Assembly (NCBI GenBank): GCA_043228905.1
Contig: JBHGNT010000001.1
Span: 2,728,001-2,792,000 of the forward strand
Direction of reading: 5' to 3'
Origin: Azolla caroliniana
Lineage: Eukaryota > Plantae > Polypodiophyta
DNA length: 64,000 nucleotides
Position numbers and translations under genes: made by a program. The notes beneath the pieces were generated by a model that did no database searches, was not told the DNA's origin, and worked only from the letters and a program-made list of their open reading frames with translations. The number at the start of each line of letters is the position of its first letter. Positions within the stretch are counted from its first letter, which is position 1. Below are positions 1 through 64,000 of this stretch, one piece after another.

Positions 1-475
1 GAAAAAAGAGACCCAAATGCTCTATTTTCTCTCTTCTGCTAAAAAGATTGACCAAAAGCATTACCTGATAATATGGACATGGATTCCTCCCAAAATGAAA
101 GAGTTTGCTTGCTTTTCCTTGTGCTTTTTCTTTCACCTTTGAAACTTTCTCTCTTTCACTCACTCTGTCTCAATCTCTATCTCTCTCTATCTCGACGTCA
201 CGGCGATGGAGGGGGTGATGGGTTTCAATGCGCCGAGCAGGTTTTGCCGGGAGAAGATCAGAGCAGGGGACGACAGGGACACCGAGCTCTACTATAGTAG
301 TATGTATTGGGGTGAATGAGCCAAATCCAGTAAAAAGCTTAAGGAAGTAGAAGTAGGAAGGAAAGGAAGTTTTCCCTAAGGTTTCAAGAAACTCCAAATA
401 TGACCCTCTAGTCTCCTCAAAATCCCCAAACCGCCCTTCCTTTTCCAAGAGAAAGAAAGAGCCAAAATTAAAATC

Positions 476-664
476 GGCCCATGAGACAATTAGTTTACAA
501 CAAAAATGGGGTATTTACCCATTCATCGAAAGAAAAAATAAAAACAAAATAAAATAAAATAGAGCTTCAGCTAAATGGTTCTAGTAAAAAAAAACCATGT
601 GTTTTTTTTTAGAAAGAAAGAAAGAAAGATATATTAACGTCTTCTAATGCCAGAATTGGCCCAT
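476..664 (-). promoter_or_regulatory. Two site-II-like (TGGGCC) motifs, probable promoter of a minus-strand gene running off the left end
   Basis: GGCCCAT at 476-482 and 658-664 within a duplicated ~20-bp context (aat[c/t]ggcccatgaga[c/t]aatt). A possible first exon ATG TCC ATA TTA TCA G|GTAATG starts at 80 on the minus strand. Product not identifiable. Confidence 0.3.
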
Positions 665-679
665 GAGATAATTGGTTGG

Positions 680-999
680 GGTCAAAATCGAACCGGTTTG
701 GAACCGAATTGTTTAAATTTTTTGAAACTTGAACCGAACCACGAAATCGTAAAACCGAACTGTTAAACGTTAAACATTTTTCAAACTGTTAAAACCGCGG
801 TTTCGTGGTTCGGTTTTGGTTTTTCAACTTAGGTCAAATTTTAAAGATGTTCCTAAAATGTGAGAATAAGATCTAAAAATGAAAAAATTGTTTAAAAACA
901 ATCTTTTAAAATTTAAATAAACCGTTTAAACCGCATTTCTGTTTGTTGAACCGTTAAGTCGCGGTTTGGTTTGTTTCAAACTGAACTGTTGCTAATTGT
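680..999. mobile_element. Truncated non-autonomous hAT-like/MITE element (AACCG-rich)
   Basis: Many AACCG/CGGTT motifs. The interior aligns with 1561-2023 (ttttcaacttaggtca...cctaaaat[g/a]tgaga...aaaaatgaaaa). Right end ctgttgctaattgt resembles the terminus of that copy; left TIR not found. Confidence 0.6.
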
Positions 1000-1560
1000 A
1001 AGTGTCCCATTCCTTAGCCCCCAACATGGGAGGGGGGTGACCCCAAAGTTAGTTGGGGTATCATTCTAGCATTTTTCACACACATTGATTCATCTAACCG
1101 TTTGTGGTTTCACCAAAGCGAGACACACATAGAGATAGATAAATAGATAGATAGATAGATATTTTATAACGTCCATAGAGAGGCCAATATCTAGAGATAA
1201 AGAGATTTTATTGTCATGTTGTATGTTCTCAGTTGTAAGAAATGCTAGTATCGATTTAATGGAGGTTACGCTTGAGATAGATTGGAGATTTTTGTAGGTC
1301 ACTAAAGCCTTGCTTGGCGGACTAAAAACAAACAAACAAATGATGTATATCCTAAACTAATTCACATGTATACACGGATTGGTTGATAAAGAGTGGGGAA
1401 TAACAAGATCCAATAGGTCGTAGCAAAGTGCGGTACAAATGGGGGTGCCAATCTTGTCTTTCTTTCAAAGCTAAAGGTGTTTATATTGGCGGGTGGGTGG
1501 ATTACCGCTAGGAGCTTCTTTATGACGATGTAATATTATTGCTTCTGGAATGTTTTAGAT

Positions 1561-2023
1561 AACAATTAGCAATGGTTTAGTTCGAGAGTGTCAAAACTTA
1601 ATTGTTTAAAAATTTTGAAACCGAAACCGAACCGAACCATAAAACCGTTAGGTATAAATCCAAACCCTTTAAACCATTAAACCGCTAAAACAACGATTTC
1701 GTGGTTTGGTTTCGGTTTTCAACTTAGGTCATTATTTCAAATTTTAATTTTTCAATATTTAAAAGATTTTTCCTAAAATATGAGATTAGGCTTAAAAATG
1801 AAAATGTTGTTTTAAATTAAAAAATTTAAAATTTAAAACCATTTAAACCACGGTCCACGATTTCAAACCATTAAAACCGAATCGAACTAAATTGTTCACC
1901 TCCAAACCGAACTGAACCGTTAAAAAAACTTGAACTTGGACTTGAACCGAACCGAACCGTTTCAACCGTTAAGCCCCGGTTTCATGGTTCGGTTCAGTTC
2001 AAACCAAACCATTGCCGATTGTT
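1561..2023. mobile_element. Non-autonomous hAT-like/MITE element with TIRs
   Basis: Left end AACAATTAGCAATGGTTT and right end AAACCATTGCCGATTGTT form an 18-bp inverted repeat with 2 mismatches. Subterminal AACCG arrays. TGTTTTAG occurs on both sides (1551-1558, 2024-2031), a candidate 8-bp TSD offset by 2 nt on the left. Confidence 0.72.
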
Positions 2024-2955
2024 TGTTTTAGAGAAACATAACTGACATTGATTTGTTAGTGGTTTGTATCAATGTCTAAACTCTACACTATAACGTTTTA
2101 TAAGTGGAGTGTTGAACTCTCCATTTCAATTGGTGTTTGGTTATGTACAATCGAGAATGCTTTCTCCATGTTTTGAGATATACTTTCAATATATTAGGGT
2201 ATTGGGGATTATGTGCCTTAAATCTTTTCTATGCTCAATATGGAGTTCAAAGACACATTCAACAATAAAAATGTAGATTGGTATGTCAATTTTCATTGTT
2301 AGAAACTTCAAGGAGAATGTCACAGGATGAATTAGGGATTTATCGATTAGCAAGGCAACATGTCCTTTTTTTGTATTGGCTTTTATCACATGGGACTATA
2401 CAAGCTCATAACGATGCCATGGTAACCCTTGATTGATTGATTTTGTGGCGAAATGATATTAGGTTAGCATATATCCATATATTGTAATTCAACTTTCATA
2501 GTTAATACATAACTGACTACGAAAAAAAAGGAAGATTTTATTGTCTTCTCAAAGGTCAAATAGGCCTTATGGGACAGGAAGTGAAACATTTTCCATGTTG
2601 AAGATATGAAGTTTATTAGAAACTCTCAAAGTTCAAGAGTTTCGAGACTACCATAGTGTGGCTTTGTGACAAAAATGTATGAAGGGATAGAATCAGCTCT
2701 ACCATGTGTGGTAGGCAAACTCATATATGTGGTCGAAGATAGAGTATTGTAGAGTGTCATGGTGAAGCAATAAAACAATAAAATACATATCAAGAAATGA
2801 AATCTAACAAATCATGAAAAGAGACAAAGTAAGATAATTTGGTCATGTTGATCCATCCCATGGCCATATGACATGCCTCATCTCCATTTAAAGCTTTTTA
2901 TGGTTACCTTTTATGGCTCTCTCTTTTTGTTTATAGAGTGGGTGTCTCATTCTTT

Positions 2956-3679
2956 TCTTTTCTTTTCCCAAAAAAGAAAGATACTACATCAGTATTAGAA
3001 AACGCCATAAGGCTAAACATACAAGATATCCACAGATGCCCTATATTTTCTAAATTCTAATGATCAGCTTAAATAAATACTTTGGTGTTGAGTAAAACCA
3101 CTCCACCGTATCAAAAAGCCGTCTATAAAATATACATATGTCCTAGATGTCATGAAACTCCAAACGCTTAAGGTCCGTTTGGTGCGTATTACCTTTTATA
3201 CTATCAAACAACCCTTTGAGATTATGCACAATCTCTATCCAAATTCCCGAAATAATTTGGGCATGTCTTTTAGCCACATTTTGAAACACCTTCAAACATC
3301 GAGCCTTCCAAATATACCAAATTGTAATACTACTTACCAATTGCCATATTTGAGGTTTATTCGTTTGTATTTGTGGATTCAAAGGGATCAAATTTTTTTT
3401 TCCATCAAACCGTGTCTCATCACAATAGCATCTGCAACCTCCTCCTGTTCATATACCATAGGTTTATCATGTACCACCGCCCATAATATTGCACCCCATG
3501 TATACACTGCTCTAGGATATATTGGCGTTAATAATTTTATGATTCGTTTCCATATGTCCATAGCAAAACCACAACTCCACAAAGAATGTTTAGCAGACTC
3601 TATTAAATCCGTACAGAAAGGGCACATCTTGTCTACATTTCGTTTTTGCCACCCATTAACTGGTATAGCTTTATGAACC
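2956..3679 (-). mobile_element. 5'-truncated LINE (L1-type ORF2 3' end, zf-RVT region)
   Basis: Minus-strand translation VHKAIPVNGW...CPFCTDLIESAKHSLWSCGFAMDIW (zf-RVT CCHC) and WYIWKARCLKVF, with a frameshift at the T-run near 3395. A-rich (AAAAG)n tail on the minus strand. Exact 18-bp TSD GTGGGTGTCTCATTCTTT at 2938-2955 and 3680-3697. Confidence 0.9.
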
Positions 3680-3799
3680 GTGGGTGTCTCATTCTTTCCC
3701 AAGTGATCACTGGTATTGGGCATCTCCTAGCCTTCAGTTTTGCAAAGTGATCTCTTAAAGTATCCTCACTTAGTCATTAGTCTCCAATTAGAGGAGGAT

Positions 3800-4360
3800 T
3801 GTGAGGTTATATTTTAAAGTATGGAACTGCATAGCTATAAATCGCGAGGTTGTGAGGTCTTTAAGGATTCATCATTACTATTAGGTCAACTACTAGAGAA
3901 GGAAGTATGTAGTGTGTACTTAGTATATAGGGGTGAGCATTTGTATTTAATACTCTAGGCATTCCTCTCATATGCCCATCATGATTAATGAAAGGGCATG
4001 TGCCAAGCGGCCTATAGCCTATAAAAGATTGCCCATTGTAATTGGATAAAGGGGATTCAATCATCAATTATTGATGCAGAAGTAATTACATTGCTATTAT
4101 TCTGTCTTGGGTCTCAACCCATACATGATCATAGATTAATCATGATTTGTCTCCAACATTGATCAACTGGGATGAGCAAGCACTTCTGGAGTTTGTTACA
4201 TACATGAGATCCTTCGGTTCAATCTTGAGCCAAAAAGCTGTAGCCTGTGAAGACTAATTCACATTAAAGACTCTCAATGTTGTAGCCTTACTCTCTCTCA
4301 ATCTCTAAGCCTGATTACCCACTCAGGTGTGTATCAGTCTTACTTAATTTGGTCTTCACG
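3800..4360 (+). mobile_element. Possible degenerate LTR
   Basis: Purine tract AGAGGAGGA just before TGTGAG at 3800, internal TATA (CTATAAAA, ~4019), and a degenerate end followed by a PBS-like GGGGTATC at ~4361. No second LTR seen. Confidence 0.3.
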
Positions 4361-6679
4361 GGGGTATCGGTCCGAGAAGCCTTACTTCTATCTCAAAAAA
4401 CGCATTCACTAGACACAGAGAAGTGCAAGAAAACATAAAGATTCAAATGTGTTTGATCTTTTCGCTCAACAGGAACTCTGCTCTGACACTAAATCATAAT
4501 CCAAATTTGAGATTCTTGTTTTGTGTTATAACCATAAGAAGCATGGATTTCAATCCCCCCTCAAAAAACCACAACTCTGATTTAAAATTTTTAAGAAAAT
4601 AAATTAAAACTTTGATAACTGCATAATGTAGAGAGATCGTTTCATCTTCAATGGAATTGAGACAAACATTATATTAATTGATCTGCGGGATGTGATCGGT
4701 ATGTATCAATATCAAAAGTGAGATCTGCTTATAATAAAGCCACGGAGGAGCTTGCTCTATATGGGAAGGAAATAATCCATCAAAATATTTTAATCATGAG
4801 ATTGAACCAACATAGAATTATTCTGATACCACAATTGCTTCCGTTTGTGTTGGATGAACCAGTTGTTTTTATAGCAGACATGTTGAGAATGAACGCACAT
4901 GAATTGTTTGTGAGAAATGGCTTCATGAACGAATATCTCAGTGTTTGTTTCTTTTCCTATATACCCTCCTCTGGAAGAAGTAATACAATAATCATCAGTC
5001 TTCTATTTATATCCCTTCCCAAATCGAAGAAAAACCATAACAAAGTCGCTAAAAACAAGATAGCAAAGCTAATTAAAAAAAACAAACCAACCGCAGAAAA
5101 GCAACTTTAAAAAAACGAAACAAAAATTGATTTCATGTGGATTGAATGACAAAAAACAAATTATACATATATGTATGTATGTATTTTTGCCTTTTGTTTT
5201 TGGGGAATTAAATTCAATGAGTTAAATGTAATATATATTTATATGCACAGATTTCAGTCCTTGCGTTGTTTAATGATTTGTTCTGATTCTAAAAGAATGG
5301 TTCTCCAAAGCTACTCTCTCTCATCTTCTGTTTTGTCCTTTGTTTTCCAGCTACCAAGAAGAAGAAGAAGAAGAAGAAGAATCAATCCATCCTGCTTTCC
5401 TTGCTTTGTTTGTTTTTCTGGAAACATGTGTTGCGTCTAAGTCAAAATGGTAGCTCTCTACTATTCTTAACTTCTACTCTACTCAAAAACCCTATATTTA
5501 GCAAATAGCATTGAGACTAACTTTAGTAATCGACCGATTGATCAATGAGCTCCAAAAAGACCTAACTCATTTAATTGAATAAATCAATCAATCATGAAAC
5601 AATAAATAGCTCTCATATAATTCCCACAAATGCTCATTTCACGTCAATTCCTGGTCATCATAACTAGTTACAATTGTTTTATGAAGGAGGTCACATCAAA
5701 TCATCATTGCTACATCATTACAGATATTGAACTATATGTATAGACACAATACATGTATAAAAAATATATATGCTCAGAGAGAGAGAGAGAGAGAGAGCGC
5801 TCCAAACTATGTTATATTATTAGCCACTATATTTATGTATTTCATCTTAACAAGAAAGACCATTCTAATCTCTCTAAATTAAATAACATGGATGTCCTCT
5901 ATAGATAGATAGATTTCTAGCTTTCTAGATCCTAGGACCTACAGAAATGTTCCCCACACCCCAATAACAACAAAGGAAAGTGTGTGGATGGCTTGTTATA
6001 CATTCAAACCTTTGTATGTATAATAATATTATAGTTTAAATAATTCAGTCCTCTTTAACTATATGTATATACTATTACTTCTACTACTACTATTGCTGCT
6101 GCTATCGTATAGATGGCTAGCCTCATCTAAGTTCATCTATTGTCAATAGCTTTCTTTTTATCAGAAACATCATTTCCCTACTATATTACAGGACTATCCA
6201 TCTATCTGTCTATCTATTATATTTTGTAAATCAATCAATTGTCTCTTCATACTACATAATTCAAGTTGTGTAGGGATTCTAATATAAATTTCGCACCTTC
6301 TTTTACATTACATTACATTGCATCCATCCATATATATTTTATCAACTCTTTTACATATTCTTATTTATTATTATACACACCTAACTATCAGAATTTCCTA
6401 GATTTGTTTTCACTCACTCCATTGATCTTATAGTAGGAAACTTGCTTAATTTAAATTGCATGATTATTTCCTTTCACGATAAATTAGATAGTTAATACTA
6501 GTTACTCAGTTTCTATTTTGATAGTATTAATTCCCACATTGTATCCATTATATTTGTAATATAACCTTGTATCTATCCATTTATTATAGAGATAAGCCTA
6601 AGAGAATGTATAGAAAATGGTCTGAATGTAGTATTAATAGTTATTAGATGCTCAGTTTTCTCTATTCCAAAAAATAATT

Positions 6680-9141
6680 ATGAATATGGACCCTCAATAC
6701 TCCTCAGATGATGAATCAGACGATACTTTGATTACAAAGCTAGCAGCCAAGGATAATTACGAGGTGCAAATTGTATACTATCTTAATAGAGGAGGGCAAA
6801 TCGATTACCCTCATATGATCGAAGGTTCTATCCCTGTGGATGGATTGCATCTTAGAGGTGACTGATAATTAATTATTGTAACCAACCATTATTCCTAATC
6901 AATCCAAATCAACAATGTAGTCTCTGTATCAAAACTTCTAATTCCTCTACTAATCTCTTAGAATTAGTTTTGTTACATTTGTAAACGCTTCTGTTAATAT
7001 TACTTTTCAATGCTTTTCGGATATATATAGCAATTATATTTGTCAGGCAATTTGTGATCATTTGGATGAAAATATAACAATTGGTGATAATCAGACAAAC
7101 AGTCTGGTTCTAATTTAAAGATGATTGGTTTCGTAGATTTCAAGAAGTGGTTAGGTTTGGTCCGAGGAAACTCGATGCCGAACTCATTCTCTTGGTCTTA
7201 TAAGAGGTAAAAAAAACGTAATTTAACCAGTTCTGAAATCCATATGAAGGAAATTATATGGCCTTTCAATAATTTTAACGTTTCTTTCTTAATGGTAGAC
7301 ATTAGACTTGACTCGAAGACTTGTGTCAAAAAGTTTTTCTGTTTTGCTTTTAACGTCTCTAACTATTAAACATTATGGATAGGAATTACAAAGGTGGTTT
7401 CATCTGGCATGACTTATCAGACAATGACCTCATCTGTCCAGTGCAAAGGAATGAGTATGTCCTGATGGGCTCTGAAACCCCACATGATCATTTCCAACAC
7501 CAACAAGGTATCATGTTGTGAAAACACGCACATAATTAATTACATATATATAGAGTATACTATATATATTGTATGTATATAAATGTCAATGTAGTAGCAG
7601 AGCCATCGATATTATAGCACATGTGATATAGTATGTAATGTATATAATGGATGAATATACATATTTGCAATGTATAATAATATATGTATGCCATAGGAAA
7701 GTATGTATCAGAAATTTATGGGATAGTATGAATGGAAATGTCTGTAATTCCAATGGATGGGATGTCTACAGGGTCAACTTATGGGCAGCCACAAGGTAAA
7801 GGCAAGGATGAGCTTAGGATGCATGAATTAGGAAAGGATCTCAGCATTAAACCACATGAGTTAGTCTACAAGACTACCATTACTTCCAAGAGCCCACCTT
7901 TGAATATCAAGATAAGTAGCCCTAGGGATATCCCTGCCGTGTCGAGGACTATTCTTAATTCAGACTCCGATGTGGATCAAATGATCCAGAATATGAATTA
8001 TGGAGTGACAAGGAACCTATATTCGACATACACACCGGGTCGAGAGTTTGTATCGAGAACCAAGCATAGAGTTCCGACATATCTGTCTTCGCCATCATCT
8101 TCGGATTGTGAGAATAACATGAAAGGGCCAAAGTGTGAAACCATGTCGACTAGTCTGGGTTCGAATATCCGACACAACCCCTACCAGTCGCCGATCAAGG
8201 ATGCAAAGTTCTATGGGCAGATGGTGGCGATCGATGCATCCACGCAAACCGGAGAAAGCAAGAGGAGCTCCATAGACAACAACATTCTAGCCAAAGAACA
8301 AACTGTAGCTAGACAAGTGCCCACAACTTCAGCTATTTCGCCCGCCACAACTCTCTTCTACCCGCATGTAGTCGAAGTGGAAGGAGGTGGTGCAAAGAGT
8401 GTTGATCTACTTCCTTCTTCTTATATTGATCACTCTAGGGCTAGTATATTAAATGTGGCTAAGTTTAACAAGTCGAGCTGCCAAAATTCTTCCAATAGAG
8501 CTACTACTACCGATGCCCTCCCGTATTTCACTCCAACAAGTTCCTCTTTGTTTAACACCTCTACTACTTCTAGTGTGGGTCTTCCAGACTATCTCGCGAC
8601 TAGCCCCAGCTCAACTCGATCCTTCAAAAGCATTAACTCCACCAATATTTCTCATTCAAAGAGCATGAATAAGTACTCCATCAATCCTCTACATTCCAGT
8701 AGCATGAATAGCTCTTCTTTGGATATAAGTCACCAAGGACTAGTGCCTAACACTAAGTGTGATGATCATCCTCATCCTAGTCACCATCACTCGAAGAGGA
8801 ATTTTTTCGTAAAGTATTCTGATCTAATCCAGCATTTCCTCCCTAGTGGTCTATGTGGGGGGGATGATATTGTGGAGAGTAGTATAAGTAATGGTATTGA
8901 TGAATATTCGTCAAGTACTATCCACACCATGAATGACATAAAACCTCCTCCCAAGATAGCCAACAATCATACAAAAAGTAGCAAAATCATCAGCAATACC
9001 ACTACTAGTCTACTTGATGACCATATAATTGTTGACAAGGATATTGGGTCATCACATGGACCAGATGATCAATATAGACAAGAAACTGTGAGTCCACAAC
9101 CAACCCTGAAGTCATCATGGCTTTCCTGTAGCTCTTGTTGA
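6680..9141 (+). CDS. SOK: SOSEKI (DUF966, DIX-like domain) polarity protein, 4 exons, ~580 aa
   Basis: Exons 6680-6857, 7137-7206, 7383-7507, 7772-9141; all GT-AG and phase-compatible (1743 nt). N-terminus [20 protein letters not shown]...[42 protein letters not shown]...NEYVLMGSE matches the DUF966 consensus. Long Ser-rich disordered region and an LCG motif follow. Confidence 0.9.
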
Positions 9142-10121
9142 TTATACATACATACATACATACATACATACATCTATATATATATATATATATTTATGTA
9201 TGCAATATGTATTCATCATCATCATAAGTCTTTTGCTAGCCTCATATGGGATCTCTATTTAACACTCGGCCCATTCATTCTTGTTTTCACTGAATCTACT
9301 CATTATTGAGATTGTGATTGAAGTGTGTCATGATTTTGCTAAGCCTTTACAGCAATCCATTTAAAGTAAAGTCTGTTGAAATCATGATATCGAAGCCTTC
9401 AAAGTCTGATTGGATTAAAAGATTCAGTACTAACAAAAACAATGATTAGGAGTGTCCTTCAATTATATCACGAAGGCACTTACATACTAGACCTAGGTTT
9501 ACCTTATATGTACAACCACATGTTAGGTGCACAACCCGCTGCAACTTACATCCATACTAGCAATCAAACTCAGAGTATGTTACAATGGATAATATCCAAG
9601 TGTTAATTTTGATGCACAAACCACACAAGACAAAATTTGCTCACGATTTATTCTTTCATCTTGTTATTTTTGGGCGATGAGAGTATAGACGTTGGTCCAA
9701 ATAAAAGGTGGTTCGTCTCCTGTTCCTGCATTCATAGCTATGACCAACTGCCACAAATTACAGGAAATGACTAGAATTTTGGCATACTACTATTTGATTG
9801 TTTATTAAAGGTTATCATCTTACATAGGTAAATGTGCAGTTTCAAAAGAATACATGTTACATTACTAGTCATCTTAAAAATACTGGTCATAGTTTGAGAA
9901 ATATCACTATACATATACATACTGATGGTCAAGCAATCAAATAGTTTAGCTTTCAACCACATGGGTGTATGTATATCCATGAGTTATGGCACGCTGTTTT
10001 CTCGAACATTGGTCGGAGGAAATAAAGTGGCACCCACAAAATTCCAAATACAAATTAATCAGGAGAATCCATGTACATGTTGGAGGTGTTCATCATCCAA
10101 CAAACTCTAACAACCATGTTA

Positions 10122-10222
10122 GTGCATTGTATTACAACCTGCTGTATAGCAGCAGTAATTCACCTTGCTGTGCATTGTATTGCAACCTGCTGTATAGCAG
10201 CAGTAATTAACCTAGCTGTGCA
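10122..10222. repeat. 48-bp tandem repeat, ~2.1 copies
   Basis: gtgcattgtatt[a/g]caacctgctgtatagcagcagtaatt... starts at 10122 and 10170, with a partial copy at 10218. Confidence 0.85.
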
Positions 10223-12260
10223 ATATATACAAAATGTTTATGCATTATGTATGAATATGTGTGTTGCAGAAAATTGAACAGAACTTCAAAATAGATTGGT
10301 CAGATTACTATGTGGATGCTTTTTCTTTTGGTTGCAAGGTTCCCGTTAAACTTTTTGGATTGGACAATAGGTAGCCCCCTCTAGGCTGCAATGCCATAGC
10401 AGACTTGGGACATATCAAAAGTAAAATTTGGTGTTTTTTCTTTTCAATTTCAAAAAATGAAGAAAAGACATCACACATAATGTTATGCCTACAATTATCC
10501 ATTGAAACTATGACACTACCAATCTATCCGAATAGATAGATCAATTTATAACCGTGGATAGTATGGAGCAATGGCACAATCGAGCAACCACAGAAAACTA
10601 TAAAGGCGATGAAATGGTACTGTACATGCGTAATGTAGGAATGAATGTTTTACAAAAAATTTAACTAGAACAATTAATGTCACATGGTAAATTTATTTTG
10701 AAATAATTTCAACGTGAGTTTTTAAATCGACAATAAGTTCTCTCTAAGAAGTGATGCAATGGCAAATTTAGACATGGAAAGAATTCTTTCAAGTTCTAAA
10801 AGTGGAGACAAGCCAAGAGACTTATATTGTGCCTATGATATTGGAATTGAGGTAACATTGATCACATAGACTAAATTGGTCGATTAGTAGTCGAATGGGA
10901 TGAAGAATATGAAATACTAATGGGCAAATACAAAATTATGGCATGTCTCATACCAAAGCATATCATTTAGAAGATTGAACGGTGTCCAAATTCAAGTCTC
11001 GATAGAGTGCAATGATAACATTGCAATTTCGAGAAAGAATTGAGGGTGATTGCCTTGCCCAACTTTCCAATATTCAATTCAACTTGATTACTTTTTAAGT
11101 TATGTCATATTTAAAACTTAAAGTTTCCCAATATTCAATACACACACTTATGTAATATTCCCAAGTTTAGGTTCCCAATTTCGATACATCTTATGTGCTA
11201 TATTAATATATATATATATATATACCATATATATCTGGTATACAGAGCCAATGTTCAGACTTCAAAAATGCAACTTACATCTTTATTACTTTGGGTCTCA
11301 CCTTGTTTGTTCTTTTTATATGAAAACACATTCATCTATGAAACTCGAAAATGGGTTTCAAGCCCAAAATGGGTTTTGTGTTTAAGCATTGAATTGCATG
11401 TATCTCATCGCTGTCCTCAAACCAATAAAAAGCATGGTGTGTATGCATAGGAACCATAAATATCCTCACACCATGATTTCATCACAAATCGAGGCATGAC
11501 TAAGGATCAATGTTGGTCAAATGATCATCACAACCTAAAATGCATAACAGAACTAACTAGTGAAAACTTTTCTTTGACATTCATTAAGTTTTGATTGGGA
11601 TACAAATTTCTTCACCCCACGTCTACAATCAATCTTAATATTTTGTAGTTATAGAGTTTTTGGTGCAATATTCTACGATACAATTACATATGAAAATATC
11701 TTATTCAAACAAAATACAGGTAAGCCATCAAATCCTAGCTTTGTGTTGGTTAAAGCTCTTTTAGTAATAGAAAGGCATGGAATCTTCAACAATCCTTGAT
11801 ACATGTTCAAACCAATCCCAACATCATGTCTTTGTTGCAATAATATTACATCACTTTCAATAACCCCAAACTTTCATATCCACAATGGACAAAACATTAT
11901 CAATGCGAAAGGTGAAAGTCTTAAGAGCGACTCTACAACATTGGAAGTCACCACAAAAAGGAACCCGAGATAATAAGGAACAGCTCTTAGAGAAATAAGC
12001 AACGATCACGACATCGATGAATCACATAACCAAGTTGATCATCTCAACGGGTTTACACAAAGAACCCATCCAAGCAAACCAATGCACCCCAAAGAATAAT
12101 CGAAATCTCTTAGCGAAATGGGGAAGAATCATCACAAGTCCCATAATTAGGATGAAGCATTAGACCAGTTCTCGTAGAACATGCCCGTGGAATCAACGTA
12201 GGGGCCAACAAGTTCTTTAAAAGGGTCAGCGTTAAAAATGTAAATAATGGGATTGATTGA

Positions 12261-14653
12261 TTAATAGGCTCCGAAAGCACAACCAAGGAAAGAGGGCATG
12301 CGTCCCGTCCTTCGGATGTGTTGGGCATACTCCGAGGTCTTGGCCCCTTGCTCCTCTCTCCTAGCCTCTGCAGCTGCCCTCCTCTCCTCCCCCTTCCTCT
12401 TAGTCAACGCAATCTTGTTCATCATCTTCTCTTGTGCCACACACCTTATCCTCTCTAGCTTCGCCTACAATGCATCACCACACAAAATTGTTTTTCTTTT
12501 TCCTTTTGCCTTTTGATTCAAACACATTAGGTGTAAGGAACAACATTACCACGCATACATTCCTTTGCCTTACAATGCACGACCGCACAAATAGTTTTAT
12601 TCTATTCAAAAGATAGTGCGTGTGGTGGGGATGTAAGATATGAGCATTTTGAAACAACACATTGTGTTTTTACACCAACATATCCAAACCCATTAGAGAT
12701 GGTGTAAGAAACAGCTAAATTCTATTACTATGTACATGATGCTTGATGCATGCATGTACACATACACATGTATCTATTGCATCAACAATGAACATACACC
12801 ATACCACTTGTGTGCTTCTCCTAATTTTAATACTTAGCATCACCAATGAGTCTCTACACCCACAAAATCATTAAGGATTCACTACACTTTTTAATCACAC
12901 CCTAATGAACTAACCTCAATCCTTCTCATTTCAGCCTCAGCTTTTGCTTTTTGGTGATTCTCCCAAGCTTGGATTTTTGCCTCTTCCCTCTTGAATCTGC
13001 ATCAATGAACATTAACACTGATCGTCATAAACTTAAAGCACCTAATTTCTAGAATATCAATGTAACGATAAATTCCCATCAAAACTAGAGAAAAACAGAG
13101 TAATTGAGAATAATTTGTTACCGTGCCATATATTTAGCTTGTTCAGCTTCTTCCCAGGCAATTGCTCTGGTTTCCAAGACACTTCTCTTCACCTCTTCCA
13201 GATCAAGATTCTTCAATAACTTAGAAGAGGATTCATGGCTATCATCATCATCATTATTAGCATTGCCATCGTGTTTAACTCTCCCTGTAGCACTATTAAG
13301 CAGTTGGTCATCTTGATGATAATGGTGGTTATGATGATCGCCGGTGTCTAATTTCCCACTCTTTAATTCAAGATTTTCGTTTTTATGGTGCTCATCATCA
13401 TCATCATCCATTGCAAAACCTTCATTTCCACAGTGAGGGATGCCGATTTCTGGGAAAATGTCCACTGGGATGGATTGATGTGGGGTATTGTCTTCTTCGA
13501 ATGCTTTACGCGACGACATTCGATCCCGTTGTGGTGTGGAAGAGGCTGAAGAAACAGGGCTATTCATTGTGGGTGTGGTGGCTTGGATTGGTGTGGCTGT
13601 TAGTGATGGCTCTTGACTTGTTATAGGTGTCATCTCTGTGCCCATGTCCCTCATAGAAACAGAGAGTAGAGCTGATGGTGGGATTCCATAGGAAGAAGCT
13701 AATCATAGTAATAATAACAACCAAATGTCAGGGCATTGTAAAGAATCAAAAGACCTAATAAACCAAATTCAATAGCAAATTGGCATAAATATCAATTTGA
13801 ATTGTAAAATATCAATGGGCATAAATTTTGCCTGGCACACCATTGATGCATACATTTATGTGTATAAGTATGGATGGGCAATGTAGGTAAGTAATGTATT
13901 CTTACCTTGATCCCATGGGAGAGATTTCACAGGTTTGAAGAAGGGATCATCGGCATGAGAAGATTCATGTGAGACAATACCAACTTCCTTCAGCACAGCA
14001 TCATTGTATGTTGAGTCTTCTGGGACCGGAAAGAAATCGAAGGAAGCAACATCATCATCATCATCATCCTGCCCTGCTGGGGGAGAAGGGAAAGCAAAGA
14101 TGTTGGAGGAGGGGACCATATCTCGCGAAGACATGTCATGGCCATGGCCATGGCTATGGTCATGGTCATGGTCATGGTCATGATCATGTGGATGAAGATC
14201 CACTCTACAGCTGCTGGCCATATTAACAGCCCCATGATGGGACATTAGGCCTCCGGACCCACATTGGGCTAAATAATAATCACTATTGCATCTGGCTAGG
14301 CCCTGTTTTGATCTGGATAGGGTTATGGTTGATTGTGGAGGTGTTGGAGGAGGAGGAGGAGGAGGAGTATGTTTGGGCTTACTTGCAACCCATTTCTCAG
14401 CGTCATCCCATTTGGATGGACCAAACTTATGGCCACTTAATAATGTTGGCCTTATCAGAGATGGGAGTATTAATCCTCCTCTCTCTCCAGCCCCTTTATG
14501 GAACTCAAAGTTTGATGGGCTTCCCATACCATTATTCTCTGCATAATTAGTAGTAGTATGAGAAGCATTATTGTTATGGTACACTAAGGTTGAATCCATC
14601 ATCACTACCACATCACTATTGGGAAGTCTCCCATTGCTTAGCGTGGAATCCAT
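12261..14653 (-). CDS. REM: Remorin, group-6-like (long N-terminus plus Remorin_C coiled coil)
   Basis: Exons 14653(first ATG; acceptor gives exon start 14682, upstream exon(s) unresolved)-13906, 13698-13122, 12996-12915, 12464-12261; GT-AG and in phase. Motifs PSKWDDAEKW, SVSMRDMGTEMTPITSQEPS, AIAWEEAEQAKYMARFKREEAKIQAWENHQKAKAEAEMRRIEAKLE...IRRTGRMPSFLGCAFGAY*. Confidence 0.92.
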
Positions 14654-14787
14654 CACATTCAATGAGTGAAAAGGGTTCAAAACTACAATTGTAAAGTATA
14701 TAGAGATGGCCTATCATAACATGAAGGCTTTTCATGTGAAATCAGTAGACTATGTGAGGTTAAGATAGATGGACACAAGACTGATGA

Positions 14788-16570
14788 GGGGAGGGAGGGA
14801 GGGAGGGAGGGAGGGAGGGGGATGTTATTTATGCATTAGAAAAGAGTGGTTATGTGCTTAAGTTAAGCATTAAGATTATTTTGTTTGGATAAATGGTTAA
14901 GTACATAGATATCCATTGATACATAAGCCACTGAGTTTCTTCTCCTTCTTCTTCTTTTACTTTTGCTAGTCCCATTGTCAATCGCTACCATCAAAAGAGA
15001 AACTCCAAAAAGCAAACTCTAAGATAATAATAATGGGGAGAAGGGGGACTACCGAGAGTGAAAAAGGAAGAGATCAAAAACAAAAAGAGAAAGAAAGGAA
15101 AGATGTGAATCTACGCATAGCTATCTCGAATGTGGACAGTTCAAAGGAAGCTAAGCCTCAGTAAAAGATGAAGGAATTGTATATAAGTAAGAGTCACTGT
15201 TAAGGAATGATTGGATTTGGGGTAGAGTTTGACAGACATCACATACATATATACACATATCAAAACAATGAAAGTTGTGTGTGTATGTATATATAATACA
15301 TTTATGGATATATATATATATATATATGCTCTGGATTCATAGCGTACTGTGTGATTTAAACCATTATATGTTTAGAAATATCTATCTCTGATAAGACCTT
15401 TCAATCAGATGTGTAGAAATAAAGAACATAATAAGTTAGTTACATGGATGATGATGATGCAGAGATTACTATTGAACAGAATTGGAAATGTGGTCAGAAA
15501 TTCGAATCCTCCCCCCTCGAACCTCCCCCCACTTGGCATAATGACATAAAAACAAAAGGAAATGGGGAATTAATGTCTCTCTCTCTTCCCTCTTTCTTCT
15601 CTATACATATGTGTATATATATATATATATGTATGTATGTGTGAGGTTAGGTTTGAAATGAAAACCGTATGTATTATATATTCTATGGATTTGTTTAGAA
15701 TTTATGCTGCTCGTATCTACATATCTGTTATTTTGTGTTTTAAATGCAGAGTTTTTGCCGTGAATTTTGGCTCAAGGTCGCGCTCACATAACAGACAGAC
15801 AGACAGACAGAGACTCAAGTATGTGCATATTTTGACTGGACTTTTTCTTTACTTGATATTTGTATAGTTTTTTTTAATTTTTAAATGGAGTAAAGTTTAA
15901 ACAGAGAAGAGAGAAGAAGTAGTGCATGAAATAAATAAGTAAAAAGGTGCCTTGAAAGAGAGAGAGGGACACAAAGACAGAGAAAGGCAATTATGTATGT
16001 ATGTATGTATGTTATGTGTGTGTATGTATGTATGTATGTGCATTGTTTGTATGTATGTATGTGCATTGTGTGTATGTATGTATGTATACATTGGAGACGG
16101 GGGGGGGGGGGTTCTTTTAGATTTAATGACTTGGGTTTTGGCACTTCCTCTGTTTTGGGTTTAGGGTTTTTGGAAGGGGGGGGGGGGGGGGGGGGGGAAT
16201 TGATTGAGGAAGCACTGTGCACATACAATCCACCCTCCCTTACTTAATTGTGCTATTTAATTCTCCTTACAACTAAAATTTGTATGACTTCTACCCCTCT
16301 CTCTGTCTCTCTATTTCCTCTCAAATACAGAGGTGTTATAGAGAGAGAGAGAGAGTGGAGTGATGAGCGAGCGAGGTGAATGCTATACAAACTATGTATG
16401 TATGTACATGAGTCCGTCAGGCAGCTTAATGAGGAGGATTGATTCTGGATTTATGATATTTATCAGTGCCCCTCCCCCCCCCCCCTTCTTCTTTAAATGA
16501 AAATGAAGAAGAGTGAGGGAGGGAGGGAGGAGGAGGAAGGTGGAGTTGTGATTAAAGTCAGTCAGTCACA

Positions 16571-16618
<48 letters not shown>

Positions 16619-16934
16619 AGTGCGTGAAGGGGCAGGACATGGCACATGTGTGTGTACAGTAGTACAGCCCCCGCAAAAGCAAGAAAAACCTGAGTTTTTT
16701 CATAATATGTAATATGTATGGTATGGTATGGTATGGTATGGTATGTAAGGTTGACTGTGTATTAATCCCCCTCCCCCTCCCTTGATGAATGAATGAATGA
16801 ATGAATGAGTGAGTGAATGGGTGAGTGAATGGGTGAGTGGGGGCCAGCCAAGAGACGACTACCAGTCACTCAGTCAACATCAGAAACCAAAATTCAGTCT
16901 GATTAAAGTCATCACACCTTCTTCTTTAACGGCT

Positions 16935-16980
<46 letters not shown>

Positions 16981-17055
16981 TCTCTCTCTCTCTCTATAGA
17001 TATACTGTATACATATGTACATACATTGCATGCATACATACATACATACATACAT
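14788..17055. repeat. Microsatellite-dense 5' region of the remorin gene
   Basis: (GGGA)n ~14788, (TA)n, (TATG)n ~15993-16088, G22 at 16176-16197, (GA)n/(CT)n, (ATGGT)n ~16716-16745, (TGAA)n ~16785-16806. Confidence 0.85.
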
Positions 17056-18855
17056 CCAATCTGTGCATGCACACATTTGTTCGAGCTACGGACCACCTCT
17101 CTCTTGTTAGCGTTATGCTCGAAACATGCCCCTTGAACTTCCCTACAAACCTTTTGCCTCTCTATCCATATTGCATAGAAAACTCTCGCAAAGTTTTTAA
17201 CCCTCTTGGTTGAGGATCTCCTTATGGCCAGCCTTGTGTCACTAGCTTGTAGGTTGCGGTTAAGTCAAAGAAAGCTTGCAAGAGTTAGCTACATAGCCCT
17301 TAGTCTATCACTACCTCACGTAACAATGAGAGAGACACAAACATCCCCTAGATTGTAAGAAATGCATGCTTAAAAGTAAAACCTCTTCAATTCCCACTTA
17401 TATCAATTGTGGTGAAGTATCAAATTTGTTCATGGGCCCCTAAAAATGCATGGAAATCCTTGCTTATGTGGTTGCATGTGTCTGGAAGTCCCCTTGCATA
17501 TTATTTTGAGCTTCCCTATCATGCCAAGAACTGAACTTGATACCATGACGCTCTCACAACTATTCGAGAAATTCTTCTTCTTGTCATTTAACTGAAAAGA
17601 AAATGCACATTGTCGAGAAAGATGATCTTGTCATTTCATAAAAAACCTCTTGATCATTTGAGGTGTCTTTTTGAGCGACACAACTTGCGGAAGTTGATGT
17701 GTAAATGTAACAACGTGTTTTGACACTATCGTTTGCATGAGTTGCTTTGATGCGATAGGTTCTCAAAATAGTTTTCTTTATGAGGAACATATTCCAATGC
17801 CAATATGTAAAGTTTGGATAGTAAACGCGCAAAGTGAGACACAGAGAGTGTTACTACATCATGATGGTTCAGTATACTTTGCATTTCCTTTTATGCTTTA
17901 TATAACAATGCATGTGAGTACGAAAATCAAATAATATGAGTGGGACTAGTTAGCTAACATTGTTAAAATTCCGTTCTTCTATACACACATTTTGGAGTTT
18001 CCAATCAAATTACCACCTTGCATTGCACAATAAATACATAAGTAAATGTGGATAACTAGGTCACGATTTATCTTTCATAGATTTTACAAGAAATGCATGG
18101 ATTTTAACGCCAATAACCAATAACATTAAAAAAGCTTCAGAGGTTCTACTTTACAACAAAAGTTATATATTTCCTTGTGTGTAAGCTTAAGTAAAATGGA
18201 AAAGCCAAATGATTGGGATCGCTAACCTCATGATTTGTTGCCATTCACCTTTGACGTTTTTCATCTTTTTCAACCAACAATCAGCCAATGAATGGTAGAC
18301 AACATAGATAGTATCAATTTAACTTATCTGTGTTGAAGAGCTTCCAATTTTTCAAATTGGCGCCTTGTTTTACCATGGGAGGCAATATGTTAAATCCACG
18401 AAGCATGTAATCTATGCCTTCAATGCAAAGGTTTTGCAAAGTCACTCGACAAGGCATCTTTCATGGCTTTATTTCATGAAGCTTCATGGTGGCATGTTGC
18501 CAACGATGGTAAGTCATTAAAATGTTTAGAACTTAATAAACTTGTATGTATATTTAAGAATCAATGCTTTTCCTCTTCAAAAAGTTATCTTTATAGTTCA
18601 AGTTCAACATCACTATCTACATTGTTTCTTCCAAGAATACAATTTGGAACAATCCTAACATATCGGCATGGGTAAACTCAACATCAGTCTCCATCATAAA
18701 AAAATCTATAAGACTGTGAGGTCACCTATTTCTCCTACCTCTCTTCTCAATCCTAGCTCTTGTCTCATTATCACACAAATTTCATTAATAGAATTGTAAT
18801 TGCAATTAGCAAAGTCTCTCACTTCCATCATACCTTCGGTGTCCCTAGTCCAAAA

Positions 18856-19090
18856 GGAAGCTATCACAAGTGAGCCAAGCCTTCTTGTTTTTATGTTTCA
18901 AAAGTGTTCATGAACAAGGCTTCTTGTGGGAAGCTATCATGAATGAGCCAAGCCTTCTTGTTTTTATGTTTCAAAAGTGTTCGTGAACAAGGCTTCTTGT
19001 GGGAAGCTATCATGAGTGAGCCAAACCTTCTTGTTTTTATGGTTCAAAAGTGTTCATGACCAAGCCTTCTTGTTTATATGGTCCAAAAGT
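18856..19090. repeat. 73-bp minisatellite, ~3.2 copies
   Basis: GGAAGCTATC recurs at 18856, 18929 and 19002; each unit has two caag[c/g]cttcttgt subrepeats. Confidence 0.9.
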
Positions 19091-20569
19091 TAGCATAGTC
19101 GAAGCAAAGCCACTCAAAATCCTTATTGCACAACCTTGCCAAGCCTTTTCTATTATATATTTCAGAAGTTACGATTTTATGTTGTCATTATTAAAACAAT
19201 TGATAGTACAATAAGTGAGCTTCTACCTTGCATAAGGTCAAAATGTACAACCTCTTCTTTGATAGTTATACATTTCAACCAACTGAGCAAGACTGCATTT
19301 ATTACGAACACAAATTTTCTACCCTAGCGTTCCTTAAACAATGTACATACAAAACCTTTGGCCACTTTCTCCTTAGGACGAGGAGATGGATAGACAAGAT
19401 TCAAGAAGAATAATTAGCCTAAATAAAAGAGATACAAAAGATTAGGGTGATGACAAAAGCACATGTTGGAGAGATTAGAACTAGGAAAAATTAAAGAAGG
19501 ATTTGGCTAAAGGAAAGAGTTAATATGGAAGATTGGGGTGAGGAGCATAGCACATGCCAAAGAGATTCTAACATGAGACATTTATGTAGAGCCTAGTTAT
19601 GGTTGACATACTAGATGAGATCCTAAAGGGGAATCTTGTCGTTGCAAGGGACAACTAAGATTGTTAGACCCTACTTGTGGTTGATTGATTACATGTTGAC
19701 CATATATAGGAGATGATAGTTTAATCAAGATCATATTATGGCATGACCAATTGGGCAACATGTCAAGAACTAGAAATGTTCGTGCAATCAATTAGTGATG
19801 CATGCTTTTCGTTATCTTTGTGAATGACACAAGGTTTGGATATGGAGGAGATGTTCAAAATGTGATTGATGACCTTGGTGGTAAAGGCTCTAGCATCCTA
19901 CAATGGTAGGGATTTTAAATCTAATGAATTCTAAATCTAACAAGAGTTGACAATCATGCAGTCTAATGCAAAGTAATGTTGTCAAATAAGCCATGACCTA
20001 GTTATGTTGATGGTGTGTAACATGTGAATCTCCTCCATTTTGAGGTATGGGTGGAGGCCATGCACATCACTCACCATGGTATAGGTAACACTTGAGCTCT
20101 AGACCAAGAAAGGCTTCCTTATAATTCTCTACGTAAAGCATGTCAATCTACCTAAGAAAACCAAATTAGCACATCACTCAGGATCCTAATTAAGTAGAAT
20201 CACGAAGATCTAATGGGATCTAAGGAAATAAAGTGTCAGGTTACAAAAAAGACCTACATTCCACCAAACACTTTGAAATTCAACTCAACCACAATCACTA
20301 AACAAGTCTGTTCCAAGCAAGGATTATGTGATGTTGATTTAGGAAACCATCTTGCTACCAAAACCAATCAGTAGTCGAACCTATATTTACAACAAACACT
20401 CTTGCAAACAAATCAAAAACTGCATGTGGTTAACCAAGAGAACTATATATTATAGAACCATCTTGCGTCCACGAAACCATACCATGGTGGTTGAAGACAG
20501 GTAAAGGAGCCTCCACATGAAGAGCGGGTTGACACTGATTCAAAAGAATTAGGCATGGAACCATAGGGA

Positions 20570-20790
20570 GAGTGGGCTTCGCCATGTAAATGGATTTATC
20601 AACATAAGCACAAATCTTGGCTCACCACCAAAGGCTTCAAGAAGTAACATGGAATTGATTTTGATGTAATCTACTTGCTAGTTGTGAAGATGACAATGTT
20701 GACGATGCTATTTTTAGTCACAAACAAGGGATATATGGAGCTTGGGCACATGGATGTGAAGACCTCATGTCTTCATGAGGTAACAACCTA
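20570..20790 (+). mobile_element. Ty1/Copia reverse-transcriptase relic
   Basis: Translates as PCKWIYQHKHKSWLTTKGFKK*HGIDFDVIYLLVVKMTMLTML...MELGHMDVKTSCLHE, matching the RVT_2 pattern CKWVYK..KARLVAKGF.Q..GIDF.E.FSPVVK...QMDVKTAFLHG with stops and deletions. Confidence 0.85.
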
Positions 20791-20899
20791 TTGGGTTTGC
20801 CAAACCAAGAATGGAGGGATGGAGAGGAAATGGGTTGATGGTATAAACCAACCTACCAGAAAATGGAGCCAAAGAACTCAACTAGTCAATTGACTAACA

Positions 20900-22100
20900 A
20901 GCACTTGGTCACCTTGGGCAAATGGCAGACCTCGTCCAATGTGAGTCCCTTCCCATCATATAAATCTCGAGTTATGTCATGGGCCTCATAGCAAGTGAAC
21001 TACCCTCAATTTGTATCATGAGGAATAAGGCACCCGGATTTAGAAACCAAGCATGTAATACCTCATCTGTGGAGAAAGCAATGTTTTTTTCAAGGGTAAA
21101 CTATATCTGATTCGTCCATTACTTCCATCCTTTTTAGATGGGACATTAACCTCTTACTCTTTAAGCATCGATAAAGCCCTCAAGTATTTTTCATGTCCAA
21201 CACCACTAAGGTTCGGTCTTTCACTCATAGGACAAGGCAGTCCCTCTGGCGAATTGCACTACAAACTTCCATGTATGAGAGTACATTGGTTGGTGGACTC
21301 AAGCTTAGCATTGTACAAAAGTGTCTCATGGACTCAACAATGTGAGCTCTTGCATCTCCAAGTCCAAGTTTATCTTTTGCCCCTTCAGTTGTTACCCAAT
21401 GGCATTGAACTCATTTATGCAAGCGGTGATTGAATCAGGTTCTTTCATTCAACTCTCAAACAACCTCCAAATAACACAGATGTTGTTCAATGTAGTATTC
21501 TTCTCATATGAGTTGTGGTAGATTCTTCCATGTCTTCTTTGAGATTCGAAGATTAAGCTCTCAACTCAACAGAATCTTCCCCTTTTTCTCAACAATTGAT
21601 TAATCACCCATGTTTCCTCGGCTTCCCTTGTGTCTGCTTTTGCATTGCCTTCTTGCAAGAGTTGTTGAGCCTTCAAAAGCTCTTCCATAGCCTTTTTGTA
21701 AACAAACCTGTCACTTGAATATCATGCTGGAGTTAGGGCTAACCCACAGTTTTACGCAATCCCTCAAAGACCTAAAGTTTTTACACCATGAATACAGCCA
21801 AAAATACAAAAAATGGCAAGATCACAATGGTAACACAACACTCTAAGGCACAAGAAGATCACAATGCACCAGAGATTGGTGCTTTATTATACACGATAGT
21901 AGGTACAAGATTGTGTGCAAGAGTTCTCTATCACAAAATCACAATTAAAAACGACCAATCTTGTGATGGGCCAGAAGTTCCTTATATACATACTTTGATT
22001 TGGAAAGTTCACATTAGGTCGATCCAACAGAGATGTCCGTAAAGCATGCCCTATTTACATCAATGTTCATTACAAATGTTATTGATGAACGCGTTCTGAC
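20900..22100 (-). mobile_element. Degenerate Copia gag/protease plus LTR-like remnant
   Basis: Minus strand AWFLNPGALF at ~21020-21052 resembles the Copia protease W.LDSGAS.H. A degenerate PBS complement (...acacca tg, ~21790) is followed by LTR-like sequence. Boundaries approximate. Confidence 0.5.
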
Positions 22101-22673
22101 TCTACCAAGTCCAAGTGAAATTATACTTTTCAAGCACGGTGTGACCAAGCTTATCAAAAGTTTAAAATTTGCTTAGAATTACTTTTCATATAATTGTTAG
22201 AATACATCAAATGAACAAAAGCTGCATTGGTACATAAATTGATAATCACTAACCGAATCACAATAGTTAGTGCTCAAAATACAGCATCTGCAATCATGGT
22301 ATCCTCATGCATAATAAACATAAATCTACTAGGTGCAATGTAATGTAACTGGTTATAAATTAAATAATGTAGTAGTTGCAGCACAACAGTTAAAAAATAA
22401 TGGCACCTATATAAAGTTATTTACCTTTTCAAATGGCAAACATTACCACAAATTTCCATACCAAAATGGAATACTTGTACATAGAGCCCAAACATTGCTA
22501 CAATTTTGATTGCTATGATTTGGTTATTTCCATACAGGACAATACTCTTTCCACACATCTAGCAACAACACCTAACGGACTCACATTTATACCAACATTG
22601 CCACAAATTCTCAGTTACTACTTTGTCATCAATGCATAGATGGTTCATTACAACCACCAAATCTTTTCCATTA

Positions 22674-25256
22674 CTATTTCATAATCATTGCATAGAGGAG
22701 TTCATTCCATGCATCTGGAACTCCAGGCAAACACCAATGGCTACAATCTTGATACCCATGCATGTTAAGAAGGCCATAGATAGATGGGTGGCCATCACTT
22801 CGAAAGCCTGAAAGTCGAGTAATATTAAGGAGTTTCACTGGAAATTTCATTTCTGCCAGTGTCTTTTCTAACACTGGCATCTTCTCTGGGTACCTTGGAA
22901 GCCATGATTGTTTAGAAATGGGTTGAGTCGCAGTAAGGCACTCTCCACCTAAGTTCCATTTTCCACCCCTACAATTTTAGGACACGCAATGCTTCAATAT
23001 ATATGGTCTATCATAATTGAGTTAGTATCATGGATCCTGTTAAATACAATGGATCTCCATATTTGTAAAGATAAGTCATTTGCTTTCTTAATATATTGCA
23101 AAGACTTTTAATCTTGACACTATGTGGTAAAATGGTCAAAGTCATGAAAGAGAATCTAATCAACCTGTGGGTAATTTCTGACTAAAGTTCAAGCATATTT
23201 CAATCGTTTCCTGTGCCATCTCTGTGTTCATAAATAACTTCAAATCTTTTTTATTTGGGATCATGGTGAAGAGTATTTATTCAGTCATGCTATGAAAATT
23301 TCACTCAATAGTGAATCCATGACCAAGCTTACCTCCAGGAGAAATTGCAATATACACTTTAAACTATAATATGTGTGCAGTATTGAAATTCTTAACTCAG
23401 TATATGTAAGCTTTGTTTAATTATGTTTGATCATACTCATTATTCAAACAAATAAATCTCGTTTATATTTTGTTTAACATGTATGACATTATATTAATTG
23501 GACGATGAATCGCATATATGTTAACTTACTTGTAATGCCCTGGAGAATAACCCGAGAGAAACACCATAGTCTTCGCTGGGTCAACATATTTGTCCACCCA
23601 AGTTGCCCATGTCTTCATTGCCTTTGTAAATGCTACCATCAAATTCAGCTTGGGATGGACATTCTCCCCCTCAATGTAGAAATTCTTCCTTCCCTAGCAC
23701 AAGAAGAAACTTAGTGTTTTGCTTAATATAATTCAGTGATAACTATGGTCAAGATGAAGTGTTTCCTGAATATAATACAAAGAGAACCATTGTCTAGACT
23801 AAAGCAGCCACCCACCCTCTAGCAGTTTTCCCACGAGTCCACCAATGTCCAGTTGTGAACACGAGAATGTCTGCACGTTTCCAATAGAAATGTGATTCAT
23901 GTGCTCTATCCAATCTCAATCTGGAGATCTTTGAGTTATTATATTCCTCATCTACCAGAAACCGTGAGCTATAATACTCCAAATGGAATTCATAATCCTG
24001 AAACAATGCAAGAAAACCTGACCTTGAGTACAAAGTTTATGGGAAATTGATCAAATTGAAGGGGAAGGGGCATGATTATTAAAGGTCTACACTGCATAAA
24101 GTTTCTTTATTCTAACGATAATACTCTTCATACACCTCAGAAGAAATTGTTATGCTCAATCCTTAAACATTACCAATAATATATAATTCATATATGTAAT
24201 AATGTATTTATACATAGTGAGAGAGAAATTTATATTTAACTTATTGGAACTCTTTCATTGCTGGAAAAAAATAGTTTTTAGCATCAATCAGTTGAAGAAA
24301 CCATTTCGAGGTACACTTCATATAATAAATTTCAATGCATGCAAGTAATAAAAATGAGCAATGGATAACGTGAAGAAGGACACCTGGAATTTGAATATGT
24401 AGCTACTCTTATGCTTCCCGATCTTTTCTCCATGTATTTCAAACACTCTACTCTTGTTTGGTAACGTTTCACTAAGTAAGCAAAGCATGGATTCCCATTG
24501 GTTGCGGCTCAATGAATCACCCACAAAAACCATGCGCTTACCCTTCATCGAAGTTAAGAAATATGTGCCATTGAACCTGACAGAAAAGAAAGCAATCAAT
24601 CAATTGCATTGCCTCTCGTTCTTATAAGATCCTTGATTTTTGTAAGACTCGGGAAACGTTAGAAACAAAAACGCCTAAAAGAAGGGGGGGGGGGGGGGGG
24701 GGGGGATGGCCGTGAGCTTTTCTTATTTCCTGATTTTTGTTATTTCCCCCAAAGAGGGATGAATCAACCGTATACTGGCTCAAATCGGCATGTACAGTAA
24801 CTGAGAAGAAGGGGATGTCCCACGAATTGACCATATAATTGCTTAACCAGCACACATGACCGAGGAATTTAACAGGATTAAAACATGAACGGACCACAAA
24901 ATTTAAGAGAAATGAAGAAATAACATATATAAAAGAAATAACATAACTGACCTAGGAATATTGCAACCAAAAGGTTGCCATTTCCAATGAGTGTAGCTTG
25001 AATTATGTCTTCCATTAGCAAAGCAGCTAAAAGACTCTTCAACATAAGGGCAAGAATCAGGTTTATATAAAGGATAGCCTTCATCGACAACCCATTCACC
25101 TTCAAAAGCATTGCATTCCTCTCTACTAGATTTAGCCCACGTTCTAATGAGGCTTTTCTGAGTGCTTTTATTGAGCAATGTATCAAAAGCCATCATTATC
25201 TGGAAAGCACATCCCAACATCACTAGAGATGCAATGCAGACTACCCATTTCTTCAT
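22674..25256 (-). CDS. TBL: TRICHOME BIREFRINGENCE-LIKE protein (PMR5N + PC-esterase; cell-wall polysaccharide O-acetyltransferase), 5 exons, ~377 aa
   Basis: Exons 25256-24952, 24576-24384, 23997-23816, 23688-23530, 22968-22674. N-terminal anchor, CNAFEGEWVVD..YPLY....CPY...F.C..NGR, catalytic FVGDSLSRNQWES and QDCSHWCLPGVPDAWN motifs all intact. Confidence 0.95.
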
Positions 25257-28200
25257 TTTAGTTTCTAAACCTGGTTAGTTTCTTAAACTAACTAGTAAAC
25301 CCTTCAAAGCCCAAGCTCACAATTCCTATTGTATTATTCTGTCAGAAACCCTAATTTCAAGCTAGTTTCCTAGACGTACCTAATCTCCGTGAACTAGTAG
25401 TGACTCGTGAGTAAGCAATTCCTAGAAGCCTAGCTTCAGACGAGATGGAACGCAAATCGGCCACTTCTTCATTATTTCAGAGATCCTGATTTTCAAATTT
25501 CAACTAGTGGCTACTAGCTAACTAGGTGGTTCGTTACGGAAGGGAACACCCAAAAAAACTGAAGCCACAGGAACAGAAGTAACTCATTCCTTCATTCGTC
25601 ATGAAACCCTAAAGACCTGAATAGCAGCCTGCTTCAACCTGATTTCTACTAACCAGCTGCTACATAACTAGATTCTGATGACCACATACCACTAGATCTT
25701 ACAACGATCTTTCCTGTCTTTCCTTTTCCTCTACGCATAAAATGAAGTCGAAAACACGAGAAATCTATCACAAACTTTTATTTATTTTTACATAACTGTT
25801 TATGTGGCTCTAGCCTTTTTTTCTTTTTAGTGTGTACGTGTGTTTGTTCTATTTGTGTCTGCATTTTCATGCCTTAACTTCGGAGGCTCAAACTTTTCTC
25901 ATTCTCATTCTGATCATTTTTTGCGTACAGTTTTGAAAATTCAAGATAACCCAAAATGGAAATCCATGGCACAAACGGCGGTGAGTTTTAATCAATCATT
26001 CAATAAGAAAACCTTAGCACTTTCGAGTTTCTACTTTTGGTCTAATGCTCCTTTTCATCTTTCAAATTCAGAAGTTCCAATAATAATAATAATCATATAT
26101 ATAAATATAGTATAGACATCAATTTTTTATACAATCATATACATAAATATAGTATACTATAGTATAGCATCATCATCTTTATCTTAATTCTAATCAATAA
26201 TCTATAATCCACTTTTGGGATTGGTATATAAGACTCTCAACTGTAAATTTTTATAACTAATGGAAGGAGTTTTAATTTCAGGAAAAAAAGAAATTAGTTT
26301 TAATTTTAAATTCTATAATCAATCCGAACATGAACCCCAAAGATCCGTCCACTTCCAACTGTTCTTAATTTTCAATGGGGAGTGAAGAAAAGTATGCTGG
26401 CAAATTATCAGAATTTGACCTTTTCCCAATGCTCGATAACAAACAATATATTTATCGTATTTCGCCCAATTAGTTTTTTCTTTTTCCAATATAGGAATTG
26501 TCTGAAATTTTGACAATTGTGAAAGGGGATGTTGTGGAAATTGTATATTTGTTAATGTCGGCATCATCATTTCCAAAACATCAAAAACACTAAATATAAA
26601 TTAAAAGGCTTGCATTCTTATTATATAGTTCTAACTTCTACCTCAAACTCCGCTACTCCTAATACTACTTATTAGTGATACTTTGAACATTTCATGCCAT
26701 GCCATGCCCCATGGCAAAGAATTTTAAGGTATGGAATCTTTATAGAACCCTAAAAAACACTCTGTGTGTTTGATTGAGAGAGAGAGAGAGGTTTTTGTGG
26801 GTGGGTGTTAACATTCCCTATGAAAGATCAAGACACTCTTTCTCAAGCAAAAATATTGACAAAATTGGTGTTGCAAATATAGCCATTGATTTTTAGTTAG
26901 GGAGGAGACAACTCTATGTATGTTTGGGGAGGAGAGGTTGATTGGTTGGTCTTTTTGTAGTGTTTGTTATGAGAGGGTAAAGCTATTCACCTTGGCAATT
27001 TCAATGGTTGTGAAGCCACTTGCTTCTAGTTAGATGCACCCAGCTATTATTAGTAATGCATGAGTTCACACTGTAGTTATGAAATGTATGTGTATACTGA
27101 AGACATTGTCAAAGACTAACAACCTCTAGGTTGCAGGGTGTGAGCTCATTCGCGCATGACGTTGAACCATCACATTTAACTAAGTGATTAACAATTGCGA
27201 AAGGCCAAACATATTATATATATTGAGCAATGCTTTCCGAAATTGTGCATTCACAAAGGTGATGTCTTGCTGGAAACAAAGTACAAGGGTGCACAAAATC
27301 CGCACATTACCTAATATTGACGCGAAATTGAAATGATAGGAATCTTTCCAATCGAACATGTGGTTGTCCATTGTCCGCGACTTTTATCTATCTTGTCTTG
27401 GTAATCCTCTCCCCTATTACACCATACATGCATTAAAATCACTCGTGTATAATCTTTTGATCCAAAATTATTGTCTAATTTATAACAACCTCATTGTAAA
27501 TCCCCCTAGCCCATTGAAGCCCTATCCTTTTATGCTACATGTCTCCACGCTCGACCCTCTGTTTCAATTGTTTTCTTAAAAGATAGAGTTTCCTCAGGAC
27601 TTTATAAAACTTCTCAAAGAGAATTTTGTCATTGACAATGGTTAATGCAAAGTCCAATGCATTTCTAAACTTATGACTCAAAATCAAAGGCATCATTTAT
27701 GCATTGTATTTTACCACATGATAGGCCGTCAATTTCTCTTAATCCCCAAAGTTTTCTACCTCCTATATATAAATTACAAAATGAACAATTGTTTGTGGTT
27801 TAATACGATGATTGAATATTACATGCACATTGTATAGCGTCAATTCTTCCATAACATGTTTATGTTGATCTTTAGGCAACACCTAGCCAAATATATTTTA
27901 TGGTGCGACCAGAGTTGTCCAAAGACAACGTGTGTAGATGAGCATTTTTTTAAGACAAACTTTTAACTACATCTTATTGTTGTTCAATACCATTTGATCA
28001 TGGGTTTTTTCCATCACCTCTAAGCTTTGCAGGTGCTAATACATGTTGATACAAAACACACAAGCCGCAAAAGTGGAAAATCTAGATTATAAAAGGGTTG
28101 TGTAATTATTGAATAACATCATATTATATTGATGGAGAACCGAATAAAGAATGAAACTCACAAGATTCTCCATTCTCGAGAATCATTTACAATGTTACCT

Positions 28201-28836
28201 ATGAGAGGATGCATATTAAATATTGAATATACAAGGGATGGATGACGTCTTGGTACATTACTAGTGTTCATATTGGTTCATAACCATTTACAAGTCATCA
28301 AACTTGTACATGTCCTCATCAAACTCATACAAGTCCTCATCGCTCTCCTCGAAAAATTTATATGGTGGTTGATTTTGTTTTCGATCCTACCATAATGCAA
28401 AAAAAAAACAATATTGGGATTCAGTCATCCCTTATCCAATGGAAACATGCAGTGAAAAATATAATCCTATTCTTAATTTCCCCATTCCACATCAAGAGTG
28501 ACATAAACCATACATTCAACAATATCATTATATCTCGTCTACTACCCATTGCAACTTACCTCCCGACAAGAAGAGCTAAGTCAACAACAGGCCTAAAAAA
28601 CAATCAAGCAACAACAAACCTATTTCGGGTGTTTATATTATATACATAACTAACTACTGTCCCATCATTGACACAACCTAGACAAGTAACTAATAGCCCA
28701 CCATGCCATAATTCCCACAAAAAAGAGAGTGTTGTGAATTGTGATCCTACTAAAATCTACGAAGAAATGTCCACTTGGATCAACTTACTAAGAATTTCCT
28801 AGTTGAATTTATGAAGAAGTGTTTGCTGGGATAGAG

Positions 28837-31367
28837 TCAAACACCAATTCGCACACACACAAATTTGATGAATCCCGGGGGGTGTGTGTTTGGAGTCTTG
28901 GACAGACACTCAAATAACATTGACACAAAATCTGGACATACCTTGGGTAAGAAGCGCATCAATCCTGCAAGGCCAGCCCCATCGTCTTTATCACTATCAC
29001 GGCCAAAACTGGTACCAGTGTCACTCGTGTCATCATGGCCCTCTTCATCTTCATCTTCATCTTGTCGCATCTTGGTGAAGAAGCTGGTGGGGCGACACAG
29101 TACGTTGGTCTTGAAGAAAGCGATGAGCTGCGACTTGAGAAGCTTGACTTGCTCCTTGTTGTTCTGAGTGGATTCCCATAAGGACTTATACCCTTTCACA
29201 AACGACTGCAGGTGCTTTGCCTGCTCAGATTCAGAGAAATCCCTGCAGAGTCGAGAGTAGCTCTCCACGGAGAGGGAATCATCCCAGGACTCGCGAGTGG
29301 GCTGTAGAGCCTTCACATATAAGATGACACCTAAGACTAGCAAAGAGTAGGACATGACTAGGGCCGATGTCCCTCTCATTTGGGTGAAGGCGGACACTAC
29401 AAGCACCCCGAGTACCGCGACCGCGGCCGCCCCGGCCGTGAAGACCGAGGCCGTAATTGTGCCCGCCAGCCCGATGGCCGCCCCCACATTGTAGAGGAGG
29501 TTCTTCAATACCCCGTGCCCTCCCTCGGTCAGGAAGAACTCCCTCAGTATCGCCTTCTCCATGTCCACTGGAACCCTCCATATCTTGCCCAAACCTTTGG
29601 TCACCGCTAACAACATGTAGCCTAGTTGGGTCTGTTGCAACACTGGCATTGCCCCTAGTAGGCATGTGCCGAACAACTCCGACCTACAAGGTTACAGCCA
29701 AATAAGCATCATCATGTGATTCGTATATCGATAATTGCGCATCATACCCTACAACTTGCATGCCAGCCTTAGGATTAGACTTTAGTAAAAGAGAGGAGAA
29801 ATTGGTCTATGTAGGATACCATTATTTGTTTGAAGAGGAGTTAACCAGGGAAAGGTAGACGTGATTCAATAATTCTGAATCAAAGCATGCAAATTTTGCT
29901 CTTTGGACATGACTAAAACCACTTCGGCGATTAAACGCATACACACACATGTCAAATCTAACACATGGAAGACCATAATAGGTTTACCATGTCGGATAGA
30001 TGTTCGTTTGGCCGGTTATCCCGGCCAAAGGCTCTCTTCTACAATTGGTTTTCGAAAGAAACCCAACACAAATGGTCATCAACATCCTCCCTCTGATAGG
30101 GTCGTATATTTCCTTGAGCAGCCCATCACTGATGAGGAGCTATGTACATATTTGGGTGGACCTCGTATGTATGTATAGGGAAATTCCCCTTCATTACTTG
30201 ACCTCTACCCAACCTACTAGACATCAATTTAATCCTTAATCACCAACTTAGGAACATAAAAAAAGCCAAAGAATGGAAAGCAAGTGTAAGAGAAGAAAAG
30301 ACTTGTTCATCATCATCATACACCACAAAGACGACTTGAAATTGAACCCACAATCCAAAGTCCAACGAAGCACACAATTTATCATGGCCAGACCAAAATG
30401 AAATAGTGATATACCTCTTGAGGCTGATGATGAGTTGTGCAGAGGCATTGAGCTTCTCATTAAGGTCGGTGGCTTGGCAAGCTATCCACGTTGCATGGAG
30501 TTCCTTCCCGATTAGGGCCTTGGTTTGTTGTGTGAGGTCCTTGAGCCCAACAAGGTCACGTTGCCCCTCGATGGAACCATCATCCAATTGTTGCACATCG
30601 TTCCCTAGCCTCACCATTGTGTCACGGGAACGTTGTCGCTTGACGGGATCTGAGATTCGTCCCAACAATGTCTCCAGCCTCGAACCTTCCACATTCTTCT
30701 TCACCAACTTCTCGTGGTCGTTAAAAGTCATAATGAGGAGGACCGGTAGGTTCGGGTAGTTGTCGAGCATCTCGAGTAGGCCGCCATCTTCAAGGAACCT
30801 CGTGTCCGCGGCACTGAAGATATACCAAACCACATGGATCTTCTGGCTAAAGTCTTGGTTCATTTGATGTTCATCGAGGAAATGTTTAATGTCATCAAGA
30901 CGGCTCGCTCCAAGCACATCCATGCCGTTGCTATCATGGAAGATCAATGGTAGATCTGGGTCGGGATGGTGCCATTCTAATGTTATGTCTTGGACACCCG
31001 CCGTCCCAACGGCTATAGTTTTGGGCCCTTTCTCTCCCACCACTAGCCTTATGACCGTAGTTTTACCGGAGCCCGACCGACCGACCACCATAATTCTCAC
31101 ATGTTTGAATATCTTATCCAGCTTCCCCTTCACTTCAGTGGACTCTGTAATTTTGGAATACAAATTTTCCAATGTGCTCAAGTTGTCGGTGTTCGTGTTA
31201 TTCGGATCTTCTTCCGTCTTTATATTGCTACTAACTTTCTTGGATTTGCTGCTAGATGGATTGTGAGTAGAAGAGGACGATGGCTCATCCTCTATAGTAT
31301 TGCTCTCTTTCTTCTTCTTCTTTTTTGAAAATGGCTTCATCGACTTTGGGAATGATAAGATGGGCAT
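28837..31367 (-). CDS. P-loop (TRAFAC, MMR_HSR1-like) GTPase with C-terminal hydrophobic helices, copy A, ~599 aa
   Basis: Exons 31367-30415 and 29683-28837 (AG|GTAT...TAG|G, phase 2, 1800 nt). G1 GRSGSGKT, G2 region AGVQDIT, G3 IFHDSNG, IHVVWY strand, G4-position LIMTFND. Hydrophobic segments VGAAIGLAGTITASVFTAGAAAVAVLGVLVVSAF and LVMSYSLLVLGVILYV. The extreme C-terminus may be spliced differently. Confidence 0.88.
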
Positions 31368-32330
31368 GGCTGAAGGAATATATAGGGTTAGGTTTTAAAG
31401 GAGAGAGAGTATTAATTACATGCAAAAGTGTAATTAGGCTTTGGGGTTATGGCAAGGAATCCATGCTAATCCTGGGTGGATTAGCAATCTTGTGTGTTAG
31501 GGAGAGAAATGAGTGAACCCTAAACAACATACAAAGAAAGGATTTTCCTTCTTTCTTGGGGTGGGGGGTGGTGGAAGACTTGACTGAGTCTCATGATAAG
31601 AAACATTTTAGTCAAGCTAGTGGGTACATATAGTACTACTACTACCTTGAAAGTGTTTTTGGCAAGTGGGGATAACACCTTATACCATTGTGTTGCTCTA
31701 GATATGATTCGGGAGTGAATTGTGGCTAATCACGATTATTCCCCAAGTAAATGTGCTTGGATACCATGGAATGAGGATTTGGCAAGGCAATTAGTGTTTC
31801 TAATTGCTCCGTGTTTTCCTTGCATTTAGCGTAAGGAACATTAAAAACAATCTAGGTGCAACCTATTCTTTTAATTACTTGACTTTCAAGCCCCTCAATA
31901 TCCACATTGATAAGAAAATGCCTAGTATGATCAAGAAAATTCAAGTTTGACATATTGTCGTAGAACTTCTAGGATCATCGGCCCCCACCTTTCTCATTGA
32001 CATTGAGGTTGATAATAACAATGATGCATAAATATGAAAAATAGGCATTATTTTAAAATACTCTTGATAGATTCTAAAAGATGCTTTGGCAGCCTAATTG
32101 ACATTTTCTCAGCTTTAGAAGGGCGGGCTTTTGGCTTTTCTTAGTTATAGATCCTGAAGACGTAAGGGGACTAATTTGGTAATTACTGAAATGAGGAGTG
32201 AGGTTGGAGGTATTTTTGTAAATAACCCTAATTAGAGTCATTAAATTTTAATACATATTATTACTGCACGGCGTATTGGAGTGAAAGCCTTCCCTGCTCG
32301 ATTTCACAGTCAGTAGTAGAAACGCAGTAA

Positions 32331-35300
32331 ATGGATTGGGGCAGCAGGGTCTCACGACTAGTTTTGGCTAAATATGGCGATCTACCTAAGCAAGGCAAAC
32401 CACAGGGAACAGAATCAACAGTATTGGCAGGCTTCCTTTTTTCTTTCCTTGAAGAAGAAGATGATGAAGAAGAAGGTATGCATATATCCACCGGAAATAA
32501 ATGATTTAAAGACAAAGGCATGAAACTTGGGATAGTGTGACCATTAGAGGAAGTTCGATTTAGATCTTCCATAAGTTCCTTAAAATTTCGTTGATGATGT
32601 ACTAAAAAATGCTATTATGATATTAGAGTCTGTTGCAGGATCCTACTTTCGAGGGTTAAAATTAGAAACTATATCAAATTCTATCACATAAGTTTCTATT
32701 TTGGAACCATATAAAAATATCATGCATAAATGCATTCCTTTTCCGTTTTGAATCTACCTCAAATGTCAAATGTATTTCATAATAACAAAATCATTGTATT
32801 TCCAATGTACGCCATATTTTTGCAAAAAATCCATTTTTTGTATTTTGCAACTAGATGGAATATTGCAGAAATGTTTCTTTTATAATTTTCCGGCTAACAG
32901 TTTACAATTATATCTAGAATCTTTATTATTACATGCAGAATGTATGTTTTAAGCAAGTAATAACTATTTGGTATCATAAAAGGAAAAATCCATCTTCACA
33001 ATTCTGTTTTGAGTTTGTTTAATTTATTTGATTATCGTAAAAGAAATCTTCGTAATTTGACTATTTATGTGTAGAATTAGAGGTTTTTGCGATAGGAACA
33101 GGAACGAAATGCGTGGGACAGTCATGCATGAGCATTTTGGCAGATATTGTTAGTGATTCTCATGCTGAAATTTGGAATACTGTAATTCTTTTTCCTTATT
33201 TCAGTTCAAATGATGAGTATAATTTGAATTCGGATTTATGGTTATTATATTACTCTAAAGTGGGACATTTCTAAGAGTTTATTATTATTATTTTATATAT
33301 TTCCTTTTAAAATACTTTCAATTTTGTCAGATAAGAATATTTCCTCTTACTAAGGTCTTGCTTAGAAAGCTTTTGATGTTTTGAGAAGTAGATGCGTGTT
33401 CTTTATGCATCTCAGACCTTGCCTATATAGCTATTATTCATCCCAAAAAGTTCACTTTCAATGAAGTTTGACTATTAACGTGAATTAAAAGGAAGAAACA
33501 CTAGACAAAAAAACTGTTAATAAATCTTGTAGGGCTCAAATGTGTTGGAAAAGATGTGATATAGATATAATCTCATGCACCGAAACTTAGATATTCTTGT
33601 GGTTTCTACTTCATATTCAGAATTCCTACCAGAAATCAAGATGTTAAAGTTACACGATTTTAATTATTTTCATGATCCATTGCTAGAAATAACACGCGAA
33701 AAATTAAAATACTATTGTGGGTTTTTACTTTGTATTGAGATTTCGTGCCAAGAATCAAGGTGTTATAGATATACAATTTGAATTATTTTCCTGGGCAACT
33801 GCTAGAAATATAAAAACGTTTGTAAGAGAAGTCAATTCATGCAATCATATTGTGTGGTTGATGGCCTCCAAAATGCTGTATATAACAATACTTGAATTCA
33901 TTTTAGAAGGGAGGAATATCTTGTTCTTTATTATTGTTAAAGAGAAATTGGAGTTTTAAATTCATGTTCTGGTACTTTTTAGTAATTTTTAAGACTCAGA
34001 GAAACTTACTCGTATGGTCGTTGAATTTCCATTTTTATTATAGATACATCTATTCTCAAATTGAAGCAATAATAAGGCGCAAAATTCAATTAAGAGTCCA
34101 ATGAAATAATGCTGATATTCACAAGAACAAGGACTTCTTTGAGTGGGATCCAAAACAAAAAAAACTAAAGCTTCGTGCAAATATCCAACTACACATATAC
34201 ATCAGCCAACTGCCTTGTAAGTGCCTTCCTTATTTATGCAATTGTAAGAACTTTTGATAAACAATTGTTGGATGCTGAAATTTCCTCCATTTCTTCTGGA
34301 TTTATTGTGAGATTAAGGTGGAGATGCATGCGTAATTCCATCTATTGATGTGGATAATATTCCATACTTCAAGGAAAATGGTTACTTGAGTGTTCAATCA
34401 CCTGCTGGAGGGGCAGTGAGAAGAAAACCTGGTTGCGGTGATGCCACATTTCAATGAGCTGTAGTGACAAAATTGCTTTATGGAATCTCTTAGGCGTTGA
34501 AGGTTAGTTTATTGCATTCGAAACATTCAGTTTCATTTAGAAGTAGAACTATTTGGCAAGTTTCTTTTAAAAACATATAATTTCAAGTATAAAAACTTAT
34601 CTGCAGTACATGAGTTAAAAGTTTACTGTTTCTGTTGCAATAAATACTAAGTCTGAACTCTATGCATGGTCATGATTTCAAGATTACTGTTGCAATAAAT
34701 ACCAAGCCAGACGCTTACAGGATTTAACTCCAATAAACCGGGAAAATATGTTAGTTTTAACTAACGGTTTTGAGTTTATATGCTGTTTGTTATTATTATA
34801 AAATGTAGCATCCCCTCTTTTTGAACAATAATGAATGCCTCATTTTTTCTTGAGATTTATAATGAACTCCAGTTTTGTAATGACAAGAAATGTTGTGTCT
34901 GTAGGATCCCTTCTTTCTGGATTGTTATTGGAGCCATTATATCTTACTAGCATCATAGTTGGCACGAATAATTATCGTGTAGAGAGTGGATCAATAATTG
35001 AATTCGATGAAGTTCTGCAGAGAAAGCAGTATCTTGATTCTTTACAAAGGTCTTTGTATGATCACATATGTGATTTGTCTTCTCATTTGCAATCTCCATT
35101 CAGAGCCAACCAGGCAAGAAATCTTAAATTGATTCATTTATAGTTGAATATATTTCGTAAAAATATGCCTTTCAGCTACAAGTCTTTTTTTATAATTATG
35201 GAAATGCTGTATGAGTAGCTCGCAATGTTCCGTTATATATATATTTGTAAAAAGTACAAGTCTCAGTGCTTATTATTGTCAATAGGAGTGTTGTATTATT

Positions 35301-35875
35301 AGTGAATTGTTTCTCTGTCATTCCCTTTAATTTTTCATTGGTTAGAAGGCCAGAGCCATTGTGATATTTATGCTGTTTTTGAAAACTTTGTTCAAAATTT
35401 TGATTTCAAAAGAAAATAGTGCTCTCAATCATATAAGTGATTGAAACTTGATATGATGGCATTAATTTCTAGAAAAATTCATGCAATGCAACAGAATACC
35501 AATCATGCATACTGTTCTAGGCTTACAATTTTGATACAGTTAAGAGTGTGGTATGGTGACAGGCAAGCATTTTTAAGAGTGTATATATTTCTCTTCATTG
35601 TCATTTATCCCCCAACTTGGACTTGAGACATGTTTCATATAAAACGATAAAGGTGACTTTTCTTTATCCTGTATATTAATTTGTTGGAACTTGGTTTGTT
35701 TTTTAACCTCTATTTGCTTTCTTTAGTTTCTACCTTTTATTTGCTTTCTTTCCAGGAGAGATCTGAATCTTATATGAGAACCAAGAAGGAAATTTTTAGC
35801 TGTCTGCCCTTCTCACATTGGTTCAGAAAGCCTCGTCAATTTAAAGAATTCAACCTGTTTAGTTGTGTAAAATAA
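32331..35875 (+). pseudogene. TAD1: TAD1/ADAT1 pseudogene (copy A)
   Basis: Colinear with 50676-56706 but has a 32-bp deletion at ~33171 removing the end and donor of exon 2 right after HAE, a 1-bp deletion at ~34447 before MSCSDK, and a ~2.4-kb deletion at ~35467 removing exons 6-7. Confidence 0.92.
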
Positions 35876-36990
35876 AAATGTTCAGTTATTTTGGGATTAG
35901 GCTTTATAGGGAGAGCAAAAGTTCTTTGTGAATCAATTATATTTTATTAATTGGCAAAAGACAATAATTTAGTTTTACAATTAGCCTTACATGGACAGAA
36001 AAAAATTGTTGTGGTGGTGTCACATTTGAGAATCACAGGTAGTGGGTTAATGCAAATATCACTTGCCCACTAACCTGACGAAATTAAGCCATATTGCAGT
36101 GGAGTAAATTAGTTAGGTTAATGGGTTAATGCAAATATGGTGTACCTGTCAAAATTCAATGTTGCACGAAACCTTAATTGAGTATATAAGTGCTGTAATT
36201 TTGGCAAAAATTCATAATTGAGTATATAAATCTAAGCTTCAAGCCTCCAACAGTTTATAAGTGAATTTTAAACTATGTACACCAGCAATGCCCATTAATA
36301 TATGGGTTTACTAGTGTAGAATTTTGAGATGTAGCATACTCTTGATTTGATCTATGGCAAACGTAAGCTGTTGGACTTTACAATGCTTTTGCTGAGATTT
36401 ATCTTGGCTGAGCTGCTCCACATGGATGGTGCAAAGTTGAGATCTGGAATTCGAGTGGTGTCACCAAATTGAGGCTAAACACAATTGATACGGACTTGTT
36501 TGAAAGTGCGTTTGGAATGCCCATGGTGCAGAATGAAGCTTTTTGGTCCTAGTTGGTGCGGTTTTTGTTGATTATCTTTTCTAGATGTGTTAACGTTTTG
36601 TTTGTTACTTGGCTAAGATATGAGCTTGAGTTAGTAGGCGATGCTTCACTTACCACAACATGATGTTCACCGAGGTTCTAGATGACCTACTAGATGAAAT
36701 AGGTGACCTGATTGCTGATGAGTGTGATTGGGCAGGCAAAGTGGCACCAAATGTGCTTGTAGAGGAACTGTGCCACGGATGATACATCACCTGGCAGGGT
36801 TTTCAGCTCCATCCAATTTAGATGGAACATTAACCTCTTACTCTTTAAGCATTGATGAAGCCCTCGACTATTTTTCATGTTCAACACCATAAAGTTTCAA
36901 TCTTTCACTCATAGGGCAAGGCAGACCATCTCGCGAATTGCACTACAGACTTCCATGTATGAGAGTACTTTGTATGGTGGGCTCATGTAT

Positions 36991-37977
36991 GAGAGAAACA
37001 CCATAGTCTTCGTTGAGTCAACATATTTGTCCACCCAAGTTGCCCATGTCGTCATTGCCTTTGTAAATGCGACCATCAAATTCAGCTTGGGATGGACATT
37101 CTCCCCCTCAATGTAGAAATATTTCCTTCCCTAGCACAAGAAGAAACTTAGTGTTTTGCTTAATATAATTCAGTGATAACTATGGTCAAGATGAAGTGTT
37201 TCCTGAATATAATACAAAGAGAACCATTGTCTAGACTAAAGCAGCCACCCACCCTCTAGCAATTTTCCTGCAAGTCCACCAATGTCCAATTGTGAACACG
37301 AGAATGTTTGCACGTTTCCAATAGAAATGTGATTCATGTACTCGATCCAATCTCAATCTGGAGATCTTTGAGTTATTATATTCCTCATCTACCAGAAACT
37401 GTGAGCTATAATACTACGAATGGAATTCATAATCCTTACACAATGCAAGAAAACCTAAGCTTGAGTACAAAGTTTATGGGAGATTGATCAACCTGAGGGG
37501 GAAGGGGCATGATTAATAACGGTTTGCACTGCATAAACTTTCTTTATTCTAGCAATAATACTCCTCATATACCTCAGAAGAAATTGTTATGCTCAAAACA
37601 TTACCAATAATATATAATTCATATATGTATAATAATGTATTTATACATAGTGCGAGAGAAATTTATATTTAGCTTATTGGAACTCTTTCATTGCAAGACA
37701 AAATAGTTTTTTGCATCAACCAGTTGAAGAAACCATTTCAAGGTACACTTCATATAATAAATTTCAATGCATGCAAGTAATAAAGACCAGCAATGGATGA
37801 CGTCAATAAGGACACTTGGAATTTGAATATGTAGCTACTCTTATGCTTCCCAATATTTTCTCTATGTATTTCAAACACTCTACTCTTGTTTGGTAACGTT
37901 TCACTAAGTAAGCAAAGCATGGATTCCCATTGGTTCCGGCTCAATGAATCACCCACAAAAACCATATGTTTACCCGT
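36991..37977 (-). pseudogene. TBL: Partial TBL duplicate (part of exon 2, exon 3, most of exon 4, with introns)
   Basis: Aligns with 23554-24545. In-frame TAG at 37416-37414. Exon 1 and exon 5 (DCSHW) are absent; the 5' side is cut by an LTR-like element. Confidence 0.93.
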
Positions 37978-38800
37978 TGTCGTGAAGATCCGTCACTACG
38001 TGCGGATCGTGAGGTGGAACCATCGGGGTCCTGGACCAGAAGGATTCGAAGTTTGCACTAACTTTAGCGAGAAAGTATTTAAGATAGATTGAGAGAGATT
38101 GATATGACGAAAGAGAGATATTGAGATAAAGATCGAACTTTTAACTTTTAGATTTAAGAGAGAAGATACATCAACAATAGGATTACAAGTTTCTTATTTT
38201 TCCCAAAATTTTCATTAGTTTTATTTGCTTGATTCCTCCACTCTTTTATAGATGCCCCTAGGCATATGGTGCATGTGAGGATGCAAGACATGCACATAAT
38301 GCATGCAATGCATGCACGTAATGCATGAAATGCATGCTTGCCATGTCATTATCTAAGCTCTCATGTATGAGAATTTCATGTAAATCTATAATGATAGAAA
38401 TATAACTTTTAAGGAAATGACTTGGCCTAGTGGTAAGTATATTGCTTCCTATCTTGGAGGTGTAATGTTCAAGCCTTGCTAACATCCCTTTTAAAATACA
38501 AAATACTACTAGGCTTTTGGTCTTGTATTTTACACCGAAAATCTTCAAAACACCATGCACCGCGATCAACCAACCGATCCGTCTGTCCCGACCGGTTCAA
38601 TCCGTCCTGATCTGATCCTGTCTGTCGTCGTCCGGTCGCCGCCTCGACGGATTCGGCTGTCTCACCATCTTCGTCTGGTCACCGCCTCGCCGTATCTATC
38701 CGGTTCCGGTCAGCCATCTGTCCTGATTCGATCCTGTCCGTCGCCATCCGATCGTCACCTCGACGGATATGTCTGGTTCCGGTGGGCCAAAATCTTGACA
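37978..38800. mobile_element. Solo-LTR-like element (~820 bp)
   Basis: Starts TGTCGTGA and ends TCTTGACA (TG...CA with short imperfect inverted ends). Starts exactly where TBL homology stops. Contains a CpG-rich subrepeat block at 38560-38790. Flanks differ (CCCGT vs AGTAG). Confidence 0.65.
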
Positions 38801-41800
38801 AGTAGTTAGGCCACACCCATTTATCCGATTAGTTTAGCTCAAGTCACCTTGAACATTCTATGATCCACTTATAGATATGTACTAGATTTTGGTTGTGGTT
38901 ATATACTTTGGGATCCTTATTTATCGTATCTATGTGGGATATCTCGTAGTTTTGTGACATATAGGTATTATTGGATAAAAACTCAAGACAGTAAGATTCA
39001 AGAACATGAATAATGACTTTCATAATTTCAACCTTTCAACATGTGAATTGTGATATAAGGTATTAAGGTTGTGGAAGAACATGGGCATGAATAACTAGCG
39101 ATATTGACAAGTTAAGAATATTCAATCACGAGATCTTGGACCACATAATGGGAATGGATTTTCAAACTTGACATCAATTGTTCTTGTCCTAAAAAATAAC
39201 ATGACTCGCCCTTGCGGCACTCTAAAAGAATATGTAGATATTGTCCCAACATGTGTGTAGATGTGAGAATAGGTAGTTATGACAAATCATGAATGGTATA
39301 GGTTTGTATTCTACGCACATCTCTTGACAATACAAATGTGAACTAGGCATCATTGCTTATGTCATTATTGTTGACGTTATTCATTTTATCATTACATGTT
39401 TAATCAATGTTCATGTCATTAAGTATGAAACATTCTAGTATGAATGACATTCTTCTTTAACATCAATGAACATAGGGTGAGAAGCAACTACGATTAGAAA
39501 GATTGAGAATCAAGGATTCGATAATATAGATCTATTATCCAATTTATGTCTTGATACAAGTTCTCTCATATCACGTGTCAAAGTTTTGTATCCATCTTCG
39601 TTTTGCATTCTTCGGATAGTCTATTGGTAAGTTCACAAGGTAAACATTTCTTAATAATCACAACTGCAATAATAGTTCTTATTTGGTTGCTAAAATTGCT
39701 TTACCTATGCTTTGTTGAGCCTAAATTCAATCCTACTTTACCCAAACATTTGCACATATAGGCTTATAATCATTTTTGTCCAACAATTTTATCTTGAAAC
39801 CCTTAGACGACATCAAACCTTCATGCAAACAGTTAATTCACACCAAAAGTCTAAATACCTCCTAACGACTCTTGTCATGGTGAGCCCGACGTACTTACAT
39901 ATTGTTAGAGCTTATGCGGCTATAACATTGTGAAATAATGTCAAAAACCACATTAACTACATTAAATGACAAACTCTTGATTTCGTGGAATATATATTAT
40001 CAACTTGTGTCTCTTCCTTTTTGTTTGTCTTTGTCCACGTATCGATCTTACCTTTCTCTTTCCATATAAGTAAGGACACAACCATGACCAAACTCTACCT
40101 ACTTAGTCTTTTCTATTTGATGATATAATAGATAGTGATGAATGTTTGATTCCTTGCAAGCGATCTATTTTTAGGTTCTAGGAAAAGTTTATTTATTCGA
40201 TTACCTTTATAAATAAAAGCTTGTTTCTAGCTAGTATTTGAAATAAATAAAGAGCTTTCTCTAATAAATAATAATTATCCCTATATTTGAAATTTCCATG
40301 CAAGCAAAACAAAACTTTTTACAACACTATACACATAAAATAAAGCGCATATTTTAGTCATGGGCAGCACATGCAATGTGCAAACTTAGATTTTCTATCA
40401 CAATTTTCATCTTGTCTAGTAACAATATCAAACCATTGGCGTGCATGTATTCGTGACAATGTTGAAATAAGTACAAGCATAATCGTACTAACAAATAGGT
40501 TGTCATAATAATAGGTTCATCAAGCGCACTCATGTCATGTTTTCTATCAATGAAACAGAAGTTGGAAATGATGTAGATGTTTGCATAATGTGCATTGCCT
40601 TTCAACCCATACTTGATCTAAAGAGAATGTTAATGTATCACACAATTTTAACCTAAAAGAGGTAGAATATTGTTGCCAAAACTAGATGAGTACGGTTTCC
40701 TAGATACACAGACAATCTTATTTGGAATAACCCTTACAAACCAGGGAATGATTTGTGCATTTACCAATATCAATCTATGAATTTTCGAGGAATCTTTAAA
40801 GCCAAGAATGTAATAATTTGGGAGTCGTGTCAAGGTTGGGTTTGTTGTCCCCAACATCACTAGCATGACTTCCTTAGTGTCACTTGGAAGTTAGGAGTCA
40901 TGCGGATGCTTACAAACCTTCTAACTTTATTTAGCTAAAAGGATGGGAGAAAATTCGCACCTGCGTTTTTTTAATGGTGGATTAAGTCTAATAAAAAATA
41001 TCAAAATGACATATACACTAAAAAACGTGTCACATCAAGCTTGAATATAACTATTTGCCTAAAGTTTGCTAGAAGTCCAAGACTCTTTCGGGCTATCTAT
41101 CGCTTCTGAATATCAAATTTGAGTACACAATTTGAACCTCATTTAAGAAAGCTTTCAAGTGGGGCCTAATGAAAATTTATGGTTAGATTTCTCAATCTAA
41201 AGAAAAATAGTTTGAATTGTAGAGCAAATGCTAAAGCAAATAATCCTGGCCAACAATATTTGTCGCCCAAACTTCATGGTTAGTAAAAAATGTAAGACAT
41301 CCTTAATTATTGTTGTTGTTGTTTTTAATCAAAATTGGAGACATAGGTGTTTAGGTGATCACGTCCATGCAAAGAGGAATGCAAGAAAAAGGGTTTATGT
41401 TACTAACTAAATTAAAAGAGGTTAAAGGAGCAGATTTTTATGTGTCTGAGGAGAGTGATTCATTCTATTTTTTGATGGTGTAGGGGCTGAAGCATACTTT
41501 CATGAGGGGAGAAGGAGAGCACATTGGATGTTGGTCATCGCGTCTTCCAATCTCAAGGACCTTCATAGTAAAAGATGACATTGTTGATATGGACAACGAA
41601 GCACATTATCTATTTCGGACAAGGATGAGTGACGATGGTATCGGGGGAAGAAGCATAATTTCATGATGGGATCCGGAGAGTAGTGTCATTATGTTTTTTG
41701 TATGTACAGGGCTTTCGTGGTCTACGACGAGGGATGGTTGAGGTGGACTTTGGTGGTAATCGGATAGATGTTGGATGGGGAAAATAAAATAGATTCTTTG

Positions 41801-42099
41801 TTTGATAAGGATGAGTCATGAGGTTGGCGGGGGCTGAAGCATACTTCACGATGGGAGAGTACACACTCATTTTCTTTTTTTGTTCTATGAGTGTTGATGG
41901 TGTGGACTTGGAAGCATTTTCTTGAGGGTCGACGAGAGTACATGTTTTGAAGCTTGGAGATTTTTAATGTTTTTAAGACACAACAACTCAGGCCAAATGT
42001 GTTGCTGTCATCGGAAGACATTGCTTGACTTCAGACATTGGAATTAGTTGATAAAGTGATCACATTACAGGATTTATGAAGCTAGTTGGTTTTGTAGGC

Positions 42100-42665
42100 A
42101 TTTTTGTTGTCAAAGGTTGAGGGCAAATGTGGAAAAATGAAGTTCAAAAAAGTTGGATACTCTGAGATGTTGTTTATATGTTGACTATGGTCTTCAGTAC
42201 TTTTGTCTGCAACATGAAGTTTTTAGAAACCATGACAAGGGGAAAGGAAGATGTGTTTCAAACGCTTCTAACTACAAATGTGGCCATTTGGAATGCAATC
42301 ATGATAGAATGGACTTGTTTTTACATGTTGGAGATTGTTTTTACCTTTACATGTGGTCTCCTAGCTTGCCGTAGCAAAGGCTTGTGGAAGTGTGGAAGCT
42401 ATTGACAAGGGAAAATAAATTCACGGTGACATTGCGGATATGGCTCTTGTGGATAATGATATGATGGTATTGGGCAATGCTTCGATGGACATGTATGACA
42501 AATGTGGTAGGTTTGGAACAGCCAAGGAAGTGCTAGAAAAGTTTGTTTTTCAAGATGTGAATAGTTTGGAATGCACTCATTATAACATATGTCCAGCATG
42601 GACAAGGCCACAAAGCACTTGATTCATTTGAACAAATGCAAAGCATGGGCATTTCTCTAATTTGG
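42100..42665 (+). pseudogene. Pentatricopeptide-repeat (PLS-type) gene relic
   Basis: Fragments ..EDVFQTLLTTNVAIWNAIMI.. and VLGNASMDMYDKCGRFGTAKEVLEKFVFQDVNS[frameshift]..QHGQGHKALDSFEQMQSMGIS match the PPR consensus (NAL.DMY.KCG....A..V.....RDV.SW); multiple frameshifts. Confidence 0.8.
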
Positions 42666-43265
42666 ATAATGGTATGGCATCATTGTAATTTCTTTGCCTA
42701 TAAAGATTGGTGAGGGGTTTTTTTCTTACTTATCTTACCTAGAAAGACTGGCTAGAGTCATTCGGCATGGCTTTACAATATTCGAAGTAATACTAGCCTA
42801 TTTTGTACATGGCCTCTGGCCACTTTCATTTTAATACCAATGGGGGATATTTTTTCAGGAATAAAAAAGGTTACTTTTCCTTGCACAATCACAAGCAACC
42901 AAGGAAGTTGAAGTTGTAAATTAGTGTTTGAGCAATGGTATAGTCATTCATGAGAAGCGAGTTGATTTCTTTTATTACAAAGTACCCTTTCACATCAAGA
43001 TAGAGGAAGAAGAGAAATAGTGTCGGTGCATCCATTTGTCTCAAATTCAAGAGAGATATATGGAACGGAAGACCAAACATGATCTATGGGATGGGACCAA
43101 GCCCTTGGCTAGGATAACATTTGGGTTCTCCTTGAATTATGAATTATGACATGGGGAGGGGATGGAGGGGGGTTAGAGAGAGGAGAGAGAGAATGATGTT
43201 AAATAAAACACGTGTGGTTCATGATGTACCCCTACAAGCTAGAGGTGTAGCTTGGTATATTGATT

Positions 43266-43831
43266 ATTTACCCGTTAAGCCTAAACCGTTTTGGGCTCTC
43301 AAACCTGAACCGAACCAATCCCTAATCCGGTTTAGGAACCGGTTTGGGACAAAAAAGATGAAGAAACCCAAAAAACACCACTACAACTTCCTCCTACTCT
43401 TCTCCTCCTCCTCATAACTCCCACCCCCTCGGCCTTACCATCGATGAGTCCAAATTCAACTCCAAGTCCGACCTCCACGACTCCCTCTCCATACACTACT
43501 ATGATTTGTCAGCTGACATCCATGAATCCCTTGTCAAGCTCCCTCTCCCTCTTTGTCCCTCCCTCTCTTGTCACTCAACAGTTTGTTGTCTATGGCTTCT
43601 TGTCTCTCTATCAACTTCCAAGTTATAACTTCTATCTTCTAAATGTCTAATTTCTAACTTTCTAAACCCTAATTCTTAAATCACATAAATGGCTTAAACG
43701 GTTGAGCCTTGCCAAACCGAGATCAAACTATTTAGGTAGGCTCAAGCCTAAACCAAGCTGAGTCGATAAGCCGTTTAAAAACCAGTTTAGCTAAACGGTT
43801 TAGGCTTGAGCCGAGCTGTTGCCGATCCCTA
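43266..43831. mobile_element. One-ended hAT-like element at the duplication junction
   Basis: AACCG/AAACGG subterminal motifs. Right terminus GTTGCCGATCCCTA reads TAGGGATCGGCAAC on the other strand, an Ac/Ds-like TAGGGAT end. No left TIR found. Confidence 0.65.
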
Positions 43832-46090
43832 TCACACTCTATGTGTTTGATTGAGAGAGAGAAAAAGAGAGAGGTTTTTGTGGGTGTTTGTTAGCATTTC
43901 CTACAAAAGGTCAATACACTCTTTTGTGGCAAAAATATTGACAAATTTGGTGCTGCAAATAAAGCCATTGGTTTTTAGTTAGGGAGAAGACACTATATAT
44001 GTGTTGGTGGTGCAAAGGTTGATTGGTTTTTTTTGTGGTGTTTGTTATGCCCTTGGCAAATTCAATGGTTGTGAAGCCACTTGCTTTTAGTTAGAACCAC
44101 CCAAGTCTTATTAGCAATGCATGAGTTCACATTGTAGTTATGAAATGTATGTGTTATACAGAAGACATCGTCAAAGATTAACAACCTCCAGGTTGTAGAG
44201 CAAGAGCTCATTCGCACATGTTTTTAGACCATCAGATTGTGAATTTCAAAACTATATAATTAACAAATGTGAACGGCCAAACATATGATATATACTCAGG
44301 GCAATGCTTTTCGAAATTGTGCATTAGCATAGGTGATGTCTTGTTGGAAACAAAGTAGGGCAAGCAAGGTTGATAGAACATGAAGGATGAGGGTGCACAC
44401 AATCCACACATTACCGTAACATAGCAATATTGACTCGAACTTGAAATGATAGGAATCTTTCCAATCGAACATGTGGGTGTCCATTGTCTGCAACTTTTAC
44501 TTACCTTGTTTCTGTAATCCCCTCCCCCGTTACACCGTACATGCATTAAAATCACTCGTGTATAATCTCCTGATCCAAAATTATTGTCTAATTTATAACA
44601 ACCTCATTGTAAACCCCTAGCAAAGCCCCCTCCTTTTATGCTACATATCTCCACTCTCCACCCTCAGTTTCAATTATTTTCTTAAAAGATAGAGTTTCCT
44701 AGGGACTTTGATATTTCTTAAAGAGGATTTTGTTATTGAGGATGGTTAATTCAAGTCCAACACATTTCTAAACTTATGACTCGTAGGCAAAGGCATCATT
44801 TATGCATCGTATTTTAGCATATGAAGACCCATCAATTTCTCTTAATCCCCAAAGTTTTCTACCTCTTATATATAAATTACATTTTTTTAATTTTTTTTTC
44901 CAAAAAAAATAAATTACAAAATTAACGGCGTAGCCCTAAACCTTGTAATAATTTATTTCTACTTCCTAATTCTTTTTAGGAGGGATTCAAGGTCCTGCTG
45001 ATGCTATATATGTGTGTGAGAATTTACCTTGTTTGTGGTTAATTTGAATATTGCATGCGTATTGTATGGCGTCAATTCTTCGATAACATGTTTATGTTGA
45101 TCGCTAGGCAACAACTAGCCAAATATATTTTATGGTGCAACAAGACTTGTCCAAAGACAACATGTGTAGACATTTGGTGAGCGTTTTTTAAGCCTAACAT
45201 TTAACTGCATCTTATTGTTGTTCAATACCATTCGATCATGGGGCTTTTACATCACCTCTAAGCTTTCCAAGTGCTAATATAAGTTGATACAAAACACACA
45301 CACACACACACACACACTAAAAAAGAGGAAATCCTAGATTATAAAAGGGTTATGTAATTATTGAATAACATCATATTATATGGATGGAGAACCAAATAAA
45401 GAATGAAACACATAAGATACTCCATTCTCGAAACTCATTTACAATGTGTACCTATGAGAGGATGCGTATTTATTGAGCATACAAGGGATGGATGACATCT
45501 CGGTACATAACAAGTGTCCATAATGGTTCATCACCATTTACAAGTCATCAAACATGTACATGTCCTCATCAAACTCATACAAGTCCTCATTGCTGTCCTC
45601 GAAAAATTTATATGGTGGTTGATTTTGTTTTCGATCCTACCACATAATGCAAAAAAAAAACTAGTATTAGGATTAATGCAAAAAAAAAAACCAATACTGG
45701 GATTCAATCATCCCTTATCCAATGGAAATATGCATTGAAAAATATAATCCTTTTCTTAATTTCCCCATTCCACATCAAGAATGACATAAACAATACATTT
45801 AACTCTATCATTATATCTTCTATGCTACCCATTGCAACGTACCCCCCAACAAGAAGAGCTAAGCCGACTCCATGCCTAAAAACCAATCAATGAGAAACAA
45901 ACCTATTTCAGGTGTTTACATTATATAACTGACTATCCCATCATTGACACAACCCAAACAATTGGCTAGTAGCCCACTATGCCATAATTCCCACAATACT
46001 AATTTACGAAGAATTCATACTCAACTCTTGGAAGAAATGTCCACTCGGATCAACTTACTAAGAATTCCTAGTCGTACTTACGAAGAATTC

Positions 46091-48698
46091 CTACTTGGAT
46101 AAACTCAAACACCAAATCGCACACACGAATTTGATGAATCCTGGGGCGTGTGTTTGGACAGATATATACTCAAATAATATTGTCAAATCTGCACATACCT
46201 TGGGTAAGAAGCGCATCAAACCTGCAAGGCCAGCCCCATCTTCTGTATCACCCATGTTATCACTATCATGCCCAAAACTGGTACCAGTGTCACTCGTGTC
46301 ATCATGGCCCTCTTCTTCTTCTTCTTCTTCATCCTCATCTTCTTGTCGCATCTTGGTGAACAGGCTGGTGGGGCGACACAGTACGTTCGTCTTGAAGAAA
46401 GCGATGAGCTGCGACTTGAGAAGCTTGACTTGCACCTTGTTGTTTTGAGTGGATTCCCATGAGGACTTATACTCTTCCACAAACGACTGCAGGTGCTTTG
46501 CCTGCTCAGATGCAGAGAAATCCCTGCAGAGTCGAGAGTAGCTCTCCACGGAGAGGGAATCGTCCCAGGACTCCCGAGTGGGCTGGAGAGCCTTCGCATA
46601 TAAGATGACACCTAAGACTAGCAAAGAGTATGACATGACTAGGGCCGATGTCCCTCTCATTTGGGCAAAAGCGGACACTACAAGCACCCCGAGTACCGCG
46701 ACTGCGGCCGCCCCGGCCGTGAAGACCGAGGCCGTAATTGTGCCTGCCAGCCCGATGGCCGCCCCCACATTGTAGAGGAGGTTCTTCAATACCCCGTGCC
46801 CTCCCTCGGTCAAGAAGAACTCCCTCAGTATCGCCTTCTCCATGTCCACCGGAACCCTCCAAATCTTGCCCAAACCTTTGGTCACCGCTAACAACATGTA
46901 GCCTAGTTGGGTCTGTTGCAACACTGGCATTGCCCCTAGTAGGCATGTGCCGAACAACTCCGACCTACAAGGTTACAGCCAAATAAGCATCATCATGTGA
47001 TTCGTATATCGATAATTGCGCATCATACCCGACAACTTGCATGCCAGCTTTAGGATTAGACTTTAGTAAAAGAGATGAGAAATTGGTCCATGTTGGACAC
47101 CATTATGTGTTCGAAGAGGAGTTAACCAGGGAACGGTAGACATAATTAAATAATTCTGAATCAAAGCATGCATTTGCTCTTTGGACATGACTAAAACCAC
47201 TTCGGCAAGTAAATGCATACACACACATATAAAATCTAACACATGGAAGACCATAATAGGTTTACCATGTCAGATAAATGTTCGTTTGGCAGGTTATCCT
47301 GGCCAAAGGCTCTCCTCTACAATTGGTTTTCCAAAGAAATCCAACACAAATGGTTGTCAACATCCTCCCTCTAATAGTTGATCACAAAGGATAAATGGGT
47401 GAGCCAAGTAAATGGTACCACCTGAATTTTGCAATTGGGGTCATATATTTCCTTAACCAGCCCATCACTAATGAGGAGGTGTGTACATATTTGGGTGGAC
47501 CTCGTATGTATGTATAGGGAAATTCCCCTTCATTACTTGATCTCTACCCAACCAACTAGACATCAATGTAATCCTTAATCACCAACGTAGGAACATACAA
47601 AAAGCCAAAGAATGGAAAGCAAGTGTAAGAGAAGACTTGTTCATCATCATCATACACCACAAAGATGACTTGAAATTGAACCCACAATCCAAAGTCCAAT
47701 GAAGCACACGATTTATTGTGGCCAGACCAAAATGAAATAGTGATATACCTCTTGAGGCTGATGATGAGTTGTGCAGAGGCATTGAGCTTCTCATTAAGGT
47801 CGGTGGCTTGGCAAGCTATCCACGTTGCATGGAGTTCCTTCCCGATTAGGGCCTTGGTTTGTTGTGTGAGGTCCTTGAGCCCAACAAGGTCACGTTGCCC
47901 CTCGATGGAACCATCATCCAATTGTTGCACATCGTTCCCTAGCCTCACCATTGTGTCACGGGAACGTTGTCGCTTGACGGGATCCGAGATTCGTCCCAAC
48001 AATGTCTCCAGCCTCGAACCTTCCACATTCTTCTTCACCAACTTCTCGTGGTCGTTAAAAGTCATAATGAGGAGGACCGGTAGGTTGGGGTAGTTGTCGA
48101 GCATCTCGAGTAGGCCACCATCTTCAAGGAACCTCGTGTCCGCGGCACTGAAGATGTACCAAACCACATGGATCTTCTGGCTAAAGTCTTGGTTCATTTG
48201 ATGTTCATCGAGGAAATGTTTAATGTCATCAAGCCGGCTCGCTCCAAGCACATCCATGCCGTTGCTATCATGGAAGATCAATGGTAGATCTGGGTCGGGA
48301 TGGTGCCATTCTAATGTTATGTCTTGGACACCCGCCGTCCCAACGGCTATAGTTTTGGGCCCTTTCTCTCCCACCACTAGCCTTATGACCGTAGTTTTAC
48401 CAGAACCCGACCGACCCACCACCATAATTCTCACATGTTTGAATATCTTATCCAGCGTCCCCTTCACTTCAGTGGACTCTGTAATTTTGGAATACAAATT
48501 CTCCAATGTGCTCAAGTTGTCGGTGTTCATGTTATTCGGATCTTCTTCCATCTTTATATTGCTACTAACCTTCTTGGATTTGCTGCTAGATGGATTGCGA
48601 GTAGAAGGGGAAGAAGGCTCATCCTCTATAGTATTGCTCTCTTTCTTCTTCTTCTTTGAAAATGGCTTCATCAACTTAGGGAATGATAAGATGGGCAT
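46091..48698 (-). CDS. P-loop (TRAFAC, MMR_HSR1-like) GTPase with C-terminal hydrophobic helices, copy B, ~607 aa
   Basis: Exons 48698-47749 and 46964-46091 (1824 nt) with the same intron position and phase as copy A. G-domain protein identical to copy A; longer acidic tail. Confidence 0.88.
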
Positions 48699-49295
48699 GA
48701 CTGAAGGAATATATAGGATTAGATTTTAAAGGAGAGAGAGTATTAATTACATGCAAAAGTGTAATTAGGCTTTGGGGTTATGGCAAGGAATCCATGCTAA
48801 TCCTAGATGGATTAGCAAGCTTGTGTGTTAGGGAGACAAATGAGTGAAACCTAAACAAAATACAAGGAAAGGATTTTCCTTTTTTGGGGGGCTGGGGGGT
48901 GGTGCAAGACTTCACTAGGTCTCATGATAACAAACATTTTAGTCAAGCCAATGTGGTTGGATACCATGGAATGAAGCTCTGGCAAGGCAATTAGTGTTTC
49001 TAATTGCTTTGTGTTTTCCTTGCATTTGGCGTAAGGAACATTAAAAACAATCTAGGTGCAACCTATTCTTTTAATTGCTTGAATTTCAAGCCCCTTAATA
49101 TCCATGTTGATAAGAAAATGCCTAATATGATAAAGAAAATTCAAGTTTGACATATTCTCGTAGAACTTCTGTGATTGTTTTAAAATACTCTTGATTGATT
49201 TAAAAAGATGCTTTGAGAGCCTAATTGACTTTTTTTCGGCTTTAGAAGGGCTTTTTGGCTTTTCTTAGTTATAGATCCTAAAGACATAAGGGGAC

Positions 49296-50096
49296 CAGTG
49301 TTGCCTTTTGACGGCTAATATTGCCTGTCATGAGAACAGTATTCCAAAAAATTTGCATGTCAAATGACGATTACTCAAAAAAATGTCCTTCAAAAAGAAA
49401 ATACATCGAATATTTGTACTAAACAATATATTATATCCTTCTGTCCCTTGCATCTTTCCAAATTTCATATACATGATCTCATTGTATTTCTTCAATGTGT
49501 GGCCCATTCAATGAGACTCGCATAAAATCATTTAAATGTTCTATATTCAATCAATTTCTTTTCATCTCTTTGATGAGATTTTGATCAGAGAACCCTCTCT
49601 CACACAAAACCGTGCTAGATGGAATAACCAAAGTAGCATGCCATAATTTCATCAAATGAGGGAAACTATCTTTCTAATCCTTCATTTCACAAAACATATG
49701 CCTAGCTTCATGCATAGTATAGCCTTCACAATTTAAACTTAAAGTGTCAACAAACCTATAGAGTTCCATTTCACAAGCCTTTGCATCAGGTAACTTTTGA
49801 AGACATGCATTGACATCGACATTTGGTTGTAAGTGAGAAATCAAAATTCCCAACCATGACTTCGCTTTACTATCCCTAATCACATCATCATTTGCATAAT
49901 GGCATGGGCTAAATAATTTTGCTACATTGAAGAGGCTTAAGTCAGGGAACCTTGCATATAGTCCATCAATAATTTTTTGCACATAATTTTGAGATAGTTT
50001 AATACAACTTTCAAGTGATCCATCTATAAATGGTCTCATTCCCTTAGATTTTGCAAATATTGGGATTTGTATCATTGTGACTTGCTTTATCAATAT

Positions 50097-50145
<49 letters not shown>

Positions 50146-50496
50146 AAGAGAGGAATGGGCTGAAAATCAAAGAAGCCCTGAGTTTATTTTCAAACTATGC
50201 ATATGTCCGGGCACTTCTTCTCCTTTATCATGTCACATAACATATGTTTACACATTTATCTTTCTCAAATAAAACTATACGCTATGGCCTATAAATTGTA
50301 ATTTGTAAATACTAATACATGTACTATTGTTTTGGTCTTAGCCAAATTTGACAGTATTAACAAATTTTAAACCTTCATTTTTACGTTTTTATAAAATATA
50401 ATCCCTGCAAGATTGACGGTTTTATTATCAAATTAACCTTCATATACGGTTAAATTTGCCAAAAACGGTCAAAACGGCCGTCAAAAGGCAACACTG
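49296..50496 (-). mobile_element. Internally deleted hAT DNA transposon (1.2 kb)
   Basis: Perfect 20-bp TIRs CAGTGTTGCCTTTTGACGGC (49296-49315, 50477-50496). Minus strand encodes a hAT dimerisation-domain remnant FPHLMKLWHATLVIPSSTVLCERGFSDQNLIK..RN*L with stops. Absent from the paralogous site at ~32171. Confidence 0.93.
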
Positions 50497-50675
50497 AATG
50501 TAGGGGAGTATTTTGGTAATTACTGAAATGTTGGAGATTTCGTAAAACGTTGGGGTATTTTTGTAAATAACCCTAATTAGAGTCATTAAATTTTAATACA
50601 TATTATTACTGCACGGCGTATTGGAGTGAAAGCCTTCCCTGCTCGATTTCACAGTCAGTGGTAGAAACGCAGTAA

Positions 50676-53600
50676 ATGGATTGGGGCAGCAGGGTCTCAC
50701 GACTAGTTTTGGCTAAATATGACGATCTACCTAAGAAAGGCAAACCACAGGGAACAGAATCAACAGTATTGGCAGCCTTCCTTTTTTCTTTCCTTGAAGA
50801 AGATGAAGAAGAAGAAGGTATGCATATATCCACCGGAAATAAATGATTTAAAAACAAAGTCATGAAACTTGGGATACTGTGACCATTAGAGGAAGTTCCA
50901 TAGGATTGCGATCTTCCATAAGTTCCTTAAAATTTCATTGATGATGTACTAAAAAATAGTAATATGATATTAGAGTCTGTTGCAAGATCCTACTTTCAAG
51001 GGTTAAAATTAGATTCTATGCTCATTTTCCCCTCTCAATCAAGAGACTAGATGGAGAATACAATAATTGTTTGTACTTTGAACCTATATCAAATTCTATC
51101 ACACAAGTACTTATTTTTTTCTATTTTGGAACCATATAAAAATTATCATGCATAAATGCATTCCGTTTCCGTTTAGAATCTATGTCAAATGTATTTCTTG
51201 AAAAAAAGTTCAATGTATTTCTAATGTACGCCATATTTTTGCAAAAATGCATTTCTTTGTATTTTGCAACTATATGGAATATTGCAGAAATGTTTCTTTT
51301 ATATTTTTCCGGCAAACAGTTTACAATTATATCTAGAATCTTTATTATTACATACAGAATGTATGTTTTAATCAAGTAATAATTATTTGGTATCACCAGA
51401 GGAAAAATCCATCTTCACAATTCTGTTTTGAGTTTAATTTATTTGATTATCATAAAAGAAATCTTCGTAATTTGACTATTTATGTGTAGAATTAGAGGTT
51501 GTTGCGATAGGAACAGGAACAAAATGTGTGGGACAGTCACGCATGAGCATTTTGGGAGATATTGTTAGTGATTCTCATGCTGAAATAGTTGCAAGACGAG
51601 CTCTAATAAGGTCTGTCTTTGAAATGCTGTAATTATTTTTCCTTATTTCAGTTGAAATGATGAGTATAATTTGAATTCGGATTTATGGTTATTATATTAC
51701 TCTAAAGTGGGACATTTCTAAGATTTTTTTATTTTTATTTTTATACAAAGACTTCCAATTTCGTCAGATAAGAATATGTTAATACCATATCTTACTAATG
51801 TCTTGCTTAGAAAGCTTTTAATGTTTTGAGAGGTAGATGGCTTGTTCTTTGTGCATCTCAGACCTTGCCTATATAGCTATTATTCATCCCAAAAAGTTCA
51901 CTTTCAATGAAGTTTGACTATTAACATATATTCAAAAGAAGAAATACTAGACAAAAAACTGTTAATAAATCCTGTAGGGCTCAAATGTGTTGGAAAAGAT
52001 GTGATATAGATATAATCTCATGCATGAAACTTAAATATTCTTGTGGTTTCTACTTCATATTGAGAATTCCAACCAGAAATCAAGATGTTAAAGTTACACA
52101 ATTTTAATTATTTTCATGATCAATTGCTAGAAATAACATGTGAAAAATTAAAATACTATTGTGGGTTTTTACTTTGTATTGAGATTTCGTGCCAAGAATC
52201 AAGGTGTTATAGATATACGTTTTGAATTATTTTCCTGGGCAACTGCTAGAAATATAAAAACGTTTGTAAGAGAAGTCAATTCATGCAATCGTAGTGTCTG
52301 GTTGATGGCCTCCAAAATGCTGTAGATAACAATACTTCAATTCATTTTAAGAGGGAGGAATATCTTGTTTGTTATTATTGTTAAAGAGAAATTGGAGTTT
52401 TAAATTCATATTCTGGTACTTTTTAGTAATTTCCATTTGTATTATAGATATATTTATTCTCAAATTGAGGCAATAATAAGACGCGAAAGTCAATTAAGAG
52501 TCCAATCAAATGATGCTGATATTCACAAGAACAAGGACGTCTTTGAGTGGGATCCAAAAATAAAAAAGGTAAAGCTTCGTTCAAATATACAACTACATCT
52601 ATACATCAGCCAACTGCCTTGTAAGTGCCTTCCTTATTTATGCAATTGTAAGAACTATTGATAGAAAATTGTTGGATGCTGAAATTTCCTTGTTTTCTTC
52701 TGGATTTATTGTGAGATTAAGGTGGAGATGCATGCATAATTCCATCTACTGATGTGGATAATATTCCATACTTCAAGGAAAATGGTTACTCGAGTGTTCA
52801 ATCACCTGCTGGAGGGGCAGTGAGAAGAAAACCTGGTCGTGGTGATGCCACACTTTCAATGAGCTGTAGTGACAAAATTGCTTTATGGAATCTCTTAGGC
52901 GTTCAAGGTTAGTTTATTGCATTCGAAACATCCATTTTCATTTAGAAGTAGACCTCTTTGCTAAGTTTCGTTTAAAAACATAGAATTTCAAGTATAAAAA
53001 CTTATCTGCAGTACATGAGTTAAAAGTTTACTGTTTCTGTTGCAATAAATACTAAGTCTGACCTCTATGCATGGTCATGATTTGAAGTTTACTGTTGCAA
53101 TAAATACCAAGCCGGACGCGTACAGGATTTAACTCCAATAAACCGGGAAAATATGTTAGTTTAAACTAAAGGTTTTGGGTTTATATGCCTTTTGTTATTA
53201 TTATAAGGTGTAGCATCACCTCTTTTTGGACAATAATGAATGCCTCATTTTTTCTTGAGATTTATAATGAACTCCAGTTTTGTAATGACATGAAATGTTG
53301 TGTCTGTAGGATCCCTTCTTTCTGGATTGTTATTGGAGCCATTATATCTTACTAGCATCATAGTTGGGATGAATAATTATCGTGTAGAGAGTGGATCAAT
53401 AATTGAATTCGATGAAGTTCTGCAGAGAAAGCAGTATCTTGATTCTTTACAAAGGTCTTTGTATGATCGCATATGTGATTTGTCGTCTCAATTGCAATCT
53501 CCATTCAGAGCCAACCAGGCAAGAATATCTTAAATTGATTCATTTATATTTGAATATATTTCGTAAAAATATGCCTTTCAGCCTTTCAGAAACAAGTCTC

Positions 53601-56600
53601 TTTTTATAATTAGGGAAATGCTGTATGAGTAGCTCGCAATGTTCCGTTATATATATATTTGTAAAAAGTACAAGTCTCAGTGCTTATTATTGTCAATAGG
53701 ATCGTTATATTATTAGTGAAGTGTTTTTTCTGTCATTCCCTTTAATTTTTCATTGGTTAAAAGGCCAGAGCCATTGTGATATTTATGCTGTTCTTGAAAA
53801 CATTGTTTAAAATTTTGATTTTCCAAAAGAAAATAGTGCTCCCACTTATATAACTGATTGAAAGTGGATGTGATGGCATTAATTTTTATGGAATATGGAT
53901 TCTGATGAATGGACTTCTGGTTTCTCCTTGGACAAAACAATCTGCTATGATTGTTGGAAGTTGAAATACTGTCACCATGAATGTTTATCTCTATTCCTTT
54001 TCATTTTTTTCAGACTCTCTTTATTTTTCATATTCTAAATTTGAACATCTTTCGTGGTATGAAAGTATGCATTTTAGATTTTCTCAATCTTTACATCTTT
54101 ATATTGTGTAAGGTCAATAAATTTGAGTGCTGTTTGAATGTTCATGTGTTATTTCTATATTTTGTGATTTTTTCCTTGTGCCGTACAATAATAATAATAA
54201 TAATATTCCGTCCTAAGTAATGGGAAAGTAGCTTTATTTTGAAAAAATAAATAAATAATAAAAAATCAGTAGGTTTCTTTATTGGGAGATGCAACTGTAT
54301 CTATCCCAATGTCTGAGAGAACCCATGTGGACTCCAATAATGAAGTGGTCTCATATAATACCATCTCATCTATTCAGCCCCAACTGTCAAATTCGTTATC
54401 ATCCAGTCTATTGAAATGAAGAGAAGGGGATGAAACTGTTGGTCAACCTCCCCAGATGATGATGGCAGGCAAATATCATACATTTCAATATCATTCTGTA
54501 ATCCAAGTTCCAATATATGGAATCTACTGAATATGTGCAGTGTCATTGGTAATCAAAATTCTATTCTTGGTGGAGGTTTAGCGAAAAAGTTGAATTTGTG
54601 CAACAAACATTCCTATGATGGCCCCTTGGGGTCAAGGCAACCACCCCATATCTAGCAAAGCTGTTGGAAACGGGAATAAGATCCATTGGACAAAAAATGT
54701 ATTGAACTAGTGACCTTTATCTAAGTGAAAGGACATTGATACATACCATTTACGAATCCAGGCCTGGGACTGTAGCAGCAAATAACAGAAGACAAACAAA
54801 ATCAAAATAGTTGGGCTTGCAACAGATGCAAATGGTTTAAGAAATGGACTGTGTACACACTCATATAGGAGGATATGCCCAAGACAAGCATTGAATCACG
54901 TAGGCATACTTGCACTCATTGAACCCAAGATGTTGTCATCTCCATGGCATTTAAAGAGAGACATACGATCACCTGACAATGATTATGTATTTTTCTCCTT
55001 CAGAGGCTAGTGACATGACCAGACCTATGGGATTATCAAAGCACAATAGTCTACTCTGGTGATGAAGCCATTTGGCTTATTTGTTTTTCTTAAGGTAGCT
55101 TTTTTCACAAGTAGGGAAGTATATATATATATCCCCTATAGGGGGTGGCTCTCTCCACTTCAGAGAAGCTGTTTGAGGTTGGTGCACACCAAAGTATGAG
55201 GTGCTCCTCATTCAATCCCTTGGTTGGGGAAAAATGTTCAGATGAAGCCTGGTCTACTCACTCTCCATGGTCCATCCTCAATATCAAAATCATGTTTGCA
55301 GATGTGAAGGAACTTATATTATCATCTTCAGATCATTGTATCTTGTGTTCCACTTTCTGCTCAATTACCATTATGGGCACAATGGAGACCATTGGTGCAC
55401 CAACCTTTATGATACCCTTTGTTATGAGTATGCAAAACATTGGTAGAAGATGTGTTTCTAGCACACAATTTCAGTCTCTTTAAGAATCTATCAAACATAT
55501 AGCATGATTGTTATTTTGTGTGTAAAACAAGATTTATAGTAGTAGCAAAGAACCCAAAAATCAAAGTTAGATGGCTGTAAACGTAACTGATATTATTCAC
55601 TAAAAAACTTTACAAGTATTTCCTAGAGAGAAAATTTCCAAAAATAAAATGGATTCCGAGCGTTGATGAAATACGGAAATGGTGTTAGAATTCGATTTCT
55701 TGTTTTTGAATTTTTTTGGCAGCCAAGATTTTACATTGGGTCGTATCCACCAAAAGAATTTCATATGCATGTGGAAGACTCAAAGCATCCTGCTTGTGGG
55801 TAGTGTGCAAATTTCTGTCCAAAAGTTGAAGTAATATATTTTGCATATAATTATTTTCCTGGGGATCTAGAACAAATCTAGTTCTTTTTTTCTTTTTATA
55901 CTACTTGATATTGGTCCAGGTACTCCATAATCTGGAATTCTATTTCCTTCCATGAAGTTATTCTTGGGACAACTGGTAGAAAGCAAGGAACATCGATGAA
56001 GGGTTCAGTATCTCCTGCTACACAATCATCCATTTCTAGGTAATACCCTCAAAACCCACAACAAGGGAAAAATATGAAAAAAAAAGATTAGTTCAACAAA
56101 AAGAGTTTTTCTGGCTAATAATTTATCTTTTAAATAAAAACTGTTTTGTTAGTTAATGCGTTCCTCTTCCAAGAGAAAACCAGTCCTTTATTCAGTACTT
56201 TCCTCTTCCAAAGCAACATCTTTTCCTTGTCACTATTTTACTGGTCCAAGTGAAAAGGGCTTTTCTAGTTAAATTGTTTTCGATAGATATGGGATTATAT
56301 TTTCTAGAAAAATTCATACAATGCAACAGAATATTGATCATGCATACTTTCTAGGCTTACAATTTTGATACAATTAAGAGTGTGGTATGGTGACAGGCAA
56401 GCATTTTTAAGAACATATATTTCTCTTCAAACTCGTTTATCCCCCAACTTGGACTTGAGACACGTTTCATATAAAACGATAAAGGTGACTTTTCTTTATC
56501 CTTTATGTTAATTTGGAGGAACTTGTTTTGTTTTTTAACCTCTATCTGCTTTCTTTAGTTTCTAACTTTTATTTGCTTTCTTCAAGGAGACATCTGAATC

Positions 56601-56706
56601 TTATATGAGAACCAAGAAGGAAATTTTTAGCTGTCCGCCCTTCTCACATTGGTTCAGAAAGCCTCCTCAATTTCAAGAATTCAACCTCTTTAGTTGTGTA
56701 AAATAA
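50676..56706 (+). CDS. TAD1: tRNA-specific adenosine deaminase TAD1/ADAT1 (A_deamin), 9 exons, ~411 aa
   Basis: Exons 50676-50817, 51490-51610, 52448-52620, 52722-52907, 53310-53518, 55723-55799, 55920-56039, 56397-56484, 56587-56706 (1236 nt, in phase; intron 5 is GC-AG). Motifs [63 protein letters not shown]. Confidence 0.95.
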
Positions 56707-58404
56707 AAATGTTCAGTTATTAGGCTTCATAGAAAGAGCAAAAGCTGATTGTGAATCAATTATATTTTATCAATTGGCAAAAAACAATAATTTACTTTTA
56801 CAATTAACCTTCATGGAGAGAAAAAACTGTTGTGGTGGTGTCACACTTGCGAATCACAGGTAATATAAGTGCAGTAATTGTGGTTTGAGTAATTGTGAGG
56901 ATCTGTGGTAACTCAACCCCATCTTACTAGGAATCAATCCTAATGCAAACATTTAGAACCTTTTCTTAGACTTGGTGGATGGAATTAGTTTTCAAGGGTT
57001 CTACAATGGATCTTCAATTTCACTTCTCAACTAAAATGCATGGGTTTCTTGCAAACCTCTTGGATGGAGGTCTTTGTCACATTTGACATTTGGTAGTGTT
57101 GAAGAGCAACTCGTTTTCGTCTCGCTTTACAAGACCGTTTTGAACAGCTTACAGTAATAGTCTCTTATCTAGATGCAATGCCAACTATCCAAACATTGTT
57201 CTACATATAAATCTAAGCTTATGTTTTGCAACTTTATGGTTCATCAAGTCTCCCATAGTTTATAAAAGAATTTCAAACTATGCCCATAAAAGTATGTGTT
57301 TACAACTGTAGGATTTTGTGATGTAGTATACTCTTGATTTGATCTTTGGCAAACTTAAGCAGTTTGACTTCACTGCTTTTGTGGAGATTTATCTTGGCCG
57401 AGTTGCTCCTTCACATGGATGGTGCAAAGTCAAGATCTGGAATTTGAGTGGCATCACCACATTGAGGCCAAACACAATTGCGATGGACTTGTTTGAAAGC
57501 TCGTCTGGTATGCCCATGGTGCAGAATGGAGCTTTTTGGTCCTAGTTGGTGCGGTTTTTGTTGATTATCTTTTTCCAGATGTGCTGAAGTGTCTTGTTTG
57601 TTACTTTGCCAAGCTATGAGCTTGGGTTAGTAGGCGATGCCTCACTTACCACAACATGATGTTCACTGAGGTTCTTGATGAGCTAGCTGATGAAGTGGGT
57701 GACCCTGTTTTTGGAACGGATTGAAGGATAAGATCAGATTATGCATCCAAACCCCATTTTATAAATGGTTCAAAGGATAAGATCAGATTATGTGACACTG
57801 AAGCCATGGTTTGTAGTAGACCATGGTCCAAGAAAAATTGGATATTGTAACCAATCGTTTGGGTCACCCTTGGAACATCAGGGTTCATCATTCACTCTAG
57901 TTTGTAGCATTACAACGTTGAGAAAGTAATTAGTGGCAGATGTGGGTCTTTGCCCCACTCCAGTCATGACAAATACTCAGCTATTGAATGTTGCGTGTTG
58001 GGATGATGAAAAATGAGAAACTAGAAATCTTGGAGCAACATCATTGGATGAGCTAGTATACTCACTAAAGCAGCTTTGGCCACCAAATAGAGAAGCGTAG
58101 AGTGATCAATGTCAAAAGAAATTTTCTACGCTAACAAGTAGTGACAAATTTTGGTTATGTTGTAGGTCATCCCTAGAGCATCATGTTTTTCTTTGGACAA
58201 TGTTGAGTTGGTGTAGTAGACCACTCATATCATTTCACATCATACAATTGCATTAACATGTTGCTGGTTGCAGAGTTGAAGGTGTTGACAAAGACATGAA
58301 AGTTTGGACCTGTTGTGTGTCACTAGATGTTGCGTTTACTGTTACAAATTATGCAACATTAAGTGTCACAAAAAAGATGACACTAAACATCGTATTTAGC
58401 ATCA

Positions 58405-58460
<56 letters not shown>

Positions 58461-61400
58461 ATTGCAATTACAAGACGAGGCAACATAATTCATGAAGCTG
58501 TGGAATTTTAAGCAAGTGCTCTCATATGTTTTGTGCCACATAAATGGGTTTTAGTATGTGGTCAAGGGAGTTGGTTATGTTGTTATGAGAAATAAGTCAT
58601 GGTTCAAGCATCAACATTTTTTAGTACATAACTTGTGACACAGGTATTATTGGCTAAAAATTCAAGAGAGTAAGATTCAAGAACATGAATAATGACTTTC
58701 ATTCACAATATAATTTCAATCTTTCAACATGTGAATTGTGATATAAGGTATTAAGGTTGTGGAAGAACTTGAGCATGAATAACTAGTGATATTGGCAACT
58801 TAAGAATATTCAATCACGAGATCTTGGACCACATAATGTAGTATCAAACACATATCTTCAACAAAATGAGAATAGATTTTAAAACTTGACATCAATTGTT
58901 CTTGTCCTCAAAAATAATATGACTCACCCTTTTGGCACTCTAAAGAATATGTAGATATTGTCCCAACATGTGTATATGTGAGAATAGGTAGCTATGACAA
59001 ATCATGAATGCTCTAGGTTTGTATTCTACCCACATCTCTTGACAATACAATGTGAAGTAGGCATCATTGCTTATGTCATTATTGTTGATGTTATTCATTT
59101 TATCATTACATGTTTAATCAATGTTCATGTCATTAAGTATGAAACATTCTAGCATGAATAACATTCTTCTTTAACATCAATGAACATAGGGTGAGAAGTA
59201 GGTGCAATTGGAAAGATTGAGAATCAAGGATCCGATAATATAGATCTATTATCCAATTTATGTCTTGATACAAGTTCTCTCCTATCACGTGTCAAAGTCT
59301 TGTATCCATATCCATTTTGCATTCTTTGGATAGTCTATTGGTAAGTTCACAAGGTACGAATTTGCTAATAATCACATCTGCAATAATAATTCTTATTTGG
59401 TTGCTAAAATTGCTTTACCTATGCTTTGTTGAACCTAAATTCAATCCTACTTTACCCAAACATTTGCACATATAGGCTTATAATCATTTTTGTCTAACAA
59501 TTTTATCTTGAAACCCTCAAAAGACATCCAACCTTCATGCAAACCGTTAATTCACACCGAAAGTCTAAATACCTCCTAACGACTCTTGTCATGGTGAGTT
59601 TGACGTACTTACATATTGTTAGAGCAGCTATACCATTGTGAAATAATGTCAAAAACCACATTAACTACATTAAATGACAAACTCTTGATTTCGTGGAATA
59701 TATATTATCAACTTGTGTCTCTTCCTTTTTGTTTCTCTTTGTCCACGTCTCGATCTTACCTTTCTCTTTCCATATAAGTAAGGACACATTCAAGACCAAA
59801 CTCTATTCGATGATATAATAGATAGTGATGAATGTTTGATTCCTTGCAAGCAATCAATTTTTTGGGTTCTAGGAAAAGTTTATTTATTCTATTAACTTTA
59901 TAAATAAAAGCTTGTTTCTAGCTAGTATTTGAAATAAATAGAGAGCTTTTTCTAATAAATAATAATTATCCCTATATTTGAAATTTCCATGCAAGCAAAA
60001 CAAAACTTTTTACAACACTATACACATCAAATAAAGTGCATATTTCAGTCATGGGCAGCACATGCAATGTGCAAACTTAGATTTTCTGTCACAATTTTCA
60101 TCTTGTCTAGTAGCAATATCAAACCATTGGCATGCATGTATTCGTGACAATGTTGAAATAAGCACAAGCATAATCCTACTAACAAATAGGTTATCATTAT
60201 AATAGCTTCATCAAGTGCATTCATGTCATGTTTTCTATCAATGGAATAGAAGTTGGAAATGATGTAGATGTTTGCATAATGTGCATTGCCTTTCAACCCA
60301 TACTTGATCTAAAGAGAATGTTGATGTATCACACAATTGTAACCTAAAAGAGGCAGAATTTTGTTGCCAGAACTAGGTGAGTACGGTTTCCTAGATACAC
60401 AGACAATCTTATTTGGAATAACCCTTACAAATTGGGGAATGATTTGTGCATTAACCAATATCAATCTATAAATTTTTAAGGAATCTTTAAAGCCAAGAAT
60501 GTAATAATTTGGGAGTCGTGACAAGGTTGGGTTTGTTGTCCCCAACATCACTAGCATGAGTTCCTTAGTGTCACTTGGAAGTTGGGAGTCACGCGGATAC
60601 TTACACACCTCCTAACTTTATCTAGCTAAGGATGGTAGGAAATTCGCACCTGCATTTTTTTAATGGTGAATTTAATATAACAAAAAATATCAACATGACA
60701 TATACACTATAAAACGTGTCACATCAAGCTTGAGTATAATTAGTTGCCTAAAGTTTGCTAGAAGTCCAAGACTTTTTAGGGATATCTATTGCTTTAGAAT
60801 ATCAAATTTGAGTACACAATTTGAACCTCACCTAAGTAAGCTTTCAAGTGGGGCCTAATGAAAATTTATGGTTATTTTCTCAACTGAAACAAAATTAGTT
60901 TGAATTGTAGTGCAAATGCTAAAGCAAATAACTCTAGCCAACAATATTTATAGCCCAACCTTCATGGTTAGTAAAAAATGTAAGACATTCCTAAATATTG
61001 TTGCCGTTTTTTTTAATCAAAATTGGAGACATAGGTGTTTCGGTTATCACGTCCATGCAAAGAGGAATGCAAGAAAAAGGGTTTATGTTACTAACTAAAT
61101 TAAAACAAGTTAAAGGTTAGTTTTTCTTGCACAATCACAAGCAACCAAGGAAGTTGAAGTCGTAAATTAGTGTTTGAGCAATGGTATTGTCATTCATGAG
61201 AAGCGAGTTGATTTCTTTTATTACAAAGTACCCATTCACATCAAGATAGAGGAAGAAGAGAAATAGTGTTGGTGCATCCATTCATCTCAAATTCAACAAA
61301 CATATACAGATTATTGATGGCTACAGGTAACGGAAGACCAAATATGATCTATGGGATGGGACCAACCCCATGGCTAGGATAGTGTTTGGGTTCTCTCATA

Positions 61401-62300
61401 GTTATGACATGGAGAGGGGAGGGAGGAGGGTTTGAGAGAGAGAGAGAGAATGATGTTGAATAAAACACATGTGGTTCATGCCATTGTCTAGGGTACCCCT
61501 ACAAGCTAGAGGTGTAATTTTGTATATTGATTCTTTCTGGGGGCATTCGGGAACATAATACAAACAAACAACATTTGGGGAAAACATAGAAAAATTGAGG
61601 AAGATTCCAAAGATTTCTAGTATAATATATTCGTCGTTGCTGGATAAATTGGGTCACAAGTTTTCTTGGAGTGTAAAATCAAACACATTGACTGAACAAA
61701 GTGTGCAACGAAACCAATATGAGAAAATGATGTTTGCTAAGAGTAAACGGATCGAAATCGGGAACTACCATGGTTTAAAGAACGCAAAAGAGACACAGAT
61801 TGATGTGATGAAGGAACATCCTCACCATCCGACATAAAAATCCAAACGTTTCTCTACAAAGGGAAAAGTATGTAGTAGTTGAGGCGAGCTACGATAGAGA
61901 GACAAAATCTAAGGCAAAGTTGGGGGGGGCGGGGGCGAGGGGGAAGATGCCCTAAAGTAAGTAGAGATGCGGGATTGAGTAGCAATCTTGATTGGAAGCA
62001 AGTTTGGGATGGGGTGCTTGGATTCTAATAATAATGTGTGGTTGAGTTATATTGCTTAGTATATAGGGCAATAAAGATTACATTTGATTTGATGAGGAAG
62101 GGCAACTGGGAGAATAGGGAAAAGTTTTTGGTGGGAGGGGTATATCGGGAAATTTGAGAGAAAGTCTGGGGAGGAAGGGCCCAGGGGGGAGACTCTTGGT
62201 GTGGGGGGCTATAAACATAATTAGCATAAAAAGTGGAAGGAAGTAAGGGGCGTTTCACGCGGCGGAATAATAAAAGGGGCAAAAATAAGAGACCAAAGCA

Positions 62301-62346
<46 letters not shown>

Positions 62347-62504
62347 CAGACAAACAGACAGAGAAACAGACATACAGACTGAGTGACACTACAGCCTTTC
62401 TTCTTCTTCTTCTTCTTCTTCTTCTTCTTCTTCTTTTCCTGCATACTACTTACTTACTGCTTTGGCGGATCAAGTAGGCGCAAGAATCTCTGAGCAAAAC
62501 TGTC

Positions 62505-62892
62505 ATGGCGACCTCGTCTTCGTCCAGCAGCTTCCACACACCGAGAGCCTACTGCCACGCCCTCTGGAGAACTCCCCATCGCCTGGCCTCACGCTCCCTC
62601 GCCATCGCCACGCCAGAAGCCGAGCTCACGCAACTCAGAGCTCGATCAGGCACTGAGATGCAGAGAAAGCTTCGATGGTATGACATAATGGGGCTCGGCG
62701 TGGGAGGGATGCTGGGTGCAGGAGTCTTCGTGGCCACTGGAAGAGCTGCGCGTTTCCTCTCCGGACCCTCCATCGTCGCTTCTTACGCCATCGCTGGTCT
62801 TTCCGCCTTGCTCTCTGCTCTCTGCTACTCTGAATTCGCTGTCCTCCTTCCGGTTGCAGGTGGCGCCTTCAGTTACCTCCGCATCACATTCG
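62505..62892 (+). CDS. CAT: Cationic amino acid transporter (APC family, CAT6/7-like), first exon; gene continues past the window
   Basis: M...EMQRKLRWYDIMGLGVGGMLGAGVFVATGRAA..SGPSIVASYAIAGLSALLSALCYSEFAV.LPVAGGAFSYLRITF, then donor G|GTATAT at 62893. Preceded by (GA)n and (CTT)n tracts. Confidence 0.93.
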
Positions 62893-64000
62893 GTATATAA
62901 ACATATAACGTTTATTATATCTCTGCAATATATATATATATATATATATTCCTTCATATCAACTGCAAAGTAGATTTCTTCAATGTATCTATATTTATAT
63001 CCATATCTATATCGCTCTATATCCATATCCATATCTGACTACTTATCTGTGCGTGTCTGTAGGTGTGTAAATCTATTGGTTTACTATCGCTGTACAGATT
63101 ACTTCATTTCTTTACTTCATGAATATTTGTGTCAGGTGCAAAATACATCTCACCGTTTCTTCATTTCAACTTCAGATCAGCTGCAAATTAGATTTACCTA
63201 CAAAGCAGATTTCTTCGTTTCGGATCGTTGTCTTTGCTTCATGACATTTTTTATTACCTACAAAATTAATTTCTCTATTTCAGACGCCTCATGACTATTT
63301 TTATTAGCTGAGCTGATTGTTGTCACAGATGGAGTCGTCCTTTCTTGTTTCCTTTGCTTCAATTTTATCCTTAGATGAGGTCTTATAGCACGTTACCTCC
63401 AATTTCCTCCATAGTCATGGCTACAGAAAGAGATTTCTCAAGGTTATCTGTAAAACTATTCATTTCATATTACCTTAACTATTCCACGAGCTTAATCGCC
63501 TTATTACATGCAAAGTGAGCTGTCGTAGGTTAATTCTATTCATTGACCTCACATACTATTAATTATATCTCTAGTAATATCTCTCCTTGAATCCGAGCCG
63601 CAAAATGAGGTCCTTTAATACCACCCCAAATCGCTGCCGCCATAGCCATGGCCATATATTTGTTATACGTGATTATTGTAGTAATTTTACATGCACAGAT
63701 TTTCTCTTGATGAACATACTATGTAATTGTAAATTTCTAAGTCTTTTTCTGTACTTTCGATCTTCTTCTATTACAGCATCCGATTTTATTTTGCCTCCTT
63801 TCATTATCCTTCATCAGATTATATATTTATCATGTTCTGGAAAGATACATAGTTTTGTGTATTTCTACCCCTTCCGCAGGCGGAGCTTTCACTCATACAT
63901 TGATTTCTATATTGGGAATCATTGAATATTTTGTCAATTCACTCCATATAATTCTTCCATTGTCCAATTACCGAATTTATAGTGTCGAACAAAACTGGTA

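What the first reader, a model, noticed from the sequence alone, without database searches (positions are those of the whole stretch)
28837..31367. Membrane-anchored GTPase of fungal/bacterial type in a plant genome (candidate horizontal acquisition)
Seen: a two-exon ~600-aa gene with a basic N-terminus, a G domain (RIMVVGRSGSGKTT, AGVQDITLE, LIFHDSNG, IHVVWY, PVLLIMT), a W..CQ..DL.EK helix, two to three hydrophobic helices and an acidic tail. The exons are visibly GC- and CpG-richer than the TAD1 and TBL exons. From recalled family knowledge, the string RILVxGxxGxGK...AGxHDIxxE...LHDSxG...HAIW[YF]...Q.V...K fits the MMR_HSR1-type G-domain proteins expanded in fungi and bacterial GTPase-DUF697/YcjF-like proteins. 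It does not fit plant Toc34, AIG1/GIMAP, dynamin, RHD3 or Era-like proteins. Inference: an uncharacterised, possibly horizontally acquired membrane-acting GTPase, perhaps in defence, which has gained a spliceosomal intron.
Basis: partly seen in the sequence, partly recalled or inferred. Interest (0 to 1): 0.85.

Follow-up and report, generated by a model that had tools for sequence, protein, structure and literature searches.

The report
Fern GTPase family shared with fungi
This is a real, spliced fern gene for an undescribed GTP-binding protein family whose closest relatives outside plants appear to be fungal and bacterial; it is predicted to pair up and to be built like the membrane-attacking immunity GTPases of mice, so it likely acts on membranes, possibly in defence, but transfer from fungi is not proven.

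Summary
The gene is real and spliced, but has three exons (597 aa), not two. A near-identical copy lies 17 kb away (G domain: 8 synonymous, 0 replacement changes), and an intronless array of 5 intact plus broken copies lies on another contig. All named close relatives are ferns. The family matches bacterial GTPase-DUF697 proteins (HH 99.9%) and fungal G-domain proteins. In a rooted tree the plant clade is sister to, not inside, the fungal clade (95/89); a bacterial-sister tree and nesting in fungi are not rejected (AU 0.19, 0.11). Five unnamed deep relatives may put the family outside ferns. A model of a relative overlays mouse IRG GTPases over G domain plus helical bundle (Z 16.0, rmsd 5.1, 286 residues), though it fails IRG sequence tests. 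The G domain is predicted to dimerise through a conserved arginine (0.47 vs control 0.00). GC richness is not diagnostic. Ten literature searches found no description; the scan had no earlier look-alike. Verdict: undescribed dimerising, likely membrane-acting GTPase; defence role and horizontal origin plausible, unproven.

The parts
30415..31367 (-). Copy A exon 1: basic N-terminus, whole G domain, linker helix
29684..30414 (-). Copy A intron 1, 731 nt, GT..AG, phase 2
   Evidence: joined out in 4 of 4 runs
28942..29683 (-). Copy A exon 2: helical domain with hydrophobic hairpin and acidic stretch
28387..28941 (-).
   Evidence: joined in 2 of 4 runs; reads may be of copy B type; sites read
28288..28386 (-). 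Copy A exon 3: 32-residue acidic/aromatic tail and stop
31059..31082 (-). G1 / P-loop GRSGSGKT (residues 96-103)
   Evidence: sequence; conserved in all three clades
30924..30938 (-). G3 HDSNG; the His is shared by plant and fungal rows
30798..30800 (-). Arg190, conserved; touches the partner's P-loop and switch I in the predicted dimer
30717..30728 (-). G4 TFND (Asp kept, Lys of N/TKxD replaced)
29302..29475 (-). Gly/Ala-rich hydrophobic hairpin, residues about 388-445; likely membrane-inserting
   Evidence: hydropathy; low-confidence tip of a long helical hairpin in models
45538..48698 (-). Copy B, intact three-exon paralogue (604 aa), part of a tandem duplication with TBL and TAD1 pieces

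Best explanation
The gene is a spliced, purifying-selected member of an undescribed fern GTPase family, kin to bacterial GTPase-DUF697 and fungal G-domain proteins, that is predicted to dimerise head to head through its G domains and likely works as the IRG GTPases do, loading on a target membrane through its hydrophobic hairpin and damaging or remodelling it, most likely in defence against microbes. Shown: gene structure, splicing, constraint, family ties, tandem turnover. Predicted by models: IRG-like layout, G-G dimer with Arg190 reaching the partner's P-loop. Inferred: GTP hydrolysis triggered by dimerisation, membrane insertion, defence role. Origin, inferred and least sure: an old exchange with the fungal lineage (direction unknown), from a family that began in bacteria, at or before the origin of leptosporangiate ferns, with no seed-plant member seen.
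For: Splicing in 4 of 4 runs. dN/dS: copy A vs B G domain 8 synonymous, 0 replacement changes; vs orthologue L091 0.13. hhalign fern vs bacterial profile 99.9%, E 2.7e-33, 250 columns running past the G domain into the AQxVD helix and PIPF motif. VIA re-alignment of the model of relative P0020 (pLDDT 69, pTM 0.70): GM4951 Z 16.0 rmsd 5.1 286 aligned; Irga6 Z 14.5 rmsd 5.3 287; Irgb10 Z 14.4 rmsd 5.2 275, all over model 48-52..420-421; Irgb6 Z 13.5 rmsd 5.5 285 in the wide search; most other rows stop near residue 264. Homodimer of the window's G domain with GTP/Mg: score 0.47, best of 3 controls 0.00; mark reached by 20 of 30 solved pairs and 1 of 23 single chains (eukaryotes 17 of 29 and 0 of 30); runs agree in at least 82% of contacts, pLDDT at least 77; Arg190 contacts residues 98 and 121-123 of the partner. 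That Arg is in 17 of 18 plant, 38 of 42 fungal-clade, 37 of 37 bacterial-clade rows; Irga6 has a catalytic-interface Arg159 after Thr158 and before Phe160 (PMC3042988 passages; matched by eye to T189-R190-F191). Birth-and-death array on C13: 5 intact and at least 3 broken copies in 180 kb, dN/dS 0.37-0.63; 4 of 5 intact C13 copies start with Cys clusters, Ceratopteris P0016/P0025 with MGxxxS. Fungal tie: plant+fungal clade 95/89; His before the G3 Asp in 18 of 18 plant, 42 of 42 fungal-clade rows against 1 of 37 others; Atlas first hits Basidiomycota clusters 0.97 and 0.98 (one source).
Against: YsxC ties with GM4951 on Z (15.5 vs 16.0) and EngB leads the wide search; identity to IRGs is 8-15%; the model is of a relative, from 12 sequences; the window's own exon-2 model (pLDDT 63) has no clear match (best Z 6.4). 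By sequence the bacterial profile is closest to septins (E 5e-15) and no IRG is among the 60 rows shown of 111. The dimer pass may be memory of solved Toc34/septin/GIMAP/IRG dimers. No positive selection was seen (all dN/dS under 1), and the window's copies are tightly conserved, unlike a fast-evolving defence gene. The top IRG match, GM4951, is a lipid-droplet protein (PMC12749288 passages). AU tests reject neither plant+bacteria (p 0.19) nor nesting beside the Basidiomycota-type rows (p 0.11). Only 4 of 22 fungal-clade rows in that tree carry a fungal name, and hits were picked with a fern profile, which may favour shared motifs. No stress or infection expression data were available.
Confidence: 0.5

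Rival explanations
1. Same biochemistry, housekeeping job: a dimerising membrane GTPase for lipid droplets, plastid or ER membranes, or autophagic turnover, with no defence role.
For: Best structural match GM4951 acts on lipid droplets (PMC12749288 passages); Toc34 is among the top Foldseek rows; strong purifying selection on the window's copies; fungal relatives are fused to a Tle1-like lipase domain (13 of 37 proteins scanned); the tail ends in an acidic F-D-D-L that resembles an ATG8-binding motif (recalled, untested).
Against: No named seed-plant member, tandem birth and death on C13 and patchy, sometimes tandem bacterial members (10 of 80 loci) fit conflict genes better than core cell biology.
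Confidence: 0.3
2. Origin rival: an ancient eukaryotic family inherited vertically and lost in most lineages, as argued for Mx GTPases.
For: Plant and fungal clades are reciprocal sisters with long stems, no nesting; five unnamed deep rows (P0028, P0032, P0033, P0034, P0045) fall in the plant clade outside the fern group and may be algae or bryophytes; P0103 is unplaced; precedent PMC11789081 (abstract).
Against: Among the 24 hits at E<=1e-30 from 1.84 billion representatives, the 4 that carry an organism name are all ferns; no named animal, seed-plant or protist row appeared in the 28 proteins looked up, though most have no name.
Confidence: 0.3
3. Origin rival: plants took the gene directly from bacteria, separately from fungi; the plant-fungal likeness is convergence or long-branch pull.
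For: AU p 0.19 for plant+bacteria; the quick trees put the midpoint root between fungi and plant+bacteria; BLAST scores to the best fungal and bacterial rows are close (82 vs 74 bits); intronless C13 copies; bacterial transfer to ferns has precedent (PMC9477723 passages).
Against: Rooted careful tree 95/89 for plant+fungi; shared His-Asp-Ser G3, G4 Asp (17 of 18, 40 of 42, vs 6 of 37) and lack of the bacterial GxPVT switch I (33 of 37 bacterial, 2 of 42 fungal, 0 of 18 plant).
Confidence: 0.2
4. Contamination: fungal or bacterial DNA assembled into the plant genome.
For: An earlier scan note reports a fungal piece elsewhere in this assembly (unchecked).
Against: Flanked by PMR5/TBL and tRNA-deaminase genes and duplicated with them; spliced transcripts; orthologues on long scaffolds of Ceratopteris and Adiantum.
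Confidence: 0.01

Closest known systems
Bacterial GTPase + DUF697 proteins (Pfam PF01926 + PF05128; e.g. Nostoc commune, Dolichospermum rows)
   Same: G domain, conserved Arg, AQxVD linker helix, PIPF-like motif and Gly/Ala-rich hydrophobic stretch, colinear.
   Different: His before G3 Asp, no GxPVT switch I, G4 Asp kept, longer helical tail, N- and C-terminal extensions, introns; DUF697 model itself does not hit exon 2. No function is described for the bacterial family in the library searched.
Fungal 'G domain-containing proteins' (Botryobasidium, Pleurotus) and Tle1/DUF2235-lipase fusions (Paramyrothecium, Orbilia)
   Same: HDSxG G3, G-x-H/Q-D-I switch I, G4 Asp, linker helix; sister clade.
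   Different: About 20-25% identity; no lipase fusion in the fern proteins; fungal G4 is mostly TKxD.
Vertebrate immunity-related p47 GTPases (Irga6, Irgb6, Irgb10, GM4951)
   Same: Predicted layout of G domain, linker helix and C-terminal helical bundle; switch I pattern G-x-x-D-I-T-L-E against Irga6 G103-x-x-E106-V107-T108-M109-E110, and T-R-F against T158-R159-F160 (residues from PMC3042988 passages, matched by eye); tandem turnover; acylation-type N-termini in some paralogues.
   Different: 8-15% identity, no PF05049 hit, G4 lacks Lys, Thr108 equivalent in only 3 of 18 plant rows, no myristoylation motif in this copy, stronger hydrophobic hairpin, about 150 more residues.
Toc34/Toc33, septins, AIG1/GIMAP (dimerising TRAFAC GTPases)
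   Same: G-domain fold, septins closest by profile to the bacterial kin, head-to-head dimer with a trans-acting Arg (Toc33 R130A title; rest recalled).
   Different: No family model hit; a large C-terminal helical bundle absent from the Toc34 and septin matches.

Membership tests
TRAFAC P-loop GTPase (MMR_HSR1-type G domain) | G1 GxxxxGK[ST], G3 DxxG, G4 with Asp, G-domain fold | tested here: met
   fold. PF01926 E 0.002 is under its cut-off for this copy but over it for relatives P0017 and P0021.
TRAFAC P-loop GTPase (MMR_HSR1-type G domain) | GTP binding and hydrolysis | not testable with these tools
   needs an assay; G4 is TFND, G2 Thr not conserved
Bacterial GTPase-DUF697 family | Profile homology over G domain and the start of the DUF697 region | tested here: met
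   hhalign 99.9%, E 2.7e-33, 250 columns
Bacterial GTPase-DUF697 family | Pfam DUF697 (PF05128) hit on the C-terminal part | tested here: inconclusive
   no hit on exon 2 at E<=1; bacterial kin hit it only near the cut-off
IRG / p47 GTPases | G domain packed on a C-terminal helical domain via a linker helix | tested here: met
   on the model of relative P0020: 268-288 residues aligned, rmsd 4.4-5.5, Z 13.2-16.0
IRG / p47 GTPases | Pfam IIGP (PF05049) sequence match | tested here: not met
   not among 15 families at E<=1 for exon 1; phmmer to Irga6 E 0.23-0.6, not significant; some bacterial kin hit PF05049 on the G domain (P0037, P0050, P0061)
IRG / p47 GTPases | G4 Lys184-x-Asp186 | tested here: not met
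   TFND; Lys in 0 of the 4 commonest plant residues at that column
IRG / p47 GTPases | Catalytic interface Glu106/Thr108/Arg159 | tested here: inconclusive
   Asp127/Thr129/Arg190 by eye; Arg conserved, Asp 13 of 18, Thr 3 of 18; E106D does not hydrolyse in Irga6
IRG / p47 GTPases | N-terminal myristoylation motif MGxxxS (in many, not all IRGs) | tested here: not met
   this copy starts MPILSF; Ceratopteris P0016 and P0025 do fit
IRG / p47 GTPases | Infection-induced loading on pathogen membranes | not testable with these tools
   only assembled contigs were available
Toc34/Toc159 | TIGR00991/TIGR00993 match | tested here: not met
   no hit at E<=0.001 for exon 1 or fern relatives
AIG1/GIMAP, septin, dynamin, RHD3 | Pfam family match at cut-off | tested here: not met
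   AIG1, Septin, RHD3 absent at E<=1; Dynamin_N 15.5 bits against 27
Horizontally acquired gene | Nesting inside the donor clade with alternatives rejected | tested here: inconclusive
   sister, not nested; AU 0.19 and 0.11
Horizontally acquired gene | Absence from related plant and algal lineages | tested here: inconclusive

The most novel reading that the evidence does not exclude
Ferns (perhaps other seed-free plants) carry an IRG-like cell-autonomous immunity system, exchanged long ago with fungi and lost in seed plants, and the vertebrate IRGs, the fungal G-domain/lipase fusions and the bacterial GTPase-DUF697 proteins are one ancient family of dimerising, membrane-attacking conflict GTPases.
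Probability: 0.25. Interest if true: 0.85.

Novelty: new variant of a known kind. Interest (0 to 1): 0.6.

Why it matters
Plants are not known (recalled; not found) to have IRG-type GTPases, and the 2005 IRG survey found no clear homologue outside vertebrates, only look-alikes in bacteria (PMC1297648 passage). A fern family with that predicted layout, turning over in tandem arrays and shared with fungi, would give a testable candidate for a defence route of seed-free plants, a first functional handle on an uncharacterised bacterial and fungal family, and a clue to where IRGs came from. If the job is housekeeping it is still a new plant GTPase family.

Tried and rejected
Longer-protein search of the G domain: none of 4052 candidates scored (weak). 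No RNA holder was on record as RNA; the evidence is the spliced contigs. Metagenome scan for the deep subgroup: 100 stretches, none confirmed; second scan gave 53 loci, fern-like, bacterial and fungal-like pieces, none that places the deep subgroup. PADLOC: no hit for the window's exons; weak G-domain hits only in relatives. Bacterial neighbourhoods of 80 loci: no shared partner gene beyond kin synteny. Exon-2 model alone: no Foldseek hit at E<=0.001, best VIA Z 6.4; this does not show a new fold. Viral structures: G-domain-level rows only. IIGP-like bacterial outgroup: only weak hits in 3 of 3 genomes, not used. GC/CpG as a sign of transfer: rejected. Contamination: rejected. Positive selection: not seen in 6 pairwise comparisons. 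Podospora and Sordariales papers mention MMR_HSR1 for other genes (passages). Earlier scan findings: none by sequence or words. Rows left out of trees: 21 near-duplicates and fragments; thinned to 97, 54 and 60 rows; 7 cyanobacterial ORFs too distant for, 5 of them plus L090 used as outgroup.

Full report
Gene structure. Exon 1 (31367..30415) holds a basic, Ser-rich N-terminus and the whole G domain. Contigs of 4 of 4 public runs join 29683 to 30415 across a 731-nt GT..AG intron and none covers the intron. A second intact copy (604 aa) lies at 45538..48698 with the same splice sites, inside a tandem duplication that also carries TBL and TAD1 pieces. Contigs of both allele types were laid; those across intron 2 may be of copy B. 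Between A and B the G domain has 8 synonymous and 0 replacement changes; against orthologue L091 dN/dS is 0.13.

Family in this genome. A search of the genome found 10 matches of 11 candidates: the two window copies and eight on contig C13. Reading 195 kb there shows 5 intact, intronless copies and at least 3 truncated or split ones plus fragments among retrotransposons, at about 43% identity to the window's G domain, with pairwise dN/dS 0.37-0.63. Four of the five intact copies begin with Cys-rich termini, which suggests lipid anchors (recalled).

Relatives. Pfam gives only a sub-threshold MMR_HSR1 hit; Toc34, AIG1, septin, dynamin and Era models are not met. A profile search of 1.84 billion representatives gave 2376 hits at E<=0.001 and 24 at E<=1e-30. 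Four of the 24 carry an organism name, all ferns (Ceratopteris richardii, Adiantum capillus-veneris); A. nelumboides adds two more. So the window is a fern by inference and the family is older than this species. Five unnamed, more distant rows (P0028, P0032, P0033, P0034, P0045) group with the ferns but outside them; they may be algae or bryophytes, and I could not place them. Below these come bacterial MMR_HSR1+DUF697 proteins (Nostoc, Dolichospermum named) and fungal G-domain proteins (Botryobasidium, Pleurotus; Paramyrothecium and Orbilia with an N-terminal Tle1-like lipase). The fern and bacterial profiles align at 99.9% over 250 columns, past the G domain.

Origin. Unrooted trees give three separate groups. 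With a cyanobacterial outgroup the plant and fungal clades are sisters (95/89), the plant clade not nested (4 of 22 fungal-clade and 13 of 20 bacterial-clade rows are named, the rest labelled by clade). A His before the G3 Asp is in 18 of 18 plant and 42 of 42 fungal-clade rows but 1 of 37 others; the bacterial GxPVT switch I is in 33 of 37, 2 of 42 and 0 of 18. Against: AU tests reject neither plant+bacteria (p 0.19) nor nesting in fungi (p 0.11), and the rows were chosen with a fern profile. I put old plant-fungus exchange at about 0.5, vertical inheritance with loss at 0.3 (Mx precedent, PMC11789081 abstract), separate bacterial transfer at 0.2. GC content is no help: a native permease exon in the window is richer.

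Structure and mechanism. The spliced protein could not be folded, so a full-length relative (P0020) was: pLDDT 69, pTM 0.70, N-terminal helices, G domain, linker helix, helical bundle with a long hairpin whose tip is the hydrophobic, low-confidence stretch. Foldseek lists EngB, Toc34, IRGs, septins and bacterial dynamins together. On re-alignment the IRGs are the rows that consistently cover both parts: GM4951 Z 16.0 (rmsd 5.1, 286 residues), Irga6 14.5, Irgb10 14.4, against about 165 residues for YsxC (Z 15.5, tied); Irgb6 does so in the wide search. The window's exon 2 folded alone matches nothing clear, and by sequence the bacterial kin are nearest septins. So it may work like an IRG but fails membership by sequence. 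The window's G domain is predicted to form a head-to-head dimer (0.47, best control 0.00; mark reached by 20 of 30 solved pairs, 1 of 23 single chains; contacts agree at least 82%, pLDDT at least 77), with Arg190 on the partner's P-loop and switch I; this may be memory of solved dimers. Arg190 is near-invariant in all three clades, and Irga6 needs an Arg in the same T-R-F setting for oligomerisation and hydrolysis (PMC3042988 passages). The proposed cycle, all inferred: GTP binding, G-G dimerisation, hairpin insertion into a target membrane, hydrolysis, membrane damage or remodelling. Defence is preferred because of tandem turnover, no named seed-plant member, fungal lipase fusions and the IRG layout; a lipid-droplet or organelle job like that of GM4951 (PMC12749288 passages) is the main rival, and no infection data were at hand.

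Literature. Ten full-text searches (listings and abstract starts seen) found no account of this family. Passages seen: PMC9477723 (fern transfers are Tma12, aerolysin-like, PAD; 'GTPase' 0 times; 9 supplementary files without the Ceratopteris gene ids or PF01926, one picture file not searched), PMC12448838 and PMC12512272 ('GTPase' 0 times), PMC1297648. Subscription papers, including large plant-transfer catalogues (recalled), were not searchable and may list the family without describing it.

Verdict. Observation partly confirmed, interpretation partly supported. An undescribed plant branch of a bacterial-fungal GTPase family with a predicted IRG-like build: new variant of a known kind, interest 0.6.

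Noticed in passing
window 26757-35471 vs 43834-53888; 37753-37992: Tandem duplication of about 17 kb carrying TBL (PMR5/PC-esterase), the GTPase and TAD1-like deaminase pieces; the second TBL looks reduced to fragments.
   Followed up: partly
G000:C13:18210825-18389785: Intronless tandem array of the family, two subtypes, with N-terminal Cys clusters, N-terminal 15-residue repeats in one subtype, and copies broken by stops or retrotransposons.
   Followed up: yes
window 28288-28386: Exon 3 tail is acidic with spaced Phe/Tyr and ends FDDL, like an ATG8-binding or FFAT-type motif (recalled); kept in copy B.
   Followed up: no
window 28385 to 30414: One contig in run X1 joins exon 3 to the end of exon 1 with unknown letters between; possible skipping of exon 2 or an assembly effect.
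   Followed up: no
proteins P0040, P0041, P0042, P0044, P0051, P0052, P0054 and others: Ascomycete-type relatives fuse the GTPase behind a Tle1-like (DUF2235) lipase domain: 13 of 37 proteins scanned; an undescribed lipase-GTPase pairing as far as my searches went.
   Followed up: partly
P0016, P0035, P0036, P0037, P0050; loci L016, L038, L045, L058: Tandem G domains in one chain (Ceratopteris, Nostoc, Faecalibacterium) and tandem gene pairs in 10 of 80 bacterial loci, fitting a G-G dimer mechanism.
   Followed up: partly
L091:1556-2202: An orthologue with the same first intron whose second exon shifts frame midway; broken copy or assembly error.
   Followed up: no
L090:4101-6155: Moorena protein with a Ser/Thr-kinase-like N-terminus fused to a related GTPase (by eye).
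   Followed up: no
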